Source: Acinetobacter phage Ab5
Sequence record: PP763257.1
Length of the DNA: 64,000 nt
Reading direction: 5' to 3' (one strand)
The notes below the pieces were generated by a model. The model was not told the origin of the DNA, did not search any database, and was given only the letters and a program-made list of their open reading frames with translations. Of the stretch, positions 1 to 64,000 are shown piece after piece. Made by a program: the position numbers and the translations under genes. Position 1 is the first letter of the stretch. Every line of letters starts with the position of its first letter.

Positions 1-227
1 TAAATAAAGCAGAAATAGAGAAGATTGAAAAGACCTTCTCTATGCCTTTAGCTTGGATTTCCATTCTTGATAATGCAGAAACAGATTATGTATCTACATT
101 ACAAAAGCTCAAGTATGAATTAACCGTTGATGATGTTTACGATCTTTTAGAATATCTTGAGTACAAGAAGTGGAAAAATCACGAAGAAATGTTAGCACAG
201 CAAGAACAACATAATAATAAAAGGTAG
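1..227 (+). CDS. tail assembly chaperone-like protein, C-terminal part (5' end outside the window)
   Basis: Frame 3 is open from nt 3 and ends 6 nt before the tape-measure gene. Position and small size fit the gpG/GT chaperone slot upstream of the TMP. No diagnostic motif. Confidence 0.35.
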   Translation, partial: NKAEIEKIEKTFSMPLAWISILDNAETDYVSTLQKLKYELTVDDVYDLLEYLEYKKWKNHEEMLAQQEQHNNKR

Positions 228-232
228 ATAGA

Positions 233-2287
233 ATGCAGATAGCAAGTTTATTCGCATCATTAGGGTTTAAAGTAGACACTAAGGGGTTAGATGCATTCCA
301 ATCTAAGCTTCGTGAAGTTCGTGGTGATACAGCACTATTTGCGCGTAATGCTAGAGTTTTAGCTACTAACCTACGTAGTATGTCATCTGGTTTAGACGGT
401 GTTACTACTCGACTTGATAAACTTTCACTAAAAAGAGCAAATGCTAACATTTCTGAAAGTTATACTGAAGTTGCAAAATCTGTTGCTCGTGTACACAATG
501 CTTTAAATGGAATTTCAAATAATCAAAAACGAATTACCTTAAGTTTAGGGAAGATTCATTCATCAGTTAAAGCTGGTGAACCGATTTGGGACAAATACAA
601 ACAATCTGTTCTAGAAACTAAAGCTGCATTACTTCAAGTTAATGGTCAGATGCAACAACTGAGAAAGAATTCAAACATCGGTGTAAGAACTGGTAGCTCT
701 GGATTCTCTTCTTCTCGAACATCAGCCCCAAGACAACAAAGACCTTTTGGTGGAATGAATCTTGGTGGTAGTGAAGGTTTATTAGCTGGCGGTGGCTTCT
801 TTAGGGCTATGTTACCTGCTGTAGCAACTGCTGGTGGCTTACCAACATTAGGTTATGCGGTATCTAAGATTGTTGAGCAAGGACGAGAAGTTCAGAAGAT
901 GGACATCGTTCTTAAAATGGCATCATCTAGCGCTGAAGAGTTCGGTAGAAACTTAGAGTTTGTTAGAAAGACAGCACAAGAAGTTGGTGTTGATGTAACA
1001 GAGTTTGGTCAAGCATACGCTAAGATGCTTCAAGCAACCAAAGATGTTAAAGGTCTTGGTCTTGAAGATAAAGAGAAAATGTTTAGAGACTTATCAATTT
1101 ACATGCGTACAATTGGTAGTTCTGCTGATGATCAGCAAGGTATCTTCCGTGCATTAACACAAATGTTCACTAAAGGTAAAGTTCAAGCTGAAGAACTTTT
1201 ACAGATGGCAGAACGTGGTGTACCTGCTGCTATTGAGATTAAGAAAGCTGCTATTGAAGGTCTGAAAATGACTGAGAAGCAGTTTGAATTAGCTCAGAAG
1301 AAAGGCGAACTTGATCCAGCTAAGCTTCTTCCTATTATGTCTGCTAACTTAGCTAAATTAGCTCAAGATAGTGGAGCATACGAGAAAGCATTACAAACAT
1401 CTGCAACAGCACAACAGCGTTTTAAGAATGAGTTAAAACTTCTGTCTGATGAAATATTACAAGGTGGATTAGATCAAGGTCTTAAAAACTTATTTGAAAA
1501 CTTAACTGATTTAATAAAAGTCACCAAAGAAGGTATTCAATGGTTAAAAGGGTTTAAGAAAGGTTTAGATGAAGTTAGTGGTGGTAATTCAGGACTAATT
1601 CTTAGTATTGCTACACTTTCATTAGTAATATTAAGATTCAGAAAACCCATCATGATTCTCTGGCAATCTTTTAAACTTGTTAGAGCAATGGGTGGTGGAT
1701 TATCAACATTCTTTAGTGGAACATTTGTTAAGAGTATTCTTAGACTTGGTGGTAAGTTATTCTGGTTAGTTACAGCATTTGAAGCTGTTATAGCCATTGG
1801 TAACGCTTTAAATAAAGAAGCCGAAGGAACTCCAACATGGATTAGTTGGTGGATTCTCAACTTAGAGACACTTTATGTAAACGTTGTTTATTATATTGCT
1901 AAGATGCGATATGAGTGGGCTAAGTTCACTAATGATATGAGCAATAACGCCAAGTTATCTTTCTTTGGTGGTGAATTGGAATCTGATAGGATTTTAAATA
2001 AAGCTTATCAGAAAGGCAGTCAAGGAACTGCTGATCAAAGCAATGCGCCATCATTCAAGGACAGATTAGGTGCAGCTAATGAACTATACGGAATATGGTA
2101 CAAGAAACTCTTAGACGAAATAATTAGCGGACGTTTAGGTAGAATTAGTTATGAACCTTCTCAAATGAATGGTCAAGGAAGATTAGGTTACATTGAGATC
2201 ATGCAAGACGGTAAGAGTGTTGGAAGATTGGATTTAGATTCTGCTGGTAATAACCATGCCAAGATTACATCGGGGACATACTTTTGA
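233..2287 (+). CDS. tail tape measure protein
   Basis: 684 aa, Ala/Gly/Gln-rich and alpha-helical, with a central hydrophobic segment. The stretch GIFRALTQMFTKGKVQAEELLQMAERGVPAA resembles the TP901-type TMP core. It lies directly upstream of the baseplate genes. Confidence 0.85.
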   Translation: MQIASLFASLGFKVDTKGLDAFQSKLREVRGDTALFARNARVLATNLRSMSSGLDGVTTRLDKLSLKRANANISESYTEVAKSVARVHNALNGISNNQKRITLSLGKIHSSVKAGEPIWDKYKQSVLETKAALLQVNGQMQQLRKNSNIGVRTGSSGFSSSRTSAPRQQRPFGGMNLGGSEGLLAGGGFFRAMLPAVATAGGLPTLGYAVSKIVEQGREVQKMDIVLKMASSSAEEFGRNLEFVRKTAQEVGVDVTEFGQAYAKMLQATKDVKGLGLEDKEKMFRDLSIYMRTIGSSADDQQGIFRALTQMFTKGKVQAEELLQMAERGVPAAIEIKKAAIEGLKMTEKQFELAQKKGELDPAKLLPIMSANLAKLAQDSGAYEKALQTSATAQQRFKNELKLLSDEILQGGLDQGLKNLFENLTDLIKVTKEGIQWLKGFKKGLDEVSGGNSGLILSIATLSLVILRFRKPIMILWQSFKLVRAMGGGLSTFFSGTFVKSILRLGGKLFWLVTAFEAVIAIGNALNKEAEGTPTWISWWILNLETLYVNVVYYIAKMRYEWAKFTNDMSNNAKLSFFGGELESDRILNKAYQKGSQGTADQSNAPSFKDRLGAANELYGIWYKKLLDEIISGRLGRISYEPSQMNGQGRLGYIEIMQDGKSVGRLDLDSAGNNHAKITSGTYF

Positions 2288-3138
2288 TATACACATTAAT
2301 CATTAAAAACTCAGATGGACAAACCTCTTCGGTTATTTCATTTAGCTCTGTTCGATCTTTCTCTGAATCATTAGGTGCTACAACCACCGATAATGTTGTT
2401 GAATACGGATTCCCTGTTTCTGATCACATGTTAGTTAGTAATATTACATTTGACTTGGATGTGATTGTTACAGGTTTTTCAGTGTTTGATGAAAATCTAG
2501 AATTATTTTGGAATGGTTCTGATTTTACAACAAATTCACCAGATCAATTGACTACACAAAATGCACACTTATTAATGAGAAAACAATTAAAGGATTTGAT
2601 TCTTAATCGCATTGTTTTCTCATTACTTATCACAGAAGATAATTCTTTTGTTCAAGATATTAATACCAAAGAAGCACAATTACGTAAGAGTATTGTTGAT
2701 GAGTATGTAAACTGTGTTTGTACAAGTTTAACACTTTCTGAATCTGAAGCAACAAGTGGTGCAATCTTTGCTAAACTAAACATCAAACAGATTCGATCAG
2801 CATTAGTTAAAACAAGAGAACTAGAACAAGGTGAAAGAGTAAGACAAATTGATCGTATTGCTCCAACACCAACAGTATCTTCACAGAATTCTTCTGATGC
2901 GAGTAAAGGTGTTGATTCAGATGGTAATGCTGACTTGTCTAAAGGAACTAAAGACATCTTAGATGGTCAAAATCAAGGTAAATTACCTAAGTCTGGTGAA
3001 ACAGGTTTGACACAAGCAGAGATTAACCGAAGACAAGTCGAGTCGAATACTATTGCAACAGAGCATGTAAAAAATCAACAAAGGATGGCTGAAGCAAAAG
3101 CGTTAGACGCTAAGAGAGAACGTGGAGATTTTAGATGA
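2284..3138 (+). CDS. tail protein immediately after the TMP (distal-tail / DNA-circularisation-protein slot)
   Basis: 284 aa. ATGA overlap with the TMP stop. Assignment is by position only. Confidence 0.4.
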   Translation: MIYTLIIKNSDGQTSSVISFSSVRSFSESLGATTTDNVVEYGFPVSDHMLVSNITFDLDVIVTGFSVFDENLELFWNGSDFTTNSPDQLTTQNAHLLMRKQLKDLILNRIVFSLLITEDNSFVQDINTKEAQLRKSIVDEYVNCVCTSLTLSESEATSGAIFAKLNIKQIRSALVKTRELEQGERVRQIDRIAPTPTVSSQNSSDASKGVDSDGNADLSKGTKDILDGQNQGKLPKSGETGLTQAEINRRQVESNTIATEHVKNQQRMAEAKALDAKRERGDFR

Positions 3139-3527
3139 TTACAGATACTACAGACATTTGGTACATCATTAAACTCTCCTTATTTAATAACACTAATTAC
3201 TATAATGATATCATAATTGATGGTATCTCTTGTCGATTTACTTTTGAATACAACGAAAGATTAGGGACGAGATATCTTTCTATTGTTACTGCTTCTGGAA
3301 CTGTACTTTTAAGTAAAACACCTTTATTTGAAGATAACGAAATCTATTTAGATAACAATGCTGATCTTATTGGTATTCACGATTGTTTCCTTAAATTAGT
3401 TAAACTTGATCAAACGATTGAGGATGACTTATTAAATTGGCAAGACAATTACATTATTTTTATTAAAGGTGTTTATGATGACATCTACAATGACTATATG
3501 AATTTTACTAAATCATTAGTCGTTTAA
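3135..3527 (+). CDS. hypothetical tail/baseplate protein
   Basis: 130 aa ORF translationally coupled (ATGA) to the upstream gene within the tail module. Confidence 0.4.
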   Translation: MITDTTDIWYIIKLSLFNNTNYYNDIIIDGISCRFTFEYNERLGTRYLSIVTASGTVLLSKTPLFEDNEIYLDNNADLIGIHDCFLKLVKLDQTIEDDLLNWQDNYIIFIKGVYDDIYNDYMNFTKSLVV

Positions 3528-3536
3528 GGAGGGAAT

Positions 3537-4850
3537 GTGGCAGACATTAAGGGCTTTCAAATCGGAAGATTACTTGAAGTCAATATTTATAATTATAATA
3601 GTAATGAGGTTGTCACATTCTCAGGTTTCGATATTGAGTGTGAATTCTATAAAACAGATGATGCTGTAAATGAAGCTTCGATTGGTAAAGTTGCAATTTA
3701 TAACATGACAGATGAAACATTCAATAAAATTAACATCACAGGATGTGAGTTAGAAGTTAAATTCGGTTATGAAGCTACAGAAGCTAAAGCTCAAAGATTA
3801 TTCTTAGCTTTTGTAACTGCTGTTGATAGACACATTGATGGTAGTAATGTTATCACCGTATTTCAAGTATCTCTTAATTTTAAAGAGTATAACTTCACAC
3901 CAATTACAGTTTCAAAAAAAGAAAAAACTATAGGCTCAATTATCACACAAGTTGGTGAATTCTACGATGCTGTTTTTAAGATTGATTTAGGAAATATTCC
4001 CAAAGACCAACAAAGCAAGGTTACAGAATATATTACAACTGGTTTAATTCCAAAGTTCACATTCAATGGAACACTAGACGAATTCTTAAAAAGAATTAAT
4101 AATGATTTTGGTTTAACAAATCATAATATAAGTGAAGATATTAAAGGAAGTAAAAACAAATTAGTTAAAGAATTAATTTTTACATTCAGAGATAATTACG
4201 TTCCTATTATTATCAATAAAGTTAACAAACCTTTTGCAAAGATAAAAGAACAACAAGAATTAGATATCTTGTTCCAAAGAGATACTTCGGATGTTGTTAC
4301 AATATTGAATCACGATACAGGGTTATTAGGAACACCACAAGTTGAATATAAAATTCAGCGTGTTTCTGAATATTGGAATTTTGCTGAAACTGATCAACAG
4401 ACATTTGAATCTCAGGTAAGACAACAAGACAGGAATATTCGAGAAGCACAAGCTTCATTGAAACGTGCTGAACGAGAAGCTAAAGCGAAAGAAAAAGGCA
4501 AAACATTAAAGCCTAGAAAACCTAGAAAAGCTGGAACAATTTCTGTAAGAAGAAAATACTTAAAAGCTAGGGCTTTACCAAATCCAGCAGTAAGACCTTT
4601 AAGTATCATTGAAATACAATCTAAAATTAAAGAAAATAGTGGATTGTATCGTGTACGAGGTGTTCATTTTAGTATTAACAACTTTAAGCAAGAAGTTTAT
4701 ATGGAAATGACATTAGAGAGCGTTGATACAGAAGATAAAGTTGTCTATGTTGATCCAACAACAGAAGGTGATTTCGAAATGAATGGTAGTTTAGGTTATG
4801 ACATCTCTGTTGGTAGTGAAAGTGATATCGAAACAGGAGGTATCGAATAA
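3537..4850 (+). CDS. putative baseplate hub protein
   Basis: GTG start 7 nt after a strong AAGGAGGG RBS. 437 aa with a basic coiled-coil segment. Sits in the position of Mu gp44 / P2 gpD, ahead of the spike, W and J homologues. Confidence 0.4.
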   Translation: MADIKGFQIGRLLEVNIYNYNSNEVVTFSGFDIECEFYKTDDAVNEASIGKVAIYNMTDETFNKINITGCELEVKFGYEATEAKAQRLFLAFVTAVDRHIDGSNVITVFQVSLNFKEYNFTPITVSKKEKTIGSIITQVGEFYDAVFKIDLGNIPKDQQSKVTEYITTGLIPKFTFNGTLDEFLKRINNDFGLTNHNISEDIKGSKNKLVKELIFTFRDNYVPIIINKVNKPFAKIKEQQELDILFQRDTSDVVTILNHDTGLLGTPQVEYKIQRVSEYWNFAETDQQTFESQVRQQDRNIREAQASLKRAEREAKAKEKGKTLKPRKPRKAGTISVRRKYLKARALPNPAVRPLSIIEIQSKIKENSGLYRVRGVHFSINNFKQEVYMEMTLESVDTEDKVVYVDPTTEGDFEMNGSLGYDISVGSESDIETGGIE

Positions 4851-5572
4851 TGAGAGATTTAGCTCCTATTATTAAAAACATTTCAATGAATGAAATGAAG
4901 TCTCTTAATTTTTGTATGCCTGCCGTAGTGATTGGAATTGAGAGATTAAAAGATGGGTTGATTGATGTAGCTCCTGTAATTGACAAGTTTACATCAACAC
5001 TGGGATATACTGAGTATGAACCAATACATGATGTCCCAATCATCACTCCTAATACGTCTACAACGTCCATACAGGTCCCTATCAATCAAGGTGATGGTGT
5101 ACTACTACTTTTCACTCAAAGTGACCATAGTGAGTTTATACAGGGCTTAAAAGATGCACATGAACCTAACACAAACTCATTTCTTTCTTTAGACAATGCA
5201 GTTGCTTTAGTTGGATTTAATCCATACCAAGAATCTGTTTACAACAACAACAATTATAAAAACGAATTAGACAACACAGCTTTAAATATTGTTCACAATA
5301 AAAATACAGAAAATGAAGTTATGATGTCATTCAAATCTGATGGAACAATGAGTCTCGTTTGCAATAAAGTTAATGTGTCGTGTAAGCAAGCTGATGTAAA
5401 AGCAGAGACAGTGAGTGTTGATTCAAGTCTTATTGATGCAAAAAACTCATTAATTAAAACTGATAATGATGTATCTATTAAAGGTAAATCTGTTTACACA
5501 TTTATGACAACACATACACACGGTGGTGTTATGAGTGGTGGAAGTAATACAGCACCTCCAAATCCACTATAA
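4850..5572 (+). CDS. putative baseplate spike (gpV-like)
   Basis: 240 aa, overlaps the upstream stop, immediately precedes the gp25/W-like gene. Positional call. Confidence 0.4.
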   Translation: MRDLAPIIKNISMNEMKSLNFCMPAVVIGIERLKDGLIDVAPVIDKFTSTLGYTEYEPIHDVPIITPNTSTTSIQVPINQGDGVLLLFTQSDHSEFIQGLKDAHEPNTNSFLSLDNAVALVGFNPYQESVYNNNNYKNELDNTALNIVHNKNTENEVMMSFKSDGTMSLVCNKVNVSCKQADVKAETVSVDSSLIDAKNSLIKTDNDVSIKGKSVYTFMTTHTHGGVMSGGSNTAPPNPL

Positions 5573-5584
5573 CAAGGAAATAAT

Positions 5585-6001
5585 ATGGACTTCTTCTTAG
5601 ATCAAAACACAAAAGACCTTGTTTTAGTAGATGGTGATTTTAAGATTATTACAACACAACAAGAACAACTAATGCAACGATTATTTATTAGATTAAAAAC
5701 GTTTGCGAGAGATTTATTCTGGAACCCTTCTTACGGTATTGATTACTTAAACAAGGTTTATGGCTTAAATAGAAATAAAAATACAGTTGATGCTTTACTG
5801 TTAAGTGAAATTCAAAAAGAAGAAATGGTTGAGTCGGTGACTTATTTTGAATCTGAAATACAGAATTATAAATACGGATGTAAGTTTTCAGTTAGATTAC
5901 TCTCTGTTGATATTCCAATAATTTTCTACACTTTGGTTACTGAAAACGGATTAACACTCACAGATGAGAACGGAAATATTCTCACTGCTCAATTAGCTTA
6001 G
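5585..6001 (+). CDS. baseplate wedge protein, GpW/gp25-like
   Basis: 138 aa. The segment RLFIRLKTFARDLFWNPSYGIDYL matches the GpW/gp25 signature (L.T..GE....P.FG). Confidence 0.55.
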   Translation: MDFFLDQNTKDLVLVDGDFKIITTQQEQLMQRLFIRLKTFARDLFWNPSYGIDYLNKVYGLNRNKNTVDALLLSEIQKEEMVESVTYFESEIQNYKYGCKFSVRLLSVDIPIIFYTLVTENGLTLTDENGNILTAQLA

Positions 6002-6009
6002 GAGAAATA

Positions 6010-7464
6010 ATGACTATATCGTTTAGTGAGACAGGGATTGTTGTCGACACACAAGAACAAATTAGAGACCAAATGGCAGCTAATGCTAAGGTTAACTTAG
6101 CTCCATTCTTAGGACAAACAGAATTAAAAACAGATGATTCTAGCGTTATTGGCAGGCACTTAGCAACTGTAGCAAGACCAGCAGCACAGAACGCTGAATT
6201 ACTGCAACCAATCTTAGATCAATTTGATCTTAATAAAGCACAAGGTGTGCAATTAGATAACATTCTCTGGAGAATTCACCGCATAAAACGAAAAGGATTG
6301 TCCCAAGCCGAAGGATTGCTCATGTTGTTTGGTGATGTCGGCACAGTTGTTTCAGAAGGTAGTGAGGTATCTAATAGTAAAACAGGTGATGTTTATTCTA
6401 TAAACAATGATGTCACTTTTAATGAAAACGACTGTAATGGTATTGAGATTGTTATATCTTCTGTAGGTGGAACATATACAATAAATTATTCTGTTAATGG
6501 TTTCTTATCAGAATCACCAAGTGTTGTCGTAACTACAGGTGTTAATGATACTACAATCCAACATATTGCAGATCGTATTGTAGATGCTGTTAATTCACAA
6601 ACTTCATATTTAACAGCTTCTAGAAATAATGATAACAGTGTAAAAATTATTATTACAGATCAAAACAATACTGGTGATTTTTCAGTAACAGGAAGTATCT
6701 CAATCGTAAGAGCTTACAAACCTGTTTATGCAACATCACAAACATATCAAGCTGCTGAAAGTAACGCTGGTGACGTTTCTGTTGTACGAACTACTGTATT
6801 AGGTTGGAGAGGTGTTACCAATCCTTTTGTTATTGCAGCATCACAAGGTGTTGAGGAAGACCCTGATTATCGTTACAGAGGTAATCTAATTAAAGGTAAT
6901 ACCAACACATCTTCTCGTAATTCTCTACTTGCAAGAATTGAAGCTGTTCGTGGGGTAAGTTTTTTAAGTATTCAAGCTAACAACACTCCAAATCCAACAG
7001 GGTCAGGAATTATAAATAATGGATTAGCAATCACTGTTCAAGGTGGTAATGAAGACGATATTGCAATTGCAATTGCTGATGCTATCGCAGATGGTATTGA
7101 AACATCTGGAACGATTACAAAAATCACTAAAGATAAAAACGGTGGTGATAAGATTGTTAGATTCTCAAGACCACAGACTGTTCCGTTGAAGATTTCAATG
7201 TCTATTACTATTGCTCCAAACTTCCCTACAAATGGTAAGAATTTAATTAAACAAGCTATTGTGGATTGGTTCAATGAATTGAATGTTGGTGATGATATTT
7301 ACTATTCTCGTCTATATGAACCAATTAACTCAATTTCTGGATTTAGTGTTCGTAATTTAAAGATTGGTAAATTAGACGGTAGTTATGTGACAGATGATAT
7401 TGTTCTTGGACACAATGAAGTAGCAACAATTAGTGCTGAAAATATATTCATTGGTGGTAGTTAA
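6010..7464 (+). CDS. baseplate J-like protein
   Basis: 484 aa. The N-terminal region (AQGVQLDNILWRIHRIKRKGLSQAEGLLMLFGDVGTVVSEGSEV) resembles the baseplate J family. Follows the W-like gene as in P2/Mu. Confidence 0.55.
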   Translation: MTISFSETGIVVDTQEQIRDQMAANAKVNLAPFLGQTELKTDDSSVIGRHLATVARPAAQNAELLQPILDQFDLNKAQGVQLDNILWRIHRIKRKGLSQAEGLLMLFGDVGTVVSEGSEVSNSKTGDVYSINNDVTFNENDCNGIEIVISSVGGTYTINYSVNGFLSESPSVVVTTGVNDTTIQHIADRIVDAVNSQTSYLTASRNNDNSVKIIITDQNNTGDFSVTGSISIVRAYKPVYATSQTYQAAESNAGDVSVVRTTVLGWRGVTNPFVIAASQGVEEDPDYRYRGNLIKGNTNTSSRNSLLARIEAVRGVSFLSIQANNTPNPTGSGIINNGLAITVQGGNEDDIAIAIADAIADGIETSGTITKITKDKNGGDKIVRFSRPQTVPLKISMSITIAPNFPTNGKNLIKQAIVDWFNELNVGDDIYYSRLYEPINSISGFSVRNLKIGKLDGSYVTDDIVLGHNEVATISAENIFIGGS

Positions 7465-7474
7465 GGATTAGATC

Positions 7475-8098
7475 ATGACTATATTAAACAAAGATTATGT
7501 TAGTGAAGCAAGAGAAGGTAGCTCTTCTCTTCTTAATCAGAGTCCGATATATCAAGCATTCTTATCTGCAATTATTGAATATTATGATGAACAGGAAAAG
7601 GATTTAATTTGGTTGTCTGAGAATCTTTTAAATGAAGATGTTGCAGAAAAATGGCATTTAGATTTTATTGGAATGATTGTTGGACAGCCAAGATTACTAG
7701 TTTCATTTAATACAGAACCTTACTTCGGATTCGAAGGAAGCTATCAATCAGAGACTTTCTCAACAGCATCTAATCCTGAGCTTGGTGGTTATTGGAATGG
7801 TATGGATAACTTTAACACATCATCTGCTAGAAGATTGAATGATGAAGAATATAGAAGAGTAATTAAAGCAAGAGTTATTTTCAATAATAGTTTTTGTACA
7901 AGAAATGACTTGTTAAATGTAATTAATTTATTAACAGGTAATACATCTGCATCAATTACACAACCTAGTCATGGTTTATTAAAGATCAGAGCTATAGACA
8001 CACAAGGATTGTTATCTTATTTCATGTCAAGAATAGATTTAGATGACAATATCCTACCTATTGCTCTAGGCGTTAGAGCAGAACAAGTGGAGGTATAA
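7475..8098 (+). CDS. baseplate/tail protein (gpI-like position)
   Basis: 207 aa after the J-like gene. Positional call. Confidence 0.4.
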   Translation: MTILNKDYVSEAREGSSSLLNQSPIYQAFLSAIIEYYDEQEKDLIWLSENLLNEDVAEKWHLDFIGMIVGQPRLLVSFNTEPYFGFEGSYQSETFSTASNPELGGYWNGMDNFNTSSARRLNDEEYRRVIKARVIFNNSFCTRNDLLNVINLLTGNTSASITQPSHGLLKIRAIDTQGLLSYFMSRIDLDDNILPIALGVRAEQVEV

Positions 8099-8099
8099 A

Positions 8100-9146
8100 A
8101 TGTCTGTAGTTAGCAGACCAGATTATTCAGTTGGTGTATGGGCATCAAATGGTGATATTGCAGCACCAACATCTGAAAAAATTGAGATTGGACACATTGT
8201 AGAAAAACCTCTCAAAGAGGTGATGAATTGGATTCAAAACAGACAAGATCGCGGTATTGTCTATTTAATGCAACAAGGTATCTCAGAATGGGTTTCGACA
8301 GAAACTTATCCTTTGAATGCGTATGTTAAAAGAAGTGGCGTTATCTATAAAGCCTCTACGCAAAACGAAGATCGTGACCCTTTATCAAATCCTGATATTT
8401 GGAAATTAGCATTTGATACATATGGTAGTGCAGCAGCAGTTCAGCTTGAAGTAGATAAGATTAAAAGTGAAGAAGGATATCTTGATTTATATGTAAGTAA
8501 AAACAATCCTGTTTTAAACTCAAGAGCAGAAGGCGTTTCTTATGTTGCAGCAGAAGGTCTTCCAACTCTTACAAGTGATGAATATGGATATACTTTTAAA
8601 AATCATCTATTAAGTGGGCTATTTATCGCTGGTAATGATCCTGTTATATTAAAAGATGGTGCAGAAGTTGCTAGGTTCTCTACCCCAACAGACCCTAATG
8701 AATCTTCTAAGAAAGTTGTCACTATGGACGTTTTGTTAGAATTTATCCAAACATATAAAGTTGGTGATATTTATATTACCACTCAGAATGAAAATCCATC
8801 TATCAGACTTGGTTACGGTGTTTGGGAAAGGTATGCTGAAGGAAAAGCTTTAGTTGGTTTCAGTTCATCCACTTCAAATCAAATTCCTGAATGGGTTAAA
8901 ACAGGAGGTGGTGAATATGGTGAATACTCAACAGTACTAGAACCAAATCATTTACCTAAAAAAACAAACTATACTTATCAAAGATTCACCAACCAAACTT
9001 CTGGTGACATTGTAGTTGGTGGTATAGACCCAAATGGTAATGCGAAATACAATAATATCGAACCTATTTTTGGAACAGTCGGTGATCAACCTCACAACAA
9101 TGTTCAACCATCAATTACCGTTTATGTTTGGCGAAGAATTAGTTAA
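8100..9146 (+). CDS. tail/baseplate structural protein
   Basis: 348 aa ORF starting 2 nt after the upstream stop in the tail module. Confidence 0.4.
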   Translation: MSVVSRPDYSVGVWASNGDIAAPTSEKIEIGHIVEKPLKEVMNWIQNRQDRGIVYLMQQGISEWVSTETYPLNAYVKRSGVIYKASTQNEDRDPLSNPDIWKLAFDTYGSAAAVQLEVDKIKSEEGYLDLYVSKNNPVLNSRAEGVSYVAAEGLPTLTSDEYGYTFKNHLLSGLFIAGNDPVILKDGAEVARFSTPTDPNESSKKVVTMDVLLEFIQTYKVGDIYITTQNENPSIRLGYGVWERYAEGKALVGFSSSTSNQIPEWVKTGGGEYGEYSTVLEPNHLPKKTNYTYQRFTNQTSGDIVVGGIDPNGNAKYNNIEPIFGTVGDQPHNNVQPSITVYVWRRIS

Positions 9147-9168
9147 TAGTTAATCAAGGGGAAGATAA

Positions 9169-9567
9169 GTGGAAGGCACAAGCACCACATCTATTATAGG
9201 TCTACTAAAGTTTTTATACCCTTCCTTAATTGGAAGTGCTTTAGCAGTATGGTATAAAAGAAATGATGTAAAATGGAAGGATAAAACTTTAGGTGAGAAA
9301 TTATTTTATAGCTTAGTAGGTATTGGTGCAATTGTTGTTGGTGTTTCCATTGGTCTAGCATTAGGTAATGCACTTATTATTTACTTTGGACTTGTTGAAT
9401 ATTGGTATTGTTTTGGTGTTTACATGTTCTCAAGTCTATCATCACTAAAACTATTAGATGCTGTTGTAAAAAATAGTGATGAAATATTATCAACTGTTTT
9501 TTCTGGTGTCAAGGACGTTGTAAAAACATTCTTTGATACCTTGACATCTAGGTGGAAAAATAAATGA
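9169..9567 (+). CDS. holin/antiholin-like membrane protein
   Basis: GTG start after an AAGGGGAAG RBS. 132 aa with about three predicted TM helices (LIGSALAVWY; LVGIGAIVVGVSIGLALGNALIIYFGL). Sits immediately upstream of the second holin-like gene and the lysin. Confidence 0.45.
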   Translation: MEGTSTTSIIGLLKFLYPSLIGSALAVWYKRNDVKWKDKTLGEKLFYSLVGIGAIVVGVSIGLALGNALIIYFGLVEYWYCFGVYMFSSLSSLKLLDAVVKNSDEILSTVFSGVKDVVKTFFDTLTSRWKNK

Positions 9568-9875
9568 TTATTTATATCGCTCTAATACAACTACTCCTTT
9601 TAATTAATACAATTATTATTTTCATATGTGAACATAGCCCACTTTGGGCTAACACATGGAAAAGTGTACTCATTCGATTCATTGTAGCAATTATCCTTTT
9701 AGTAATTGGTAACTATGTTCCATTACTTGCCTTGTTACCTTATTGGATTACATTTGCTGCTTTCTTCTTATCAATTGTGACCACTGCAATGCTTATCAAA
9801 TATGTAATGGTTGAATACTTTGAACGTGTAAGAAGAGTTTCAAGATTAAGGAGAAGAAAAAGAAATGAAGATTAA
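9564..9875 (+). CDS. holin-like membrane protein
   Basis: 103 aa with three hydrophobic helices and a highly charged C-terminus (RVRRVSRLRRRKRNED). Overlaps neighbours on both sides (ATGA). Confidence 0.5.
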   Translation: MIIYIALIQLLLLINTIIIFICEHSPLWANTWKSVLIRFIVAIILLVIGNYVPLLALLPYWITFAAFFLSIVTTAMLIKYVMVEYFERVRRVSRLRRRKRNED

Positions 9876-10461
9876 TTTTGACAAAATTAGAAATTCACTA
9901 TTTGGTGGAAAATTAAAACAAACACAAGTTGATGGTATTAACTCTATCCTAGAATCAATCAATAAACATGGTATTTCTAAAGAACAGGTTGCATATGTTT
10001 TTGCTACTGTTTATCACGAAACAGCTAGAACCATGCAACCAATTGAAGAGTATGGTAAAGGAAAAGGTAGACCATACGGAACTTGGTATAAGAATTCTAA
10101 AGGTGAGTTATTCTCTTGGAAGAATGGTAATAAGAACACAGCTTATTTATACAAAGATTATCCACACCTATATTATGGTAGATCATTTCCACAATTAACG
10201 TGGTTTGATAATTACGAAAAAGCGGGGAAGATTCTTAATGTTGATTTTTTAAGAAATCCTTCATTAGTTATGGACTTAAAATACGCATCTGAAATCCTAG
10301 TTGTAGGGATGATGGATGGTTGGTTTACACACAAGAAATTATCAGATTATATTAATCATTCTAAAAAAGATTATTACAACGCAAGAAAAATCATAAACGG
10401 AACAGATAAAGCAGCATTAATTGCTGAATATGCTTCTGAGTTTGAAGACGCATTATTTTAA
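9865..10461 (+). CDS. GH19 family peptidoglycan hydrolase (lysin/endolysin), no cell-wall-binding domain
   Basis: 198 aa. The motifs VYHETAR, YGRSFPQLTWFDNYE and IINGTDKAA match the glycoside hydrolase family 19 catalytic signatures (HETG, YGRGxxQLT, NGG). Confidence 0.7.
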   Translation: MKINFDKIRNSLFGGKLKQTQVDGINSILESINKHGISKEQVAYVFATVYHETARTMQPIEEYGKGKGRPYGTWYKNSKGELFSWKNGNKNTAYLYKDYPHLYYGRSFPQLTWFDNYEKAGKILNVDFLRNPSLVMDLKYASEILVVGMMDGWFTHKKLSDYINHSKKDYYNARKIINGTDKAALIAEYASEFEDALF

Positions 10462-10470
10462 GAGGGAAAA

Positions 10471-12744
10471 ATGGCTAGTACAAAAATACAAAATCTTCCA
10501 CTAAAAGCTCCCATTGGAGCAATGAAGATTCCTACTGGTGGCTTTGGTGACTACAGTATTACAGTTAGTAGTATTGGAGATTTTATTATTGATGCATTTA
10601 ATCTAGCCACTAAAGATTATGTAGACAACATTCTTATTGAGAAAGAAGATCGAATAGACACAACAGGTGGTTATCTTACCCCTACATCTCAAAATGCAAG
10701 TATCCCCGATACGACTAATGATGTCATTGATGAAGTCGCTCAAGCACTTCTTGATCGAATTGAATATGTTAAGGATAATTTCAGTTCTGCACCTTCCCAT
10801 AATGAGTTAGTAGGTAGAAGTGCTACAGGAGCGCACCCATCAACTTCTATTTCACATAAATCTGGAACTGTTTATACATACTTACAACAAAATGAATCTG
10901 ACCTAAATAATTTAAATAATGTTGTTGTTCCTGAAATTAATAATTCGTTAGCAACAAAACAAGAATTAATTGAAACAGGTGAAGCACTAACCCCTGTTTC
11001 TACTCAGTCACCAGTTCCTTCTGTATCACATACAGGTCTAAATAGTGCAATTCAAGCATTACTTAATCGTACAGAGTGGTTGAAAAATAATAACTCCGTT
11101 AAATCAGTAAATAATAAAACTGGTGATGTTGTATTAACTCCAAGCGATATTGCAACTACTGGAACAAATAAATTAAATCCGACACCATCGCTGGTTGATG
11201 TTCCAGAGCTTCTAGATAAGAATGGTGTGAGAGATACAAACGCAAACGCTCAAGCTCAGGCATTATTAAACTTATCATACTATGCTATAGATTCATTAAA
11301 AGGTGTACCTCTGACTGTTGATAATTTTGGGGCGAAGGGAGATGGTGTAACCGATGATTCGGCAGCTTTTCAGGCATACGTAGATAGTCCACTAACAGGA
11401 ATGAATGTTCATCTAGGTGCAAGAGGTCGTTATAAAATATCAAAACAAGTTGATCTAAAAGGGAAAAATCTCATTGGTTCTGGAATGGGTAGAATTAGTG
11501 AATTTTACTACAACCTTTCTTGCATCGATGTTGATGGTTCTAGTGCTGATTTACTGAATAAAACGACATTTTTAAATTGTGGCCCAATGATCCATAACTT
11601 AACAGTACGGTGTTCTAACGGTGCTGGCAAGCAAGTATCTTTTATCGAAATTGATGGATATCTTGCAAATATTCAAAATGTTTCAATGGTTAATTTTTAC
11701 AATCAAATTACAGTTAAGAATGCTCTAGTTGGTTTCTATTGCAAAAACATTTGGTCTTATTACTCTCAAAATTCAGGTATATACTGTGACGACCCAGATA
11801 ATCGAGTCAGCACAACTGGCGTATTTGATAGCATATATTTTCAGCTTGGTGACGGTTATGCGATGAAATTTAACAGAGATATACATGGTTGTCAGTTTGA
11901 TAATATTATCTATGAGTCAATGAACGGTGGAATCCGCGCAAGAACAGTAGCAACTTGTGATTTTGGTCAATTTTGGTGTGAAAACTTAAAGACAGAGACG
12001 TCAAAACCCTGGCTTGAAGTTGTTGGAACATCCAATAGTTGCTACGGAAACACATTTAAAGGTTATATTAAGTTGCTTGGTGGTTGGACTGACCCATCAT
12101 CCGCTATAGCTCCATCATCTTCATCTAATAATTATGGCGGAGTGAGTGTTAGTAGTAATGGTGTAGCTATTGGTAGCGCTAGCAATAACGCAAAAATGAC
12201 AATGGTATCTACTGGTTTTAGAACTGGAAATGGAGTAATACAAGAAACTCGATTAGATCAAACATCCACCACTCCGATATCTAAATCAAGATTGATTGGC
12301 GCGGATGGGGCGGGCGCTCCATATTTAGCTGCTGATACTTACACCAAGCTGTCTAGAAAGTGGGCGACATACAATCACGGATCAAACAATACTGGGGCAT
12401 TTTACGCACCTATGATGTTGACTTACGACCAATCATTTTCAACACCACAAATTAACAATGGTTGGCAAATCGTTAAAGAATCTACTGGCGTTTATCGGGT
12501 TGAACGTGTTTCTGGGAATACTTCGGTAATCACAAATGGGCATATTGTTGTTGGCTCACCACTAATGGGAAGTCGAAAAGGTAGTGGCGCAGCAGCAATG
12601 CACGGATTGCAAATGATAGATACGTATACAGATTCATGGGCGTTATACGCAGAAGCCGCTGGGTTCAAGGTTTTTTGGAAGGATTACGCCAATAATCCGG
12701 TAGACCCTTACAGATTTTCTGTTGCATTTACAGCAACGAGCTAA
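10471..12744 (+). CDS. receptor-binding tailspike with pectate-lyase-like beta-helix (probable depolymerase)
   Basis: 757 aa. The N-terminal module is shared with the next gene. The central FGAKGDGVTDDSAAFQAYVDS motif is typical of pectate_lyase_3/tailspike beta-helix domains. The C-terminal half is Gly/Ser/Asn-rich. Confidence 0.7.
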   Translation: MASTKIQNLPLKAPIGAMKIPTGGFGDYSITVSSIGDFIIDAFNLATKDYVDNILIEKEDRIDTTGGYLTPTSQNASIPDTTNDVIDEVAQALLDRIEYVKDNFSSAPSHNELVGRSATGAHPSTSISHKSGTVYTYLQQNESDLNNLNNVVVPEINNSLATKQELIETGEALTPVSTQSPVPSVSHTGLNSAIQALLNRTEWLKNNNSVKSVNNKTGDVVLTPSDIATTGTNKLNPTPSLVDVPELLDKNGVRDTNANAQAQALLNLSYYAIDSLKGVPLTVDNFGAKGDGVTDDSAAFQAYVDSPLTGMNVHLGARGRYKISKQVDLKGKNLIGSGMGRISEFYYNLSCIDVDGSSADLLNKTTFLNCGPMIHNLTVRCSNGAGKQVSFIEIDGYLANIQNVSMVNFYNQITVKNALVGFYCKNIWSYYSQNSGIYCDDPDNRVSTTGVFDSIYFQLGDGYAMKFNRDIHGCQFDNIIYESMNGGIRARTVATCDFGQFWCENLKTETSKPWLEVVGTSNSCYGNTFKGYIKLLGGWTDPSSAIAPSSSSNNYGGVSVSSNGVAIGSASNNAKMTMVSTGFRTGNGVIQETRLDQTSTTPISKSRLIGADGAGAPYLAADTYTKLSRKWATYNHGSNNTGAFYAPMMLTYDQSFSTPQINNGWQIVKESTGVYRVERVSGNTSVITNGHIVVGSPLMGSRKGSGAAAMHGLQMIDTYTDSWALYAEAAGFKVFWKDYANNPVDPYRFSVAFTATS

Positions 12745-12778
12745 CACAAGAGTAAACCAATTAAAAACCTTGTTATAA

Positions 12779-12806
12779 TAACCCCCATACGTGGGGGTTA
12801 TTTTTA
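12779..12806 (+). terminator. rho-independent terminator after the tailspike gene
   Basis: Hairpin AACCCCCAtacgTGGGGGTT followed by a T-run. Confidence 0.55.
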
Positions 12807-12854
12807 TGACATTAACTAGAAGGGCATAACTTGAAATAATAAAGAGGAAAATAA

Positions 12855-13730
12855 GTGGCAGATTTAAGAATTGCTGATGCTCCAGAAATAGCATTAGAAA
12901 ATATAACAGGAAACGAAAAAGTTCCTACTGGTGGCTACGGTAATTCAGCAGTCACTATTAACAACTTAGGGCAGTTTGCAAAAACTGCTTTATCTTTAGC
13001 AACAGAATCACATGTTTCAAATGCTGTTGGTCAAAAAGAAGATAAGATAACTTTAACAGGTGTTGATTTAACACCTAGCTCAACATATTCTGATATTCCT
13101 CAAACAAATAACAATGTTTTGAACACCGTTCATCAAGACTTATTAAATCGTATGGAGTGGATTAAGGATAACGTTGTAGTTGTTACTGACCACCAAGCTT
13201 TACAGAACAGGAATGCTAGTAATACACATCCAAGTACCTCAATTTCACACAACGGAGCATCCAATGTTTCTATTGAAATTGAGGAATTAAAGAATGATGT
13301 ACTGACAATTAATACAGAGACTATTCCTGAACTAAGCAATACCCTTATTGGTAAGCAAGATGTAATTGTTAATGATACTAACTTAACACCGACTTCCGTT
13401 TTAAGTCCTGTACCTTCAACCAATAACCCATCTTTAAATTCATCTCTACAAGCTCTGATGAATAGGATTGAATATTATAGAGTTGGAGTTAGGTTTACAG
13501 GAAATTATGATTTTCCATCTGTAGCAGCAGGTCAACAAGTATCAACAACAATCACCACAACAGGTTTGGTTGTTGGAGATCATGTTTCTGTCACACTTAG
13601 TGCTCCTCTACAAGGTTGTTCAATTAGGGGTGAAGTTACCAGTTCTAATACAACAACAGTTTACTTATTTAATCCAACAGGAGCTAGTGTTGACATAGGT
13701 TCAGCAACCATTTCAGTTCTTAAATTATAA
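12855..13730 (+). CDS. second tail fiber / receptor-binding protein
   Basis: GTG start after AAGAGGAAAA. 291 aa. The N-terminal ~130 aa are homologous to the N-terminus of the 10471 gene (PTGGYG, KEDKIT, HPSTSISH, SPVPS...LNSxLQALxNRxEY). The C-terminal domain is distinct. Confidence 0.6.
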   Translation: MADLRIADAPEIALENITGNEKVPTGGYGNSAVTINNLGQFAKTALSLATESHVSNAVGQKEDKITLTGVDLTPSSTYSDIPQTNNNVLNTVHQDLLNRMEWIKDNVVVVTDHQALQNRNASNTHPSTSISHNGASNVSIEIEELKNDVLTINTETIPELSNTLIGKQDVIVNDTNLTPTSVLSPVPSTNNPSLNSSLQALMNRIEYYRVGVRFTGNYDFPSVAAGQQVSTTITTTGLVVGDHVSVTLSAPLQGCSIRGEVTSSNTTTVYLFNPTGASVDIGSATISVLKL

Positions 13731-13734
13731 AATA

Positions 13735-13770
13735 AAAGACAACTATCATTTTTGATAGTTGTCTTTTTTA
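13735..13770 (+). terminator. rho-independent terminator closing the late (structural) operon
   Basis: Hairpin AAAGACAACTATCAttttTGATAGTTGTCTTT followed by TTTTT. Confidence 0.65.
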
Positions 13771-13907
13771 CGTCTATTGTTTTATCAAAATGATAAAATC
13801 GAATTTATCAAATAGATTTACTATAGTTCATTTTGAATTACTGTAGTTCACATTGATAATTTGTTTAATAAGACAAATAGGTTTTAAATATGTTCTAAAT
13901 AAGAGAT

Positions 13908-13936
13908 TTGACAAAAGAAAAAGAAGTGACTATCAT
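13908..13936 (+). promoter_or_regulatory. sigma-70/SigA-type promoter for the early/middle gene block
   Basis: TTGACA at 13908-13913, a 17-nt spacer, then TATCAT at 13931-13936. Confidence 0.5.
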
Positions 13937-13964
13937 TCGATTTGTTTTGTTGTAGGAGGTTTTT

Positions 13965-14843
13965 GTGTTTAAAGGTTTAATTTCAGAAGTAGCAAAAGAT
14001 GCTGGTCGTAGTGCAGCATTAATCATTAATCAATTATTTCAATGGTATAAAGGAAGTAATTCAAAAAAGATTTACCGTACAAATCAAGAGTTACATGATG
14101 ATTTGTGTGGAATCATGTCTACAGCAACAATTCAACGTTGTAAAAAAAGATTGATTGAGAAAGGTTATATTGAAGTTTCTTTTGATAAAGGTTTGAATCG
14201 TGTAACTCACTATTCACTTACAAAGAAAGCTTTAGAATTATTGGATAGCTCTAAAACATCTTCAGAAGCCCGTAGTGAGAAAAAAGAAGGAAAAGGTAGT
14301 GGTGTACCACACACTCCTAAAACATCACCACAACGTGCTAAAACAGGTATTAAAAAGGGTGCTATTGTACACTCATACGGAAATGTCAAATCAATGAAGG
14401 AATGTTTTGAAGAAGGAAGTGATAACAAGAATGCAGATCGTTCTTTAACTCTATCTGAACGACTAGCTCTGATGAAAGGAGAAAAGATTGATTTAAACAA
14501 GCATAATGACGCTTTAGAGCAATGTTTAGATGAAAGTGGTACAAACGTACCAGACAACATTAAAAATGTCTCTATGGAGCTTATAGACAGCTTAAATGAG
14601 GTGTGTAGTGTTAATGAAGAAGATGAACATTTAAATGCTCTATCACAACATGATTACGATGAATGTGATCTTGCTATGTTGAATTCTTTGAATAAGCAAC
14701 AAGAACATTTGACAGATGATAAGTTGACTGTTGGTCAATTATTAGGTAATATTGGTTCTGTATATAAATCAGGTGTGTCAGAAGCTAGAGAAAGAATCTA
14801 TCAGATGTCACAATTACAAAATGGTTACTTGGAGGATTATTGA
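13965..14843 (+). CDS. putative DNA-binding protein (N-terminal winged-helix-like), first gene after the promoter
   Basis: GTG start 7 nt after AGGAGG. 292 aa. The N-terminal ~90 aa resemble a wHTH domain, and the rest is acidic/low-complexity. Confidence 0.5.
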   Translation: MFKGLISEVAKDAGRSAALIINQLFQWYKGSNSKKIYRTNQELHDDLCGIMSTATIQRCKKRLIEKGYIEVSFDKGLNRVTHYSLTKKALELLDSSKTSSEARSEKKEGKGSGVPHTPKTSPQRAKTGIKKGAIVHSYGNVKSMKECFEEGSDNKNADRSLTLSERLALMKGEKIDLNKHNDALEQCLDESGTNVPDNIKNVSMELIDSLNEVCSVNEEDEHLNALSQHDYDECDLAMLNSLNKQQEHLTDDKLTVGQLLGNIGSVYKSGVSEARERIYQMSQLQNGYLEDY

Positions 14844-14962
14844 TGAAGAAGCTTTGTTATAGATGTTTGAATTATGACTACCCGTCAACAAGGAATAAAT
14901 CTGGTTATGGGCAAACGTTATTTCAGTGTTGTTCTAAATGTAAATGTTTTGTTTTCTTTAGT
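14843..14962 (+). CDS. small Cys-rich (zinc-ribbon-like) protein, 39 aa
   Basis: ATG overlaps the upstream TGA. GGAGGA RBS 7 nt upstream. Translation MKKLCYRCLNYDYPSTRNKSGYGQTLFQCCSKCKCFVFFS contains CxxC...CCxxCxC. Below the length cutoff of the supplied ORF track. Confidence 0.3.
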
Positions 14963-14974
14963 TGAGGAGTATTT

Positions 14975-15232
14975 ATGAGACATGATCATAATGAAGTATA
15001 TGCAACACTTAGAAAGATGAATGAAAATATTGAAACCTATGAAGAGAAGATTGATAAGCGTTGTAAGAGAACAAAAGATATTATTTCTGAAAATATTGAA
15101 AAGCTTTATGATGTTGGATTTGATTTAGATTATTTTCAAGATTATACTGGTGATGAAAATCTTAAAGAAGCTTCTGAATTAATTAATAAATCATTGGAAT
15201 TAATGAAGAAGTTTGTGAGTAGTGTAAAATGA
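14975..15232 (+). CDS. hypothetical protein
   Basis: 85 aa ORF with an upstream GAGGAG RBS. Tight operon spacing. Confidence 0.5.
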   Translation: MRHDHNEVYATLRKMNENIETYEEKIDKRCKRTKDIISENIEKLYDVGFDLDYFQDYTGDENLKEASELINKSLELMKKFVSSVK

Positions 15233-15504
15233 CTTACATATTTGATGTAAACAGCGAGATTCGGTGGTTGTATGATCATAGATTCGTTTGGGATTATTAT
15301 GGAGTTGATATACCAGATGGAAAACCTTATATCTTTGCAAGAACTAAAAGATGGAGTATAGGTTGCACAAGAATTAAAGGTGAGTTGTTCTTTGAGTGTT
15401 ACTACAGAGATTCTGAAACATACGATTATAGTAGTATTTATATAGAAGATGTTTTAGAATATATAAATAGTATACATGGTGATGAAGAGTTAGTTTTTTA
15501 TTGA
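15229..15504 (+). CDS. hypothetical protein
   Basis: 91 aa. ATGA overlap with the upstream gene. Confidence 0.5.
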   Translation: MTYIFDVNSEIRWLYDHRFVWDYYGVDIPDGKPYIFARTKRWSIGCTRIKGELFFECYYRDSETYDYSSIYIEDVLEYINSIHGDEELVFY

Positions 15505-15511
15505 TTAGGAG

Positions 15512-15700
15512 ATGCTGGTGAAAGAATATACAGAAGTTTCAATTGGTACAGGATTGTATTATAGAGAAATGGTTGTACCAAAAGATGAAGTTCGTAAATT
15601 TATTAAACAAGGTTGGAGGATTACACGATTTGCTAAAGTAGAACCAAACAAAATTTACGATAAATGGAAAAATGCAATTGATGCTATGGAGTCTGAATAA
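15512..15700 (+). CDS. hypothetical protein
   Basis: 62 aa. AGGAGA RBS. Confidence 0.45.
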   Translation: MLVKEYTEVSIGTGLYYREMVVPKDEVRKFIKQGWRITRFAKVEPNKIYDKWKNAIDAMESE

Positions 15701-15891
15701 TGAATAACATTCTACATGAAAACACAAGATATATTGTTACACACGAAACCTTGTGGGATGATAAAGAATGGTTTTACATTCAGATGAAGTTTGATACAAT
15801 GTCACCACTAACTGTTGATGTTAGAGAAACATTGGAAGAAGCTGTTTATTATGCTGATATTATGGAGAGGTTTTATAATGAGCAATATTAA
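15700..15891 (+). CDS. hypothetical protein
   Basis: 63 aa. Overlapping start/stop. Confidence 0.45.
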   Translation: MNNILHENTRYIVTHETLWDDKEWFYIQMKFDTMSPLTVDVRETLEEAVYYADIMERFYNEQY

Positions 15892-16465
15892 AAATATTGA
15901 TATTTGTGAAGTTAAGAAAGATGTAGCTGATAAGCTATTAGATGTTGTAGATATTGTTGATACAGCAGAGGAAAAGAGACAACGGAATTTGTATGATGAT
16001 TTAGTTGCTAATTACGATAGTATTGAAGCTGTATTATTTACACTAAATCGTTGTGTTGACACATCATCATTAGGTTTCTACTTTGGTAATAAACGCTTGA
16101 TTCGTACTAGACATTTGTTAGATGATGTTAATAAATACAATGAGTTAAAAGGTTTTGATTTACCTATGTTACATAATGAACATGTTAAGCATGAAGACTT
16201 TCTATATATAATTAATATCATTACATCTGATATCTTCGGTGAGGATTATGTTTATGAATTTCATTGGGATGATTGGGATACGTGTTTGTTATGGAAAGAT
16301 GATACGATTGGTGAGTATTTGAAGTATGAATATTATCCTAATCTAAAGTTCTTTGCTTTACCAGCTATTATGTTATTTCCTTTCACTATATTATTCTTTA
16401 TCATAATGATTATTTGTTTAATGTTTGAAAAGAAGATTAGTTTAAAGACAAGGAACTTAATATGA
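15880..16465 (+). CDS. hypothetical C-terminally membrane-anchored protein
   Basis: Start moved to the ATG at 15880 (GGAGAGG RBS 7 nt upstream), rather than the track start at 15815. The C-terminus (LPAIMLFPFTILFFIIMIICLMF) is a TM anchor. Confidence 0.5.
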
Positions 16466-16736
16466 TGTTTAATATAATATTATTATATCCAATAACATTC
16501 ATTACATTCATGTTATGTAGCAATCTAAAGATTGACATTAATGTATTATTATTTCGTTTCACTCATAATAACATATCCAACCCTTGACCCCTTGAAACAT
16601 AATATCATGTCAAGACTAGGAGTCAAGCTTTTTTACAAATAATAACAAATATATTTAATTATTGTTTGTTAATTGTAAAATATGTAGACTATAAATTATA
16701 CTTGGTTTATAGTCTTATTAAGTTTAAGGAGGTTTT

Positions 16737-17039
16737 ATGTTAGTATCGATTACTATCCTAATGGATAGCAATGTTCAGGCATGTTATGTTCGTGAAGTGC
16801 GTGATTTTGATTTCAAAGACTTAGATCAAGTTTTTGATTACTTCGAGTTATTCTTTGATATTGATGGTGTTAAGGATAAGTGTGGTGAAATTAAATATTC
16901 ACCATTTGGTCGATGGTGCATTTTTGATTATGATCCAGATGGTGTTTCTCAAGAAGTTTTGATTACATGGGAGAATATTGAGTTATGGCACAAGAAATTG
17001 AAAGACAAGCTATCAAATCTTTTACAGAAGCTCTATTAG
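16737..17039 (+). CDS. hypothetical protein
   Basis: 100 aa. AAGGAGG RBS. Confidence 0.45.
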   Translation: MLVSITILMDSNVQACYVREVRDFDFKDLDQVFDYFELFFDIDGVKDKCGEIKYSPFGRWCIFDYDPDGVSQEVLITWENIELWHKKLKDKLSNLLQKLY

Positions 17040-17236
17040 CTATTAACGGTGCTTTGTTGAAGTCAGGTAGTAGTAAAGATGAAGCTGTTATAATGCTTCC
17101 TAGAGAGGACTTTAATTGGTGGTTTACTGTCTTACAATATCCAAATTCACCAGCAAGTAAGTTTTTTAAATATGATCCAGATAACAAGACTGAGTTTACT
17201 CTAGCTGGAATTAAAGTTAGGAGTTTTGGTAAATGA
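16985..17236 (+). CDS. hypothetical protein
   Basis: 83 aa. Overlaps the upstream ORF by 55 nt, so the true start may be further downstream. Confidence 0.35.
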   Translation: MAQEIERQAIKSFTEALLAINGALLKSGSSKDEAVIMLPREDFNWWFTVLQYPNSPASKFFKYDPDNKTEFTLAGIKVRSFGK

Positions 17237-17469
17237 GTGATTGGATTATGGTTGCAGATGGTGATGGTTTATTTATTTTTGATAGCTTGTGTGATGACTG
17301 TTTTGAAATACATCATGGTGGTGTATACATAAATAAAACATGTGAAAAATTCAAAGAGGATCATGAACACAAAAATTATCATGAAATTAAAGAATGGACT
17401 GAAAAGACATTTCGTTCTTTAAGTGATAAATCAACATGGTTAATGTGTTATTTTGGAGAATGTAAATGA
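17233..17469 (+). CDS. hypothetical Cys/His-rich protein
   Basis: 78 aa. Contains CDDC...HH...C...H.H...C...C and could bind zinc. Confidence 0.45.
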   Translation: MSDWIMVADGDGLFIFDSLCDDCFEIHHGGVYINKTCEKFKEDHEHKNYHEIKEWTEKTFRSLSDKSTWLMCYFGECK

Positions 17470-17756
17470 TTAAACGAATACCAAGTGAAGAAATACAGAA
17501 GTTAAAAAGAGCTAATTTCTGGTTGTGTCGAGACCGTGCACTTGCAAAAAAGATTATGCGAGAAAAGTTAGATGCTATTGTTGAAATAAATAAACAAACG
17601 AGTTCAATGGCTTATTCAAAATTAAAGGAGTATACAAAGAAAAGAAATAAGTTACTTGATGAACATGACTTACTCATAGACCTGTACATTAGAATAAATC
17701 AAGACATTTATCAAAATGGTAAAGAGATTATGAAACTTAGAGGATGTAAACGATGA
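17466..17756 (+). CDS. hypothetical protein
   Basis: 96 aa. ATGA overlap. Confidence 0.5.
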   Translation: MIKRIPSEEIQKLKRANFWLCRDRALAKKIMREKLDAIVEINKQTSSMAYSKLKEYTKKRNKLLDEHDLLIDLYIRINQDIYQNGKEIMKLRGCKR

Positions 17757-17947
17757 ATTTAGGTTTGTATGAAATAATGGATCGTGTTTCTGTTATACAA
17801 TCTTCTCTTGAGGATAATGTTAGACATCACCAAGAAGCTGATTCAAGAGTAGTTGAATTAGTTGATGAAGCGCAAGAAGTATTAAACATGCTTTATCAAT
17901 ATGCTGCTAGTGAGTTTTATGACAGTTATGGAGATTGTGATGAGTAA
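17753..17947 (+). CDS. hypothetical protein
   Basis: 64 aa, acidic. Confidence 0.45.
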   Translation: MNLGLYEIMDRVSVIQSSLEDNVRHHQEADSRVVELVDEAQEVLNMLYQYAASEFYDSYGDCDE

Positions 17948-18347
17948 ATTATTTACACAGTTTTTTAGTAAAGCAAAAGATGGCGGTAAAGAATCTCCTG
18001 TAGATGGTTACTTCTTATTTGAAATTAAAGGTTTATGTTCTATTGCTTTGTTGAAGTTTAATAAAGGCACACGGGAAAAATTCCATACTCATGCTTTCAA
18101 TGCATTAACTTGGTTTATCTCAGGTAATCTTGTTGAAGAGAAAGTTAATGGTGATTTGTATAGATACAAACGATCAATCTTCCCTAAGATTACTTTGAAG
18201 TCAAATAATCATCGTGTAATTGCATTAAAAGACAGTTGGTGCTTGACAATTCGTGGAAGTTGGGATAATATGTGGACTGAATATGATAAGAAGACTGGAA
18301 AGACTACTTATCTAACACATGGTCGTAAGGAGGTTAAGTTTGTATAA
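17940..18347 (+). CDS. hypothetical protein
   Basis: Start chosen at ATG 17940 (ATGAGTAA overlap with the upstream stop, GGAGA upstream). About 135 aa. Confidence 0.5.
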   Translation: MSKLFTQFFSKAKDGGKESPVDGYFLFEIKGLCSIALLKFNKGTREKFHTHAFNALTWFISGNLVEEKVNGDLYRYKRSIFPKITLKSNNHRVIALKDSWCLTIRGSWDNMWTEYDKKTGKTTYLTHGRKEVKFV

Positions 18348-18669
18348 TATTGTTAAATTAACTGTAAAGAATAGATCAACAATTGAATCTGGAAGTGTTG
18401 TTGAGATTGAAGTTAACGAAGAAGTGAAAATCCAACCTTCGCAATTAACTTATGATTCTTATGGAGAACTTGATGGGATAAAAACACCTTACGGTAAGTT
18501 GTACATTCGAAAGTCTATTGCAAAGAAAGGTGTTGTTCAAATGGTACATACACCTTTTCCATCGGGATATAAAGGTGTTCCGCTTGTGGTTTTAAAGAAT
18601 GAGGATGTTTCACCGATTGAACTCTTGGCTGGAGAAGAGATTGGAGAATTGTGGATTTTTGATTTATAG
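18319..18669 (+). CDS. hypothetical protein
   Basis: 116 aa ORF. Confidence 0.45.
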   Translation: MVVRRLSLYNIVKLTVKNRSTIESGSVVEIEVNEEVKIQPSQLTYDSYGELDGIKTPYGKLYIRKSIAKKGVVQMVHTPFPSGYKGVPLVVLKNEDVSPIELLAGEEIGELWIFDL

Positions 18670-18677
18670 AGGTGATT

Positions 18678-18848
18678 ATGAATTTTACAGAATATTTAAA
18701 TTTGGTTAAAGAGATTTTAAATGATAATGGTGTTGTATTATCGACAATGGAAGAGCATCATCAGGAAGAGTTGATTAAGAAATTTAAGAAGTGTTTTAAA
18801 GATGGTGAAGATGTTGATGAGGCAATAGACAGAGTTATGGGGTGGTGA
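18678..18848 (+). CDS. hypothetical small protein (56 aa)
   Basis: GAGGTG RBS 4-5 nt upstream of the ATG. Below the ORF-track cutoff. Confidence 0.4.
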   Translation: MNFTEYLNLVKEILNDNGVVLSTMEEHHQEELIKKFKKCFKDGEDVDEAIDRVMGW

Positions 18849-18889
18849 ATGAATTCACTATTGTAGTTTAATTAAATAAATTATTATTT

Positions 18890-18919
18890 AGGAGAATACG
18901 TTTGTATTTCTCCTTTTTC
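18890..18919 (+). terminator. possible imperfect terminator/attenuator upstream of the helicase-primase gene
   Basis: AGGAGAATACgtttGTATTTCTCCT (one bulge) followed by TTTTT. Confidence 0.3.
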
Positions 18920-18984
18920 TATTGGAGTTAAAATTGGCTTATTTCAAAAAGAACATTTCTAAAACAGGAGATTATGAAAATACC

Positions 18985-20652
18985 ATGAAAGAACGTGAAA
19001 GTGTAGAGGATATTCAAAATTATCCTTTTATTGCAAACCTAGAAAGAAAAATTTCATTAGAAACATGTAAAAGATTTGGTGTTCGTGCATCCCTAAGTGA
19101 AGTAGATGGAAAGACCGTTACAGCTTACTATTTTCCATCTAAAAATAGTAATGGTGAGATTACTGGATACATGAAGCAAGATGTAACTAAAAAGAAAGAA
19201 GAGGATGGTCATTGGTCTGCTGTTGGTAAGGTTTCAATATCTAATAAATTGTTTGGACAAGATGTTGCTGAATCAATTAATCGAAAGCATAATAGTATTA
19301 CAGTTACGGAAGGGCAGTGGGATTGCTTATCTGTTTATCAATCGCAGGTTAACAGCTTGAAAGATACGAAATACGAAGGTCATGAGCCTTTTGTTGTTTC
19401 TATCCCATTAGGAACTAAGAACGCTGTTGAATCTTTACTGCACAACAAAGATTTAATTAAATCTTTCGATTCAATGCTGGTTTTCTTCGACAATGATGAG
19501 GCAACCCCAGCAGAAAAGAAAAAAGGTGTGGTTAAAGGTAAGGAAGCTACGGAGAATGTTGCATCTGCATTTTTGTCTGATTTAAAGTTGTACTCTGTTT
19601 CTTTATCGCATGGTTATAAGGATGCTAGTGATTACCTTCAGGATAAGAAAGGTGTTTTCAAGAGTCTTAATGAAGCTGAAAAAGCATTAGCAAAGTTAGT
19701 TCAGTTTGAGAGAACTCCACTTGTTGCTGAGAAGATTGCTCATGTCGACTCTATCTCACTTGACGAGTTGTGTGAACCTATTCCACTTGGTATTGAGATT
19801 AAAAGCTTCCCCAAGTTATCTGAAATGTTGTATGGTTGGAGAACAGGTGAATTGACTGTTGTTACCGCTAGGAGTGGTGCAGGTAAGACAACAGGGATGA
19901 CTAAAATCGCTGAAGATGCGATTGATGCTGGAGAAAAACTTGGTTTAATTTACTTAGAGGAAAAAAACAAGCAAACACTACAACGCTTTGTTTCTTCTCA
20001 GTTAAAGGTAAGCTATAAGAAATTCAAGAGAAACCCATTATCTGTTGCAACTAAGGAAGCTATCGAAAGTGTTTACAATAGATTGAAGGATAACAAACAG
20101 ATTGTTATGCTTGATCATTTTGGCAGTATGCCGATTAAGGAATTAATGAACAAGATTAAGCATATGTATTTTGTTGAGGGTTGCAGATACATTTTAATTG
20201 ATCACTTATCGATGGTAATTTCTGGAAGTGAGTTAACTGATGAGCGAAAAGAGATTGATATTGTTATGACAGAAATCGCTGCTTTTTGTGCAGCTAATGA
20301 TGTTGCTGTCATGTTGGTTGTTCACTTGAACAGACAAGGTAGTGCTGCAATACAACCACCTAAAGGAAAAGAGGATGAACCTTTCTGGGTTCAGGTTACA
20401 AAGGAAACAATGCGTGGTTCAGGTTCGCTTGAACAGATTGCATGGAATGTACTCGGTCTTGAACAAGAAATTTTACCCAACCGAAAACGAGGTCGTGTCC
20501 GTTGGGTTGTTTTAAAGAATCGTGAAGGTGGTGATCTTGGTGTTGCAGATACATTTAAACTAAACGAAGAAGATTGGTCTGTTATACACTATGAAGACGA
20601 GGATGAGGGAAATTGCGTTAATCCAGACGAAAATAAACCTCTCCCTTTCTAG
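18985..20652 (+). CDS. bifunctional DNA primase (TOPRIM) / DnaB-family replicative helicase
   Basis: TOPRIM motifs (VTEGQWD ... VFFDNDE) at the N-terminus. Walker A TARSGAGKTT, Walker B ILIDHLS and a RecA-like helicase core at the C-terminus. Acidic C-terminus ending LPF. The track start at 18922 is TTG with no RBS, so the in-frame ATG at 18985 is used; the true start is uncertain. Confidence 0.85.
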   Translation: MKERESVEDIQNYPFIANLERKISLETCKRFGVRASLSEVDGKTVTAYYFPSKNSNGEITGYMKQDVTKKKEEDGHWSAVGKVSISNKLFGQDVAESINRKHNSITVTEGQWDCLSVYQSQVNSLKDTKYEGHEPFVVSIPLGTKNAVESLLHNKDLIKSFDSMLVFFDNDEATPAEKKKGVVKGKEATENVASAFLSDLKLYSVSLSHGYKDASDYLQDKKGVFKSLNEAEKALAKLVQFERTPLVAEKIAHVDSISLDELCEPIPLGIEIKSFPKLSEMLYGWRTGELTVVTARSGAGKTTGMTKIAEDAIDAGEKLGLIYLEEKNKQTLQRFVSSQLKVSYKKFKRNPLSVATKEAIESVYNRLKDNKQIVMLDHFGSMPIKELMNKIKHMYFVEGCRYILIDHLSMVISGSELTDERKEIDIVMTEIAAFCAANDVAVMLVVHLNRQGSAAIQPPKGKEDEPFWVQVTKETMRGSGSLEQIAWNVLGLEQEILPNRKRGRVRWVVLKNREGGDLGVADTFKLNEEDWSVIHYEDEDEGNCVNPDENKPLPF

Positions 20653-20709
20653 TTTGAGGGCTTGCGCCCTCTTTTTGAATTTGTTATAATTTATTTTTAA
20701 GGATGGATT

Positions 20710-23085
20710 ATGCTTTTAAAAAGACGTTTAGTTGTTGATATTGAAACAAATAACATCCTATCAGAGATGTTAGATTTTTCTATTTTACCTTACAAGTTAA
20801 AAAACAATAGTAATCTTTGGTGTGTAGTATTTCGAGATATTGATACAGACGAGGTTTTTCACCAATCGTTATCTGGAATTACAAAAGATTGGGTTGAGTC
20901 TGTAGTTAAAGGTAGTACCGAAATTATTGCACACAACGGAATAAAATTTGACTTTGTTGTTTTAAAATTATTTGGTGTGTTTGACTACGAAATAGGTTAT
21001 TTAGAAAAGCCCGATCTATTATTTGGAAAAGAGGTAAAGTTTACAGATACTTTAGTTAGATCACGATTATTTAATCCTGATCGCTACGGTGGACACAGCT
21101 TGCAAGCTTGGGGTGAGAGACTAGGAGACTATAAAGATGATTTCAGACAAAAAAGTATTGAAGCTGGAATAATTAAATCAGACTCTCCTAAAGGTTCTGA
21201 GTTTCAGCAATACTCTGAAATCATGTTAGACTACTGTATTCAGGATACGAAAGTTACGGCAGAGGTTTACAAAAGTTTAGAAGAAGAGTGGAATTCGTAT
21301 TCTGGTTGGGTTAAACCAGAAAAGCTTGAAAATAAACTAGCAGACTTAGCTATTCGTAGAGAGTGTTATGGATTTTGGTTTGATAAAGATTTAGCTATTA
21401 AGTGCTTAGACGACTTAACGGAAAAGATGGATAAATTACGCAGTAACGTAAACCCTCTTCTTCCACCAAAACCTTTAACAAAGACAAGATTAAAAGAGTT
21501 TACGCCACCTACTAAACAATTCAAACAGGATGGAACATATAATGCTCACTTAATTAATTTTGCAAAGAAGCATAATGCAATTTTAAAAGACAGAGTGTTT
21601 ATCTATAAAGGGAGAGAGTACGATCTACCATTAACCGAGCCTTTAGAGATTGTGGAAGAAGCAGATATCTCTGACCTAGACCATGTTAAAATGCATTTGA
21701 TAAATCTTGGTTGGAACCCTACAGAGTTTAAGGTTAGGGATTTAACAAAGAACCATAAAAAACAGTCTATACCTTATGAGAAGAGACATAAAGCTTTATT
21801 GACGTGGCTGGAGCAAACTTTCGAGGAGGGTAAATACAAGGAACATCGGCTTAAAGAATTGGGAATGTATGATAAAGTTGAGATTTATAAAAAACTATCT
21901 CAACAGATTAAATCTGATAAGCCTGTCAGAGTTCCTACATCTCCTTGCGTTAGGGTCGGTATTGAAAAGGAGCTTTGCCCAAACTTAGTAAAATTAGGAG
22001 ATAAGGTTGCTTTCGCAAAAGACTTTACATTGTATTTAACTTATAAGCATCGTAAAAGTAGTATTGCAGGTGGTGATATTGAGGATTTGGACTTTGATGA
22101 AGAATATCCTAACACAGGTTTTTTATCAATGTATCGAGAAGAAGACCAGCGAGTATCAACTCCTTCTATAGAGATTGGTGCATCAACAAATCGTTACAGA
22201 CATATCGGCATATGTAATATTGCGCGTGCATCGTCAATTTACGGAAAAGAGATGCGTTCGCTGTTTGGTTGTGGGGAGGGAAAAAGACAACTAGGTTTTG
22301 ACTTTTCAAGCCTAGAAGCTCGAATTCAAGGGCATTACATTTTGCCTTTTAATGGTGAAGAGTTGGCTCAACAATTACTTGCTTCAAAACCTAATGACAT
22401 TCACTCTATTAATGCTAGAAAATTTGACATGCCACGAGATTTAGCAAAATCTTTAGGGTATATGTTGATGTATGGCGGTTCAGCAGCAAGAGCAAAAAGT
22501 ATGCTTGGGTGTTCTATGGTAGAAGCTAAGAGAATTGTTGATGGGTTTTGGGACGAAATGAAACCGTTGAAAGACCTTAAAGATGCTGTAACTAAAGCTT
22601 GGGAGAAGCGTGGAAAGAAATACGTTATTGGTGTTGACGGTCGAAAATTAGTTACAAGATCGGCACATTCTTTACTAAACGTTTTGTTTCAGTCTGGAGG
22701 TGTTATTTGTGCTAAATATACAACAGTATTTATGTATGAAGAGTTGGAGAGCAAGGGGTACAAGTGCAATCCGTTTGAGTCTGATGTTGACTTTATCTCA
22801 ATGATAGAATACCATGACGAATGCCAAACTGCGATTAACAAAGATGATGTTGAACTTAAAGTTTTTAAAGATGAAGAATCTATGAACGAGTTTGTGGAAT
22901 CTTGGAGTGGTGATCAACTCGGTAGCCCTGTTGAGTTGGAAAACGGAATGTATGTTGTGGCTCTTCCAAATGATGTATCAAGATCAATTCAGCATAGTAT
23001 TGATCGTGCTGTAGAAGAGGTAGGTTTGAAAGTTCCACTTGCAATGGAATGGGTTGTTGCGAATAACTGGTATTTATGCCATTAA
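20710..23085 (+). CDS. family A DNA polymerase with N-terminal 3'-5' proofreading exonuclease
   Basis: Exo I motif VVDIETNN. Pol A motif A FDFSSLEARI, motif B RDLAKSLGYMLMYGG, motif C EYHDEC. 791 aa. Confidence 0.9.
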   Translation: MLLKRRLVVDIETNNILSEMLDFSILPYKLKNNSNLWCVVFRDIDTDEVFHQSLSGITKDWVESVVKGSTEIIAHNGIKFDFVVLKLFGVFDYEIGYLEKPDLLFGKEVKFTDTLVRSRLFNPDRYGGHSLQAWGERLGDYKDDFRQKSIEAGIIKSDSPKGSEFQQYSEIMLDYCIQDTKVTAEVYKSLEEEWNSYSGWVKPEKLENKLADLAIRRECYGFWFDKDLAIKCLDDLTEKMDKLRSNVNPLLPPKPLTKTRLKEFTPPTKQFKQDGTYNAHLINFAKKHNAILKDRVFIYKGREYDLPLTEPLEIVEEADISDLDHVKMHLINLGWNPTEFKVRDLTKNHKKQSIPYEKRHKALLTWLEQTFEEGKYKEHRLKELGMYDKVEIYKKLSQQIKSDKPVRVPTSPCVRVGIEKELCPNLVKLGDKVAFAKDFTLYLTYKHRKSSIAGGDIEDLDFDEEYPNTGFLSMYREEDQRVSTPSIEIGASTNRYRHIGICNIARASSIYGKEMRSLFGCGEGKRQLGFDFSSLEARIQGHYILPFNGEELAQQLLASKPNDIHSINARKFDMPRDLAKSLGYMLMYGGSAARAKSMLGCSMVEAKRIVDGFWDEMKPLKDLKDAVTKAWEKRGKKYVIGVDGRKLVTRSAHSLLNVLFQSGGVICAKYTTVFMYEELESKGYKCNPFESDVDFISMIEYHDECQTAINKDDVELKVFKDEESMNEFVESWSGDQLGSPVELENGMYVVALPNDVSRSIQHSIDRAVEEVGLKVPLAMEWVVANNWYLCH

Positions 23086-23103
23086 TTTAATTAGGAGATG
23101 TAA

Positions 23104-24417
23104 ATGTTGAAGTTTAAAAAAGGTGATGAGGTTATTGTTACTGGTTTTATTAATTCTCGTGCTGAAGAGCTTGGTACTTTAGGTGAGGTTGGTATTGTTG
23201 AGGTTGCGGATGATTCAGAGATTCCATATTTTGTAAAACTAAAATCTGTTACAGGAGGTTCTGGTGGATTATGGTTTAAGGAGGAGAATTTAAAATCAGC
23301 TAAAGGAAGCACTTTTTACAAAGGTGTTGTATATTCTGTTGGAGATGTTATTGAGCGTTTGGATGATTGTCCTTATCCACTAGGATCAAAACATACGATT
23401 ATTGCGATTGGAAACGGAGGAGTTTATGCTAAGGATACTGAAGGTAGTGTTGGTTTTCATTGTTTGGGTTTTGTTAAGAAAGTAATTGAAGATAAAGAGG
23501 AAGATATGAATAATTTTGAAAAACACAACCCTGAACTTAAAATCGGTGATGAGGTTTTAATTCTAGAACATCCTGTATTGAAACATGACGAAGGAATTAA
23601 GTACCCTGAATCAATGCAAAAAGAAATTGGATCAAAACAAATTATTACTGAAGTTCACGAATTTGGATATCGACTGTCGAATCATTGGAGTTATGAAGCC
23701 AAATATTTGCAGAAAGTTACTAATGATATTGATAAATCACAACTTCTTAAACAAGAAATTGAAGTTGGAGATTTGGCGGTATTAATTTCTCTTGATAATA
23801 CAGTAAGAGAGTATGGTGCTAATGAGTCAATGAAAAAAGTTGGAGAAGCGTTTATTGTAAAACTTGTTTATAATGATGAAGAAGATGATTTAATTGAGAT
23901 TTTTGATGAATGTAGTTGGTCATATGATCATCGTGATTTAGTAATTTTGCAGAAAGCTTCAGATATGAAAGAGCGTAAATTAGCTCCTGTTGATTTGAAA
24001 TTACACACTCACACTTCTTTCGATGCATCTACTACTGGTGAAGCTGATGATTTTGGAGATTTTGACATTTCACCAGATGATTTAAAAGGTATGGTTGATG
24101 ACATGATTAGTCACCCTATCCAACCTATTGAGTCAAATGGTGGAAGTAGTGATTATTATTTTACTGAATTACCGAAATGGTTGATTGATCAAATTGTAGA
24201 AACTGGTGGTATTGAAGTTAAAGATATTGTTCAATTTGTATTTGATAATGATGCTCATGCAAAAGATATCATCAAGGCACAGAAACGTATTATTGAGCAG
24301 CGTAAAGGTGGTGGTAAAGCTGGATTAAAACCACTGTACGATTACAACAAGATTGTATTCTTCGCTGAAGATCAGTTGAGGGTTGCTAAGAACAATCTTG
24401 ATGAGAAATCTGAATAG
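23104..24417 (+). CDS. hypothetical protein with three internal repeats
   Basis: 437 aa. The unit (K/I)GDEV(I/L)(V/I) + ~40 aa recurs at residues ~6, ~146 and ~213. The C-terminal half is acidic. Confidence 0.5.
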   Translation: MLKFKKGDEVIVTGFINSRAEELGTLGEVGIVEVADDSEIPYFVKLKSVTGGSGGLWFKEENLKSAKGSTFYKGVVYSVGDVIERLDDCPYPLGSKHTIIAIGNGGVYAKDTEGSVGFHCLGFVKKVIEDKEEDMNNFEKHNPELKIGDEVLILEHPVLKHDEGIKYPESMQKEIGSKQIITEVHEFGYRLSNHWSYEAKYLQKVTNDIDKSQLLKQEIEVGDLAVLISLDNTVREYGANESMKKVGEAFIVKLVYNDEEDDLIEIFDECSWSYDHRDLVILQKASDMKERKLAPVDLKLHTHTSFDASTTGEADDFGDFDISPDDLKGMVDDMISHPIQPIESNGGSSDYYFTELPKWLIDQIVETGGIEVKDIVQFVFDNDAHAKDIIKAQKRIIEQRKGGGKAGLKPLYDYNKIVFFAEDQLRVAKNNLDEKSE

Positions 24418-24443
24418 CTTTACATTTAATTACAGTATTGTTG

Positions 24444-24472
24444 TTGACATTGAATTATAAGTTTGCAATAAT
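24444..24472 (+). promoter_or_regulatory. putative promoter
   Basis: TTGACA at 24444-24449, a 17-nt spacer, then AATAAT. Confidence 0.4.
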
Positions 24473-24659
24473 ACTCACCTACTCTGATGAATATTCGTAT
24501 ATTACTTCGGAGCTATAAAAGCGTTAAAAAGCTCAAAACATTTTAGATTTCTTTTAATAGAATTTCTAATTATGTTTTGAGTTGTTTGTATTTAAAAATT
24601 TAATTAAGTATGTGTCAATCGGCACATTATATAATAAGCATATACGATAGGAGATACAA

Positions 24660-25298
24660 ATGTCAATTAAGACTAATATTAATTTTGAATCAGGAATTAT
24701 TGAAAACGCAGTATTGTTTTACACTAAGTTAAAGAATCCACCATTAAAATACGGTTCTCAAACTGAACGTGAATACACTGTGGATGTTGTTGTTGATAAA
24801 TCTTCAGCAAAAGCTTGGAATAAGCAATTCGGAAAACAGAAGGCTAAGGAAATTGACAATGCAGATTTCACAGAGCAATTTAAGACTGATCCAGTGTTTC
24901 CAGATCAAGATGAACAGTTTGTGATTAAACTAAAAAAACCAGCTCAGTACACGGACAAGGCAACAGGTGAATTAGTACCTTTGAATGAAAAATATATTCC
25001 TCGTGTGTTCATTAAAAACGATGAGGGTACTTTGGAGGATATTACATTCACAACTAACATTGGTAATGGTAGTGTTGGTGTTGTTCAGTTTGATGTGAAT
25101 GAAAACTCTTTCGGTACGTTTGCTAAACTTGGTGCAATTCGTGTTGATAACCTTGTTGCTGTAGAACACAAAGGTGGTGCAAACTACGATGTTCTTGGTA
25201 CTGTTAAAACTCTAGCTGAAATTCCAACAGCAGCTAAGAAAGAACCAGAATCAACACAGCCTCAACATGTAGATGAAGACGATTCATTACCTTTCTGA
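24660..25298 (+). CDS. putative single-stranded DNA-binding protein (T7 gp2.5-like)
   Basis: 212 aa. Acidic C-terminal tail ending DEDDSLPF with a terminal Phe, as in gp2.5-type SSBs. Located between the polymerase and the FEN gene. No canonical OB-fold SSB motifs were checked. Confidence 0.45.
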   Translation: MSIKTNINFESGIIENAVLFYTKLKNPPLKYGSQTEREYTVDVVVDKSSAKAWNKQFGKQKAKEIDNADFTEQFKTDPVFPDQDEQFVIKLKKPAQYTDKATGELVPLNEKYIPRVFIKNDEGTLEDITFTTNIGNGSVGVVQFDVNENSFGTFAKLGAIRVDNLVAVEHKGGANYDVLGTVKTLAEIPTAAKKEPESTQPQHVDEDDSLPF

Positions 25299-25310
25299 TC
25301 TTTAACACTT

Positions 25311-25345
25311 GGAAGGACTTAATGTCCTTCCCTTATAATTTATAT
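25311..25345 (+). terminator. terminator hairpin after the SSB-like gene
   Basis: GGAAGGACttaatGTCCTTCC followed by a T-rich tract. Confidence 0.5.
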
Positions 25346-25359
25346 TTAGGAGAAAATAA

Positions 25360-25515
25360 ATGACAAAGAAAATTAAAATTGGTGTTCTAGAATTAGATAT
25401 GGGTAATCTTTCAGATATGATTTATGTTAATACAAAGAACCAACAACAATTAGCCACAGCGCTTCAGTTTGCAGCATACCAAGCAACATTTGAAAAGAAA
25501 CGAGGTGTTAAATGA
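25360..25515 (+). CDS. hypothetical small protein (51 aa)
   Basis: GGAGAA RBS. Below the ORF-track cutoff. Confidence 0.35.
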   Translation: MTKKIKIGVLELDMGNLSDMIYVNTKNQQQLATALQFAAYQATFEKKRGVK

Positions 25516-25688
25516 TTGATCAGCAAAAAATAGATAAATCAGGCGTTCTTGATCGATTTCATAAGAACATCGTTTCACGCTTAGTTAGTATAACTAGTAC
25601 AGGTCTGAGTGACAGTAATGAAGAGGACCTTCTAAAACTTGAGAAATTAATTCTAAAGAAATATAAAGAGATTGTTTCTGAATTATAA
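25512..25688 (+). CDS. hypothetical small protein (58 aa)
   Basis: ATGA overlap with the upstream small ORF. Confidence 0.35.
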   Translation: MIDQQKIDKSGVLDRFHKNIVSRLVSITSTGLSDSNEEDLLKLEKLILKKYKEIVSEL

Positions 25689-25702
25689 TTTGGAGAGCAT
25701 TA

Positions 25703-26107
25703 ATGAGTGTTAATTATTCAAGTGTTATTTTAATTGGTGCTGATTACGATCCATTAACTTGGAATACATTAACTGACGAAGCTAAATCAATTATTCGAGA
25801 AGAGGTTTTACAAGATTCACCTATTAGTTATGAATGGGATGATGAGAATAGTGAAATTACTAATCAAGATGAGATTGAGGAAGCTTGGGAAGAGCAATGT
25901 ATTTATGCATGGGAAGATCGTAAAGGTGAATGGATTAATGATTACTTTGGTTTTTCTGGAACAATTGGTAATTACTTCACTGGTGTAATTGATTATGTTG
26001 GTGTTGAAGTTCACAATTTAAATGCGGATCATCAAGAAGCTGTAGATGAGTGGTTAAAAGTCTTTACTGTTAAACCAGAATTACATCATGGTGTTTTAGT
26101 TTGGTGA
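25703..26107 (+). CDS. hypothetical acidic protein
   Basis: 134 aa. GGAGAG RBS. Confidence 0.5.
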   Translation: MSVNYSSVILIGADYDPLTWNTLTDEAKSIIREEVLQDSPISYEWDDENSEITNQDEIEEAWEEQCIYAWEDRKGEWINDYFGFSGTIGNYFTGVIDYVGVEVHNLNADHQEAVDEWLKVFTVKPELHHGVLVW

Positions 26108-26128
26108 TTAATTATGAGGTAGTTCATA

Positions 26129-26482
26129 GTGAGTTATGATATTGATGAAGCTCAAATTGATTACGATGAAGAAGATTATGACGATCTGAACGAACAGGAA
26201 AAATCGGCATACCAATTAGCTAAAGAACGTAAAGACTTTATTAAATATAGGAGATTTTCTCTAACGCTTCATCCTAAACAAATCTATCGATCTTTTCGTA
26301 AAACAATTAAGAAAGATTTGGATGTATTTACAGATGAAGAGTTAATGACAATTTATCGCGTTCTTTGTGATGCTATGAATATGAAGAATGAAGATTTGAA
26401 TCTGCAAATGTATAAATATATTCGAGCAAGAGTTGAGAGAGCTTATAATCGTAATAGACAAAAATTAGGAAGGAACAAATGA
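26129..26482 (+). CDS. hypothetical protein
   Basis: 117 aa. Confidence 0.5.
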   Translation: MSYDIDEAQIDYDEEDYDDLNEQEKSAYQLAKERKDFIKYRRFSLTLHPKQIYRSFRKTIKKDLDVFTDEELMTIYRVLCDAMNMKNEDLNLQMYKYIRARVERAYNRNRQKLGRNK

Positions 26483-26682
26483 CAACAAAAACAGAAGTTA
26501 AACACTACGGGATTGGTTTATTACCATTTTTAGGAATTGTATTTATCATTTTAAAACTGACAAATGTCATTGCTTGGTCATGGTGGTTAGTATTGTTACC
26601 ATTTATTATCCAAGCTGGACTTCTAATATTAGCTTTAGCTATTCTTGGAATTGCGGTTTATATTAAATATAAAAAATCATGA
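26479..26682 (+). CDS. small membrane protein (two TM helices)
   Basis: 67 aa, strongly hydrophobic. ATGA overlap. Confidence 0.5.
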   Translation: MTTKTEVKHYGIGLLPFLGIVFIILKLTNVIAWSWWLVLLPFIIQAGLLILALAILGIAVYIKYKKS

Positions 26683-26762
26683 TAATATTTGTAGTTCCAA
26701 TATTATTTCTATTTTTATATTTTGTGTACATTGATTTGTTTTGTTAATCAAGAGGGAGGATA

Positions 26763-27698
26763 ATGAATAAGATAGAGGATTATGACTTTAGTAAATTTGA
26801 CTACAATAAGAAATACCACTTACACATTGATTTCGACACTCCAATCTTCGCTAATGCTGCTGTGGTTAGTAAAGATATGTGTCAAGTTGAGCATAAAACT
26901 TCAGGAAGAAAGAAAACTTACAAGAACTTTGATGAGTTTAGTAACTGGTTGAATCTTCCTGAAAATTTTATGTATAAGTTATCTGATTTTAACGTACCTG
27001 TTATTGGTTTTGCTATATATGGTTTAAACAAACAACTTAAAGAGATGGTGTCTCATGGTTGGGTTGGTGATTACACTTTGTACGTTGGTGGTGATACAAA
27101 CTTCAGAAAAGACTTATATCCAGAATACAAAGGAAATAGGTCTAAGTCACCAGCAATGAGGAAGGTGTTATTTAATTATGTTGTTTCCAAGTATAAAGAC
27201 AAAGTGGTTGTGAGCGATGGTGAGGAAGCAGAGGATACTTGTTTGTCAAAAGTTTTAGAAGATATTGACAGTAATGTTTGCGGATATTGTGATAAAGACT
27301 TAACAACTCAGTCAGCATACTTCTTTAATTACAAGAAACAGGAGAAGGGTGTATTTTTTATTGATGAAAAAAAAGCTTTTTTCAATCTTTGTTGTCAGTT
27401 GTTGCATGGTGACTCTACCGACAACATATTTGGAATTAATTTTATTACTGACGAATTGAGACAAGCTTTTAAAATTAAAACAAAATCTATAGGTGCTGCA
27501 ACAGCAGAAAAACTCCTTGATGATGTTAAACACGATGTTTCCTTAATGAAGGAAAGAATTGTAAATATATATCAACTATCATATGGAGATTCTTGGAAGG
27601 AGAATTTACAATTTACAGGAAGTTTGGTTTTTATTAGTAAACGACAAAGAGAGTATTTTGACGTGGAAATTTTCTTAAAAGGAGTTGAGTATGAATAG
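26763..27698 (+). CDS. 5'-3' exonuclease / flap endonuclease (FEN, RNase H-like)
   Basis: The segment LYVGGDTNFRKDLYPEYKGNR matches the conserved NFR..L.P.YKANR motif of Pol I-type 5' nucleases. Confidence 0.7.
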   Translation: MNKIEDYDFSKFDYNKKYHLHIDFDTPIFANAAVVSKDMCQVEHKTSGRKKTYKNFDEFSNWLNLPENFMYKLSDFNVPVIGFAIYGLNKQLKEMVSHGWVGDYTLYVGGDTNFRKDLYPEYKGNRSKSPAMRKVLFNYVVSKYKDKVVVSDGEEAEDTCLSKVLEDIDSNVCGYCDKDLTTQSAYFFNYKKQEKGVFFIDEKKAFFNLCCQLLHGDSTDNIFGINFITDELRQAFKIKTKSIGAATAEKLLDDVKHDVSLMKERIVNIYQLSYGDSWKENLQFTGSLVFISKRQREYFDVEIFLKGVEYE

Positions 27699-27864
27699 TT
27701 ATAGTTTTGAGATTAAGTGTCGATTAACTTTTGATGATATGCAAGCTACAAGTTACAAGAAAGCTTTAAGTGCTATTGAAAAGTATTTGAACCATTGTCA
27801 ATTCGATTATGAAATTATTGATATTGATTGTCAGGAAAGATTGGAAAACGAAGATGAGTCCTGA
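27691..27864 (+). CDS. hypothetical small protein (57 aa)
   Basis: GGAG RBS. Overlaps the FEN stop. Confidence 0.35.
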   Translation: MNSYSFEIKCRLTFDDMQATSYKKALSAIEKYLNHCQFDYEIIDIDCQERLENEDES

Positions 27865-28429
27865 TGAAAAGATCAAAAAAATCCTTTCCGAAAATAAAGA
27901 TATATGGAAAACAGAATCATCTTATTTCTCTTATCTTCGCGGATGTATTCGTCTTGCTTGGAATAAGAATCCTGTTAAACTAAAACTTTTAAAGAAGATT
28001 AAAAAGCAAATTCCAAACCCTAATTACGGTAAACCTCGGAATACTAAACCTACAGTTTTTGGAGGAACTTGTGAAATTTGTAAAAATGATTTTCCAATGA
28101 AATTTTTAGAGGTTGATCATAAAGACGGTGGGGTTTATTCGTTGAAGAAGGTTGAGGATATTCAGGATTTCTTTGTTAATATTTGTATTGTTTGTGAAGA
28201 TGATCTTAGGGTTGTCTGCAAGGATTGTCATTCGTGTTTATCTTATAGTGCAAAACATAATTGTTCTTTTGAAGAAGCAAGAACTCAAAAAGAATTCATT
28301 GAGATAAAAAAACAAAAGAAAGTGGTTGACAAACTTATTAGCTTGGGTGTAAACTCAATACCTAAGTTAAAGAAAGATCAAGAATCTTTATTGTTATCGT
28401 TGATGCTAGGAGAGGTTAATGAAAATTAG
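27854..28429 (+). CDS. HNH endonuclease
   Basis: CEICKNDF ... EVDHKDG ... CKDCHSC is an HNH zinc/His-Me finger. Start placed at ATG 27854; the track start at 27809 overlaps the preceding small ORF. Confidence 0.6.
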   Translation: MSPDEKIKKILSENKDIWKTESSYFSYLRGCIRLAWNKNPVKLKLLKKIKKQIPNPNYGKPRNTKPTVFGGTCEICKNDFPMKFLEVDHKDGGVYSLKKVEDIQDFFVNICIVCEDDLRVVCKDCHSCLSYSAKHNCSFEEARTQKEFIEIKKQKKVVDKLISLGVNSIPKLKKDQESLLLSLMLGEVNEN

Positions 28430-28658
28430 CAAAGAAATTTATGATTTAATTGTTGATAGACATGAAATAATTAGTCAAATTGCAAGTGAATACCAAGATA
28501 ACCAAAGCATGAATGTGATTTACGGATGCGATTGTGGTTGTGGTGGTGATTCTTCGATGGATTATTTAGATTCATTAGAACAAAATTTAATTGATGTTGA
28601 GGATGAACTTCGTAATTTAGGTGTTGTTTTAGATTTTGAGGATGAAGTTGATGAGTGA
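28419..28658 (+). CDS. hypothetical protein
   Basis: 79 aa, acidic. CDCGCGGD motif. Confidence 0.45.
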   Translation: MKISKEIYDLIVDRHEIISQIASEYQDNQSMNVIYGCDCGCGGDSSMDYLDSLEQNLIDVEDELRNLGVVLDFEDEVDE

Positions 28659-28959
28659 ATTATTTGTAAATCTTGAAGAGTTTGAAGAAGTGTCTGAGGC
28701 AGCAAGTGTGCCACGTGAAGGTGATACTTGGAAAATGATTGAAGAAGGTGATTGGATTTCTGAAGGAAAATGGGAATATCAAGAGTGCGTTGTTCAGAAT
28801 ATTGAAACAGGTAAGTATTATGCTTATGGTTTGAGTCGTTCTGGAAGTTATTACTCTGATTGGTATTACCCACATCGTGAAGATGATAAGGGTGTAACAT
28901 TACAGGAAGTAAAACCTGTTGAGAAAATAATCACAGTAACACACTGGGAAGCAGTTTAA
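28636..28959 (+). CDS. hypothetical protein
   Basis: 107 aa. Confidence 0.45.
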   Translation: MRMKLMSELFVNLEEFEEVSEAASVPREGDTWKMIEEGDWISEGKWEYQECVVQNIETGKYYAYGLSRSGSYYSDWYYPHREDDKGVTLQEVKPVEKIITVTHWEAV

Positions 28960-28984
28960 TTAGTTAAATATTTAGGAGAGAAAA

Positions 28985-29299
28985 ATGATTGGCGTTAAAT
29001 TTTTAGAGCAAAACGCAGAAAAGACTTTTGATGAGATTATTGCTAAACCAGATAATCGTAAAGTGTTTGTTGATCAGATTGGTAAATTGGCATCACAGAA
29101 AGCCACTATCGCTCGACAGCAAGAGGTTTTAAAGGATGATGTATCAATTGTAGCAGATGCTTTTAAACTTAGTAAGACAGAAGTTAATAAGCTTGTGGAA
29201 GCTCAATTAAAGGATGATATTGAAGGAAGTGTTGAGAAGCTGGAATCGTTGATTGATAAGTATCAAATTCTGTTAGGTGAAGTTGAAAACGATGAATAA
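28985..29299 (+). CDS. hypothetical protein
   Basis: 104 aa. GGAGAG RBS. Confidence 0.5.
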   Translation: MIGVKFLEQNAEKTFDEIIAKPDNRKVFVDQIGKLASQKATIARQQEVLKDDVSIVADAFKLSKTEVNKLVEAQLKDDIEGSVEKLESLIDKYQILLGEVENDE

Positions 29300-29561
29300 T
29301 ATTTTGAATGTTACTCTTTCTGACTTCTTACCAACAACAGAAGAGCTTGATAAGTTTTATGTCGTGTATAAGAATCAGGAAGACATTCTAAGTGTTGATA
29401 TCAAGGAGGGAGACGAAAGTCTCCTTTCTGAATATGATGCTTGGTTTGAAAATAAAGATTTAGATGCAGAGTTGTTATTCAATGCTTTATTTATGTCTAA
29501 AGTTTTTTATGAAGCAATCAATAATGTAGAGATTGTTGAGCAAGGAGAGAGTGATGACTAA
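29277..29561 (+). CDS. hypothetical protein
   Basis: 94 aa. Confidence 0.45.
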   Translation: MKLKTMNNILNVTLSDFLPTTEELDKFYVVYKNQEDILSVDIKEGDESLLSEYDAWFENKDLDAELLFNALFMSKVFYEAINNVEIVEQGESDD

Positions 29562-29769
29562 GAAGATTTATAATTTTAGTGTACCTATTTGTGGTGAAGA
29601 GTATTTTAGTGTAATAGCTAGTTCTTATGAAGAAGCTGTAGAAAAGATTAATAGAGAAGAATATTATGTAGAACCAACACTTGATGACATTGATTGGGAT
29701 TTTGGTTTCAGATCAGTTGGTGAAGAGCTTCCCAAATGCTACACTGTAGAAGATTATGATGGAGAGTAA
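29554..29769 (+). CDS. small protein of the recurrent ExxEA family
   Basis: ATG at 29554 after AAGGAGAGAG. Contains KIYNFSV...VIASSYEEAVEKI. Confidence 0.4.
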   Translation: MTKKIYNFSVPICGEEYFSVIASSYEEAVEKINREEYYVEPTLDDIDWDFGFRSVGEELPKCYTVEDYDGE

Positions 29770-29772
29770 TTG

Positions 29773-29946
29773 ATGAAAGTTTATGTACATGCAAGTTACC
29801 TAGTAACTGAAACATTTCCGATTGAAGTGGATGAAGAAAGTGAGATTAGAGATAAGGCTTGGTCACTTGCTTATGACTTAACACATAAGTACGATGTTGA
29901 AGATATTTATGATGTTGATTGGGAAATCATTGAGGAGGATGAATGA
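29773..29946 (+). CDS. small protein (57 aa) of the recurrent ExxEA family
   Basis: GGAGAG RBS. MKVYVHASY...IEVDEESEIRDKAWSLA. Below the ORF-track cutoff. Confidence 0.4.
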   Translation: MKVYVHASYLVTETFPIEVDEESEIRDKAWSLAYDLTHKYDVEDIYDVDWEIIEEDE

Positions 29947-30692
29947 AGGGTGGTGATCTAATAAACACTATTCTTCCATCAAATAACTGTGGTGATTTTA
30001 TGATTTTAGAATATGAAAATTCTAGGAGAGTTAAAGTTAGATTTTTAAAAACAGGTTATGAGTGTGTCTCATCTTTACGAAATTTGAAATTAGGTCAAGT
30101 GAAAGATAGAATGTTACCTTCTGTTTTTGGGGTTGGATTTCTTGGTGATGCGCCAACTAAGATTGATTCTTTGATATTGAGGGAATATTCTATATGGGTT
30201 CAGATGCTTCGTAGATGTTATTCTTTGGTTGATAGATCAAAATACCCCTCTTATGAAAATTGTAGTGTATCTGATTATTTTTTGAATTATTCTAATTTTA
30301 GTAGCTGGTGTAATAAACAGATTGGTTTTGGTAATCAAGGTTGGCACTTAGATAAAGACTTGTTAGTAAAAGGTAATAAAGTTTATAGTGAAGAAACGTG
30401 TATTTTCTTACCCCAAGAGTTAAACTCTTTAGTGATAAGAAACAACTCTTGTCGTGGGAAGTATCCAATTGGTGTTAGTTTCAACAAAGACTCTTCAAAA
30501 TTTATGTCGCAGTTAAGTATGTCTTTTGAAACAAAATATATTGGTTATTACAACACACCTGAAGAAGCTTTCTATGCTTATAAAGAAGCTAAAGAAGCCT
30601 TTATTAAAGAACAGGCTAAGAAGTGGAAAGATAAGATTGACCCTAGAGCTTGCGAAGCTTTGATGAATTATGAGGTAGATATTAATGATTAG
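29943..30692 (+). CDS. HNH-AP2 type homing endonuclease (paralogue 1 of 3)
   Basis: C-terminal GYYNTPEEAFYAYKEAKEAF is an AP2-type DNA-binding domain. The central region is conserved with the ORFs at 44983 (+) and 51550 (-). Confidence 0.65.
   Translation: MKGGDLINTILPSNNCGDFMILEYENSRRVKVRFLKTGYECVSSLRNLKLGQVKDRMLPSVFGVGFLGDAPTKIDSLILREYSIWVQMLRRCYSLVDRSKYPSYENCSVSDYFLNYSNFSSWCNKQIGFGNQGWHLDKDLLVKGNKVYSEETCIFLPQELNSLVIRNNSCRGKYPIGVSFNKDSSKFMSQLSMSFETKYIGYYNTPEEAFYAYKEAKEAFIKEQAKKWKDKIDPRACEALMNYEVDIND
30541..30692 (+). repeat. dispersed DNA repeat copy A (3' end of HNH-AP2 gene)
   Basis: About 150 nt with high nucleotide identity to 45619-45771. Confidence 0.5.
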
Positions 30693-30706
30693 TGAGGATA
30701 AATAAC

Positions 30707-31708
30707 GTGGGAAAAATTACTAATGAAGATTGGAAACAGAAAGCTTTAGATTATCGCAAGCAGGGTTTATCCTCTCGTAAGATTTGTGATAAGTTGGGAT
30801 GGAGTCGAACTAAGAAAAGTACGATAAATTATTTCTTCGAACGTCATGATCGTGAACAACAAGCTGTAGATGCGTTGTTTAAATCAGCACAAGAAGAACC
30901 AAGTGTTAAGATTCTTTATTTGGATTTGGAATACACATTCTCTTTCTCAGGACATTTTCAGAATTGGGGTGTTAATATTTCACAGGATGCCAAGATTCGT
31001 GAAAGTCATTTACTTTCTTACGCATACGCTTGGAATAACGGAGAAGTTAAGGGTGAGGTTTTAAAGGCTGAAGCTATTCAGAACGACTTACTACGATCTA
31101 TTGTTCAGAATGATGTTAAAACAGATATTGATTTTGATATGACATTAAAGCTTTGGCATTTGTTAGATCAATGTGATATTGCTATCGCACATAATTCAAG
31201 AGGTTATGACATTAAGCAAATGAATTCATTGTTTTTAAAATACAACTTACCACTACCTTCTCCGTATAAGGTTGTTGACACTTTAGCAATTGCTAAGAAG
31301 ATGTTTAAACTTCCATTTAAGAGTTTGAAATACTTAGCTCAATATTTGAATGTTACACAGAAGATTGACAATGGTGGTAACGAGTTTTGGCGTTTGGCTT
31401 CAATTGGTTATTCTGATGAAGTTTTAAATGAAATGCTCACTTATAATAAAGGTGACATTGAAACGTTACGTGAAGTTTATTTGAAATTAAGGATGTATAA
31501 TAATGATGGGGTTAATGTTGCTGCATTTGATGGTGGTGATGAGGTACGATGTCCTACTTGCTCTTCTACTGACTTATCTAAGTTAAACAAGCAAGCTACA
31601 ACTACACGACATCAATATGATGTTTATCGTTGTAATCACTGTCAAGCTTTAAGTCGTTCAGCAAACGTTAAAGGTGAAGCTAAATATTTGGTTCATGTGA
31701 GTGGTTGA
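30707..31708 (+). CDS. DEDDy-type 3'-5' exonuclease with N-terminal HTH and C-terminal Zn ribbon
   Basis: Exo I ILYLDLEYTF, Exo II IAHNSRGYDIKQM, Exo III YNKGDIETL. The N-terminal LSSRKICDKLGWSRTK is HTH-like. C-terminal CPTCSS...CNHCQ. GTG start at 30707 after GAGGAT. Confidence 0.6.
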   Translation: MGKITNEDWKQKALDYRKQGLSSRKICDKLGWSRTKKSTINYFFERHDREQQAVDALFKSAQEEPSVKILYLDLEYTFSFSGHFQNWGVNISQDAKIRESHLLSYAYAWNNGEVKGEVLKAEAIQNDLLRSIVQNDVKTDIDFDMTLKLWHLLDQCDIAIAHNSRGYDIKQMNSLFLKYNLPLPSPYKVVDTLAIAKKMFKLPFKSLKYLAQYLNVTQKIDNGGNEFWRLASIGYSDEVLNEMLTYNKGDIETLREVYLKLRMYNNDGVNVAAFDGGDEVRCPTCSSTDLSKLNKQATTTRHQYDVYRCNHCQALSRSANVKGEAKYLVHVSG

Positions 31709-31946
31709 TATGTTAAGTTATCAAGAAGAGAGAGAGCTTTGGCAGCTTATTAAAAAGTTTTCAAAATCTAAAGAGTTTAGACATACGGTTTCTGGTAGTA
31801 TTTTATTAACAGAGTATTATCTGGATGGTGATGTCTTATCTATAGAGGAAATTGATAATCTTGTTTCGGTTTCTTTAAACGATTGTGAAATTTATGGATA
31901 TATTGATGTGAAAAGTGCTTTGGAGAATCCACCTGATGAAAATTGA
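31701..31946 (+). CDS. hypothetical protein
   Basis: 81 aa. Confidence 0.45.
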   Translation: MVDMLSYQEERELWQLIKKFSKSKEFRHTVSGSILLTEYYLDGDVLSIEEIDNLVSVSLNDCEIYGYIDVKSALENPPDEN

Positions 31947-32217
31947 TGTTAAAGAAAAGTTGGTTAAGGTTGACATTGTGACAAATAAGATTTTCCTTAA
32001 AGCTATCAAGAGGGAGGATTTGATTTCAATAACACTTCCCGATTGTTACTTAAGAGAGGATCGTTTAATTTGTAAGCGTGTTGGCGAAGTATATGAATTC
32101 ACTATTCATGATGAAGAGTTGGGATATATTGATTTTAAAATTCGACCGCAAGTAGAGAGCCAAGATTACAACACTCGTGAAATTATGTGTACTTTACTAA
32201 GTATGCACAATAACTAA
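31915..32217 (+). CDS. hypothetical protein
   Basis: 100 aa. Confidence 0.45.
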   Translation: MLWRIHLMKIDVKEKLVKVDIVTNKIFLKAIKREDLISITLPDCYLREDRLICKRVGEVYEFTIHDEELGYIDFKIRPQVESQDYNTREIMCTLLSMHNN

Positions 32218-32287
32218 CCAAACAGTTTGAAATTTGAAAATATTGATTGACATACTTTTCGAAGTGTGTCATTATTTGTTTTGTAAA

Positions 32288-32364
32288 GGGCTGTTCGTCT
32301 AATTGGATAAGACATCATAATTCTAGTGTGATTGATGCAGGTTCGAATCCTGTGCAGCCTGCCA
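32288..32364 (+). tRNA. tRNA-Arg (anticodon UCU)
   Basis: Hand-folded cloverleaf. Acceptor stem GGGCTGT/GCAGCCT (two G-U pairs). D-arm GTCT-AATTGGATA-AGAC. Anticodon arm TCATA-ATTCTAG-TGTGA with U33 and A37. 5-nt variable loop. T-arm GCAGG-TTCGAAT-CCTGT. Encoded GCCA 3' end. Confidence 0.75.
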
Positions 32365-32388
32365 AGATTTTAATATAGGAGAAAGAGG

Positions 32389-33078
32389 GTGACAGAAAAA
32401 TTTTCAGAGATGACAGAAACAAGTAACACAGAATTAACACCACAACAACAATATAAAAACATTTTAGAAAAAGCACTTCAAGCAGCAATTTTATTAAACA
32501 AAATTATTCGTGGTAAATCAGTTGAAGAATATTCAGATGAAGAGTTATCTGAAGCAATCTTTACACAATCTAATGTTGTAACCAAAGAAGAAATTATTGA
32601 ATGGATTTCTAATTATGGTTTAGATACTGTTGAGGAATTGGATGGTGCTTGTGACACAGCGTTCACAGTCGTTTATTTACACCACCTTTTAGAAGAAGCT
32701 AAGAAACGAGATTATATTGAAGTTAATTACAAGCATACCAACTTAATCACTTTACTTGGTAATCTTGTGATGTCTAATCTTCCATTAGATGATGATAAAT
32801 ACTATGATACTTTTGAAGAAGCAATGGATCGTGTTATTGAAAACAATATGTCTAAAGTGACAACTGATGTTGAATATTTTAAAAAATGGGAATCACCAAA
32901 AGGTGAAAAATTAATTCCTAAGTCAACAGTGGTTGATGGAACACGCTATTATTTGTTGGTTAATGCTGAAGGAAAGTGTCGTAAACCAGATCACTTTGTT
33001 AGTGTTGATTTGACAGATTTAGCAGAACGTTTAGAGAAACAATGGAATGGGGTTACAAATGGCAAAGAAGAAAACTAA
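32389..33078 (+). CDS. hypothetical protein
   Basis: 229 aa, GTG start with a GGAGAAAGAGG RBS directly downstream of the tRNA. Confidence 0.5.
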   Translation: MTEKFSEMTETSNTELTPQQQYKNILEKALQAAILLNKIIRGKSVEEYSDEELSEAIFTQSNVVTKEEIIEWISNYGLDTVEELDGACDTAFTVVYLHHLLEEAKKRDYIEVNYKHTNLITLLGNLVMSNLPLDDDKYYDTFEEAMDRVIENNMSKVTTDVEYFKKWESPKGEKLIPKSTVVDGTRYYLLVNAEGKCRKPDHFVSVDLTDLAERLEKQWNGVTNGKEEN

Positions 33079-33490
33079 AGGAAAGCAGAGTGATTATATT
33101 CAACATCGTGTTGGTGTTTATGCAACAGAATCAGATTTGAAAGATGACACAGTTGTTTTTCTAGCTGTTCAATGTGGGATATTAACACCAAACGATTATG
33201 ATATTGTTGATGCTGTTGTTGGCGACAAGAGACCAGAAAAGAAGATTGTTGTTAAAGAATATTCTGAAAAGGCTATTCAAGCTATTTTAAAAAACCTATT
33301 TGGATTTAGGGATGGTTGGTATGAAGTTGAAGTTGTAGAGAAACAACGTACACGATTTGGTAATAAAGTTGTATACAATGAGAAACGTTACACTGGATTA
33401 GAGAGGGAAGATAAGGATTGGACATCATCCTCAATGTGTAGTGATGAGATGAAGAGTTGTTTAGTCTTCGGATCGAGAGGTGAAGTCTAA
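33047..33490 (+). CDS. hypothetical protein
   Basis: 147 aa. Start uncertain (alternative ATG at 33059). Confidence 0.45.
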   Translation: MGLQMAKKKTKGKQSDYIQHRVGVYATESDLKDDTVVFLAVQCGILTPNDYDIVDAVVGDKRPEKKIVVKEYSEKAIQAILKNLFGFRDGWYEVEVVEKQRTRFGNKVVYNEKRYTGLEREDKDWTSSSMCSDEMKSCLVFGSRGEV

Positions 33491-33750
33491 TGCTTTATTT
33501 TGTTATTACTTATCTTCTGGTTGGAATTGTATTAACTACTCTTTTATGTAAATTGGTTGATGATAATATTGATGAGTTTAAAGAATATGTGAATGATGAA
33601 GCAAGTTATAATTTTTATGTAAATCATAAATGGATTTGCTTCTCAATCTTAGTTTTCGCAACTCCTTTGTATTATACATATCAATTTGCAGTTTGGTTTA
33701 TTAAGTATTTAGTTGGTTTAACGTTGAAATTATTTGGTGGTAAGAAGTGA
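33490..33750 (+). CDS. small membrane protein
   Basis: 86 aa with two hydrophobic helices. Confidence 0.45.
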   Translation: MLYFVITYLLVGIVLTTLLCKLVDDNIDEFKEYVNDEASYNFYVNHKWICFSILVFATPLYYTYQFAVWFIKYLVGLTLKLFGGKK

Positions 33751-34772
33751 TTAAGAGTGATTTATTAATCGAGTCTTCAAGTTATGTGGACAAATATCCA
33801 CAGTTTGTTGAAGCAATCCGAAAACAAAAAGAAGATTTATTTTGGACAGAAAAAGAAATTGATCTGAATAAGGATAAACAGGATTTACGGCATCGTTTGT
33901 CTAAAGCCCAACGACATGCGATCTCTTTTAATCAAAAACTGTTTACAAAATATGAGAGTGTTATTGGACAGGATTATTGGATTGGGGTTGTGTCAAAACG
34001 ATACAAACGTCATGAAATTCAGCGAATGGCTGCTTGCTTTGCAGATGTTGAGATGAATATTCATTTTCCTTTTTATCGAAGAGTGAATGAAGTTCTTGGC
34101 GTACACAATGATGAATTCTACCAGCAATTTGAAACAGACCCTCTCTTGATTGAGCGTGTTAAATTCATGAATGACTTGGTGTCTAGTAAGGATACGTTAG
34201 TATCAATTGGCGGGTTTGCTTTTATGGAGGGGGCTGTGCTGTTCACAGCATTTGCGATGATTAAGTCGTTGAGTGTTCATGGTCAAAACTTCATGTCAAA
34301 TTTGGTGGCTGGGATTGAGATGTCTGTTTTAGACGAGAGTCATCATTTCGACATGGCAGCAGAAATATTCAAACTGCAAAAGAAACAAGAAAAACGATCT
34401 AAGGAAGAATTGAAAGAGCTAGAGTTAAAGATTAAAGATCATGCACGTAATGTGTATGAGCATGAGTGTCTTTTGATTAAAGCAATGCTTGCCGAAGGAG
34501 ACATCCCATTCGCAGGATATAAGGATTTAACTGGATTTGCTGCACACCGTTGTAATATGGTATTAAATGCATTAGGATACTCTTCTATATTTGATGAGTC
34601 TGATGACACGATTAGTTCTTGGTTCTACTCTTCAATGAACTCTTTTAAGTTTAACGACAACTTTTATACTCGTGGTCGAAACTATAAGAAAGAGTTTACT
34701 GAGAAGGATTTCGATATATTTAGTACAGGTGAGTTTAAAGAGGTTTTAAATAAGGTGGAAGGTGTTTATTAA
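33747..34772 (+). CDS. ribonucleotide reductase small (beta/R2) subunit
   Basis: 341 aa ferritin-like protein with paired E...H metal-ligand motifs (VEMNIH, EGAVLF, DESHHF). Immediately upstream of the large subunit. Confidence 0.7.
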   Translation: MIKSDLLIESSSYVDKYPQFVEAIRKQKEDLFWTEKEIDLNKDKQDLRHRLSKAQRHAISFNQKLFTKYESVIGQDYWIGVVSKRYKRHEIQRMAACFADVEMNIHFPFYRRVNEVLGVHNDEFYQQFETDPLLIERVKFMNDLVSSKDTLVSIGGFAFMEGAVLFTAFAMIKSLSVHGQNFMSNLVAGIEMSVLDESHHFDMAAEIFKLQKKQEKRSKEELKELELKIKDHARNVYEHECLLIKAMLAEGDIPFAGYKDLTGFAAHRCNMVLNALGYSSIFDESDDTISSWFYSSMNSFKFNDNFYTRGRNYKKEFTEKDFDIFSTGEFKEVLNKVEGVY

Positions 34773-36514
34773 TGACTAAGGTTCGTAATTTTAGTAAAGA
34801 GCGAAAACAGCTGCAAAAAGAGGGTTTATGTCCTAGTTGGATGACAACACAAGGTTATCAATTACTAGCAACTAAATATCTTAACGGTGAATCTAAATCA
34901 CCAAAAGACCAATATGAACGTATTGCAAAAACTCTAGCTAAACATGCACCAAAAGAATTTCCTGATTTTTGGAATGAGATTGATTATTGGAAAGATAAAA
35001 GTTGGGAGCAAGCTTTCTTTTCTATCTTATGGGATGGTTTATTAAGTCCATCAACACCAGTCCTAACAAACACAGGGACGGATTTCGGTTTGACTGTTTC
35101 TTGTAGTGGAGCTTATGTTGGTGACAGTGTTTATGACTTTTATGAGAGTCGAATGACCAATGCTTTGTTAAGTAAGGAAGGTTTTGGTACTTCGGCTTAT
35201 CTAGGTGATATTCGCCCACGAGGAAGTAAAATGAAAGGGGGTGAAGCTTCAGGAGCGCAACCTGTAGCAGAAATGTTTGTAGATGATTCTAAGAAGATTT
35301 CACAAGGGTCATCTAGACGGGGCGCTACTGCTTGGTATTATCCAATTGAAGGTGACGATTTTAACGAATTGGTACATTATTTAGAAACAGATACAGATGG
35401 TAATAATGCTGGTTGGTGTTTAACGGACAGCTTCTTTGAAAAGCTTAAATCTGGTGATAAAGAAGCTATTAAACGTTGGGGTAAAATGCTATCATGTAAG
35501 GGTAATGTTGGTAGTGGTTATCAGTTTTTTGTTGACAAGGTTAATCGACAAAGACCAGAAGCTTACGTGAAAAACAATCTTTTTGTAAAAGCGTCTCAAC
35601 TCTGTTCGGAGATAACTTTGTTCTCTGATGAAGATCATGTTTATACTTGTATTCTTAGTAGCGAGAACTTAAGAATGTGGTACAATCGTCCTAAAATGCT
35701 TGCTTTTGTTGCAACGGTGTTCTTAGATTGTGTTACAGAAGAGTTTATTCAAAAGGGTAAAAATATCGCTGGGATTGAAAAAGCGATTAGATATACGGAA
35801 AAAGCTCGTAGTCTTGGATTAGGTGCTATGGCATTTCATACCCTGTTGTTAGATAACAATATTGTTTATGGAAGTCTGGAAAGTCAGATATTAAATCATG
35901 AGATTTTCTCCACTATTCAAGGTGAAGCGAAACAAGCTTCGCAATGGTTGGCTACTATATTTGGTGAACCAGAATGGTGTGTTGGAACTGGTATGAGAAA
36001 TACACACTTAACAGCAATTGCTCCAACTAAAAGTACAGCCCTGATTCTAGGAGGTGTGTCTGAAGGAATTAACCCTCAAGTTGGTTTTGTTTTCACTCAG
36101 TCAACCCCTGCTGGGGAAGTTTTTCGTATTGATCCATCATTCTTAAACTTATTGAAGACGAAGGGTCTATACGTGTCTGAGGATGACAGAGATACCTTGA
36201 AGCTTTTGGGTGATATCAACAATCACAAAGGAAGTATTCAACACCGACCAGAGTTTTCTCAAGAGGAAAAAGCTGTATTCAGAACAGCTTTTGAGATTAA
36301 TCCTTATGATCACATTGATTTGGTTGATTACAGACAACAGTTTGTTTGTCAGTCACAAAGTTGTAATCTTTTTGTGACAAACATGTCTGGTAAGGAGGTT
36401 AGTAAATTGTATTTCTATGCTTATGCTAAACCTAATATTGCTTCTTTGTATTACCACACAGGAATGCGAGACTCTAATATTAAAACGAACTTTGAATGTT
36501 CTAGTTGTGAATAA
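34772..36514 (+). CDS. ribonucleotide reductase large (alpha/R1) subunit, no ATP-cone
   Basis: LCSEITL matches the NxCxE active-site loop. C-terminal CxxC pair (ECSSCE). 580 aa, with no N-terminal ATP-cone sequence apparent. Confidence 0.8.
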   Translation: MTKVRNFSKERKQLQKEGLCPSWMTTQGYQLLATKYLNGESKSPKDQYERIAKTLAKHAPKEFPDFWNEIDYWKDKSWEQAFFSILWDGLLSPSTPVLTNTGTDFGLTVSCSGAYVGDSVYDFYESRMTNALLSKEGFGTSAYLGDIRPRGSKMKGGEASGAQPVAEMFVDDSKKISQGSSRRGATAWYYPIEGDDFNELVHYLETDTDGNNAGWCLTDSFFEKLKSGDKEAIKRWGKMLSCKGNVGSGYQFFVDKVNRQRPEAYVKNNLFVKASQLCSEITLFSDEDHVYTCILSSENLRMWYNRPKMLAFVATVFLDCVTEEFIQKGKNIAGIEKAIRYTEKARSLGLGAMAFHTLLLDNNIVYGSLESQILNHEIFSTIQGEAKQASQWLATIFGEPEWCVGTGMRNTHLTAIAPTKSTALILGGVSEGINPQVGFVFTQSTPAGEVFRIDPSFLNLLKTKGLYVSEDDRDTLKLLGDINNHKGSIQHRPEFSQEEKAVFRTAFEINPYDHIDLVDYRQQFVCQSQSCNLFVTNMSGKEVSKLYFYAYAKPNIASLYYHTGMRDSNIKTNFECSSCE

Positions 36515-36578
36515 CAGTGTAGAGTTGTAATGTCTAACGAGGGTGTTGTCCAACACCTTCTCTGATTGGAGTTTAAAA

Positions 36579-36809
36579 ATGTTTAAGATATATGGTCGTA
36601 ATGGTTGTAGCTCGTGTGTTCAAGCTAAAGCTCTATTAGAATCTAAAGGGATTCCCTTAGAGTACCTCTCAATAGGTAAGGACTATGACTTGCAAAAGTT
36701 CATGTCGTTCAATCCAAGTCACAAAACATTTCCGCTAATTACACGGGTTGTTGAAGGTGTTGAGAAATATGTTGGTGGTCTTACTGAATTAAAAGAAATT
36801 CTAAAATAA
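36579..36809 (+). CDS. NrdH/glutaredoxin-like redoxin
   Basis: MFKIYGRNGCSSCVQAKALL contains a CxxC thioredoxin-fold motif. Start at ATG 36579 (GGAG 8 nt upstream), not the track start at 36543. Confidence 0.65.
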   Translation: MFKIYGRNGCSSCVQAKALLESKGIPLEYLSIGKDYDLQKFMSFNPSHKTFPLITRVVEGVEKYVGGLTELKEILK

Positions 36810-36813
36810 TTTT

Positions 36814-36863
36814 AACGGAATGTTGACTTAACTGTTGACATTCCGTTTTTTATTGTCTAAAAT
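36814..36863 (+). promoter_or_regulatory. conserved terminator/promoter cassette (copy A)
   Basis: Inverted repeat AACGGAATG ... CATTCCGTT encloses ATGTTGACTTAACTGTTGACAT, is followed by a T-run, and TAAAAT lies 17 nt after the second TTGACA. Near-identical core to 44385-44431. Confidence 0.5.
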
Positions 36864-37070
36864 TCAATTATCAAAACCATGCGTATTAAGGAATGTTTTA
36901 GATGTTATCATTTTATATTGTTATATCAACTTTGCTATTAGGATTTACTGGAGCTTCATGGAGTCAGGTTGGTTATTTAAATGTGTTAATTAAATTAACT
37001 TTATTGTTGACATGTTTTATTGGAATGTGTATTATGCTTCATAACTTTAATTTATCTTGGAAAGTTTAAG

Positions 37071-37289
37071 ATGAAGATTGGTGAGTTTGAGATAAAAGAA
37101 AATACATTTAGTATTGGAAACAATTATGTAATTGTATATGATGATGGTAAGATTGGTGTAGTTGCTAAAGGTGTTCATTGTTTTGTTCACGATTTTGCAA
37201 AACTAGAAGGTATTTTAGGTCTTGTTCGTAGTTACCACGAAAAAGAAATTCAGGAAAATTTTAGGAATTGGATTCATGAAGTTAAATAA
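37071..37289 (+). CDS. hypothetical protein
   Basis: Start chosen at MKIGEF (ATG 37071). The track start at 37020 lies inside the promoter region. Confidence 0.4.
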   Translation: MKIGEFEIKENTFSIGNNYVIVYDDGKIGVVAKGVHCFVHDFAKLEGILGLVRSYHEKEIQENFRNWIHEVK

Positions 37290-37449
37290 TATTGTTTTAA
37301 AACCTAATAAAGAAACTTTCTATGATGAAGAAGTTTCGAAAAAGAAGTTTAAAAAGTTGTCTAAAGAGTTTCGAAAGAATCGTAAAAACAAGCACGATGT
37401 ATTTCGATTAAACAGTGAACACACACTAGAGGATTTTTATTATGAGTAA
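37276..37449 (+). CDS. hypothetical basic small protein (57 aa)
   Basis: AGGAAT RBS 7 nt before the ATG at 37276. The upstream part of the track ORF overlaps the previous gene. Confidence 0.35.
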   Translation: MKLNNIVLKPNKETFYDEEVSKKKFKKLSKEFRKNRKNKHDVFRLNSEHTLEDFYYE

Positions 37450-37690
37450 TGTTGAAGTAAAATCTGCACAATTAAGTGATTTAAAGTTAACATTATCTAC
37501 TAATGTAGATGAAGATGCTTTGAATCAATACATTGATGATATTGTCCAGAGTTGTGAAGATAAATGGAATGATGTTAGTATTGATTACAATTCATTTGAA
37601 GATTATGTTTTAGATGAATTTGATGTTGATTATTTACTTAAATCTGGTATTATTAAAGTTGAAACTGAATTTTTCCATGTAGCATGGTGA
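37442..37690 (+). CDS. hypothetical acidic protein
   Basis: 82 aa. Confidence 0.45.
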   Translation: MSNVEVKSAQLSDLKLTLSTNVDEDALNQYIDDIVQSCEDKWNDVSIDYNSFEDYVLDEFDVDYLLKSGIIKVETEFFHVAW

Positions 37691-37694
37691 GTTT

Positions 37695-37868
37695 ATGAAG
37701 ATGGAAAATAATATCACTGAACAACGTTGGAATGAGATTATTGAAAATCTTGAGCTTGATTTAGTGGTTGCAAATAAACAATATTGGAATAATCCTAATC
37801 GTTATACAATCACTAAAGAAGATATTGAGAAGATCATCTCTGTTCTTAAAAATAATATTCCATTTTAA
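37695..37868 (+). CDS. hypothetical small protein (57 aa)
   Basis: Fills the gap between annotated ORFs. Weak RBS. Confidence 0.3.
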   Translation: MKMENNITEQRWNEIIENLELDLVVANKQYWNNPNRYTITKEDIEKIISVLKNNIPF

Positions 37869-37882
37869 TGAAGGAGTAATAT

Positions 37883-38116
37883 ATGCTACCAACAGATATT
37901 AACATTATTGAGGATAATGATTTCTTAGATAAAGATGTATCAGCTTTAGTGACAGGTGACTTCTATCTATTTCACATTGATGAAGATGATGATCTATATT
38001 TCTATAGAGATGGTGTTATTTGGAGTGGAAAACATAATGAAGATAAATTTGAATTATCTGATTGTGTAGAGTATAATTCTGGTACATTGAATATGTACAT
38101 TGATAGTTTGAAGTAA
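37883..38116 (+). CDS. hypothetical protein
   Basis: 77 aa. AAGGAG RBS. Confidence 0.5.
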   Translation: MLPTDINIIEDNDFLDKDVSALVTGDFYLFHIDEDDDLYFYRDGVIWSGKHNEDKFELSDCVEYNSGTLNMYIDSLK

Positions 38117-38133
38117 ATGTCTTAGGAGAGAAA

Positions 38134-38508
38134 ATGAACGCATTAAGTAAAATGAGTCCAGATGATAAAGTTGAAATTGTTCTTAATGGTGAGAAATTAC
38201 AAGTTACAGTTGGATCAATTGTTAAGACATATGTGTTGTTGGGTAATTCTAATGGTGGTTGTGACGACTTATATTATCGATTAGGTGAAGCTTATGGTTT
38301 TGGTTCTGAGGAAGATGATCAAATAGATATAGTTAATATTGAATATTATAAACATCGTGATGAAGTTCTTAAAGTTTTTCTGAGTGATTACTATAGAAAC
38401 GAAGTTAGAAAGAAACAAATTAGATATGAAATTGAAGAAAAGAGTATGGAGATATTGGAACTAAAATCTGAATACTTTGAATTAACTGGTGAAGAATATG
38501 GAAACTAA
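38134..38508 (+). CDS. hypothetical protein
   Basis: 124 aa. GGAGAG RBS. Confidence 0.5.
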   Translation: MNALSKMSPDDKVEIVLNGEKLQVTVGSIVKTYVLLGNSNGGCDDLYYRLGEAYGFGSEEDDQIDIVNIEYYKHRDEVLKVFLSDYYRNEVRKKQIRYEIEEKSMEILELKSEYFELTGEEYGN

Positions 38509-38956
38509 AGATGAAAATACTTCTGATGAAGTGCTGCATGTAAAATCTTTTACTTATGTTCCTTACTTGGATTATAAGATTATTAAGAAGGTTGATCATG
38601 TAACTTATCATAATTGGGATGGTAAAACGTTCTTCAGTAAAGAACAAGCTGAAGAATATGTTGATAAGGCACTTAAAGATCGCAAACGTCTTCAACAGTT
38701 GTCAAAGATAGGTGAATTAAGTAATGCTGAATTGGTTAAGCTATATCCTAATTTAACACACTTATTGAAAGAGCCAAAAGAGATTAAAGTAATTTCTGAA
38801 AAACCAGTTTATGTTTATGAGCTTTGGAATAATGAAGACGATGATGAAATGTACATTGGTGTCTTTGCAGACTTAGATGCTATTGAATATTTTATTATCG
38901 ATAGACATGACGTGCGATGGAACTTGGAAATGGTTATTGAGAAGGGGGAGTATTAA
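38498..38956 (+). CDS. hypothetical protein
   Basis: Start placed at ATG 38498. The track start at 38489 is GTG. Confidence 0.45.
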   Translation: METKDENTSDEVLHVKSFTYVPYLDYKIIKKVDHVTYHNWDGKTFFSKEQAEEYVDKALKDRKRLQQLSKIGELSNAELVKLYPNLTHLLKEPKEIKVISEKPVYVYELWNNEDDDEMYIGVFADLDAIEYFIIDRHDVRWNLEMVIEKGEY

Positions 38957-39276
38957 TGATAATCCTTAAAGAACCTGTAAAGTTGGATGAAGAGAACGTT
39001 GATCATGGTTATGCCTTGACAACGGACGAATATAACATTGTCCTATACAAACTTGGTATTTATCTTAAAGGTAAGAATCAAGGTGAAGTATCTAAAACAC
39101 CTATAGGTTATTTCTCAACGCTAGAACACGCTTTACAGCACATTAAAGACTTAGAAGTACGTTTACGTGGTCTAGAAGATTTAGAGGGTCTGGTGGAGCG
39201 TATACGCGCTGTAATGGATGAGATTTCAGTTAATTTAAAGAGTGTTAAGATCACTAAAGGAGACATGTTGAAATGA
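38956..39276 (+). CDS. hypothetical protein with a coiled-coil region
   Basis: 106 aa. Confidence 0.45.
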   Translation: MIILKEPVKLDEENVDHGYALTTDEYNIVLYKLGIYLKGKNQGEVSKTPIGYFSTLEHALQHIKDLEVRLRGLEDLEGLVERIRAVMDEISVNLKSVKITKGDMLK

Positions 39277-39431
39277 AACAGTATAAAGTAGTAGTTGAAG
39301 TAACAACAACAGAGGAAATTGTTATTGAAGCTGAAAATTATGAAGATGCTCACATTAAAGCAAAAGAGCGTTGTAAATTAGAGTTTCATAACGATTATTA
39401 TATTATTGATATTTACGCAGATGATGAGTAA
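39273..39431 (+). CDS. small protein (52 aa) of the recurrent ExxEA family
   Basis: AAAGGAGA RBS. MKQYKVVVEV...IEAENYEDAHIKAKE. Below the ORF-track cutoff. Confidence 0.45.
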   Translation: MKQYKVVVEVTTTEEIVIEAENYEDAHIKAKERCKLEFHNDYYIIDIYADDE

Positions 39432-39436
39432 TTAAT

Positions 39437-39613
39437 ATGCAAAAATTATACCTTGTTGAACGTTTAGTCGTTGAGTATCAATATATTGCTGCTGATTCAG
39501 AAGAAGAAGCTATTGAAATTGCAAAAGACACAGGTGAATGGGATAGAGAAACAATTGGTCAAGGTGATGAATTGTTCTATGGTGTTCGTGCAGAATACAA
39601 AGGTGAAGCCTAA
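39437..39613 (+). CDS. small protein (58 aa) of the recurrent ExxEA family
   Basis: MQKLYLVERLVV...IAADSEEEAIEIAKD. Tandem to 39273. Confidence 0.4.
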   Translation: MQKLYLVERLVVEYQYIAADSEEEAIEIAKDTGEWDRETIGQGDELFYGVRAEYKGEA

Positions 39614-39798
39614 TGAGAGATAAAATTTATATAGATGTTGATGAATACGAGAAAATCTATTCAGAAGCACAACATTTATTCTGTGATTACTTAAATGATA
39701 AATTGGGTGTTAATGTTAAACCTAATGATTTTGGTGATTATTGGTACAAAATGGATAATGTTATTTCTTATGATTTAACTTTTGAGAAGGAATATTAA
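39613..39798 (+). CDS. hypothetical protein
   Basis: 61 aa. Confidence 0.4.
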   Translation: MRDKIYIDVDEYEKIYSEAQHLFCDYLNDKLGVNVKPNDFGDYWYKMDNVISYDLTFEKEY

Positions 39799-39801
39799 TA
39801 A

Positions 39802-40626
39802 ATGTCTTACGCAGATAAAGTTTATCGTGACTTGGTTTATGAAATTCATAATAACGGCGATTGGGATTTTGGAGAAGATGTACGAGCTAAATACAAAGAT
39901 GGTGATTTAGCTTATGCTAAAAGTATTTTTGGTTATCAGGTAAAGTTTCCTAAAGGTGTTGTTCCTTTAATCAGCACAAAGAAGATATTTACACAAACAG
40001 CAATCAAAGAAATGATTTTGTTTTGGGTTAAACAAACTGTTAAGAAGGATGATTTCGATAAATGGAACGTCAAGATTTGGAATAGTTGGTTTAAAGCAGA
40101 TGGTACGTTGGGTTTATCTTATGCTGCTCAGTTTCAAAAAGGTGGTCGTAACCAAGTTGTTGAGTTAATCAATGGAATTAAAAATACACCTAAATCAAGA
40201 CGATTGATGACCTCTTTTTGGGACTTTGAGAATGCGCCTAATAAAGCATTACAAGAGTGTGCTTGGGCTACACAATGGGATGTTCGTAATGGTGATTTAA
40301 GTCTTATATTAATTCAACGTAGTGTAGATACAGCATGTGGTTTACCTTTCAATTGGTTTCAGTATTATGTATTGCAGTGTTTAATTGCCCATGTGTGTAA
40401 TTTAGAAGTTGGTACGTTTACACATCAAATGGGCAACGCGCATTACTACGACCGACACGAGGGATTACTGTTAGAACAAGTGAATCAAGATGTGTATGAG
40501 AATAAAGATGTTAAAGTGTTAATTAAAGAAACTTTAACTGACTTCTTTAAGGCTGACTTATCAGATATTGATTTAGTTGGTTATAAGTGTTCTAATAAGA
40601 ACTTCAAATACGAGATAGCTATTTAG
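39802..40626 (+). CDS. thyA: thymidylate synthase family protein (ThyA; a dNMP hydroxymethylase cannot be excluded)
   Basis: 274 aa. LIAHVCNLEVGTFTHQMGNAHYY matches the ThyA C-terminal signature (LIAHMLA...GDF.H..GD.H.Y). LQECAW is at the catalytic Cys position. Confidence 0.75.
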   Translation: MSYADKVYRDLVYEIHNNGDWDFGEDVRAKYKDGDLAYAKSIFGYQVKFPKGVVPLISTKKIFTQTAIKEMILFWVKQTVKKDDFDKWNVKIWNSWFKADGTLGLSYAAQFQKGGRNQVVELINGIKNTPKSRRLMTSFWDFENAPNKALQECAWATQWDVRNGDLSLILIQRSVDTACGLPFNWFQYYVLQCLIAHVCNLEVGTFTHQMGNAHYYDRHEGLLLEQVNQDVYENKDVKVLIKETLTDFFKADLSDIDLVGYKCSNKNFKYEIAI

Positions 40627-40634
40627 GGGTTTAT

Positions 40635-41150
40635 ATGTATAAAGACAAGAAAATTATTCAAATTGTTGCTAGAGGTTTGAAAGGTGAAATCGGTAAAGAC
40701 AACAAACTCCTGTGGAGTATTCCTGAAGAATTGAAATACTTCCGTGATCAAACATTGGGGCATGTTGTGATGATGGGTCGTAAAACATATGAGAGTTTAC
40801 CTAAACCTTTAGGTCGCAGGGTTGTGTATAGTGTATCAAGACCTAAAGATGTGGATGATTATGACTTGCTAGACTACTTCCACGATGCTTATAAAACCAC
40901 TACTACGATGCTTAATACAGATTGTATTTTTGTTGCGGGAGGTAGTCAACTGTATGAAGCTACATCAGATATTGTAGATGAACTTCTTATTACGGAAGTT
41001 GACAAGGAGTATCATGATGCTGATGTATATTTTAAGCAACCCGATGGTTTTGAGATGACTGATAGATCAGAATGGACTGAAGGTATTGACCGTTTAAGTG
41101 GTGATATTATACGTTATCGCTTCACAACATGGCATCGTTTACCATTTTAA
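40635..41150 (+). CDS. folA: dihydrofolate reductase
   Basis: IQIVARGLKGEIGKDNKLLWSIPEELKYFRDQTLGHVVMMGRKTYESLP matches the DHFR N-terminal signature. Confidence 0.8.
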   Translation: MYKDKKIIQIVARGLKGEIGKDNKLLWSIPEELKYFRDQTLGHVVMMGRKTYESLPKPLGRRVVYSVSRPKDVDDYDLLDYFHDAYKTTTTMLNTDCIFVAGGSQLYEATSDIVDELLITEVDKEYHDADVYFKQPDGFEMTDRSEWTEGIDRLSGDIIRYRFTTWHRLPF

Positions 41151-41238
41151 ATGTTATTAACAGAAGGTATCTTTAACAGTTGCTTTTTTGTTTTATTTTA
41201 TATATAACTAATAGTATTTGTTATCAAGGAGAAATTAA

Positions 41239-41520
41239 ATGAATATTTACTTAGTAAGTCAAAATAAAGCTTGTGGTTATGATACATACGATAGTTTTGT
41301 GTGTTATGCAGAATCAGAAGATGAAGCTCGTGTAATGTCTCCTAGCGAACATTATATCTGGAAACATGATACTTGGAACTTTGTGTATTTCGATGGTTCT
41401 TACAAACCCTCACGATTTGATTCATGGTGTTATCCCAAGTATGTTGAAGTAACATTGGTTGGAAGTACAAATGAAGAAGTTGATTCAGGTGTAATTTTAG
41501 CTTCTTTCAATGCTGGGTGA
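41239..41520 (+). CDS. hypothetical protein (ExxEA-family N-terminus)
   Basis: 93 aa. MNIYLVSQ...FVCYAESEDEARVMS. Confidence 0.45.
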   Translation: MNIYLVSQNKACGYDTYDSFVCYAESEDEARVMSPSEHYIWKHDTWNFVYFDGSYKPSRFDSWCYPKYVEVTLVGSTNEEVDSGVILASFNAG

Positions 41521-41537
41521 TGATGTAAAATCATCTG

Positions 41538-41566
41538 TTGACAACTAGATTTAAATCAATTACTAT
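41538..41566 (+). promoter_or_regulatory. putative promoter overlapping a terminator
   Basis: TTGACA at 41538-41543, 17 nt, then TACTAT. Confidence 0.4.
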
Positions 41567-41567
41567 A

Positions 41568-41598
41568 AAGACACACCAGAAATGGTGTGTCTTTTTTA
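41568..41598 (+). terminator. rho-independent terminator
   Basis: AAGACACACCagaaaTGGTGTGTCTT followed by TTTTT. Confidence 0.65.
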
Positions 41599-41611
41599 TT
41601 GAAGATTTAAA

Positions 41612-41887
41612 ATGAGTACGATGCTTATTTTGGAAGGTGATAGCTATTTGTGGGTAGCTGAAAACATTGAGGAAGACTTCGGTGAAGAACAAGGTTTCTA
41701 TGTTATTAATGGTCATTGGTGGGGAACTTACTACAAAGGTTTAATTGATATTCATCTCCCATTTCCAGATAAAGACGGTGATACGTTTGGTTATGCTAAT
41801 GTTAAAGAAGTTGTAGTTGACTTCGATAGACAAGGTGACTACAATGAAGTTATTACGAAATTACAAATAAAGCGTGGAGAACTGTGA
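41612..41887 (+). CDS. hypothetical protein
   Basis: 91 aa. Confidence 0.5.
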   Translation: MSTMLILEGDSYLWVAENIEEDFGEEQGFYVINGHWWGTYYKGLIDIHLPFPDKDGDTFGYANVKEVVVDFDRQGDYNEVITKLQIKRGEL

Positions 41888-42090
41888 TGAAGTTATTTGT
41901 TGTAGTAAAGTGTACTGATGTTAAAGTAATTGATGCGGAACATTACGCTGAAGTTTGGTTAACAAAAACAGATATTATCTCTATTCATCGTAATTTTTAC
42001 GATGCTACTTTTAAAGTAAAGAAACTTGAATCAGAAAATTATGATGTAAATGTTATGTATGATATGATTATTGAGGAGTTGGAAGTATGA
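41884..42090 (+). CDS. hypothetical protein
   Basis: 68 aa. ATGA overlap. Confidence 0.45.
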   Translation: MMKLFVVVKCTDVKVIDAEHYAEVWLTKTDIISIHRNFYDATFKVKKLESENYDVNVMYDMIIEELEV

Positions 42091-42383
42091 GAATTTATGT
42101 AGATTGGATTGGTGATCATTACATCAATAAATGTGTCGAAGTAGAAGATTTCACAGTTGCTTCGATATCTGGATTTGAAGCGATGGAAATTCTATTTGAT
42201 CAATGCGTAGATAAGAATATGATGAACTATTCTTATGTAGTTTTGTTCTATCGAAAAGATTTAGACGACATGCTTCCACAAACTGCACATCCTTCTTTTG
42301 CTGTGGATTGTTTTGCATCAAGTAATTTTGTGTGGTCTAAAATTGATCGTGAATATTTAGAAAAGTTAATTGGAGAAATTTGA
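42087..42383 (+). CDS. hypothetical protein
   Basis: 98 aa. ATGA overlap. Confidence 0.5.
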   Translation: MRIYVDWIGDHYINKCVEVEDFTVASISGFEAMEILFDQCVDKNMMNYSYVVLFYRKDLDDMLPQTAHPSFAVDCFASSNFVWSKIDREYLEKLIGEI

Positions 42384-42637
42384 TGAGTAAATTAACAACA
42401 TTAGAGAAGTTGAATAAACTGACTTCTAAAGATGCTAAACATTTTATTTTAACTGAATATAACTTCTGGTCATATCAACTACAAACATATGTTGATGGTG
42501 ATCATATTGAATTATACTTAGGCGAAGAAGCAACGAGTCGTGGTTGTGATATGGAAGAACACGTTTCTACAGTATTTGGTAAAACATTTGATGAGTGTGT
42601 TGATAAAATGTATACGCAACTATTTGGAGATGAATAA
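42380..42637 (+). CDS. hypothetical protein
   Basis: 85 aa. Confidence 0.5.
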   Translation: MMSKLTTLEKLNKLTSKDAKHFILTEYNFWSYQLQTYVDGDHIELYLGEEATSRGCDMEEHVSTVFGKTFDECVDKMYTQLFGDE

Positions 42638-42834
42638 TGCATGAACTATTTGAAAATAATAAGCTAGAAGGAACAACAGCTTTTGTTAATCAAGTATTAG
42701 TAACTGTTAACTATGGACACTACATGTTAGAAACAGGGTTAATTAAAGAGCTATATGAAGCTCATGGAGAACGTTGGTATTATGTTGTTCCAATTAACAT
42801 GTGGTTTCGTGAGGATACTTTGGATGAATGTTAA
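42637..42834 (+). CDS. hypothetical protein
   Basis: 65 aa. Confidence 0.45.
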   Translation: MHELFENNKLEGTTAFVNQVLVTVNYGHYMLETGLIKELYEAHGERWYYVVPINMWFREDTLDEC

Positions 42835-42903
42835 ATTAATTGTTGACATTAGTTTTAGTATAGATTGATATTTATGTATCAACCAACATGTAAGGTGAAT
42901 ATC

Positions 42904-43185
42904 ATGAAAACAAATGAATTAAAATCTGCAATATTATCAACACATGCTAGATTGTTTAAGGTTGTATTTAGAAAATCAGATGGTACAATTCGTACTTTGT
43001 ATGGTAAGATTGGTGTTGAACGTTTTAAATCTAAGAAGCCAAACAAACGTAAAGTTAATGAGCATGGCGATAACTTAATTCGTGTGTTTGATGTTGAGAA
43101 GAAAGAGTATCGAGCATTCAACTTATCAAGTGTTATTGAATTCTCATGTGGTAATAAACAATTTAAATTAGAGAGTGTAGAATAA
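42904..43185 (+). CDS. hypothetical basic protein
   Basis: Start at ATG 42904 (AAGGTG RBS). The track start at 42865 overlaps a promoter-like TTGACA region. Confidence 0.45.
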   Translation: MKTNELKSAILSTHARLFKVVFRKSDGTIRTLYGKIGVERFKSKKPNKRKVNEHGDNLIRVFDVEKKEYRAFNLSSVIEFSCGNKQFKLESVE

Positions 43186-43607
43186 TGGAATTAGCATTAT
43201 TAATTTGGTTTGCAAGTGTGTCAACTGGTATTGCTAAGTTATTTGGAGCATTGTCTTTTGTGACGTTTGTTACGGTAGCATTTGTTCTTGGGGTTAGTTT
43301 GATGCATTCATTTATTGAAGAGGAAAAATTAAAAATATTTGAATACAAGAAATCAATTATTGGTGTATTTATATTCTCAATTCTATCTGCTTTGATTTCT
43401 GTGGTAATTCCAGATGAGCGAACAGTTTATTTAATGGCTTCTGGATATGCTGGACAGAAAATTGTAGAGTCAGATAAGTTTCAGAAGAGTACGAACGATG
43501 TTTATGAAATTGTTAACATGAAACTTGAACAAATTAAACGTGACATGCACAAAGAACTTGAGCAATCTCAAGATAATGATCAGAAAGCAGAAGGAGAAAC
43601 AAAATGA
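43185..43607 (+). CDS. membrane protein (about three TM helices) with C-terminal coiled coil
   Basis: 140 aa. The N-terminal half is hydrophobic. Confidence 0.5.
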   Translation: MELALLIWFASVSTGIAKLFGALSFVTFVTVAFVLGVSLMHSFIEEEKLKIFEYKKSIIGVFIFSILSALISVVIPDERTVYLMASGYAGQKIVESDKFQKSTNDVYEIVNMKLEQIKRDMHKELEQSQDNDQKAEGETK

Positions 43608-44005
43608 GTGAACAAGGTGCATACGTATACGAACAACTAATTGGTAAAACATTTGATAAGGTTTACCAAAGTGGTGATGTAATTTGTTTTGAAAAAGATG
43701 GAGAAGTTTTATATAAACTAGCTCATAGTCAAGATTGTTGTGAACATGTTTATATTGAAAGTATTGTTGGCGATCTTAATGACTTAACAGGACAACCTTT
43801 ATACATTGCTGAAGTAGTTTATCAAGAAATAAATGACAAAAATGATGAAGGGTATGTGGAATTTGAATCTGCTACATGGTCATTCTTTAAGTTTGCAACA
43901 ATTAAAGGTTATGTAGATATTCGTTTTCATGGTTCTAGTAACGGATATTATTCAGAGAGTGCTGAACTATTTGATAAAGATTATTGGGGTTTTAATCATG
44001 TTTAA
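43604..44005 (+). CDS. hypothetical protein
   Basis: 133 aa. Confidence 0.5.
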   Translation: MSEQGAYVYEQLIGKTFDKVYQSGDVICFEKDGEVLYKLAHSQDCCEHVYIESIVGDLNDLTGQPLYIAEVVYQEINDKNDEGYVEFESATWSFFKFATIKGYVDIRFHGSSNGYYSESAELFDKDYWGFNHV

Positions 44006-44366
44006 ATCTTTTGTTGTTGCAGCACTTGTTTTATTGTGTTCTGCTTGTTCATTGAAACCAAGTGTAGTCTTAACTAAACGCATTGAGCTTTCTAATGGTA
44101 TGTATTATTCATATACATGTAAAGAAAATGGTCAATATTCGTGTAATGCGGATGATTTTGTAGCTGAACGATCTATTGGCGAAGACACTCAATACTTCTG
44201 TGATCTTGGTGGAGATTTCTATATTATTAAATCTCGATATAAAGGAGGTAGTTCTGCAATTCTTCAGGAGGGTCTTAGTTGTGAATTTACTGTAGAAAGA
44301 ACTAAGAAGATTGTAATGGCAGATGGAAAAGAAAAGATTGAAACAGAAACTCTTTCTTACCAATAA
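43998..44366 (+). CDS. putative secreted lipoprotein
   Basis: From ATG 43998: MFKSFVVAALVLLCSACSLKPS is a signal peptide with a lipobox-like LLCSAC. The mature part is Cys-containing and hydrophilic. Confidence 0.45.
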   Translation: MFKSFVVAALVLLCSACSLKPSVVLTKRIELSNGMYYSYTCKENGQYSCNADDFVAERSIGEDTQYFCDLGGDFYIIKSRYKGGSSAILQEGLSCEFTVERTKKIVMADGKEKIETETLSYQ

Positions 44367-44384
44367 AATATAAATTGATTTTAA

Positions 44385-44431
44385 AGAGATGTTGACTTAA
44401 TGGTTGACATCTCTTTTTATTTGTCTATAAT
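44385..44431 (+). promoter_or_regulatory. conserved terminator/promoter cassette (copy B)
   Basis: AGAGATG ... CATCTCT inverted repeat encloses ATGTTGACTTAATGGTTGACAT, followed by a T-run. TATAAT lies 16 nt after the second TTGACA. Confidence 0.5.
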
Positions 44432-44462
44432 AAAAGCATAGGCAAATATCTTGGAGATTAAT

Positions 44463-44759
44463 ATGGAACATATCAAATTAAACAAACTTGGTAGTAACTC
44501 AGAAGAGATTGAGTTTGATTGTAACTTTAATGGTGTCTATTACTTAATTATTGTCGATGTTGAATACTGGACAATTAAACAAGATAGCTATGGTGTACAA
44601 GATAGCTCTTGGATTGAAGTAGATGCTGACAGTTTTGAAATTTCTATATCAATATACGATGAGGAAGAAAACAAGATACCTTCTACCTACTTAGCTAAAT
44701 CTGAGGTTGAATTTATTGAACAAGAATGTATTAACTACTTAAATGATGAGTATGTGTAA
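44463..44759 (+). CDS. hypothetical acidic protein
   Basis: ATG at 44463, 7 nt after GGAG. The track start at 44451 is TTG. Confidence 0.5.
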   Translation: MEHIKLNKLGSNSEEIEFDCNFNGVYYLIIVDVEYWTIKQDSYGVQDSSWIEVDADSFEISISIYDEEENKIPSTYLAKSEVEFIEQECINYLNDEYV

Positions 44760-44986
44760 TGATTAATAAAAAACAATTAATACATGATTGGTCATTACTG
44801 AGGGTAGGTGATGTGTTTAAATCCTACCATTCAGGAAGTACATATATTGTCACTGATGTCACTGAACATTATGTACAATTTAAGTATGTGAGTAATCCGA
44901 TTAAATATTTATTTGTTATATCATTGGAAATTGAGGTGTTTGATGGTTTTAAATTTGAAAAATTAAATAAGGAGGATTTTAATTGA
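44759..44986 (+). CDS. hypothetical protein
   Basis: 75 aa. Confidence 0.45.
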   Translation: MINKKQLIHDWSLLRVGDVFKSYHSGSTYIVTDVTEHYVQFKYVSNPIKYLFVISLEIEVFDGFKFEKLNKEDFN

Positions 44987-45771
44987 AATATGTTAATAAC
45001 ATAGACCATAAAGATTGTGTTGGAAAATTATGTAAATCTAAAAATTCTGGTGATTTTATTATTACTAAGTATCATGACCATAAACATGTTGAGGTTGAAT
45101 TTTTATTGAGTGGTTATGAAACTGTGAAACAATTAACTCACATTAAAAATGGTGAAGTAAGAGACCCTTATTGTCCTTCTGTTTATGGGGTGGGTATAAC
45201 AGGAGACAAATTTCCAATACATGAAAAGATTAACGCTAAGGAAAGGGTATTTACTCTACAATACAATACATGGCATTCTATGCTAGCTAGATGTTATAGC
45301 GACAAGTTTTTACTAAATAATCCAACATATACAGGTTGCTCTGTATCTGAAAACTTCAAACACTACGAATACTTTTATGAATGGTGTAACGAACAAGTAG
45401 GTTTTAAAAATGAAGGTTGGAATTTAGATAAAGACCTTTTAATTAAAGGTAATAAAATATACTCTGAAGATACTTGTGTTTTCTTACCAAGAGAATTAAA
45501 TCTGTTGTTAATAAACAATGGTGTATCAAGGGGAGACCTCCCAATAGGTGTTAGTTATCATGTTAGAAATAAAAAGTTTCAAGCAAACATTAACTTAAAC
45601 ACAGGTCGCACAAAAAGCTTAGGTTACTACAACACACCTGAAGAAGCTTTCTATACTTACAAAGAAGCTAAAGAAGATTTTATTAAAGAACAAGCTAATA
45701 AATGGAAAGATCAAATTGATCCTAGAGCTTTTGAAGCTTTGATGAATTATGAGGTAGATATTAATGATTGA
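44983..45771 (+). CDS. HNH-AP2 type homing endonuclease (paralogue 2 of 3)
   Basis: Collinear similarity with the 29943 ORF throughout. C-terminal GYYNTPEEAFYTYKEAKEDFIKEQ AP2-like domain. Confidence 0.65.
   Translation: MKYVNNIDHKDCVGKLCKSKNSGDFIITKYHDHKHVEVEFLLSGYETVKQLTHIKNGEVRDPYCPSVYGVGITGDKFPIHEKINAKERVFTLQYNTWHSMLARCYSDKFLLNNPTYTGCSVSENFKHYEYFYEWCNEQVGFKNEGWNLDKDLLIKGNKIYSEDTCVFLPRELNLLLINNGVSRGDLPIGVSYHVRNKKFQANINLNTGRTKSLGYYNTPEEAFYTYKEAKEDFIKEQANKWKDQIDPRAFEALMNYEVDIND
45619..45771 (+). repeat. dispersed DNA repeat copy B (3' end of HNH-AP2 gene)
   Basis: About 150 nt with high nucleotide identity to 30541-30692. Confidence 0.5.
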
Positions 45772-46051
45772 CAAAATATACATGGTGTATGGCATTGAGG
45801 ATTCATTATCGAGTCCAGATAAGAAAGATTTAATTGTCTGTTCACACAATAAAGAGAAGATTGATTTAATCTATAATTATCTACTGAACTTACTCTTTAT
45901 CGAAGATATAGCTTTCTTTGGTTCATATAATTCAATTGATAGTTATTTATTAGTTAGAGATTATTTAATTGAGATTTATAATATGACAGGATTGAGGAAC
46001 ATTTCAGGATATAGTAGTTTTAGACTTGAAGAGTATCATCTTTATAAATGA
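45764..46051 (+). CDS. hypothetical protein
   Basis: 95 aa. Last + strand gene before the strand switch. Confidence 0.45.
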   Translation: MIDKIYMVYGIEDSLSSPDKKDLIVCSHNKEKIDLIYNYLLNLLFIEDIAFFGSYNSIDSYLLVRDYLIEIYNMTGLRNISGYSSFRLEEYHLYK

Positions 46052-46054
46052 ATA

Positions 46055-46080
46055 AAAACCCGCTTAGCGCGGGTTTCTTT
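46055..46080. terminator. bidirectional rho-independent terminator at the convergent strand switch
   Basis: AAACCCGCttagcGCGGGTTT with A-run upstream and T-run downstream. Lies between the last + strand gene and the first - strand gene. Confidence 0.7.
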
Positions 46081-46089
46081 ATGTTTAAA

Positions 46090-46830
46090 TTAAAGTAATT
46101 CAATAAACTTACTTAACACTCTTTTTAATTCTGTATTGCTTAATTCACGAGTTTTCTCTCGTCCTTCTAATAGTTCATTTTTTAAACCATTAATATAACT
46201 AGAACAAGCAACGGTATTATCTGAAGTATAACCTTTAGTGTCATCAATACGATCGATAGAGTGGCTATGTTTACCTTCCATAGTCAATGTGATACCAGAA
46301 TAGTAACACTTCTTACGAGACAATAAGCGTTTCATATCAGCAAATGTTAAAGAAAATTCAATTCCTCTTTGGGCACACTGAATACTCTTATGTAATAATT
46401 TAAGACTAACATAAGTGTCAAATTTAACTTGGTTAAGCTCATTATCAATTCCTGTGAAAGCATCGTTAACGTTTCTAAGATCAATGTTGTAATCAATGTT
46501 ATAACCTTTGCGGTTGAATATACATAATGTTTTAGTTTCACATAACATATCGTATGGAGATTTTATTTCTGTAATTATCTTAATTCCATTTTCTGTTGTT
46601 ATATCTGATAATGAAATTATATCATTTAAACACAGAGCCATTAAGATACTATTATACTCTTCTACAAACATCGATTTTAAGGTGTGTATCGAGCGCTTAC
46701 AGGCATAATCAGATACGAAGTGATTAAACGTATAGGTTAAACATTTGGATGCCTTAGTGGTGAGCTTAGGCATGTCTGTGAAAGCACATAATTCAGAGAC
46801 AGTAGATTGTTTATTAAAATCGAACGACAT
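46090..46830 (-). CDS. HNH homing endonuclease (HNH_3-like)
   Basis: The C-terminal HSIDRIDDTKGYTSDNTVACSSYINGLKN matches the HNH_3 core (H.IDRI...GY..DN). 246 aa. Confidence 0.6.
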   Translation of the reverse strand: MSFDFNKQSTVSELCAFTDMPKLTTKASKCLTYTFNHFVSDYACKRSIHTLKSMFVEEYNSILMALCLNDIISLSDITTENGIKIITEIKSPYDMLCETKTLCIFNRKGYNIDYNIDLRNVNDAFTGIDNELNQVKFDTYVSLKLLHKSIQCAQRGIEFSLTFADMKRLLSRKKCYYSGITLTMEGKHSHSIDRIDDTKGYTSDNTVACSSYINGLKNELLEGREKTRELSNTELKRVLSKFIELL

Positions 46831-46889
46831 ATCAAATTCCTTGTGTAATAAAAAAGAGAGCTATAACTTTCGTTATGCTCTCTAGTATA

Positions 46890-47096
46890 TTAAGGAATTA
46901 AGTTTTTGATGTCAATCTCATTCAATTCATTTAATTGAAATTCTTCAGACCAATAAGTCACAATACAATTTTTATGCATCTCAGAGAATTCTCTCATAGC
47001 CTGTTGTTGTTCCATAACATCACTAAATATTCCAACTATAACGTTATAGTCAAAACACAGGTACGAAACTTTTGCTGAAAGTAAAACTAAATCCAT
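46890..47096 (-). CDS. hypothetical protein
   Basis: 68 aa. Confidence 0.45.
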   Translation of the reverse strand: MDLVLLSAKVSYLCFDYNVIVGIFSDVMEQQQAMREFSEMHKNCIVTYWSEEFQLNELNEIDIKNLIP

Positions 47097-47104
47097 ATTC
47101 TCTC

Positions 47105-47452
47105 CTAAAGTGAAAACTTGTCAATAAAATTACGATGGGTTCTGTGACTGCCAAGATAAACTAAATTATCAATACCGTTTAAGTTAAGCATTACCCCCTC
47201 TCCAAGATATAGTCGTTCTGCTAAAAATTGGGTGTCATTAGCATCTAAACTTCCATGTCTATTAATCATGGCATCAAGACGATTTTTTATCTTTAGAATA
47301 AATAGACCAACACTACATTCGTAATTTATAAAATCTAACCCTATCCCTTCCCACCTTAGTTGAACAGTATTTGGATTATCCCAACTAGCGGGTCCGTTGT
47401 TTTTGTAATATCCTTTATTTAAAACAACAAATTCGTCTAAATTAATTTCCAT
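47105..47452 (-). CDS. hypothetical protein
   Basis: 115 aa. Confidence 0.5.
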   Translation of the reverse strand: MEINLDEFVVLNKGYYKNNGPASWDNPNTVQLRWEGIGLDFINYECSVGLFILKIKNRLDAMINRHGSLDANDTQFLAERLYLGEGVMLNLNGIDNLVYLGSHRTHRNFIDKFSL

Positions 47453-47460
47453 AATCTCTC

Positions 47461-47679
47461 CTAAGACATAAAAAATTTAAAAACCCAAAAGTCAAAAGTG
47501 TACGCAATAAAGAACATCATAAACAACAACTGCATCACAATAGAACCAATGATCTTTTTTAATGTTGATGATTGTTCAACATCTTCTTTAGTTAAGTTAT
47601 TGCGTACAACACCTAATGCAACTATCGAAGGGAATGCTGATACAATAAATAAACCAATCACAAAAATAATTATTTCCAT
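47461..47679 (-). CDS. small membrane protein
   Basis: 72 aa with two hydrophobic helices. Confidence 0.45.
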   Translation of the reverse strand: MEIIIFVIGLFIVSAFPSIVALGVVRNNLTKEDVEQSSTLKKIIGSIVMQLLFMMFFIAYTFDFWVFKFFMS

Positions 47680-47843
47680 TAGTCCTCCAATAGTCTTAAC
47701 AACTCAACAAGTGCTGTTTCGTAGTAAGAGTATTTTTCCCATTGTAAGTTATTACCTACTTCGATTTGATAATAACCAGTATTACCAACAGCTAATATCT
47801 TATACCATTGACCTTTGTGACTTCCACAATATTTAATAATCAT
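47679..47843 (-). CDS. hypothetical small protein (54 aa)
   Basis: Minus-strand ORF MIIKYCGSHKGQWYKILAVGNTGYYQIEVGNNLQWEKYSYYETALVELLRLLED with a GAGGAGA RBS 5 nt upstream. Its TAA overlaps the next ATG. Not in the ORF track. Confidence 0.45.
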   Translation of the reverse strand: MIIKYCGSHKGQWYKILAVGNTGYYQIEVGNNLQWEKYSYYETALVELLRLLED

Positions 47844-47855
47844 TTGTTTATCTCC

Positions 47856-48047
47856 TCACTCAGAACAAATTAATAAAATTTTGTTGTATGCAACTACACT
47901 GTTGGTTTCGTAGTAGACATACTGACACATCTCTTCAGATAGATGGTGTTGTAGAACAGAATTTGATAAAACATATTGACCAAATCGTTGTGTTCTATCT
48001 CCAGCATTCCATTGTAAGTATAACTTATTAAGCTCTTTGATTGTCAT
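47856..48047 (-). CDS. hypothetical protein
   Basis: 63 aa. Confidence 0.45.
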   Translation of the reverse strand: MTIKELNKLYLQWNAGDRTQRFGQYVLSNSVLQHHLSEEMCQYVYYETNSVVAYNKILLICSE

Positions 48048-48147
48048 GGTAATGACTCCTGTGTTTGTATGATTAAATAGTATCAGGTTTTAAAATCATA
48101 GTCAACAAAAAAAGAGAACAACTTTCGTCATTCTCTTCCTTATTTAA

Positions 48148-48816
48148 TTAACCTTTATTTAATTCTTGTTTAAGCGCTTCTAACTTAGCTTCAACAGAAG
48201 GTTTAGGTTGGTCTGAATATTTCTTAACTAAATCTTCACCAAGCTTCTCAGAGACAATCTCTTTAGCTTCTACAGATGCTTTAGCCTTCTTCACACGATT
48301 ACGTAAGTCATCAATATTGTAACCGAAGTCACCTTCAGATCCACCAAGCATTTGTGCGCGAAGTTTGTAAGACTTTTCTTCCATATCCATACGTTGAATC
48401 TCAACTTCTAAACTGCGTTTCTCTGCTTGTAAAGTTTGGATGTAATTTAGTTGTTGTTCAATAACAGGCTCTAAGATATCATTAGATGCTTGTAAACTTT
48501 CAATCGTAGCTTCAAACAATTCAACACGTCCCAATGCTTGTGCTGCTTCTACATCTTCACCACGAGATACAGCATTACGTGCCACTTGATTCATTGCTAC
48601 AACTTGTTTGTTTAAAGATTTAATTTCATCTTTATTAAATTGAACTTGTTGTTGAGCTTCTTCTACACTCTTGCGTAGTTTAGATGCCTTGTTGTCAATT
48701 TGACGGATAATAGCTCCACCTTCACGTTTAATATCAACAATACTGTCTAATGCTTTCTCAGCTTTTTCATTAACAACGTTAGCTGATACAGAAAATAATT
48801 TAGATAACCATGACAT
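48148..48816 (-). CDS. PspA/IM30 (phage-shock protein A / Vipp1 / LiaH) family protein
   Basis: 222 aa all-helical coiled coil. The N-terminus MSWLSKLFSVSANVVNEKAEKALD parallels PspA [24 protein letters not shown]. The internal SRGEDVEAAQAL parallels LxKGxEDLAREAL. The C-terminus is KLEALKQEL. Confidence 0.7.
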   Translation of the reverse strand: MSWLSKLFSVSANVVNEKAEKALDSIVDIKREGGAIIRQIDNKASKLRKSVEEAQQQVQFNKDEIKSLNKQVVAMNQVARNAVSRGEDVEAAQALGRVELFEATIESLQASNDILEPVIEQQLNYIQTLQAEKRSLEVEIQRMDMEEKSYKLRAQMLGGSEGDFGYNIDDLRNRVKKAKASVEAKEIVSEKLGEDLVKKYSDQPKPSVEAKLEALKQELNKG

Positions 48817-48843
48817 AATGTCTCTCCTTTGTTTAAAATAAAT

Positions 48844-49371
48844 TTAGTATTCAAAAACGTTTGTTGTCTTCTTGGAATTAATATTATCAACAGTATTTGA
48901 ATCTGTCAACAAAAAATTATAATTAATTCCATATTTTTTATACAACTTGATATCTTCTGGATTCATACGCCTACGTAATGCTTCAACTTTAGAATGGAAC
49001 TCAGAAATAAATGGTTCTACATTTGTACAGTCATAAAGATAACCATTCGCAACTTTAGTTTGGAAATTTGGAAGTTCCTTAAATCCAAACATACTATGAT
49101 GGTCTGATAAGCGATAAGGAAAATAGTAATTCCATCTATCACCATTGGAATTTAACTCTTCTTTATAATAATCCAATAAGTTTTGATAGTTCAGTGTTAA
49201 ATTACTTACACACCATTTGTAATCCTCAATAAACATATTTCGCATAGAAGATTTCCGATTAAAACAAGCTGTCGCATGACAAGCTTCAGGTGTATCTTTA
49301 ACTAATCTTGGTAAAACAATAATAAAGAACACTGCAATTAAAACTAATATTAGAAGTAAAAGTAAAAACAT
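48844..49371 (-). CDS. membrane-anchored protein, paralogue B
   Basis: N-terminal TM (MFLLLLLILVLIAVFFIIVL). Ectodomain with conserved Cys. C-terminal PEDIKLYKKYGINYNF shared with the 49382 ORF. Confidence 0.55.
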   Translation of the reverse strand: MFLLLLLILVLIAVFFIIVLPRLVKDTPEACHATACFNRKSSMRNMFIEDYKWCVSNLTLNYQNLLDYYKEELNSNGDRWNYYFPYRLSDHHSMFGFKELPNFQTKVANGYLYDCTNVEPFISEFHSKVEALRRRMNPEDIKLYKKYGINYNFLLTDSNTVDNINSKKTTNVFEY

Positions 49372-49381
49372 AATACTCTCC

Positions 49382-49876
49382 TTAATCTTTCAAAATAGCT
49401 TTATAAGAAACCCCATATTTCTTATACAAAGCTAAATCTTCTGGTGTAATCCTATTCTTCATATCATCACAAATCTGATTAAACTCAATCATGAAATCTT
49501 TTGTCCATGATGGAATGTCGTGATTTTGCTTACACTCCGTACTTCCTGTTTTACATTTTGGAAAAGGAATGTGGTACGGATAATAATAACCATTAGTTTG
49601 AGCATATTCGCTTCTGTATTTAACAACAAGAGAAACAGCTTCCCATACCCAATATCTATAATCAATAGGGTTATTGATATTACTGTTAAAATTATAAGAA
49701 CCAAATGTTTCACAAGCCCATACATAATTAGCTTGGTATTCACGTTTAATCTGATCTAAAGATTTAACTTTTACAATGGAACCTTTATTGTTAATGATAA
49801 ATTTTCCATGAATGCAATTAAAATAAATATAAATACCTATTAGAAAACCTACACCAATAAATATCCAATCCATCAA
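49382..49876 (-). CDS. membrane-anchored protein, paralogue A
   Basis: N-terminal TM (MMDWIFIGVGFLIGIYIYF). YYYPYH and PEDLALYKKYGVSYKAIL motifs shared with the 48844 ORF. Confidence 0.55.
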   Translation of the reverse strand: MMDWIFIGVGFLIGIYIYFNCIHGKFIINNKGSIVKVKSLDQIKREYQANYVWACETFGSYNFNSNINNPIDYRYWVWEAVSLVVKYRSEYAQTNGYYYPYHIPFPKCKTGSTECKQNHDIPSWTKDFMIEFNQICDDMKNRITPEDLALYKKYGVSYKAILKD

Positions 49877-50085
49877 TCTTTCTCCATCTGTTCTTTAACA
49901 AAATCTTGAAACTCACTAGGGTGCATTCGTTTATCTGACAATTTAGAATATGACAGTATGTCATGATGAGGGTAATATTTAAATATCATTTCTCGTGCTT
50001 CATTAATATCTTTAGCTAAAATGTAAACTTTACCTGTTGAAATAACAAGTAGCTTCGGATAGAACTCAAATACATAAGGGTACAT
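49873..50085 (-). CDS. small protein of the ExxEA family
   Basis: 70 aa. MYPYVFEFYP...VYILAKDINEAREMIFKY. Confidence 0.45.
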   Translation of the reverse strand: MYPYVFEFYPKLLVISTGKVYILAKDINEAREMIFKYYPHHDILSYSKLSDKRMHPSEFQDFVKEQMEKD

Positions 50086-50101
50086 AAAAATCTCCTGAAG
50101 A

Positions 50102-50596
50102 TCACTTTAATCGATCCACAAATGATAACCTCAACATAATTCTTTTGCAAGCTTTTTCTACAATAGGTGACTGATGATATTCTCTGTTATATTTGTAAAT
50201 AGAATTAGGTTCTGTCTCTCCAATCAATTTGTATTCACCGTCAACTAAATCAAAGAACTTGGTGCCACCACTACTTGTATATAATAAATGAGTTTCTTGT
50301 TTATTAGGATGATTAAAGTCTTTAGTCCAATCTAAATGCACCTGATTCAAATGATCACCACTATCACCTTCTTTGAGGTTGCGTACTTTAACATCAAGAT
50401 AACATAATTCGTATTGATTGAATAAAGTTCTAGAGTTGTCTAACATAACTAAAATAATACTTTGAATTTGCTCATCGAAAAAGTCTGATATAAATCTTAA
50501 TAGATGCAAACCATTATTAATTCTTTTGTACTTAATTTCATGTAAAGGTGTATTGGTGAAATCAAAACTACCTTCAAATGTTTTAATCTTTTGCAT
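50102..50596 (-). CDS. hypothetical protein
   Basis: 164 aa. Confidence 0.5.
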   Translation of the reverse strand: MQKIKTFEGSFDFTNTPLHEIKYKRINNGLHLLRFISDFFDEQIQSIILVMLDNSRTLFNQYELCYLDVKVRNLKEGDSGDHLNQVHLDWTKDFNHPNKQETHLLYTSSGGTKFFDLVDGEYKLIGETEPNSIYKYNREYHQSPIVEKACKRIMLRLSFVDRLK

Positions 50597-50665
50597 ACAT
50601 AATTCCTAGATATAAAAGAAGGACACTCAATTATGAATGTCCTTTGTGTTTAATTAATCGTTAGA

Positions 50666-51157
50666 TTAATACCCACAATCATAGTAGTCATAATCAAAAG
50701 TTACTTCCTCACCTTTAACTTTAATTTTAACTTCATAGTTTGTAGTGTAAATCTCATCAATCAATTCTGATAATGAATGCATATCACTAGAGAATGTAGG
50801 ATTATCAGCATGTTGTGAATTAATTGATGTCATGTTTTCTTCATCGATTTCCAATAACTCTGCATAATCGTCATGTTCATCTACATATAGTTCATCATTA
50901 TGAAAATACTTGTAGCCATTACTACTCTCATATGTACCATTGCAAATAGAATAATCATAATGATGTGAAACCTCATCTCCATCATTCCATGTTGGTGTAT
51001 AACCACGCACAACAATTGCAAAGTCACCATACTTTAACTTTAATTCTTGAATAACCTGTTTAATAAAGTCATCATTCAAAGCTTTCATATAAGCAACATA
51101 TTCTTCACGAATTGTTTTGAATTTCTCAAAAGTGTTTTGGTTGATAATGTTTGTCAT
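50666..51157 (-). CDS. hypothetical strongly acidic protein
   Basis: 163 aa, very rich in D/E/Y. Confidence 0.5.
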   Translation of the reverse strand: MTNIINQNTFEKFKTIREEYVAYMKALNDDFIKQVIQELKLKYGDFAIVVRGYTPTWNDGDEVSHHYDYSICNGTYESSNGYKYFHNDELYVDEHDDYAELLEIDEENMTSINSQHADNPTFSSDMHSLSELIDEIYTTNYEVKIKVKGEEVTFDYDYYDCGY

Positions 51158-51167
51158 TTCTTTCTCC

Positions 51168-51539
51168 TTAATTGCTCAAACGTTTCATTTCTTTTTTACA
51201 GAAATCATAAATCTCTAAAGCTAATTCCTCAATTGGAACATAACCGTAAACTGTATCACATGGTTCCATAGGATCATCAGCATATTTATTAATGAAAGCT
51301 TCACTAAATTCAAATGATGGAAAACCAATTTCAACATGTGTATATTCTTTCACGTTCTCACGTGGTAAGCAATAATGATATTCACTTGCTTGAATAGATA
51401 AGTGATGTTGATTAATTTTATAACCATCTTTTACAAAAGCAAATTTAAATGAAGGAACTCTTGTATCAGTAATTGAATTGAATACTCGACCATTCACAGT
51501 TGCTTTAATTCGTTCTAAGAACTCTTCATAAGTAGCCAT
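51168..51539 (-). CDS. hypothetical protein
   Basis: 123 aa. Confidence 0.5.
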   Translation of the reverse strand: MATYEEFLERIKATVNGRVFNSITDTRVPSFKFAFVKDGYKINQHHLSIQASEYHYCLPRENVKEYTHVEIGFPSFEFSEAFINKYADDPMEPCDTVYGYVPIEELALEIYDFCKKEMKRLSN

Positions 51540-51549
51540 TAAAACCTCC

Positions 51550-52332
51550 TTATTGTGTTACACTTGTTTTTAGATCAATATCTGGAACAATTACTTCAGG
51601 TTTAAATTTATTAACAATGGAATTATAAACTCTTTCATCTAACTGATCTTTATATCCTTCTACAATTTTAGAAACTATATCATACTTCTTTGCTTTGTAA
51701 ATATCAATAGCTTCTTTTTCGTTTTTAAACGATCCGAAATATAAATTAGTATTATTGCAACCAACGTACACCTCATAGGAGCCATATTTATTCACCATTA
51801 TACCTTGAGGATGACTACTTAATTTAGGTTGTTTTCTAAATAAATTGTTCACATGTTGTGGTACAAAACAACATGTGTCTTCACTATAAAGTAAATTGCC
51901 ATCAGAAAGTATATCTTTGTCTAATGCCCAACCCTTCAAACCGAAACCTTTTTGATTAAGACACCATTTTTGAAAGTAATCTAATCGCTTAAAGTTTTCA
52001 GAAACCTGACAACCTTGATATGTGGGCTGCTTTTCCTGTGTTACTTCATTATAACACCTAGATAGCATACCTCTCCAAATATTATACGAATTTGTTAACT
52101 TCCCGTTTTCTTTAACAATACCGTCTCCAACTATACCAACGTTATAAACACTTGGTTGTTCTTTGTCTCTAATATTCCCCTTCTTTAATTGTGTAAGTTG
52201 AACATTTACTCTAGTTCCTGTGTTTTTAAATTCAACAAGAACATCTTTATTGTTTGTGTACTCTAAAACAACAACTTCACCAAAATTTGTTGTTTGAAAA
52301 GTTAAACCAACATAGTTAGAATTTAATTTCAC
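51550..52332 (-). CDS. HNH-AP2 type homing endonuclease (paralogue 3 of 3)
   Basis: The central region GWALDKDILSDGNLLYSEDTCCFVPQHVNNLF parallels [31 protein letters not shown] of the 29943 ORF. The C-terminus is more diverged. Confidence 0.6.
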   Translation of the reverse strand: MKLNSNYVGLTFQTTNFGEVVVLEYTNNKDVLVEFKNTGTRVNVQLTQLKKGNIRDKEQPSVYNVGIVGDGIVKENGKLTNSYNIWRGMLSRCYNEVTQEKQPTYQGCQVSENFKRLDYFQKWCLNQKGFGLKGWALDKDILSDGNLLYSEDTCCFVPQHVNNLFRKQPKLSSHPQGIMVNKYGSYEVYVGCNNTNLYFGSFKNEKEAIDIYKAKKYDIVSKIVEGYKDQLDERVYNSIVNKFKPEVIVPDIDLKTSVTQ

Positions 52333-52676
52333 TTATATTTTCCTTTTAAATTATGTTCACGTAACCATTGTAAGCAATGTGTTGCCAAGTGTAGACGTTT
52401 TGGATTATCTGTGATTAATTGTCTATTATGAAACTCATACATCCCACCAACAGGATATACTACATCATAAGTATACAAAGACCACTCTTGAAACATCTTC
52501 CATCTTTGTTGTTTATCTATAAAAACAAATCTACATACAGCACATAATCCATCTTTGTGTAGATAATTTCTAGAATACTCAGGAAAAACTTTATAGAAAT
52601 CTTCCTTTGTTTTAATATCATACCAATTGTGAATCAAACGTTCTAACAATTCAATCTGTAAATCATATTTAGCCAT
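52329..52676 (-). CDS. hypothetical protein
   Basis: 115 aa. ATGA overlap. Confidence 0.5.
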   Translation of the reverse strand: MAKYDLQIELLERLIHNWYDIKTKEDFYKVFPEYSRNYLHKDGLCAVCRFVFIDKQQRWKMFQEWSLYTYDVVYPVGGMYEFHNRQLITDNPKRLHLATHCLQWLREHNLKGKYK

Positions 52677-52686
52677 TTATTAATCC

Positions 52687-52920
52687 TTAGTTGTATGGAT
52701 ACGGTGTATAGTTTTGATATCGAGATGTGTCAATTGTAGCAACAATTTGTTCAATTCGATCTTTATTTAAATAACCTTCATTCTCAATTTTACCATTAAC
52801 AACCAACGCACAACCAAATCTCATAGTTTTATTATATTCAATATGAGGTTCTAAATCTTCAGGTCTGACATTGTTTATAACATAACTACCATTGTTATAA
52901 ATACGAATACTAATTGTCAT
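52687..52920 (-). CDS. hypothetical protein
   Basis: 77 aa. Confidence 0.45.
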   Translation of the reverse strand: MTISIRIYNNGSYVINNVRPEDLEPHIEYNKTMRFGCALVVNGKIENEGYLNKDRIEQIVATIDTSRYQNYTPYPYN

Positions 52921-53120
52921 TAATTATCTCCAACAACCCAAGTGTAAAAGTCTAATTCACTTGTGTGTAGTAAAGCATGTACAGGTAATATTGTCAACTT
53001 CTCCTTAGGTGAAATACTTTTAATCTTCTGTACATGAGTTAAATAATCACCATGTTTAGTTACACGAAAGAAAGTTTTCGTTTTCTCATGATAACACATT
53101 TGATTAATCCGCTTTTCCAT
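52920..53120 (-). CDS. hypothetical protein (alternative longer form to 53222)
   Basis: Internal ATG at 53120 preceded by a GAGGA RBS. The track start at 53222 would overlap the next gene by about 90 nt. Confidence 0.35.
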   Translation of the reverse strand: MEKRINQMCYHEKTKTFFRVTKHGDYLTHVQKIKSISPKEKLTILPVHALLHTSELDFYTWVVGDN

Positions 53121-53130
53121 TTTAGAGTCC

Positions 53131-53307
53131 TCACTTTTGAACACAGAATGCGTTGTAAACTTTAGGTTGTTTCTTAGTAAACTCAGCAGCCTTAATACAT
53201 CTGTCACGAGAGGTAAACTCAACAGAAATCATTTCAACAGGTGTTGCACTAGAAGCTCTATATTCGTGTTGACCATACCACGAACTCATTACAATCATAA
53301 TCCACAT
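53131..53307 (-). CDS. hypothetical small protein (alternative start 53376)
   Basis: ATG at 53307 preceded by TGGAGAA. The protein is hydrophobic then basic. Confidence 0.3.
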   Translation of the reverse strand: MWIMIVMSSWYGQHEYRASSATPVEMISVEFTSRDRCIKAAEFTKKQPKVYNAFCVQK

Positions 53308-53472
53308 AATTTTCTCCAATAAAAAGATGACTATCTCGTTATGGATAATCATCTCAAAATTAAAACTAGATGTCAACTAATTTCTTTAACTTTTCAAAAA
53401 CTAATTGGTACATATCATTCACTTGATACTGTTTAGGTTCATTATATGAACTATGCTTAATTGGATGACATG

Positions 53473-53751
53473 TCATATTAAGTCCTTAATAGAATAACCT
53501 TCTTGTGCTACTGTCGCTGGAAATGCACCTATTGTTTCTTTTGTGCATTGAGTGTACCAAGCAATGTAACCATCTCTAGGTGTTGCTTTGAAATAAGTAT
53601 GGTAGGCATCTTCAAAGAAATTACCCCACTCTTCATATTCTTTGTTGACTTCTTTTTTGAATTCATCAAGGTCGTGATGACCTCGACTTATAACTAGATA
53701 TTCATCTTCGCCCCAATTTTCTAATATTAAAGGGTAGTTTTTAGCTTTCAT
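53473..53751 (-). CDS. hypothetical protein
   Basis: 92 aa. Confidence 0.5.
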   Translation of the reverse strand: MKAKNYPLILENWGEDEYLVISRGHHDLDEFKKEVNKEYEEWGNFFEDAYHTYFKATPRDGYIAWYTQCTKETIGAFPATVAQEGYSIKDLI

Positions 53752-53954
53752 AACAGTCCCTCTCGATTAAACACTGTCTTAAATTTGTCATCAGTTACTA
53801 TTGTAACATTTCCAATAGAATAAGGGTTATTTTTACATTTGTCAAAGAATTTTAAAGCTTCTTCTTTGAATAATGTTCGACCCGAATATTTAGGATGACC
53901 GTATCCATCAATAGATTCACCACTAAATAATAAATACCAATCTTCTTTAATCAT
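53748..53954 (-). CDS. hypothetical protein
   Basis: 68 aa. ATGA overlap. Confidence 0.45.
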   Translation of the reverse strand: MIKEDWYLLFSGESIDGYGHPKYSGRTLFKEEALKFFDKCKNNPYSIGNVTIVTDDKFKTVFNREGLL

Positions 53955-53999
53955 TAATTACTTTCCTCATTTAACGTAAACTCGTATTTTGTTATTAAA

Positions 54000-54326
54000 T
54001 CAAGGTTCTGTAAAGAACACTACTCGTTCTTTACGTTGATCAAACTGAGTAAGGACAATTGTGTTTATAGTACTTCCAAAATCATCTGTTTGAATAACAT
54101 ATATTTCATCTGGAACTTCAATTTGTTGATTTAAACATGTAAAAACATTTCTAGCATATTCATTATCAACAAACACTCCTTTGTAGAAGTTTTCTAAACT
54201 TTCATACTTTCCAGATTTAAATTCACAACCTTTTACCAAGATGTAAGCTTTAACTTTAAAATTTGGTACATTGAAGTCTAAAACATTAACTCCAACCTTT
54301 TCACTAATTTCCATACTCAATCCCAC
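54000..54326 (-). CDS. hypothetical protein
   Basis: 108 aa. Overlaps the upstream gene. Confidence 0.5.
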   Translation of the reverse strand: MGLSMEISEKVGVNVLDFNVPNFKVKAYILVKGCEFKSGKYESLENFYKGVFVDNEYARNVFTCLNQQIEVPDEIYVIQTDDFGSTINTIVLTQFDQRKERVVFFTEP

Positions 54327-54832
54327 AAGTTATCAAAATACTTAATAAACAACTCTCGACCTTCATCAACCTTACGTCTAACCTCAGCATCATATTCTCG
54401 ACTACGCTCCCACCAAGAATCTACATCTTCTTGTGTTACACCTTCTTTAAGAATCTGTCTCCACTGAGTAACCTTACCAAAAACAGGATGATCCTCCCAA
54501 ACAACAGGAGGAAACTTCTCAGGATGTGTTAAATCATCGTAGTAGAAATCATAAGGCTCAATATCAAAATACGTGGGATGCTCTGTAAATGCAAAGATCA
54601 TCTTATCTAACAACTCGTTCCATTGTTCTTCACAATATTCACTGGAGTAGTCGAAACAAGTTTCTCGTCCTGTCTCTGGATTAATATCTTTAGTAACTAA
54701 ATGTGGTGGAACCTTGTTCTTACGAAGTTCTTTAAATTGTTCCAACCCCTGAACAATAACTTTTGCAAGGTGTTTGTCTAAATTCCAAACTTCACGTTTG
54801 TTAAAGCGAAGCTTCCCTTTCTGAATGTGCAT
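54317..54832 (-). CDS. hypothetical protein
   Basis: 171 aa, Trp/acidic-rich. Confidence 0.5.
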   Translation of the reverse strand: MHIQKGKLRFNKREVWNLDKHLAKVIVQGLEQFKELRKNKVPPHLVTKDINPETGRETCFDYSSEYCEEQWNELLDKMIFAFTEHPTYFDIEPYDFYYDDLTHPEKFPPVVWEDHPVFGKVTQWRQILKEGVTQEDVDSWWERSREYDAEVRRKVDEGRELFIKYFDNLWD

Positions 54833-55248
54833 TATTTATCACCTCGCTTCTTAGCATTAGGGTAATACTTATCAGAGACACTCATAACAATACCCCATAC
54901 TTCTTTACTCACCCAATGAGGATTAACATCATTACCAACATTAATCATTTCACCTTTATCAATACGCTCTTGTAACTTTATTTGTTCAGCTAATTTCTGC
55001 TGCTCTAGTTGTTTGTAATGCTCACCACGAGTCATTTCAGCATATTCGCATAGATTCTCAACTAAGTCTAAATCAACTGCTCCAACACGATTGTATACCA
55101 ATCCACCATCAGTGAACGTCTGATTATCACAATTACAATTTACAAAGTGATGTTGATGTTTACTCTCAAGGATTGTACCGCACACTAAGCATTTTACAGC
55201 GTTGCGTGTTAAAACTTTAATTATTTCATTTTCGTCTAATTCAATCAT
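54832..55248 (-). CDS. zinc-finger protein
   Basis: 138 aa. CLVCGTILESKHQHHFVNCNC is a Cys/His cluster, followed by a coiled-coil/basic C-terminal tail. Confidence 0.5.
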   Translation of the reverse strand: MIELDENEIIKVLTRNAVKCLVCGTILESKHQHHFVNCNCDNQTFTDGGLVYNRVGAVDLDLVENLCEYAEMTRGEHYKQLEQQKLAEQIKLQERIDKGEMINVGNDVNPHWVSKEVWGIVMSVSDKYYPNAKKRGDK

Positions 55249-55264
55249 CTATTTCTCCCAAGAT

Positions 55265-55480
55265 TCATCTCAACGTTATGATTTGGAGCATTAAAACTCC
55301 GTATTGTGCCTGATACACTCCATTAGCAAGATTCTTATCTACACCGATGTAAACATCAATAAAGTTCTCAGCAACACCATGCAACCTTACATGATATTTA
55401 CCACACCACTCAAACAACTCCAGTTTGATACTGTTAATTTCTAAACTTTTTAAGCTTTTGTATTTGTGACTAATCTCCAC
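55265..55480 (-). CDS. hypothetical protein
   Basis: 71 aa. Confidence 0.4.
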   Translation of the reverse strand: MEISHKYKSLKSLEINSIKLELFEWCGKYHVRLHGVAENFIDVYIGVDKNLANGVYQAQYGVLMLQIITLR

Positions 55481-55584
55481 TTTTTTCTCTCTCCAAAATT
55501 AAATCCATACTTTCATCACGCACCTTCCTTAAAATATGTATTAAGAATAAACTTAACACGAGATTCAAACTGCATCTTACGAAA

Positions 55585-55707
55585 CTAGAGCATATCTAAA
55601 CATTCTTGTTGATATTCTTCAGTTGCAGCAGAATAGTCAAAACCATTACTCTTAATTCCACCAAGAAACCAAAGATTGATCTTATCTAAGATAGAATATT
55701 GTTTCAT
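55585..55707 (-). CDS. hypothetical small protein (40 aa)
   Basis: MKQYSILDKINLWFLGGIKSNGFDYSAATEEYQQECLDML with a GAGGTG RBS 5 nt upstream. Not in the ORF track. Confidence 0.35.
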   Translation of the reverse strand: MKQYSILDKINLWFLGGIKSNGFDYSAATEEYQQECLDML

Positions 55708-55754
55708 TTTTTCACCTCAACTATTTTATAGATACAATAAATTATAGATATAAT

Positions 55755-55788
55755 AAAACAGACCTAACATTTCTGTCAAGTCTGTTTT
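55755..55788 (-). terminator. hairpin terminator with a TTGACA-containing loop (cassette-like)
   Basis: On the - strand: AAACAGACttgacagaaatgttagGTCTGTTTT followed by TATTAT. Resembles the + strand cassettes at 36814 and 44385. Confidence 0.45.
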
Positions 55789-55806
55789 GATGATTATTTT
55801 AGAAGA

Positions 55807-55998
55807 TTAACATTCTCCTAATTTCTTTGATAAATCACACCAATAGTCATGACCTTGTGGTGTACTCTCCCAATCGAAGCATTCAATCACTTCAGAACAA
55901 TCTTCATCAATCTTAGAACAATTATCTTCTAAGAACTTAGCAGCATACCAATCAATTTCTCTTACACGTTCAATAAGTAATTGTAAATTAGTTTTCAT
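55807..55998 (-). CDS. hypothetical Cys-rich acidic protein
   Basis: 63 aa. Confidence 0.45.
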   Translation of the reverse strand: MKTNLQLLIERVREIDWYAAKFLEDNCSKIDEDCSEVIECFDWESTPQGHDYWCDLSKKLGEC

Positions 55999-56008
55999 TT
56001 ATTTCTCC

Positions 56009-56260
56009 TTAACCAAAAATCCATTGAGAACCATCTTCTTGTAAAAGCTCTAGGTTATACTCAGGAACATTTAACTCTCTCGTAGAGAAATACATCTCAA
56101 TTTCAGAGTTTAACTTCAAGTTTGAGTTAGTTTTTAAATCATACTTCTCAATTAAGTTTGCTAAAACAACAAAGAAAAACTCGTGATTAATGTCTTCACA
56201 GTAAAATCCTTTATCTTCATTCCAACTAATAATTAAATCTTTCATTTCACATCTCCTCAA
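56009..56260 (-). CDS. hypothetical protein
   Basis: 83 aa. Start may be at the internal MKDLII. Confidence 0.45.
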   Translation of the reverse strand: MRRCEMKDLIISWNEDKGFYCEDINHEFFFVVLANLIEKYDLKTNSNLKLNSEIEMYFSTRELNVPEYNLELLQEDGSQWIFG

Positions 56261-56496
56261 ATATAATTAACAACATTAATAATCAAATTAACACCACAAT
56301 GATGTTCATCATAAACATCATCAACTGATTTATACTCACATAACTCTTGATACTCAGTATCAGATAATGAATAATTCTCACGACAATAATCTAGTAAATC
56401 ACCTAAACTTTCTGAGATTCCAATGTTATCATGTTTACGATTAAAAGTGTGATAACAAGGGTCGTATTGTTCACGTTCTTCAATTAGAATATACAT
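56257..56496 (-). CDS. hypothetical protein
   Basis: 79 aa. Confidence 0.45.
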   Translation of the reverse strand: MYILIEEREQYDPCYHTFNRKHDNIGISESLGDLLDYCRENYSLSDTEYQELCEYKSVDDVYDEHHCGVNLIINVVNYI

Positions 56497-56507
56497 CTCA
56501 AATTTCC

Positions 56508-57089
56508 TTAATATTCCTTAATAATCTTTTCAATCTTTCGTTGTAAATTTCTAACTTTCTTGTCCACTTCTGTAAAATTATTATCATAAATATCATAACT
56601 ATTTTCATAGAAACTGCTATCTACAACACCACCAGAAGCACTCGACCATTTAGATTTTAAATTACACCAAATACTAAAATCCTGATCTGTTTGTAGAGCA
56701 TATCTAACTTTACTGATTAAAGCTTTACGTGTCGATAACTTGTAATTAACTTCACCAACTTTAATCTGGTATTCTAAGTGTGACTTACTAAAACAATTGT
56801 AGGGTTTACGAACTTGGTTCTTGTAATATTTAAACCTCTCTTTCTTGCTCTCAGGAGTATCAATATTAGAAGGAAACTTATATAAAGCCATGTGTTGGTA
56901 ACTTCCAACAACTTCATCAATCCCATCTAGCCAGTGTGGTTTTAACCAAACATAAAGACCTGTTTCTTTACCTTCAATAACTTTAACGAGAAAACGTTTA
57001 TCTCGATCATAAGCTAAAACAACACCAAGACAACCTTTAATGTTGTATTGATCATAATCATCATTGATTGTAACAATAACTTGATTCAT
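56508..57089 (-). CDS. hypothetical protein
   Basis: 193 aa. Confidence 0.5.
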   Translation of the reverse strand: MNQVIVTINDDYDQYNIKGCLGVVLAYDRDKRFLVKVIEGKETGLYVWLKPHWLDGIDEVVGSYQHMALYKFPSNIDTPESKKERFKYYKNQVRKPYNCFSKSHLEYQIKVGEVNYKLSTRKALISKVRYALQTDQDFSIWCNLKSKWSSASGGVVDSSFYENSYDIYDNNFTEVDKKVRNLQRKIEKIIKEY

Positions 57090-57111
57090 TTTAAATCTCC
57101 TAAAAAAGAAG

Positions 57112-57324
57112 TTAACTTAAATTTGAAGCAGAAATTAATTCTTGAACAAAATTATTAGCATCTTCTAGGTTTTCAAAAGATGCTAATGCTTGGAAGCTGC
57201 CTAGTGTGACATAACCACTATCACAGAAATGTGTAGGTTCTTCAACACCAACAACGTATTCAATTTTCTTCTTCAACCAAAGAAAACCAACTTTCTTAGT
57301 GACTATTTTAATCTTAAAATTCAT
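57112..57324 (-). CDS. hypothetical protein
   Basis: 70 aa. Confidence 0.45.
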   Translation of the reverse strand: MNFKIKIVTKKVGFLWLKKKIEYVVGVEEPTHFCDSGYVTLGSFQALASFENLEDANNFVQELISASNLS

Positions 57325-57417
57325 AATAGATTACCTTTAATACTGATGTGTTAATAATTGTTTACAAAGCAACTTTAACATACGTGGAGCAGCAATGCAA
57401 GTGTTATTTCCTCGTTA

Positions 57418-58164
57418 TTAACTCACATCATATAAGTCCTCAAGTAATAAATAACCTTGTTTACGTTTTCCATCAACTTCACTAACCACTTGTGTCTTTC
57501 TAACAACAAAATAATTTCTTATATCGTTACCTACAGCTTTTCTGTTTATATTGAGACTATCGTAAGTTTTTTGTAAAACACTTGTGATATGTGATGATGT
57601 ATACTTTTTACCGGCACGTAAACAACCTAATTTACTTTTTATCTCTAAGTGGTGGTCTTGGAATTTCAAAGCTAAATTGTATGCGTTAAACAGCTTGGTT
57701 TTATTAAAACCAATAGATTTGATCTTATCAACACCTAATACATCAACAAGGAGTTTATGTTCTTCTGAGTAGTTAGATATGTTTTCCACAGTTATAGTAT
57801 CCCCTACTTCAATAGCTTTTATGTATTTTTTCAAAAGTTTACAAAAATCCACCTTGAACCCACATTTCAAATGTTCGAGTGTATTGACTTTGTTGAGTAG
57901 TCTGTTAAACGGTGGAGAAAGTCTAGTGATACATAACTCTTCGTACTTCAATGATTCTTCTTTCGAGCTGAAATATTCTACAATTTCAACCGTAATACAA
58001 CCATCCTCTCCATTCTGAAAGAAATAGCGATTTAAAGCTTTGTTAGAGCTAGTGCCATGTAGACAATGTTTATATCTTTCACCAGAACCTTGTCCAATGT
58101 AAAGAATTTCACCCTCTAACCCTCGTGCAAAGTAAACATAAAACTTTTTCAAACTTTTACTCAA
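57418..58164 (-). CDS. GIY-YIG homing endonuclease
   Basis: The N-terminus FYVYFARGLEGEILYIGQGSGERYKHC carries the GIY-(10-11)-YIG motif with the conserved Arg and Glu. The C-terminal half is a presumptive DNA-binding region. Confidence 0.7.
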   Translation of the reverse strand: MSKSLKKFYVYFARGLEGEILYIGQGSGERYKHCLHGTSSNKALNRYFFQNGEDGCITVEIVEYFSSKEESLKYEELCITRLSPPFNRLLNKVNTLEHLKCGFKVDFCKLLKKYIKAIEVGDTITVENISNYSEEHKLLVDVLGVDKIKSIGFNKTKLFNAYNLALKFQDHHLEIKSKLGCLRAGKKYTSSHITSVLQKTYDSLNINRKAVGNDIRNYFVVRKTQVVSEVDGKRKQGYLLLEDLYDVS

Positions 58165-58188
58165 TTAATAATCTCCAATAATTTTACA

Positions 58189-59487
58189 TTAAATGTTTTC
58201 TTCTTGTAGCCAACCTAAGAACAAGTCCTTCATTCTTTTAGACAAGATAGCAAGATTGATCGGTTTTCCATCTCGTATTGCAGACCTCCAAATAAATTGA
58301 AGCATTTCAGATAAAGCAAACACATCAGCATTTATTGGATATCCATAGTCTTGTAAATAACTAGCAACACTTTGATTCGGATATCGGTCATAAGCATGAA
58401 TAACACAAGTTTTATGTCTATAAGCATTCGTTGCTCTTGTGTTTGATGCCAACCAACAAACATTCTCAGGACACTTTTGTATCTTTAACTCTGTATCTAC
58501 TAAACCGCTAGGTTTAATCTTAGCTGCTTTCGACTTAACATCCAGATTACTTCTATTCTTTGGGAATGTATAAAGCAAATCATAACTAGAAGCTCTCCAC
58601 GAACGAGCAATTGACAGAATGTACCCTTCAATATGTTTAATATCTTGTGTAGACATTTTTGAATATGCAGACACAGATAACTTTAAGTCTTTCTTCCACT
58701 TTTGATTAGTTGGTGAATAAAGATTGATTAATTTAGCTATCTCTTTCTTGCTTGGTACAATTGGTGTAATCTCATCAAATGTTTTATACGGAATCCCCTT
58801 CAACTTTAGAAAACTACTAAGAATATTACCTTCAAACATGTATGTTAAGATAATAGCTCTCTTTGATGATGTAATCAATTTAACAGGAAGCTGTGTAACA
58901 AACATATCATCTTTACGCTTACTAACGTACAACATCTTGTTTTGAACATGTCTTTTAAACTTACTATATTTATGTCTAAAGTCGTCAAATGCTTTATCTA
59001 AGTTACTATCAATATCCTTACCACACCACGTCAACATTCCGTCATTTTCTTGTACACTAATCACACCCAATTCAATTAATGATGTAACATCTGGTGCTGA
59101 GTATGCATGATAATCATCAATCATTGCAATCTCTTCATCTACAACTAACACATAATTGTGTTTCTCCATTTCACTAAAATGCTCATCTGTCATGTTTAGG
59201 TATAGATTATGTGTACATGTAATATTAGCACCAATTCTCAATAATTCTAACAGGTGACTACCTTTTGTGTCATGATGGTTATCCTCATCATCTCTCTTGG
59301 TTTCTGGAGCTACAAATCTAGTTAGTGGACAAGCTTGCTGAATACGACCACCATCTTTAACTTCTTCTAGGAGTGGTGATATATAAAAGAATTTATATAT
59401 GTGATTATTCTCTTCCATCCATTTACAAATCTTAGACGTCTTATGTGACCCCATCATAGCATCTACAATCTCTACAAAATTACTCAT
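58189..59487 (-). CDS. atypical P-loop NTPase; first gene transcribed leftward from the iteron region
   Basis: 432 aa. Walker A-like MMGSHKTSK near the N-terminus and Walker B-like VLVVDEE. The GS(H/Y)KTS form is reminiscent of Zot/pI-type NTPases, but this is from memory and not verified. Confidence 0.5.
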   Translation of the reverse strand: MSNFVEIVDAMMGSHKTSKICKWMEENNHIYKFFYISPLLEEVKDGGRIQQACPLTRFVAPETKRDDEDNHHDTKGSHLLELLRIGANITCTHNLYLNMTDEHFSEMEKHNYVLVVDEEIAMIDDYHAYSAPDVTSLIELGVISVQENDGMLTWCGKDIDSNLDKAFDDFRHKYSKFKRHVQNKMLYVSKRKDDMFVTQLPVKLITSSKRAIILTYMFEGNILSSFLKLKGIPYKTFDEITPIVPSKKEIAKLINLYSPTNQKWKKDLKLSVSAYSKMSTQDIKHIEGYILSIARSWRASSYDLLYTFPKNRSNLDVKSKAAKIKPSGLVDTELKIQKCPENVCWLASNTRATNAYRHKTCVIHAYDRYPNQSVASYLQDYGYPINADVFALSEMLQFIWRSAIRDGKPINLAILSKRMKDLFLGWLQEENI

Positions 59488-59799
59488 CTATATTATTTAC
59501 CTCATATTATTAAAATGACAAACAATATAACACAATAGTATTTATAAAACAACCAATACAATATCAATTGATTAATAAATACACAATTTGTAACATTGGC
59601 GCAATATTCCTAAGGGGATAGGAGATTTCCAGTGTATTTTGTGGTCTTAGTTTTTGGGAAGGTTTACTATAAGGAAAAGGTGTGTAATCTATTGATTAAT
59701 AAGGAATAAAAAATGAGTTTGTAAGGTAATGCCTTACTGGGAATGTAAAACATACTAATTGTATACTTTATGTAACTTTAATATTAACACTAATAAAGA

Positions 59800-60400
59800 C
59801 GTAGTATTGACCTAGTATATGAACGTAGTGATATGACACTTTAAATCAAACACTTATATAAGGATAGTGTTATCTTAATAGCTAATAGTGAACATGTGTA
59901 CACTTAAAAGATAATAGTAAGTTATCAGTAGTGTATTAATAATACCACCAGTAAGGTGTATCAGTAGTGTACATCAGTAGTGCTCTATTAGTGTATCTAT
60001 AAGGGATAACACTAGTGTTATAGTATTATTGAGAACAACTTTAGATTATCTTTAGTGTTGTTGTAGTGTTGGTAAAATACTATCGTAGTGTTAGTAGAAG
60101 ATTACTGTAGTGTTATTGTAGTGTTAATCACCTTAGAAAAATAAATACAACTACTTTAGTGTAAAATAATTTAATAAAATTAAAATTAATTTAAATTATT
60201 TTTAATTAGTTACAATTACATAAAAATAAACTTAATTATTGACACCTTATTATTGACTTTACCCTACTTTAGTGTATATTAGTGTTGGTATTAGTGTTAG
60301 TACTAGTTGTAACACTAGTGTTATTGTAGTGATAGGCATGATCTAAGAGCTACAATTAAGCACAAACTATGTTGTTCTTCTTTGTTATTTAGTGTATTGT
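59800..60400. repeat. iteron array (about twenty copies of the TAGTGTT/TAGTGTA core, including two palindromes AACACTAGTGTT); putative replication origin / regulatory binding-site cluster
   Basis: Direct reading. GTAGTGTT, TTAGTGTT and CAGTAGTGT recur at irregular 9-40 nt spacing. Perfect 12-nt palindromes lie at 60008-60019 and 60311-60322 on either side of a >85% A+T block at 60161-60250. No ORF is present. Confidence 0.6.
60161..60250. promoter_or_regulatory. extremely AT-rich block (candidate DNA-unwinding element) flanked by iterons; tandem TTGACA/TTGACT at its right edge
   Basis: aataatttaataaaattaaaattaatttaaattatttttaattagttacaattacataaaaataaacttaattattgacaccttattattgact. Confidence 0.4.
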
Positions 60401-60595
60401 GTTATAATGAACGAAGTGATATGATGTTTGGTGTTGATGTGTTGTTGTTTGCTCCTGATCAAAGATCAGCTTGATACGAGCATTAGATCATTCTTTGTTG
60501 TGTTGTAGGATATTCCTAATGTTGAAAACAAAATGCCGTTGCTTTTGACCCATAGGGGTATCCTTAGTTAAATTGTTGCTTTACTGGAGTATTAT

Positions 60596-60805
60596 ATGTT
60601 GTTATTTAAGTTATTTATTATAGGATCATTAGTTTGTGTATTCTTAACCTTTTTCTTTATGGTGATTGGTGTTTGTTATGATTTTAACCAACCTAAGTGG
60701 ATTGAAAAGATTATAGATTATTTATCAATCTTTACATTATTTTTGTGTTTAGTGTGGTTGTTAATCATATTTGTTGGTTTAAGTATTTCAGTATTGACAG
60801 CTTAG
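60596..60805 (+). CDS. small hydrophobic membrane protein (69 aa)
   Basis: Two TM helices. GGAG 9 nt upstream. It is the only ORF in the 1.8 kb control region, and whether it codes is uncertain. Confidence 0.3.
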   Translation: MLLFKLFIIGSLVCVFLTFFFMVIGVCYDFNQPKWIEKIIDYLSIFTLFLCLVWLLIIFVGLSISVLTA

Positions 60806-61254
60806 TAGACTATAATTATTAAAATCTCTAAGGCTTACTCTCGCGTGAGCCTGTGAGAGAAATTTTTGGGGAATTTTGCAAAAATAATTTAGAAATATAC
60901 ACAATGAATTATTTTACCACTCTGAAATTAAAAATAATAATTTATCTTTTAGTATAATCACTTTACAAAAATAGTAATTATTTTCTGTTACATTCTTGAC
61001 TTCTTTTTCTTGTTGTGTTATTTACACGCGTTTTTCATTTATAAATAAAGAAAAGACCTGCACGGCGCTCTAATACGTCTTTAAGCGTGTGTTTTGATAT
61101 GTTTCACTACGTTCAACCGTATGTGTATGTTAGCTTTAGGGGTGTTTTGAGATAAGGATCATCTTTATTAGAATAAATATTGTAATGTTTTAATGATTAA
61201 CTCATTGTTTTATAAGAATTAGATAAAAAATATAAAAATAATTTAAAATAGTTG

Positions 61255-61310
61255 TTGACACATTAGAGAGAAATTGTTTTAATAGCTTCATACCGAACGA
61301 GATGTCGTTC
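61255..61310 (+). promoter_or_regulatory. putative promoter plus inverted repeat upstream of the right-hand gene block
   Basis: TTGACA at 61255-61260, 17-18 nt, then TTTAAT/TTAATA. The inverted repeat GAACGAgatgTCGTTC lies at 61295-61310. Confidence 0.35.
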
Positions 61311-61349
61311 AACCAAGCAATAACGCTTAAACATAGAAGGTAGAACATC

Positions 61350-61667
61350 ATGGAATACAAAATCTCTCAATCAGTTAAACAACATGTTAATGCTGCTAAA
61401 TTGATTCAAAAGGCTGCTAAATTAGGAATGAATTTAGATGGTTATGGTTTCTTAGATTATAACTCAACTTATGGTAACACATACTTGTGGTTAGAAGACT
61501 ATATGTTCACACTATATATTAGTGATTTTGATAACACAATTAAAGCATTATACACTTGTAGTTATGATGGTGAAGAGTGGGAGCGTAATGCTGGAACATC
61601 ATTAGATAAGCTTGAAGCTTGGGCATTACGTTGTTACAAGAAATCTGAAAAGAAAGAAGGTAAATAA
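61350..61667 (+). CDS. hypothetical protein
   Basis: 105 aa. GAAGGTAG RBS. Confidence 0.5.
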   Translation: MEYKISQSVKQHVNAAKLIQKAAKLGMNLDGYGFLDYNSTYGNTYLWLEDYMFTLYISDFDNTIKALYTCSYDGEEWERNAGTSLDKLEAWALRCYKKSEKKEGK

Positions 61668-61918
61668 TGAGTATTAAGTATACTGTGTGTAAAAACAAAA
61701 TGAATGATCATCAATATATTGTTTTTAAATACAAGGGTATTTATTACAAAGCGTTGCAGTTTAGCGATTTGGATTTGTGGTTGTGGGTGGATAAATCAGC
61801 TTTTTCTGGTGAATGTTATAACCTACAACTATTAAAAACCTTTAAAAATGATCAAGTGTGCACATTTGATGAAATATATAAAACTGTTTTAGAGTGGTTA
61901 ACTAATGAAACAACGTAA
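61667..61918 (+). CDS. hypothetical protein
   Basis: 83 aa. ATGA overlap. Confidence 0.5.
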   Translation: MSIKYTVCKNKMNDHQYIVFKYKGIYYKALQFSDLDLWLWVDKSAFSGECYNLQLLKTFKNDQVCTFDEIYKTVLEWLTNETT

Positions 61919-62093
61919 ATATACATACCTTAGAGTATTACAACAAAATATCGGTTACGGGTTTGAGGATGTTGATTGTTTTGATCTTCATAACTCAACT
62001 GTACAAGAACGTAAACAACGGTTGAAAGAGTATAGAGAGAATCAACCACAAGCCAATTATCGTTGGGTAGATAGACGGGAGTTAAACAAATGA
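61905..62093 (+). CDS. hypothetical basic protein
   Basis: 62 aa. Confidence 0.45.
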   Translation: MKQRKYTYLRVLQQNIGYGFEDVDCFDLHNSTVQERKQRLKEYRENQPQANYRWVDRRELNK

Positions 62094-62404
62094 ATATCAA
62101 TCAAAAGCAATTAGCAATCTCACAAGGTTATCAAGTATTGAGTTTTGATGAGATGAAAAAGAAACTTAATGAATTAGGTTATGATATTACTAAACAATAC
62201 GTAAAATCGTGGCGATGTGCTAATGTGTGGAATGGTTTAATGTATTATATAACTGGTTGTTTTTTCTTAGGTACAAGTATTTGTTTTGCTAATGTTGCAG
62301 GCAATGAAATTAGAAACTCAATCTCTAAAGAAAAGCAAGATGCCTTTAGAGAATTGAGAATTAATACGTATTTCACAATTGGTAACGATTTATATTGTAT
62401 TTAA
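62090..62404 (+). CDS. hypothetical protein with one TM segment
   Basis: 104 aa. ATGA overlap. Confidence 0.5.
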   Translation: MNINQKQLAISQGYQVLSFDEMKKKLNELGYDITKQYVKSWRCANVWNGLMYYITGCFFLGTSICFANVAGNEIRNSISKEKQDAFRELRINTYFTIGNDLYCI

Positions 62405-62419
62405 GGAGCTTAAAAAAAA

Positions 62420-62632
62420 ATGACTATCCGTGTACATTGTTATGAAAATATACAGAATGACAGTAAGATGATGAAAATACACATTTACAAAAATGGCAAC
62501 TTTGTTTCATCATCAAATAAGATGCCTTATTGTGAACGTACAATTAAGTTATATGCTAGAGGGCATAAGGTTGTAGAGTTGATTAATGTTGCTAAGAGCA
62601 GAGATTTAAATGTTAAGGAAATTATGATATGA
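62420..62632 (+). CDS. hypothetical protein
   Basis: 70 aa. AAGGAG RBS. Confidence 0.45.
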   Translation: MTIRVHCYENIQNDSKMMKIHIYKNGNFVSSSNKMPYCERTIKLYARGHKVVELINVAKSRDLNVKEIMI

Positions 62633-62934
62633 AGATAACAAAAGATCATGCTTTATTCTATGCAAGTAAGAAAAGTAAAGTCTTTTCTTGTGATGTATCA
62701 ATTCATAGTTTGATTAATTCGCAAATAGAGTTATCTAAAAACTTTATTGATAAACATAATGACTTAACAATCATTAGATCATTATATCAACGTTGTATTC
62801 GTAATGATCTTAACTTATATGCAGAATTCAGAAGGTTACTTGAGTCGAGCACTACAATACGACCAAATAGGGCTAGAATGTGTAAAAACATTCTAAAGGG
62901 GTTAAGAAAGAATAAATATTTAAAAAGAATGTGA
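62629..62934 (+). CDS. hypothetical basic protein
   Basis: 101 aa. Confidence 0.5.
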   Translation: MKITKDHALFYASKKSKVFSCDVSIHSLINSQIELSKNFIDKHNDLTIIRSLYQRCIRNDLNLYAEFRRLLESSTTIRPNRARMCKNILKGLRKNKYLKRM

Positions 62935-62983
62935 GTGTAAAGCTTGCATTCTTTTTTGTTGTCTGTATAATGAAAAATATAAA

Positions 62984-63199
62984 ATGATAGATAGGAATAA
63001 TATCATGCATTTCCGTGAAGTTAACAACAAGCTTAAACAACTAAAGTCAGAAGTTATGTGGTGCAGTAAAGCTTTATCTTTCGCTAATGTGTCTAATGAA
63101 GTTTATCAAGCTAAAGTTCGAGCATTCTTTCAAGCTCAAAAAGAGTTAGAGCTATTTCGTAATACAACATTAAAGGAGCTATCATCATGTACAGTTTAG
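62984..63199 (+). CDS. hypothetical protein
   Basis: 71 aa. Confidence 0.45.
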   Translation: MIDRNNIMHFREVNNKLKQLKSEVMWCSKALSFANVSNEVYQAKVRAFFQAQKELELFRNTTLKELSSCTV

Positions 63200-63357
63200 T
63201 TATTATGTTCTTTTTAAATAATGGTATGAAATATGACACTACAATCGTTAAGTCTAACATGTCTAAAAAATCTTGTTTGCTGCTATCATCACAGTTAATG
63301 GAAAACTTACAAGGATCTAATTATGAGCTTAAATGTGTACCTACAAAGGATGAGTAA
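63187..63357 (+). CDS. hypothetical small protein (56 aa)
   Basis: AAGGAG RBS 8 nt upstream of the ATG. Not in the ORF track. Confidence 0.4.
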   Translation: MYSLVIMFFLNNGMKYDTTIVKSNMSKKSCLLLSSQLMENLQGSNYELKCVPTKDE

Positions 63358-63358
63358 T

Positions 63359-63535
63359 ATGTTATATTCTTTAATTCTTGTTTTAACCTTATCTGGAAAT
63401 TCTAATGAAGTAGTTTTGAAGGAACAATTAACACAAGATGAATGCGTTGCTATAATGCAAGAATCAAGCTACAAATACAAAACAGATAAAACTGAAATAA
63501 TTTGCCGTAACGATGAATTTACATTAGTTATTTAA
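63359..63535 (+). CDS. hypothetical small protein with a hydrophobic N-terminus (possible signal peptide)
   Basis: ATG at 63359 is 8 nt after AAAGGA. MLYSLILVLTLSGNSNEV. The track start at 63323 overlaps the preceding small ORF. Confidence 0.4.
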   Translation: MLYSLILVLTLSGNSNEVVLKEQLTQDECVAIMQESSYKYKTDKTEIICRNDEFTLVI

Positions 63536-63551
63536 AATTTCAACAACACAT

Positions 63552-63576
63552 AGCCCCTTGATTGGGGCTTTTTTAC
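63552..63576 (+). terminator. rho-independent terminator
   Basis: AGCCCCttgattGGGGCT followed by TTTTTT. Confidence 0.65.
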
Positions 63577-64000
63577 ATCTATATAAAACATATCTTAGAA
63601 TACTTCTAATATCATTCATTATAACGCCGTATAGCAGCTTTATAGCAACGTTATAGAGTTTTAAGCTAGGGTAGTACCTTAACGTATTAAAGTGTCTGTA
63701 ATAAGCTTAGAATGAGTAATAAAGACATGTTTAAAATTCTCTTTATAGAATTTAATTTGTATTGTTTCTTTAATCTTATCTCAAAATTAAATATCAAATC
63801 TTTTTAGCTTAAGGGTATCTGTTAAGGAGCTTGTTTGTATGTTTGTAAATAAAGATATAAGAAATAATTTAAATCAAGTGTGGTGAATCTTTAAAGCTTT
63901 GTGGGGATATACCAGTGATCATAAAAAGAAAAGTATTAATCTTTGAAGTGATATTACTCGATATTTTATAGGAAAAACCGATCGAAAAGACCTAGCCCTC

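What the first reader, a model, noticed from the sequence alone, without database searches (positions are those of the whole stretch)
59800..60400. Iteron array with paired palindromes and an AT-rich unwinding block: candidate origin of replication at the divergent-transcription point
About 600 bp with no ORF carries roughly twenty copies of a TAGTGTT/TAGTGTA core (GTAGTGTT, TTAGTGTT, ATCAGTAGTG x3). Two copies form perfect 12-nt palindromes, AACACTAGTGTT at 60008 and 60311, and these bracket a near-pure A+T stretch at 60161-60250. Iterons plus a DNA-unwinding element between divergently transcribed early gene blocks is the classic architecture of a phage or plasmid origin with an initiator/repressor binding array. 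The adjacent leftward gene (58189-59487) is a P-loop NTPase. The array could alternatively be the operator cluster of a dimeric early regulator or a packaging/injection-stop signal. None of these roles has been assigned.
Basis: partly seen in the sequence, partly recalled or inferred. Interest (0 to 1): 0.8.

Follow-up and report, generated by a model that had tools for sequence, protein, structure and literature searches.

The report
Short-repeat array at phage terminal-repeat boundary
The repeat array is real, but it sits exactly on the left edge of the phage's roughly 3.9-kb direct terminal repeat, so it is more likely the end-forming and early-promoter region of the genome (as in T7 and T5) than a classical replication origin.

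Summary
TAGTG occurs 23 times (20 on +, 3 on -) in 59780-60400, against 3.8 +/- 1.8 in local dinucleotide shuffles. Neighbouring copies are 10-13 bp apart. No second cluster exists in the window. The A+T block at 60140-60239 is the least stable 100-bp duplex in all 64 kb.

The window is the right end of a roughly 95-kb Acinetobacter myophage of the B9/TaPaz/Ab3-TPeters group. The GenBank records of Ab3-TPeters and B9 carry exact direct terminal repeats (DTRs) of 3,972 and 4,915 bp. Their left boundary falls inside the array, at window 60126|60127 (B9) or 60136|60137 (Ab3), right after the last left-hand repeat. So 60137-64000 is the right-hand DTR copy.

The boundary box plus A+T core is 87-92% identical in five relatives. 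The repeats around it turn over (29-72%). T7, T5 and the AM24-like phage Ab15 also have one-orientation short repeats at a DTR boundary.

Two correlates of an iteron origin fail. The neighbouring gene is swapped between relatives, and the phage's initiator-like protein does not co-vary with the motif. There are no DnaA boxes in the array.

My best reading is a concatemer-junction and end-formation element that also carries early promoters. An origin is not excluded.

The parts
59763..59850 (.). Left conserved block that opens the array. It holds one inverted copy (TAACACTA, 59785-59792) and the first + copy (59826).
   Evidence: It is 77-92% identical to the window in all five relatives, even where the DNA further left is unrelated (32-37%).
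59826..60024 (+). Repeat cluster A. TAGTG starts at 59826, 59865, 59886, 59929, 59965, 59978, 59989 and 60013, plus an inverted copy at 60010. It includes the 16-nt palindrome ATAACACTAGTGTTAT (60006-60021), which is specific to this phage.
   Evidence: Identity to relatives is 57-69%, although the motif is kept. The palindrome is absent from relatives.
60053..60126 (+). Repeat cluster B. TAGTGTT starts at 60053, 60064, 60086, 60108 and 60119 in an 11-bp register. This is unique DNA lying just outside the terminal repeat. The last unit, TAGTGTTA, ends at 60126.
   Evidence: The final ...TTGTAGTGTTA before the boundary box is kept in 5 of 6 phages.
60122..60136 (.). Boundary box GTTAATCACCTTAG. 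The left end of the direct terminal repeat falls at 60126|60127 (homologous to the B9 record) or 60136|60137 (homologous to the Ab3-TPeters record).
   Evidence: Ab3-TPeters 1-3972 equals 91811-95782 exactly, with the junction ...GTTAATCACCTTAG|ACAAATAAATAC. B9 1-4915 equals 88727-93641 exactly, and its record starts ATCACCTTAGACAAAT. The box is also kept in BS46 and Phab24.
60137..60245 (.). Highly conserved A+T-rich core, the first ~110 bp of the terminal repeat. It contains one repeat copy (60157), TTACAATTACA and ATTATTGACA, and it holds the least stable duplex in the window.
   Evidence: The segment 60122-60245 is 87-92% identical to the window in all five relatives. Stability is -96.8 against -121.2 +/- 5.7 kcal/mol per 100 bp. 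GC is 0.12.
60253..60280 (+). Rightward sigma-70-like promoter, TTGACT-16 nt-TATATT. Its -10 hexamer overlaps the repeat copy at 60270.
   Evidence: Consensus scan, 10 of 12 matches. An equivalent -35/-10 pair is visible in relatives in alignment A1 (by eye). Not verified experimentally.
60270..60334 (+). Repeat cluster C, inside the terminal repeat. Copies start at 60270, 60280, 60292, 60304 (degenerate TAGTTG), 60316 and 60327, with an inverted copy at 60313. It includes the palindrome TAACACTAGTGTTA (60310-60323).
   Evidence: It is present in 5 of 6 phages (6-8 + copies within 450 bp right of the boundary) and missing in phiAB441. The palindrome core CACTAGTG is kept in those 5.
60390..60408 (+). 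Solitary repeat copy (60390) followed by an extended -10-like TGTTATAAT (60400-60408). This is a second candidate rightward promoter.
   Evidence: Read from the sequence. It is conserved in TaPaz, MD-2021a and phiAB441 in alignment A1. Identified by eye only.
60451..60485 (+). Conserved hairpin in the rightward leader. The outer stem GCTC/GAGC is invariant. The inner stem is CTGATC/GATCAG here and in MD-2021a, but CTAAGAC/GTCTTAG in B9, TaPaz and Ab3.
   Evidence: Alignment A1 and single-sequence folds of -10.9 to -15.4 kcal/mol.
60137..64000 (.). Right-hand copy of the direct terminal repeat (3,864 bp by the Ab3 convention). It carries the rightward block of small early genes.
   Evidence: The window's last 200 nt match the last 200 nt of the Ab3-TPeters record with one mismatch and end on the same base...GACCTAGCCCTC. 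The DTR is shown directly in Ab3 and B9. For this phage it is inferred by homology.

Best explanation
The region is the cis-acting junction between unique DNA and the direct terminal repeat (DTR). In replicating concatemers it is the place where the left genome end is made.

Shown:
- In the two closest DTR-resolved relatives the left DTR boundary lies within 10 bp after the last TAGTGTTA of cluster B and at the start of the highly conserved A+T core.
- The window ends on the DTR's last base.

Inferred mechanism:
- The conserved box GTTAATCACCTTAG plus the A+T core is the site that the terminase recognises and cuts.
- The easily melted core then lets a polymerase start strand-displacement copying of the DTR from the nick. 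This is the classical scheme for duplicating a terminal repeat (established knowledge for T7-type phages, cited from memory).
- The TAGTGT(T/A) units sit on one face of the helix, in one orientation, in three clusters of about 70 bp. They would be phased binding sites for a lineage-specific phage DNA-binding protein that has not been identified. That protein would wrap or bend the junction, give it polarity, and position or license the cut.
- Cluster C overlaps the -10 and start site of the rightward early promoter, and the copy at 60157 overlaps a leftward -35-like hexamer. Occupancy by the same protein would therefore also switch off early transcription once packaging begins.
For: 1. DTR boundary inside the array. 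Ab3-TPeters has an exact 3,972-bp repeat at both record ends, with the junction ...GTAGTGTTAATCACCTTAG|ACAAATAAATAC, which corresponds to window 60136|60137. B9, deposited by a different group, has an exact 4,915-bp repeat whose boundary lies 10 bp further out. The window ends on the same base as the Ab3 record.
2. Conservation pattern. The box plus A+T core is 87-92% identical in five relatives, while the repeat clusters are 29-72% identical yet keep the motif, its orientation and its placement on both sides of the boundary. The box is also kept in BS46 and Phab24, which lack TAGTGT and carry other short direct repeats just left of it.
3. The same arrangement recurs at DTR boundaries in other DTR phages.
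   - Ab15 (AM24-like, exact 5,018-bp DTR) has 4-5 copies of a 24-bp repeat ending about 20 bp before its left boundary.
   - T7 has the 7-mer CCTAAAG in one orientation at roughly 12-13-bp spacing on both flanks of its 160-bp repeat and inside it.
   - T5 has 10 copies of GTGCAAATCC in one orientation, 7 left and 3 right of the end of its left terminal repeat, in a long untranslated region (Davison, bioRxiv 10.1101/866236).
4. The array is unique in the genome, as expected for a single cis site.
5. The array is independent of its neighbours. The left flank is a swappable cassette, and in Ab3 and MD-2021a it is not even divergently transcribed. The array is therefore not simply the control region of a leftward operon.
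6. The A+T core is the least stable duplex in 64 kb.
Against: - No binding protein has been identified. The 117-aa protein upstream of the large terminase subunit, a positional candidate for the small subunit, is 88% identical in Phab24 (no TAGTGT) and 85% in TaPaz (TAGTGT). It therefore does not co-vary with the repeat, and it has no PHROG match.
- There is no mirrored array at the right DTR boundary.
- The sequence around the right boundary is missing in TaPaz.
- The function of the analogous T7 and T5 repeats has itself never been established, so the analogy shows where such arrays sit, not what they do.
- The DTR boundaries come from GenBank records, not from reads that I could inspect. 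The two records differ by 10 bp at both ends.
- The boundary lies close to the early promoter, so adjacency to the boundary and adjacency to the promoter are partly confounded in this phage group.
Confidence: 0.45

Rival explanations
1. Operator array for early transcription only. A phage regulator made early or in the middle of infection binds the TAGTGT units cooperatively and represses the promoters in and around the A+T core. It has no role in end formation. The A+T block acts as a shared upstream (UP) element or curved region for strong early promoters.
For: - A promoter-like TTGACT-16 nt-TATATT lies at 60253-60280, with repeat copies over its -10 and from +1 to about +45.
- An extended -10-like TGTTATAAT lies at 60400-60408, just after the copy at 60390.
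- A leftward TTTACA-16 nt-TATTTT at 60165-60138 overlaps the copy at 60157.
- The 11-bp phasing fits cooperative one-face binding. This resembles the R1 parC/ParR arrangement of 11-bp repeats flanking a promoter (from memory).
Against: - Clusters A and B lie about 130-430 bp upstream of the rightward promoter and are unnecessary for simple occlusion.
- In Ab15, T7 and T5 the equivalent repeats do not overlap the main promoters but do abut a DTR boundary.
- In Ab3 and MD-2021a there is no adjacent leftward operon to regulate, yet the left clusters are kept.
- No regulator gene lies next to the array. The first downstream gene encodes a 69-aa hydrophobic protein with no family match.
- Promoter-like sites are not enriched over shuffles in this region: 16 found against 13.4 +/- 4.2.
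Confidence: 0.2
2. Origin of replication. The repeats are iterons for a phage initiator, the A+T block is the unwinding element, and replication forks or a transcript-primed R-loop start here.
For: - The array abuts the least stable duplex of the window.
- It is the only repeat array in the genome.
- The phage encodes an initiator-like protein (window 13965-14843) with weak PHROG matches to replication-initiation, O-like and DnaD-like families. No convincing iteron set lies in or near its own gene.
- Promoters next to an A+T block recall the promoter-plus-A+T origins of T7, including the secondary ones near the genome ends at phiOL and phiOR (the promoters are annotated; their origin function is from memory).
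Against: - The adjacent NTPase is replaced by an SF1 helicase cassette or other genes in relatives that have the same repeats.
- The initiator-like N-terminal domain does not co-vary with the repeat type: 50% identity between this phage and TaPaz, 55% between this phage and Ab15, 15% between this phage and BS46.
- The repeat core is only 7-8 bp at 11-bp spacing, unlike typical 17-22-bp iterons.
- There are no DnaA boxes in the array, and they are fewer than expected across the window: 6 against 14.8.
- An origin gives no reason for the array to end on the DTR boundary in three lineages that each use a different repeat sequence.
Confidence: 0.15
3. DNA-entry pause signal, like the T5 injection stop signal. 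If the right end enters first, the 3.9-kb terminal repeat with its early genes and promoter enters. Transfer then stalls at the repeat clusters until early proteins are made.
For: - The geometry matches. A long untranslated, repeat- and palindrome-rich region straddles the inner DTR boundary, as in T5, where 'iss' is annotated at 9140-10149 beside the repeat end at 10219.
- The DTR holds only small early-type genes.
Against: - The paired DnaA boxes stressed for the T5 signal are absent here.
- It is not known which end enters first.
- Two-step transfer has not been reported for this group in the papers I could read.
- Half of the array (clusters A and B) lies outside the DTR and so is present at only one end.
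Confidence: 0.07

Closest known systems
Phage T7 short repeats flanking the 160-bp terminal repeat (called SRL and SRR in the 1983 T7 genome paper, from memory)
   Same: - A short unit (CCTAAAG, 7 nt) in a single orientation at roughly 12-13-bp spacing.
- About 12 copies just inside the left repeat, about 5 just before the right repeat, and more inside the repeat, so the array straddles the concatemer junction.
- An A+T-rich stretch and the early promoters follow.
- The function is unassigned.
   Different: - There is no sequence or protein homology. T7 is a podovirus with a 160-bp repeat, against a myovirus with about 3.9-4.9 kb here.
- T7 has repeats on both outer flanks of its repeat. Here they surround only the left boundary.
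- The T7 repeats do not overlap the major early promoters.
Phage T5 'Repeat Region 3' / injection stop signal region at the inner end of the left terminal repeat
   Same: - An untranslated region of more than 1 kb with direct repeats and palindromes straddles a long-DTR boundary.
- Ten copies of GTGCAAATCC in one orientation lie on both sides of the boundary (bioRxiv 10.1101/866236).
- The region is conserved across relatives while the neighbouring genes vary.
   Different: - T5's array lies at the downstream (right) boundary of the repeat, not at the promoter side.
- It contains paired DnaA boxes, which are absent here.
- Its spacing is irregular (25-57 bp).
- There is no homology.
Terminase recognition sites built from short repeats around the cut: P1 pac hexamers, lambda cosB R sites, SPP1 pacL/pacR (from memory)
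   Same: - A cut position is flanked on both sides by clusters of a short oriented motif.
- Bendable A+T-rich DNA lies next to the cut.
- There is a single site per genome.
   Different: - In those systems the binder is the small terminase subunit and the site lies in or beside the terminase genes.
- Here the site is far from the terminase genes, and the positional candidate for the small subunit does not co-vary with the motif.
- Those phages make cohesive or headful ends, not long exact repeats.
Iteron origins (lambda ori, P1 oriR, plasmid Rep-iteron origins; phage P4 ori/crr with 8-bp type I repeats)
   Same: Direct repeats lie next to an A+T-rich, easily melted block, and the repeats are helically phased.
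   Different: - The unit is 7-8 bp rather than 17-22 bp (P4 is the exception).
- There are arrays on both sides of the A+T block.
- No cognate initiator is linked or co-varying.
- There are no host DnaA boxes.
- The array ends at a physical genome end.

Membership tests
Short-repeat arrays at DTR boundaries / concatemer junctions (T7 and T5 type) | The genome has an exact direct terminal repeat | tested here: met
   Exact repeats of 3,972 bp (Ab3-TPeters) and 4,915 bp (B9) lie at both record ends. The window ends on the same base as the Ab3 repeat. For the window phage itself this is inferred by homology.
Short-repeat arrays at DTR boundaries / concatemer junctions (T7 and T5 type) | The array abuts or straddles a repeat boundary within untranslated DNA | tested here: met
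   The boundary is at 60126|60127 or 60136|60137. There are 13 + copies within 450 bp to the left and 7 within 450 bp to the right. The region has no ORF of 30 aa or more apart from 60382-60474.
Short-repeat arrays at DTR boundaries / concatemer junctions (T7 and T5 type) | A short unit in one orientation, many copies, roughly one helical turn apart | tested here: met
   20 + copies against 3 - copies, with spacing of 10-13 bp and multiples. T7 shows the same pattern.
Short-repeat arrays at DTR boundaries / concatemer junctions (T7 and T5 type) | Required in cis for end formation, packaging or entry | not testable with these tools
   This needs mutant phages or in vitro packaging. It is not established for T7 or T5 either.
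Iteron-type replication origin | Several direct repeats next to an A+T-rich unwinding element | tested here: met
   The unit is shorter than classical iterons (7-8 informative positions).
Iteron-type replication origin | A cognate initiator gene linked to, or co-varying with, the repeats | tested here: not met
   The neighbouring gene is swapped between relatives with the same motif. The winged-helix domain of the initiator-like protein is 50% identical between phages with the same motif and 55% identical between phages with different repeats.
Iteron-type replication origin | Host initiator sites (DnaA boxes) in the origin | tested here: not met
   TTWTNCACA does not occur in 59488-60595. It occurs 6 times in the window against 14.8 expected. 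This feature is not obligatory for phage origins.
Iteron-type replication origin | Replication initiates at the site | not testable with these tools
   This needs marker-frequency sequencing or 2-D gels.
Terminase pac/cos recognition site | The genome end maps to the site | tested here: met
   (relatives' records).
Terminase pac/cos recognition site | The repeats are bound by the small terminase subunit (specificity co-varies) | tested here: inconclusive
   The only positional candidate (117 aa, upstream of the large subunit) has no family match and does not co-vary with TAGTGT. It was found in the same eight records, and all the phages among them whose junction I inspected keep the box GTTAATCACCTTA. 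It could therefore read the box rather than the repeats.
T5-type injection stop signal | Paired DnaA boxes within inverted repeats in the untranslated part of the repeat | tested here: not met
   The definition is taken from bioRxiv 10.1101/866236.
T5-type injection stop signal | Two-step DNA transfer | not testable with these tools
   Not mentioned in the TaPaz paper. The B9 paper is not held in the library.
Autoregulated operator / centromere-like array (R1 parC type) | Repeats flank or overlap a promoter | tested here: met
   Cluster C lies over the -10 and the start site of TTGACT-16 nt-TATATT. The promoter itself is only a consensus match.
Autoregulated operator / centromere-like array (R1 parC type) | The cognate small DNA-binding protein is encoded immediately downstream | tested here: not met
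   The first downstream gene encodes a 69-aa hydrophobic protein. None of the seven small DTR proteins tested has a PHROG match, and the 69-aa protein, the only one also tested against Pfam, has no match there either.

The most novel reading that the evidence does not exclude
One-orientation arrays of lineage-specific short repeats at a terminal-repeat boundary may be a general, unrecognised class of cis element in DTR phages. Examples would be T7 CCTAAAG, T5 GTGCAAATCC, the B9-group TAGTGT and the AM24-like 24-mers. Each would be read by a fast-evolving phage 'end-marking' protein that tells the conserved terminase where the repeat begins and primes its duplication. This would explain how long exact terminal repeats are made. 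It would also give a function to the T7 junction repeats, which as far as I know (from memory) have had none since T7 was sequenced in 1983.
Probability: 0.2. Interest if true: 0.7.

Novelty: new member of a known kind. Interest (0 to 1): 0.4.

Why it matters
- It fixes the physical genome end, and a candidate cut site (GTTAATCACCTTAG followed by the A+T core), for a group of Acinetobacter baumannii phages that are being developed for therapy. This matters for correct genome records, for engineering, and for judging packaging type and transduction risk.
- It shows that the repeats next to the cut site differ completely between lineages that share the same box, and that the same kind of array recurs in T7 and T5. 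Clusters A and B are single-copy DNA lying outside the repeat, so they can be mutated cleanly. This group is therefore a convenient system for asking what junction repeats do, a question that to my knowledge is still open for T7 and T5.
- It is also a caution. Repeats next to an A+T-rich block are not enough to call an origin in a phage with terminal repeats.

Tried and rejected
- RNA element: Rfam found nothing in 59000-61500 at E-value up to 1.
- Phage-wide promoter motif: CTACTTTAGTGTA and TAGTGT are not enriched outside the array, so the motif is not a dispersed promoter element.
- Second array elsewhere, or a mirrored array at the right DTR boundary: none found.
- Iterons inside the initiator-like gene: only 2-3 weak copies of CTAAAACA in the linker-coding part. 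I did not pursue this further.
- Co-variation of the repeat with the initiator-like winged-helix domain and with the 117-aa protein upstream of the large terminase: no correlation in either case.
- Genome-wide presence/absence screen for a binder (TaPaz ORFs present in this phage but absent from BS46): more than 60 candidates, so uninformative.
- More relatives in IMG/VR. The 19-mer TAGTGTTATTGTAGTGTTA gave no hit. The 14-mer box gave 120 chance hits, none related to the region.
- Literature on the termini of this group. The TaPaz paper and a 2024 review do not mention terminal repeats. The B9 paper is not held. Two keyword searches for T7 junction repeats returned nothing useful.
- Chi-like recombination hotspots near a DNA end: I considered this but did not test it, because no host genome statistics were available. 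It has a low prior, since the motif is not G-rich and lies 3.9 kb from the right end.
- Sequence shared by the left and right boundaries: nothing convincing.
Full report
**What is in the sequence**

The stretch 59488-60595 has no ORF of 30 aa or more, apart from a 30-aa TTG ORF at 60382-60474. Within 59780-60400 the pentamer TAGTG occurs 23 times, 20 on the + strand and 3 on the - strand. Two thousand dinucleotide-preserving shuffles of the same 621 bp give 3.79 +/- 1.82, with a maximum of 12. TAGTGT occurs 19 times against 2.49 +/- 1.48. Density is 37 per kb against 1.9 per kb in the rest of the window.

A position matrix built from the + copies shows information only at T-A-G-T-G-T-(T/A), so the unit is about 7-8 bp. 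Neighbouring copies are 10-13 bp apart, with multiples at 21-24 and 33-36 bp. The copies form three clusters:
- A, 59826-60024.
- B, 60053-60126, an 11-bp register with 5 of 7 slots filled.
- C, 60270-60334.

The two AACACTAGTGTT palindromes are at the stated positions. The A+T block is real (GC 0.12). 60140-60239 is the least stable 100-bp duplex of the whole 64 kb, at -96.8 kcal/mol against a mean of -121.2 (sd 5.7). No other array of this kind exists in the window or in the first 50 kb of the relative TaPaz.

**Where the window comes from**

The region matches six Acinetobacter baumannii myophages of about 88-96 kb: B9, TaPaz, phiAB441, Ab3-TPeters and two MD-2021a assemblies. Over the last 20 kb the closest is Ab3-TPeters at 93.7% identity, and the window's end coincides with the end of that record.

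In all of them the region is non-coding, or carries only tiny and inconsistent gene calls. TAGTGT is the top 6-mer in four of the six intergenic regions and among the top few in the other two. The strand bias is the same throughout: 12-20 + copies against 2-6 - copies.

**The key finding**

The Ab3-TPeters record begins and ends with the same 3,972 bp: positions 1-3972 equal 91811-95782, with 3972 of 3972 bases identical. That is a direct terminal repeat (DTR). Its left boundary reads ...TTGTAGTGTTAATCACCTTAG|ACAAATAAATACAACTACTTTAGTGTAAAAT... and aligns to window 60136|60137.

The B9 record, from a different laboratory, begins and ends with the same 4,915 bp. It starts ATCACCTTAGACAAATAAATAC, which is 10 bp further out at the left, and likewise 10 bp further out at the right. 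In window coordinates this boundary is 60126|60127, the base after the last TAGTGTTA of cluster B.

The window's last 200 nt equal the last 200 nt of the Ab3 record with one mismatch, and they stop on the same base. Window 60137-64000 is therefore the right-hand copy of the DTR. The 'iteron array' is the junction between unique DNA and the DTR. Clusters A and B lie just outside the repeat. The A+T core, cluster C and the rightward block of small genes lie inside it. For the window phage itself this is an inference by homology, because its left end is not in the window.

**Conservation pattern**

In an alignment of the six intergenic regions I measured identity to the window segment by segment.

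| Segment | Identity to the window |
|---|---|
| Boundary box plus A+T core, 60122-60245 | 87-92% in all five relatives |
| Cluster A | 57-69% |
| Cluster B | 29-43% |
| Cluster C | 31-86% |

The repeats turn over in number and position while keeping the motif, its orientation and its presence on both sides of the boundary. There are 7-13 + copies within 450 bp to the left of the boundary and 6-8 to the right. The exception is phiAB441, which has lost the right cluster.

The DNA left of 59763 is shared only by phages that have the same left neighbour gene (32-37% identity otherwise). That neighbour varies:
- In this phage, B9 and phiAB441 it is a 432-aa protein (PHROG 2467, unknown function) plus a GIY-YIG-like protein.
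- In TaPaz it is a 444-aa homologue plus a 187-aa protein.
- In Ab3-TPeters and MD-2021a it is a UvrD-like SF1 helicase plus a 269-aa protein, on the opposite strand.

The array is therefore independent of its left neighbour. In two relatives it is not even at a divergent-transcription point.

**More distant relatives**

BS46 and Phab24 have a non-coding region of 0.9-1.2 kb at the same map position. It keeps the landmarks GTTAATCACCTTAC, TTACAATTACA and (in BS46) ATTATTGAC. It has no TAGTGT array. Just left of the box there are other short direct repeats instead: AAAAGAGTAATAAC twice at 21 bp, and TGGAATGG two or three times at about 22 bp.

Ab15, an AM24-like phage of the sister cluster deposited with resolved ends, has an exact 5,018-bp DTR. 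Four to five copies of a 24-bp repeat (GGGATAACCTCTGGGTTTAC...) end about 20 bp before its left boundary. So three lineages carry three unrelated repeat sequences in the same place.

**Comparison with model DTR phages, checked on their sequences**

- T7: CCTAAAG occurs 8 times, and its core TAAAG 12 times, in 161-400. It also occurs about 5 times in 39610-39720 and several times inside the 160-bp repeat. All copies are in one orientation and roughly 12-13 bp apart. The phiOL promoter, an A+T-rich stretch and the early promoters A1-A3 follow.
- T5: the record annotates the left terminal repeat as 1-10219 and the injection stop signal as 9140-10149. GTGCAAATCC occurs 10 times in one orientation, 7 left and 3 right of that boundary. 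Davison describes this untranslated 'Repeat Region 3' as mostly in the repeat but overrunning into unique DNA by 270 bp, and as conserved among T5-like phages while the neighbouring genes are not (bioRxiv 10.1101/866236).

One-orientation short repeats at a DTR boundary are thus a recurrent feature of otherwise unrelated DTR phages. Their relation to promoters differs between phages. They are downstream of the pre-early genes in T5, upstream here, and mostly clear of the major promoters in T7. The boundary is the common denominator.

**Tests of the origin reading**

1. The adjacent gene cannot be the specific binder, because it is swapped between phages with identical repeats (see above).
2. 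The protein from 13965-14843 has weak PHROG matches to replication-initiator, O-like and DnaD-like families and an N-terminal winged-helix-like domain. That domain is mosaic. The first 240 nt or so are only weakly alignable with TaPaz, while the rest of the gene is nearly identical. N-terminal amino-acid identity is 50% between this phage and TaPaz (same repeat), 55% between this phage and Ab15 (different repeat) and 15% between this phage and BS46. It does not co-vary with the repeat.
3. There are no DnaA boxes in the array, and there are fewer than expected in the window: 6 against 14.8.
4. The initiator-like gene has no convincing iteron set of its own. This is the one point that leaves the array as the only candidate binding array in the genome.

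The origin hypothesis is therefore neither supported by linkage nor excluded.

**Tests of the packaging reading**

The genome end maps here, and the box plus core is the most conserved part. The positional candidate for the small terminase subunit is a 117-aa protein upstream of the large subunit. It has no family match and is 85-88% identical in both TAGTGT and non-TAGTGT phages, so it is not the TAGTGT-specific factor. It was found in the same eight records, and all the phages among them whose junction I inspected keep the GTTAATCACCTTA box. This is compatible with the terminase reading the box and core, and with another lineage-specific protein reading the repeats.

There is no mirrored array at the right boundary. 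Just outside that boundary, GCTTGGTATTAAAT...TATAAATAGTCAAATTT is conserved in Ab3, B9 and MD-2021a, but it is missing in TaPaz.

**Promoters**

A consensus scan finds TTGACT-16 nt-TATATT at 60253-60280, reading rightward, and TTTACA-16 nt-TATTTT at 60165-60138, reading leftward. Promoter-like sites are not enriched over shuffles in this region. By eye there is also an extended -10-like TGTTATAAT at 60400-60408.

Repeat copies overlap the -10 and start region of the first promoter and the -35 of the second. A protein bound to the repeats would therefore probably also repress early transcription. This is an inference.

**Verdict**

The most likely explanation (about 0.45) is a concatemer-junction and end-formation element:
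- a conserved cut site plus an easily melted core at the start of the DTR;
- phased binding sites on both sides for an unidentified lineage-specific protein that shapes the junction and gives it polarity;
- a secondary role in switching off the early promoters that sit in it.

The rivals are an early-promoter operator array only (0.2), a replication origin (0.15) and a DNA-entry pause signal of the T5 kind (0.07). The remainder is unassigned. It includes a purely structural or selfish repeat expansion.

The finding is a new member of a known but functionally unsolved kind of element, which is why I score its interest as moderate.

Noticed in passing
window 57418-59487; L004:2945-5228 (Ab3-TPeters); L002:3896-5797 (TaPaz): The slot just left of the array is a variable cargo site. 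This phage, B9 and phiAB441 carry a 432-aa protein with Walker-like motifs (PHROG 2467) plus a GIY-YIG-like 248-aa protein. TaPaz carries a 444-aa homologue plus a 187-aa protein. Ab3-TPeters and MD-2021a carry a UvrD-like SF1 helicase plus a 269-aa protein on the other strand.
   Followed up: partly
window 60451-60485: A hairpin in the rightward leader is conserved, with its whole inner stem exchanged: CTGATC/GATCAG here and in MD-2021a, CTAAGAC/GTCTTAG in B9, TaPaz and Ab3. The outer stem GCTC/GAGC stays invariant. This points to a structured RNA or DNA element such as a processing site or attenuator.
   Followed up: partly
window 60547-60563: GACCCATAGGGGTATCC is a small G/C hairpin just upstream of the first DTR gene. 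BS46 has CCCCGTAGGGGTATGC at the same place. It resembles TTCCCCCATAGGGGGTACC inside the T7 terminal repeat. This may be coincidence.
   Followed up: no
window 13965-14843: The initiator-like gene is mosaic. Its first 240 nt or so (the winged-helix domain) align only weakly with TaPaz, while the remaining 640 nt are nearly identical. CTAAAACA occurs three times (14251, 14317, 14338) in the linker-coding part.
   Followed up: partly
window 60596-60805: The first gene of the terminal repeat encodes a 69-aa, strongly hydrophobic (probably two-helix membrane) protein with no family match. An ORF of the same size sits at the same position in B9, TaPaz and BS46. A terminator-like hairpin follows at 60838-60859.
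   Followed up: no
B9 record ends (L009:1-10, L001 end) versus Ab3-TPeters record ends: The two independently deposited terminal repeats differ by exactly 10 bp at both ends. B9 includes ATCACCTTAG on the left and GCTTGGTATT on the right, and Ab3 excludes both. This is either a method artefact or a real feature of the ends.
   Followed up: partly
L006:1-76 and L002 end (TaPaz record): The TaPaz record repeats 76 bp at its two ends, which looks like a circular-assembly overlap, and it starts at an arbitrary point inside the early block. It also lacks the sequence around the right DTR boundary that Ab3 and B9 share.
   Followed up: no
whole window: DnaA-box consensus TTWTNCACA is under-represented: 6 matches against 14.8 +/- 3.8 expected, and all 100 shuffles had at least 6.
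   Followed up: no
window 29571-29613: Two copies of TTTTAGTGTA lie 30 bp apart. This is the only place outside the array with adjacent repeat-like units.
   Followed up: no
L003 end (phiAB441 record 87700-87975): phiAB441 lacks the right-hand repeat cluster and the rightward promoter. Its 'circular' record breaks about 115 bp further on, inside a tandem duplication of about 60 bp. This suggests an assembly break at the terminal-repeat region.
   Followed up: no
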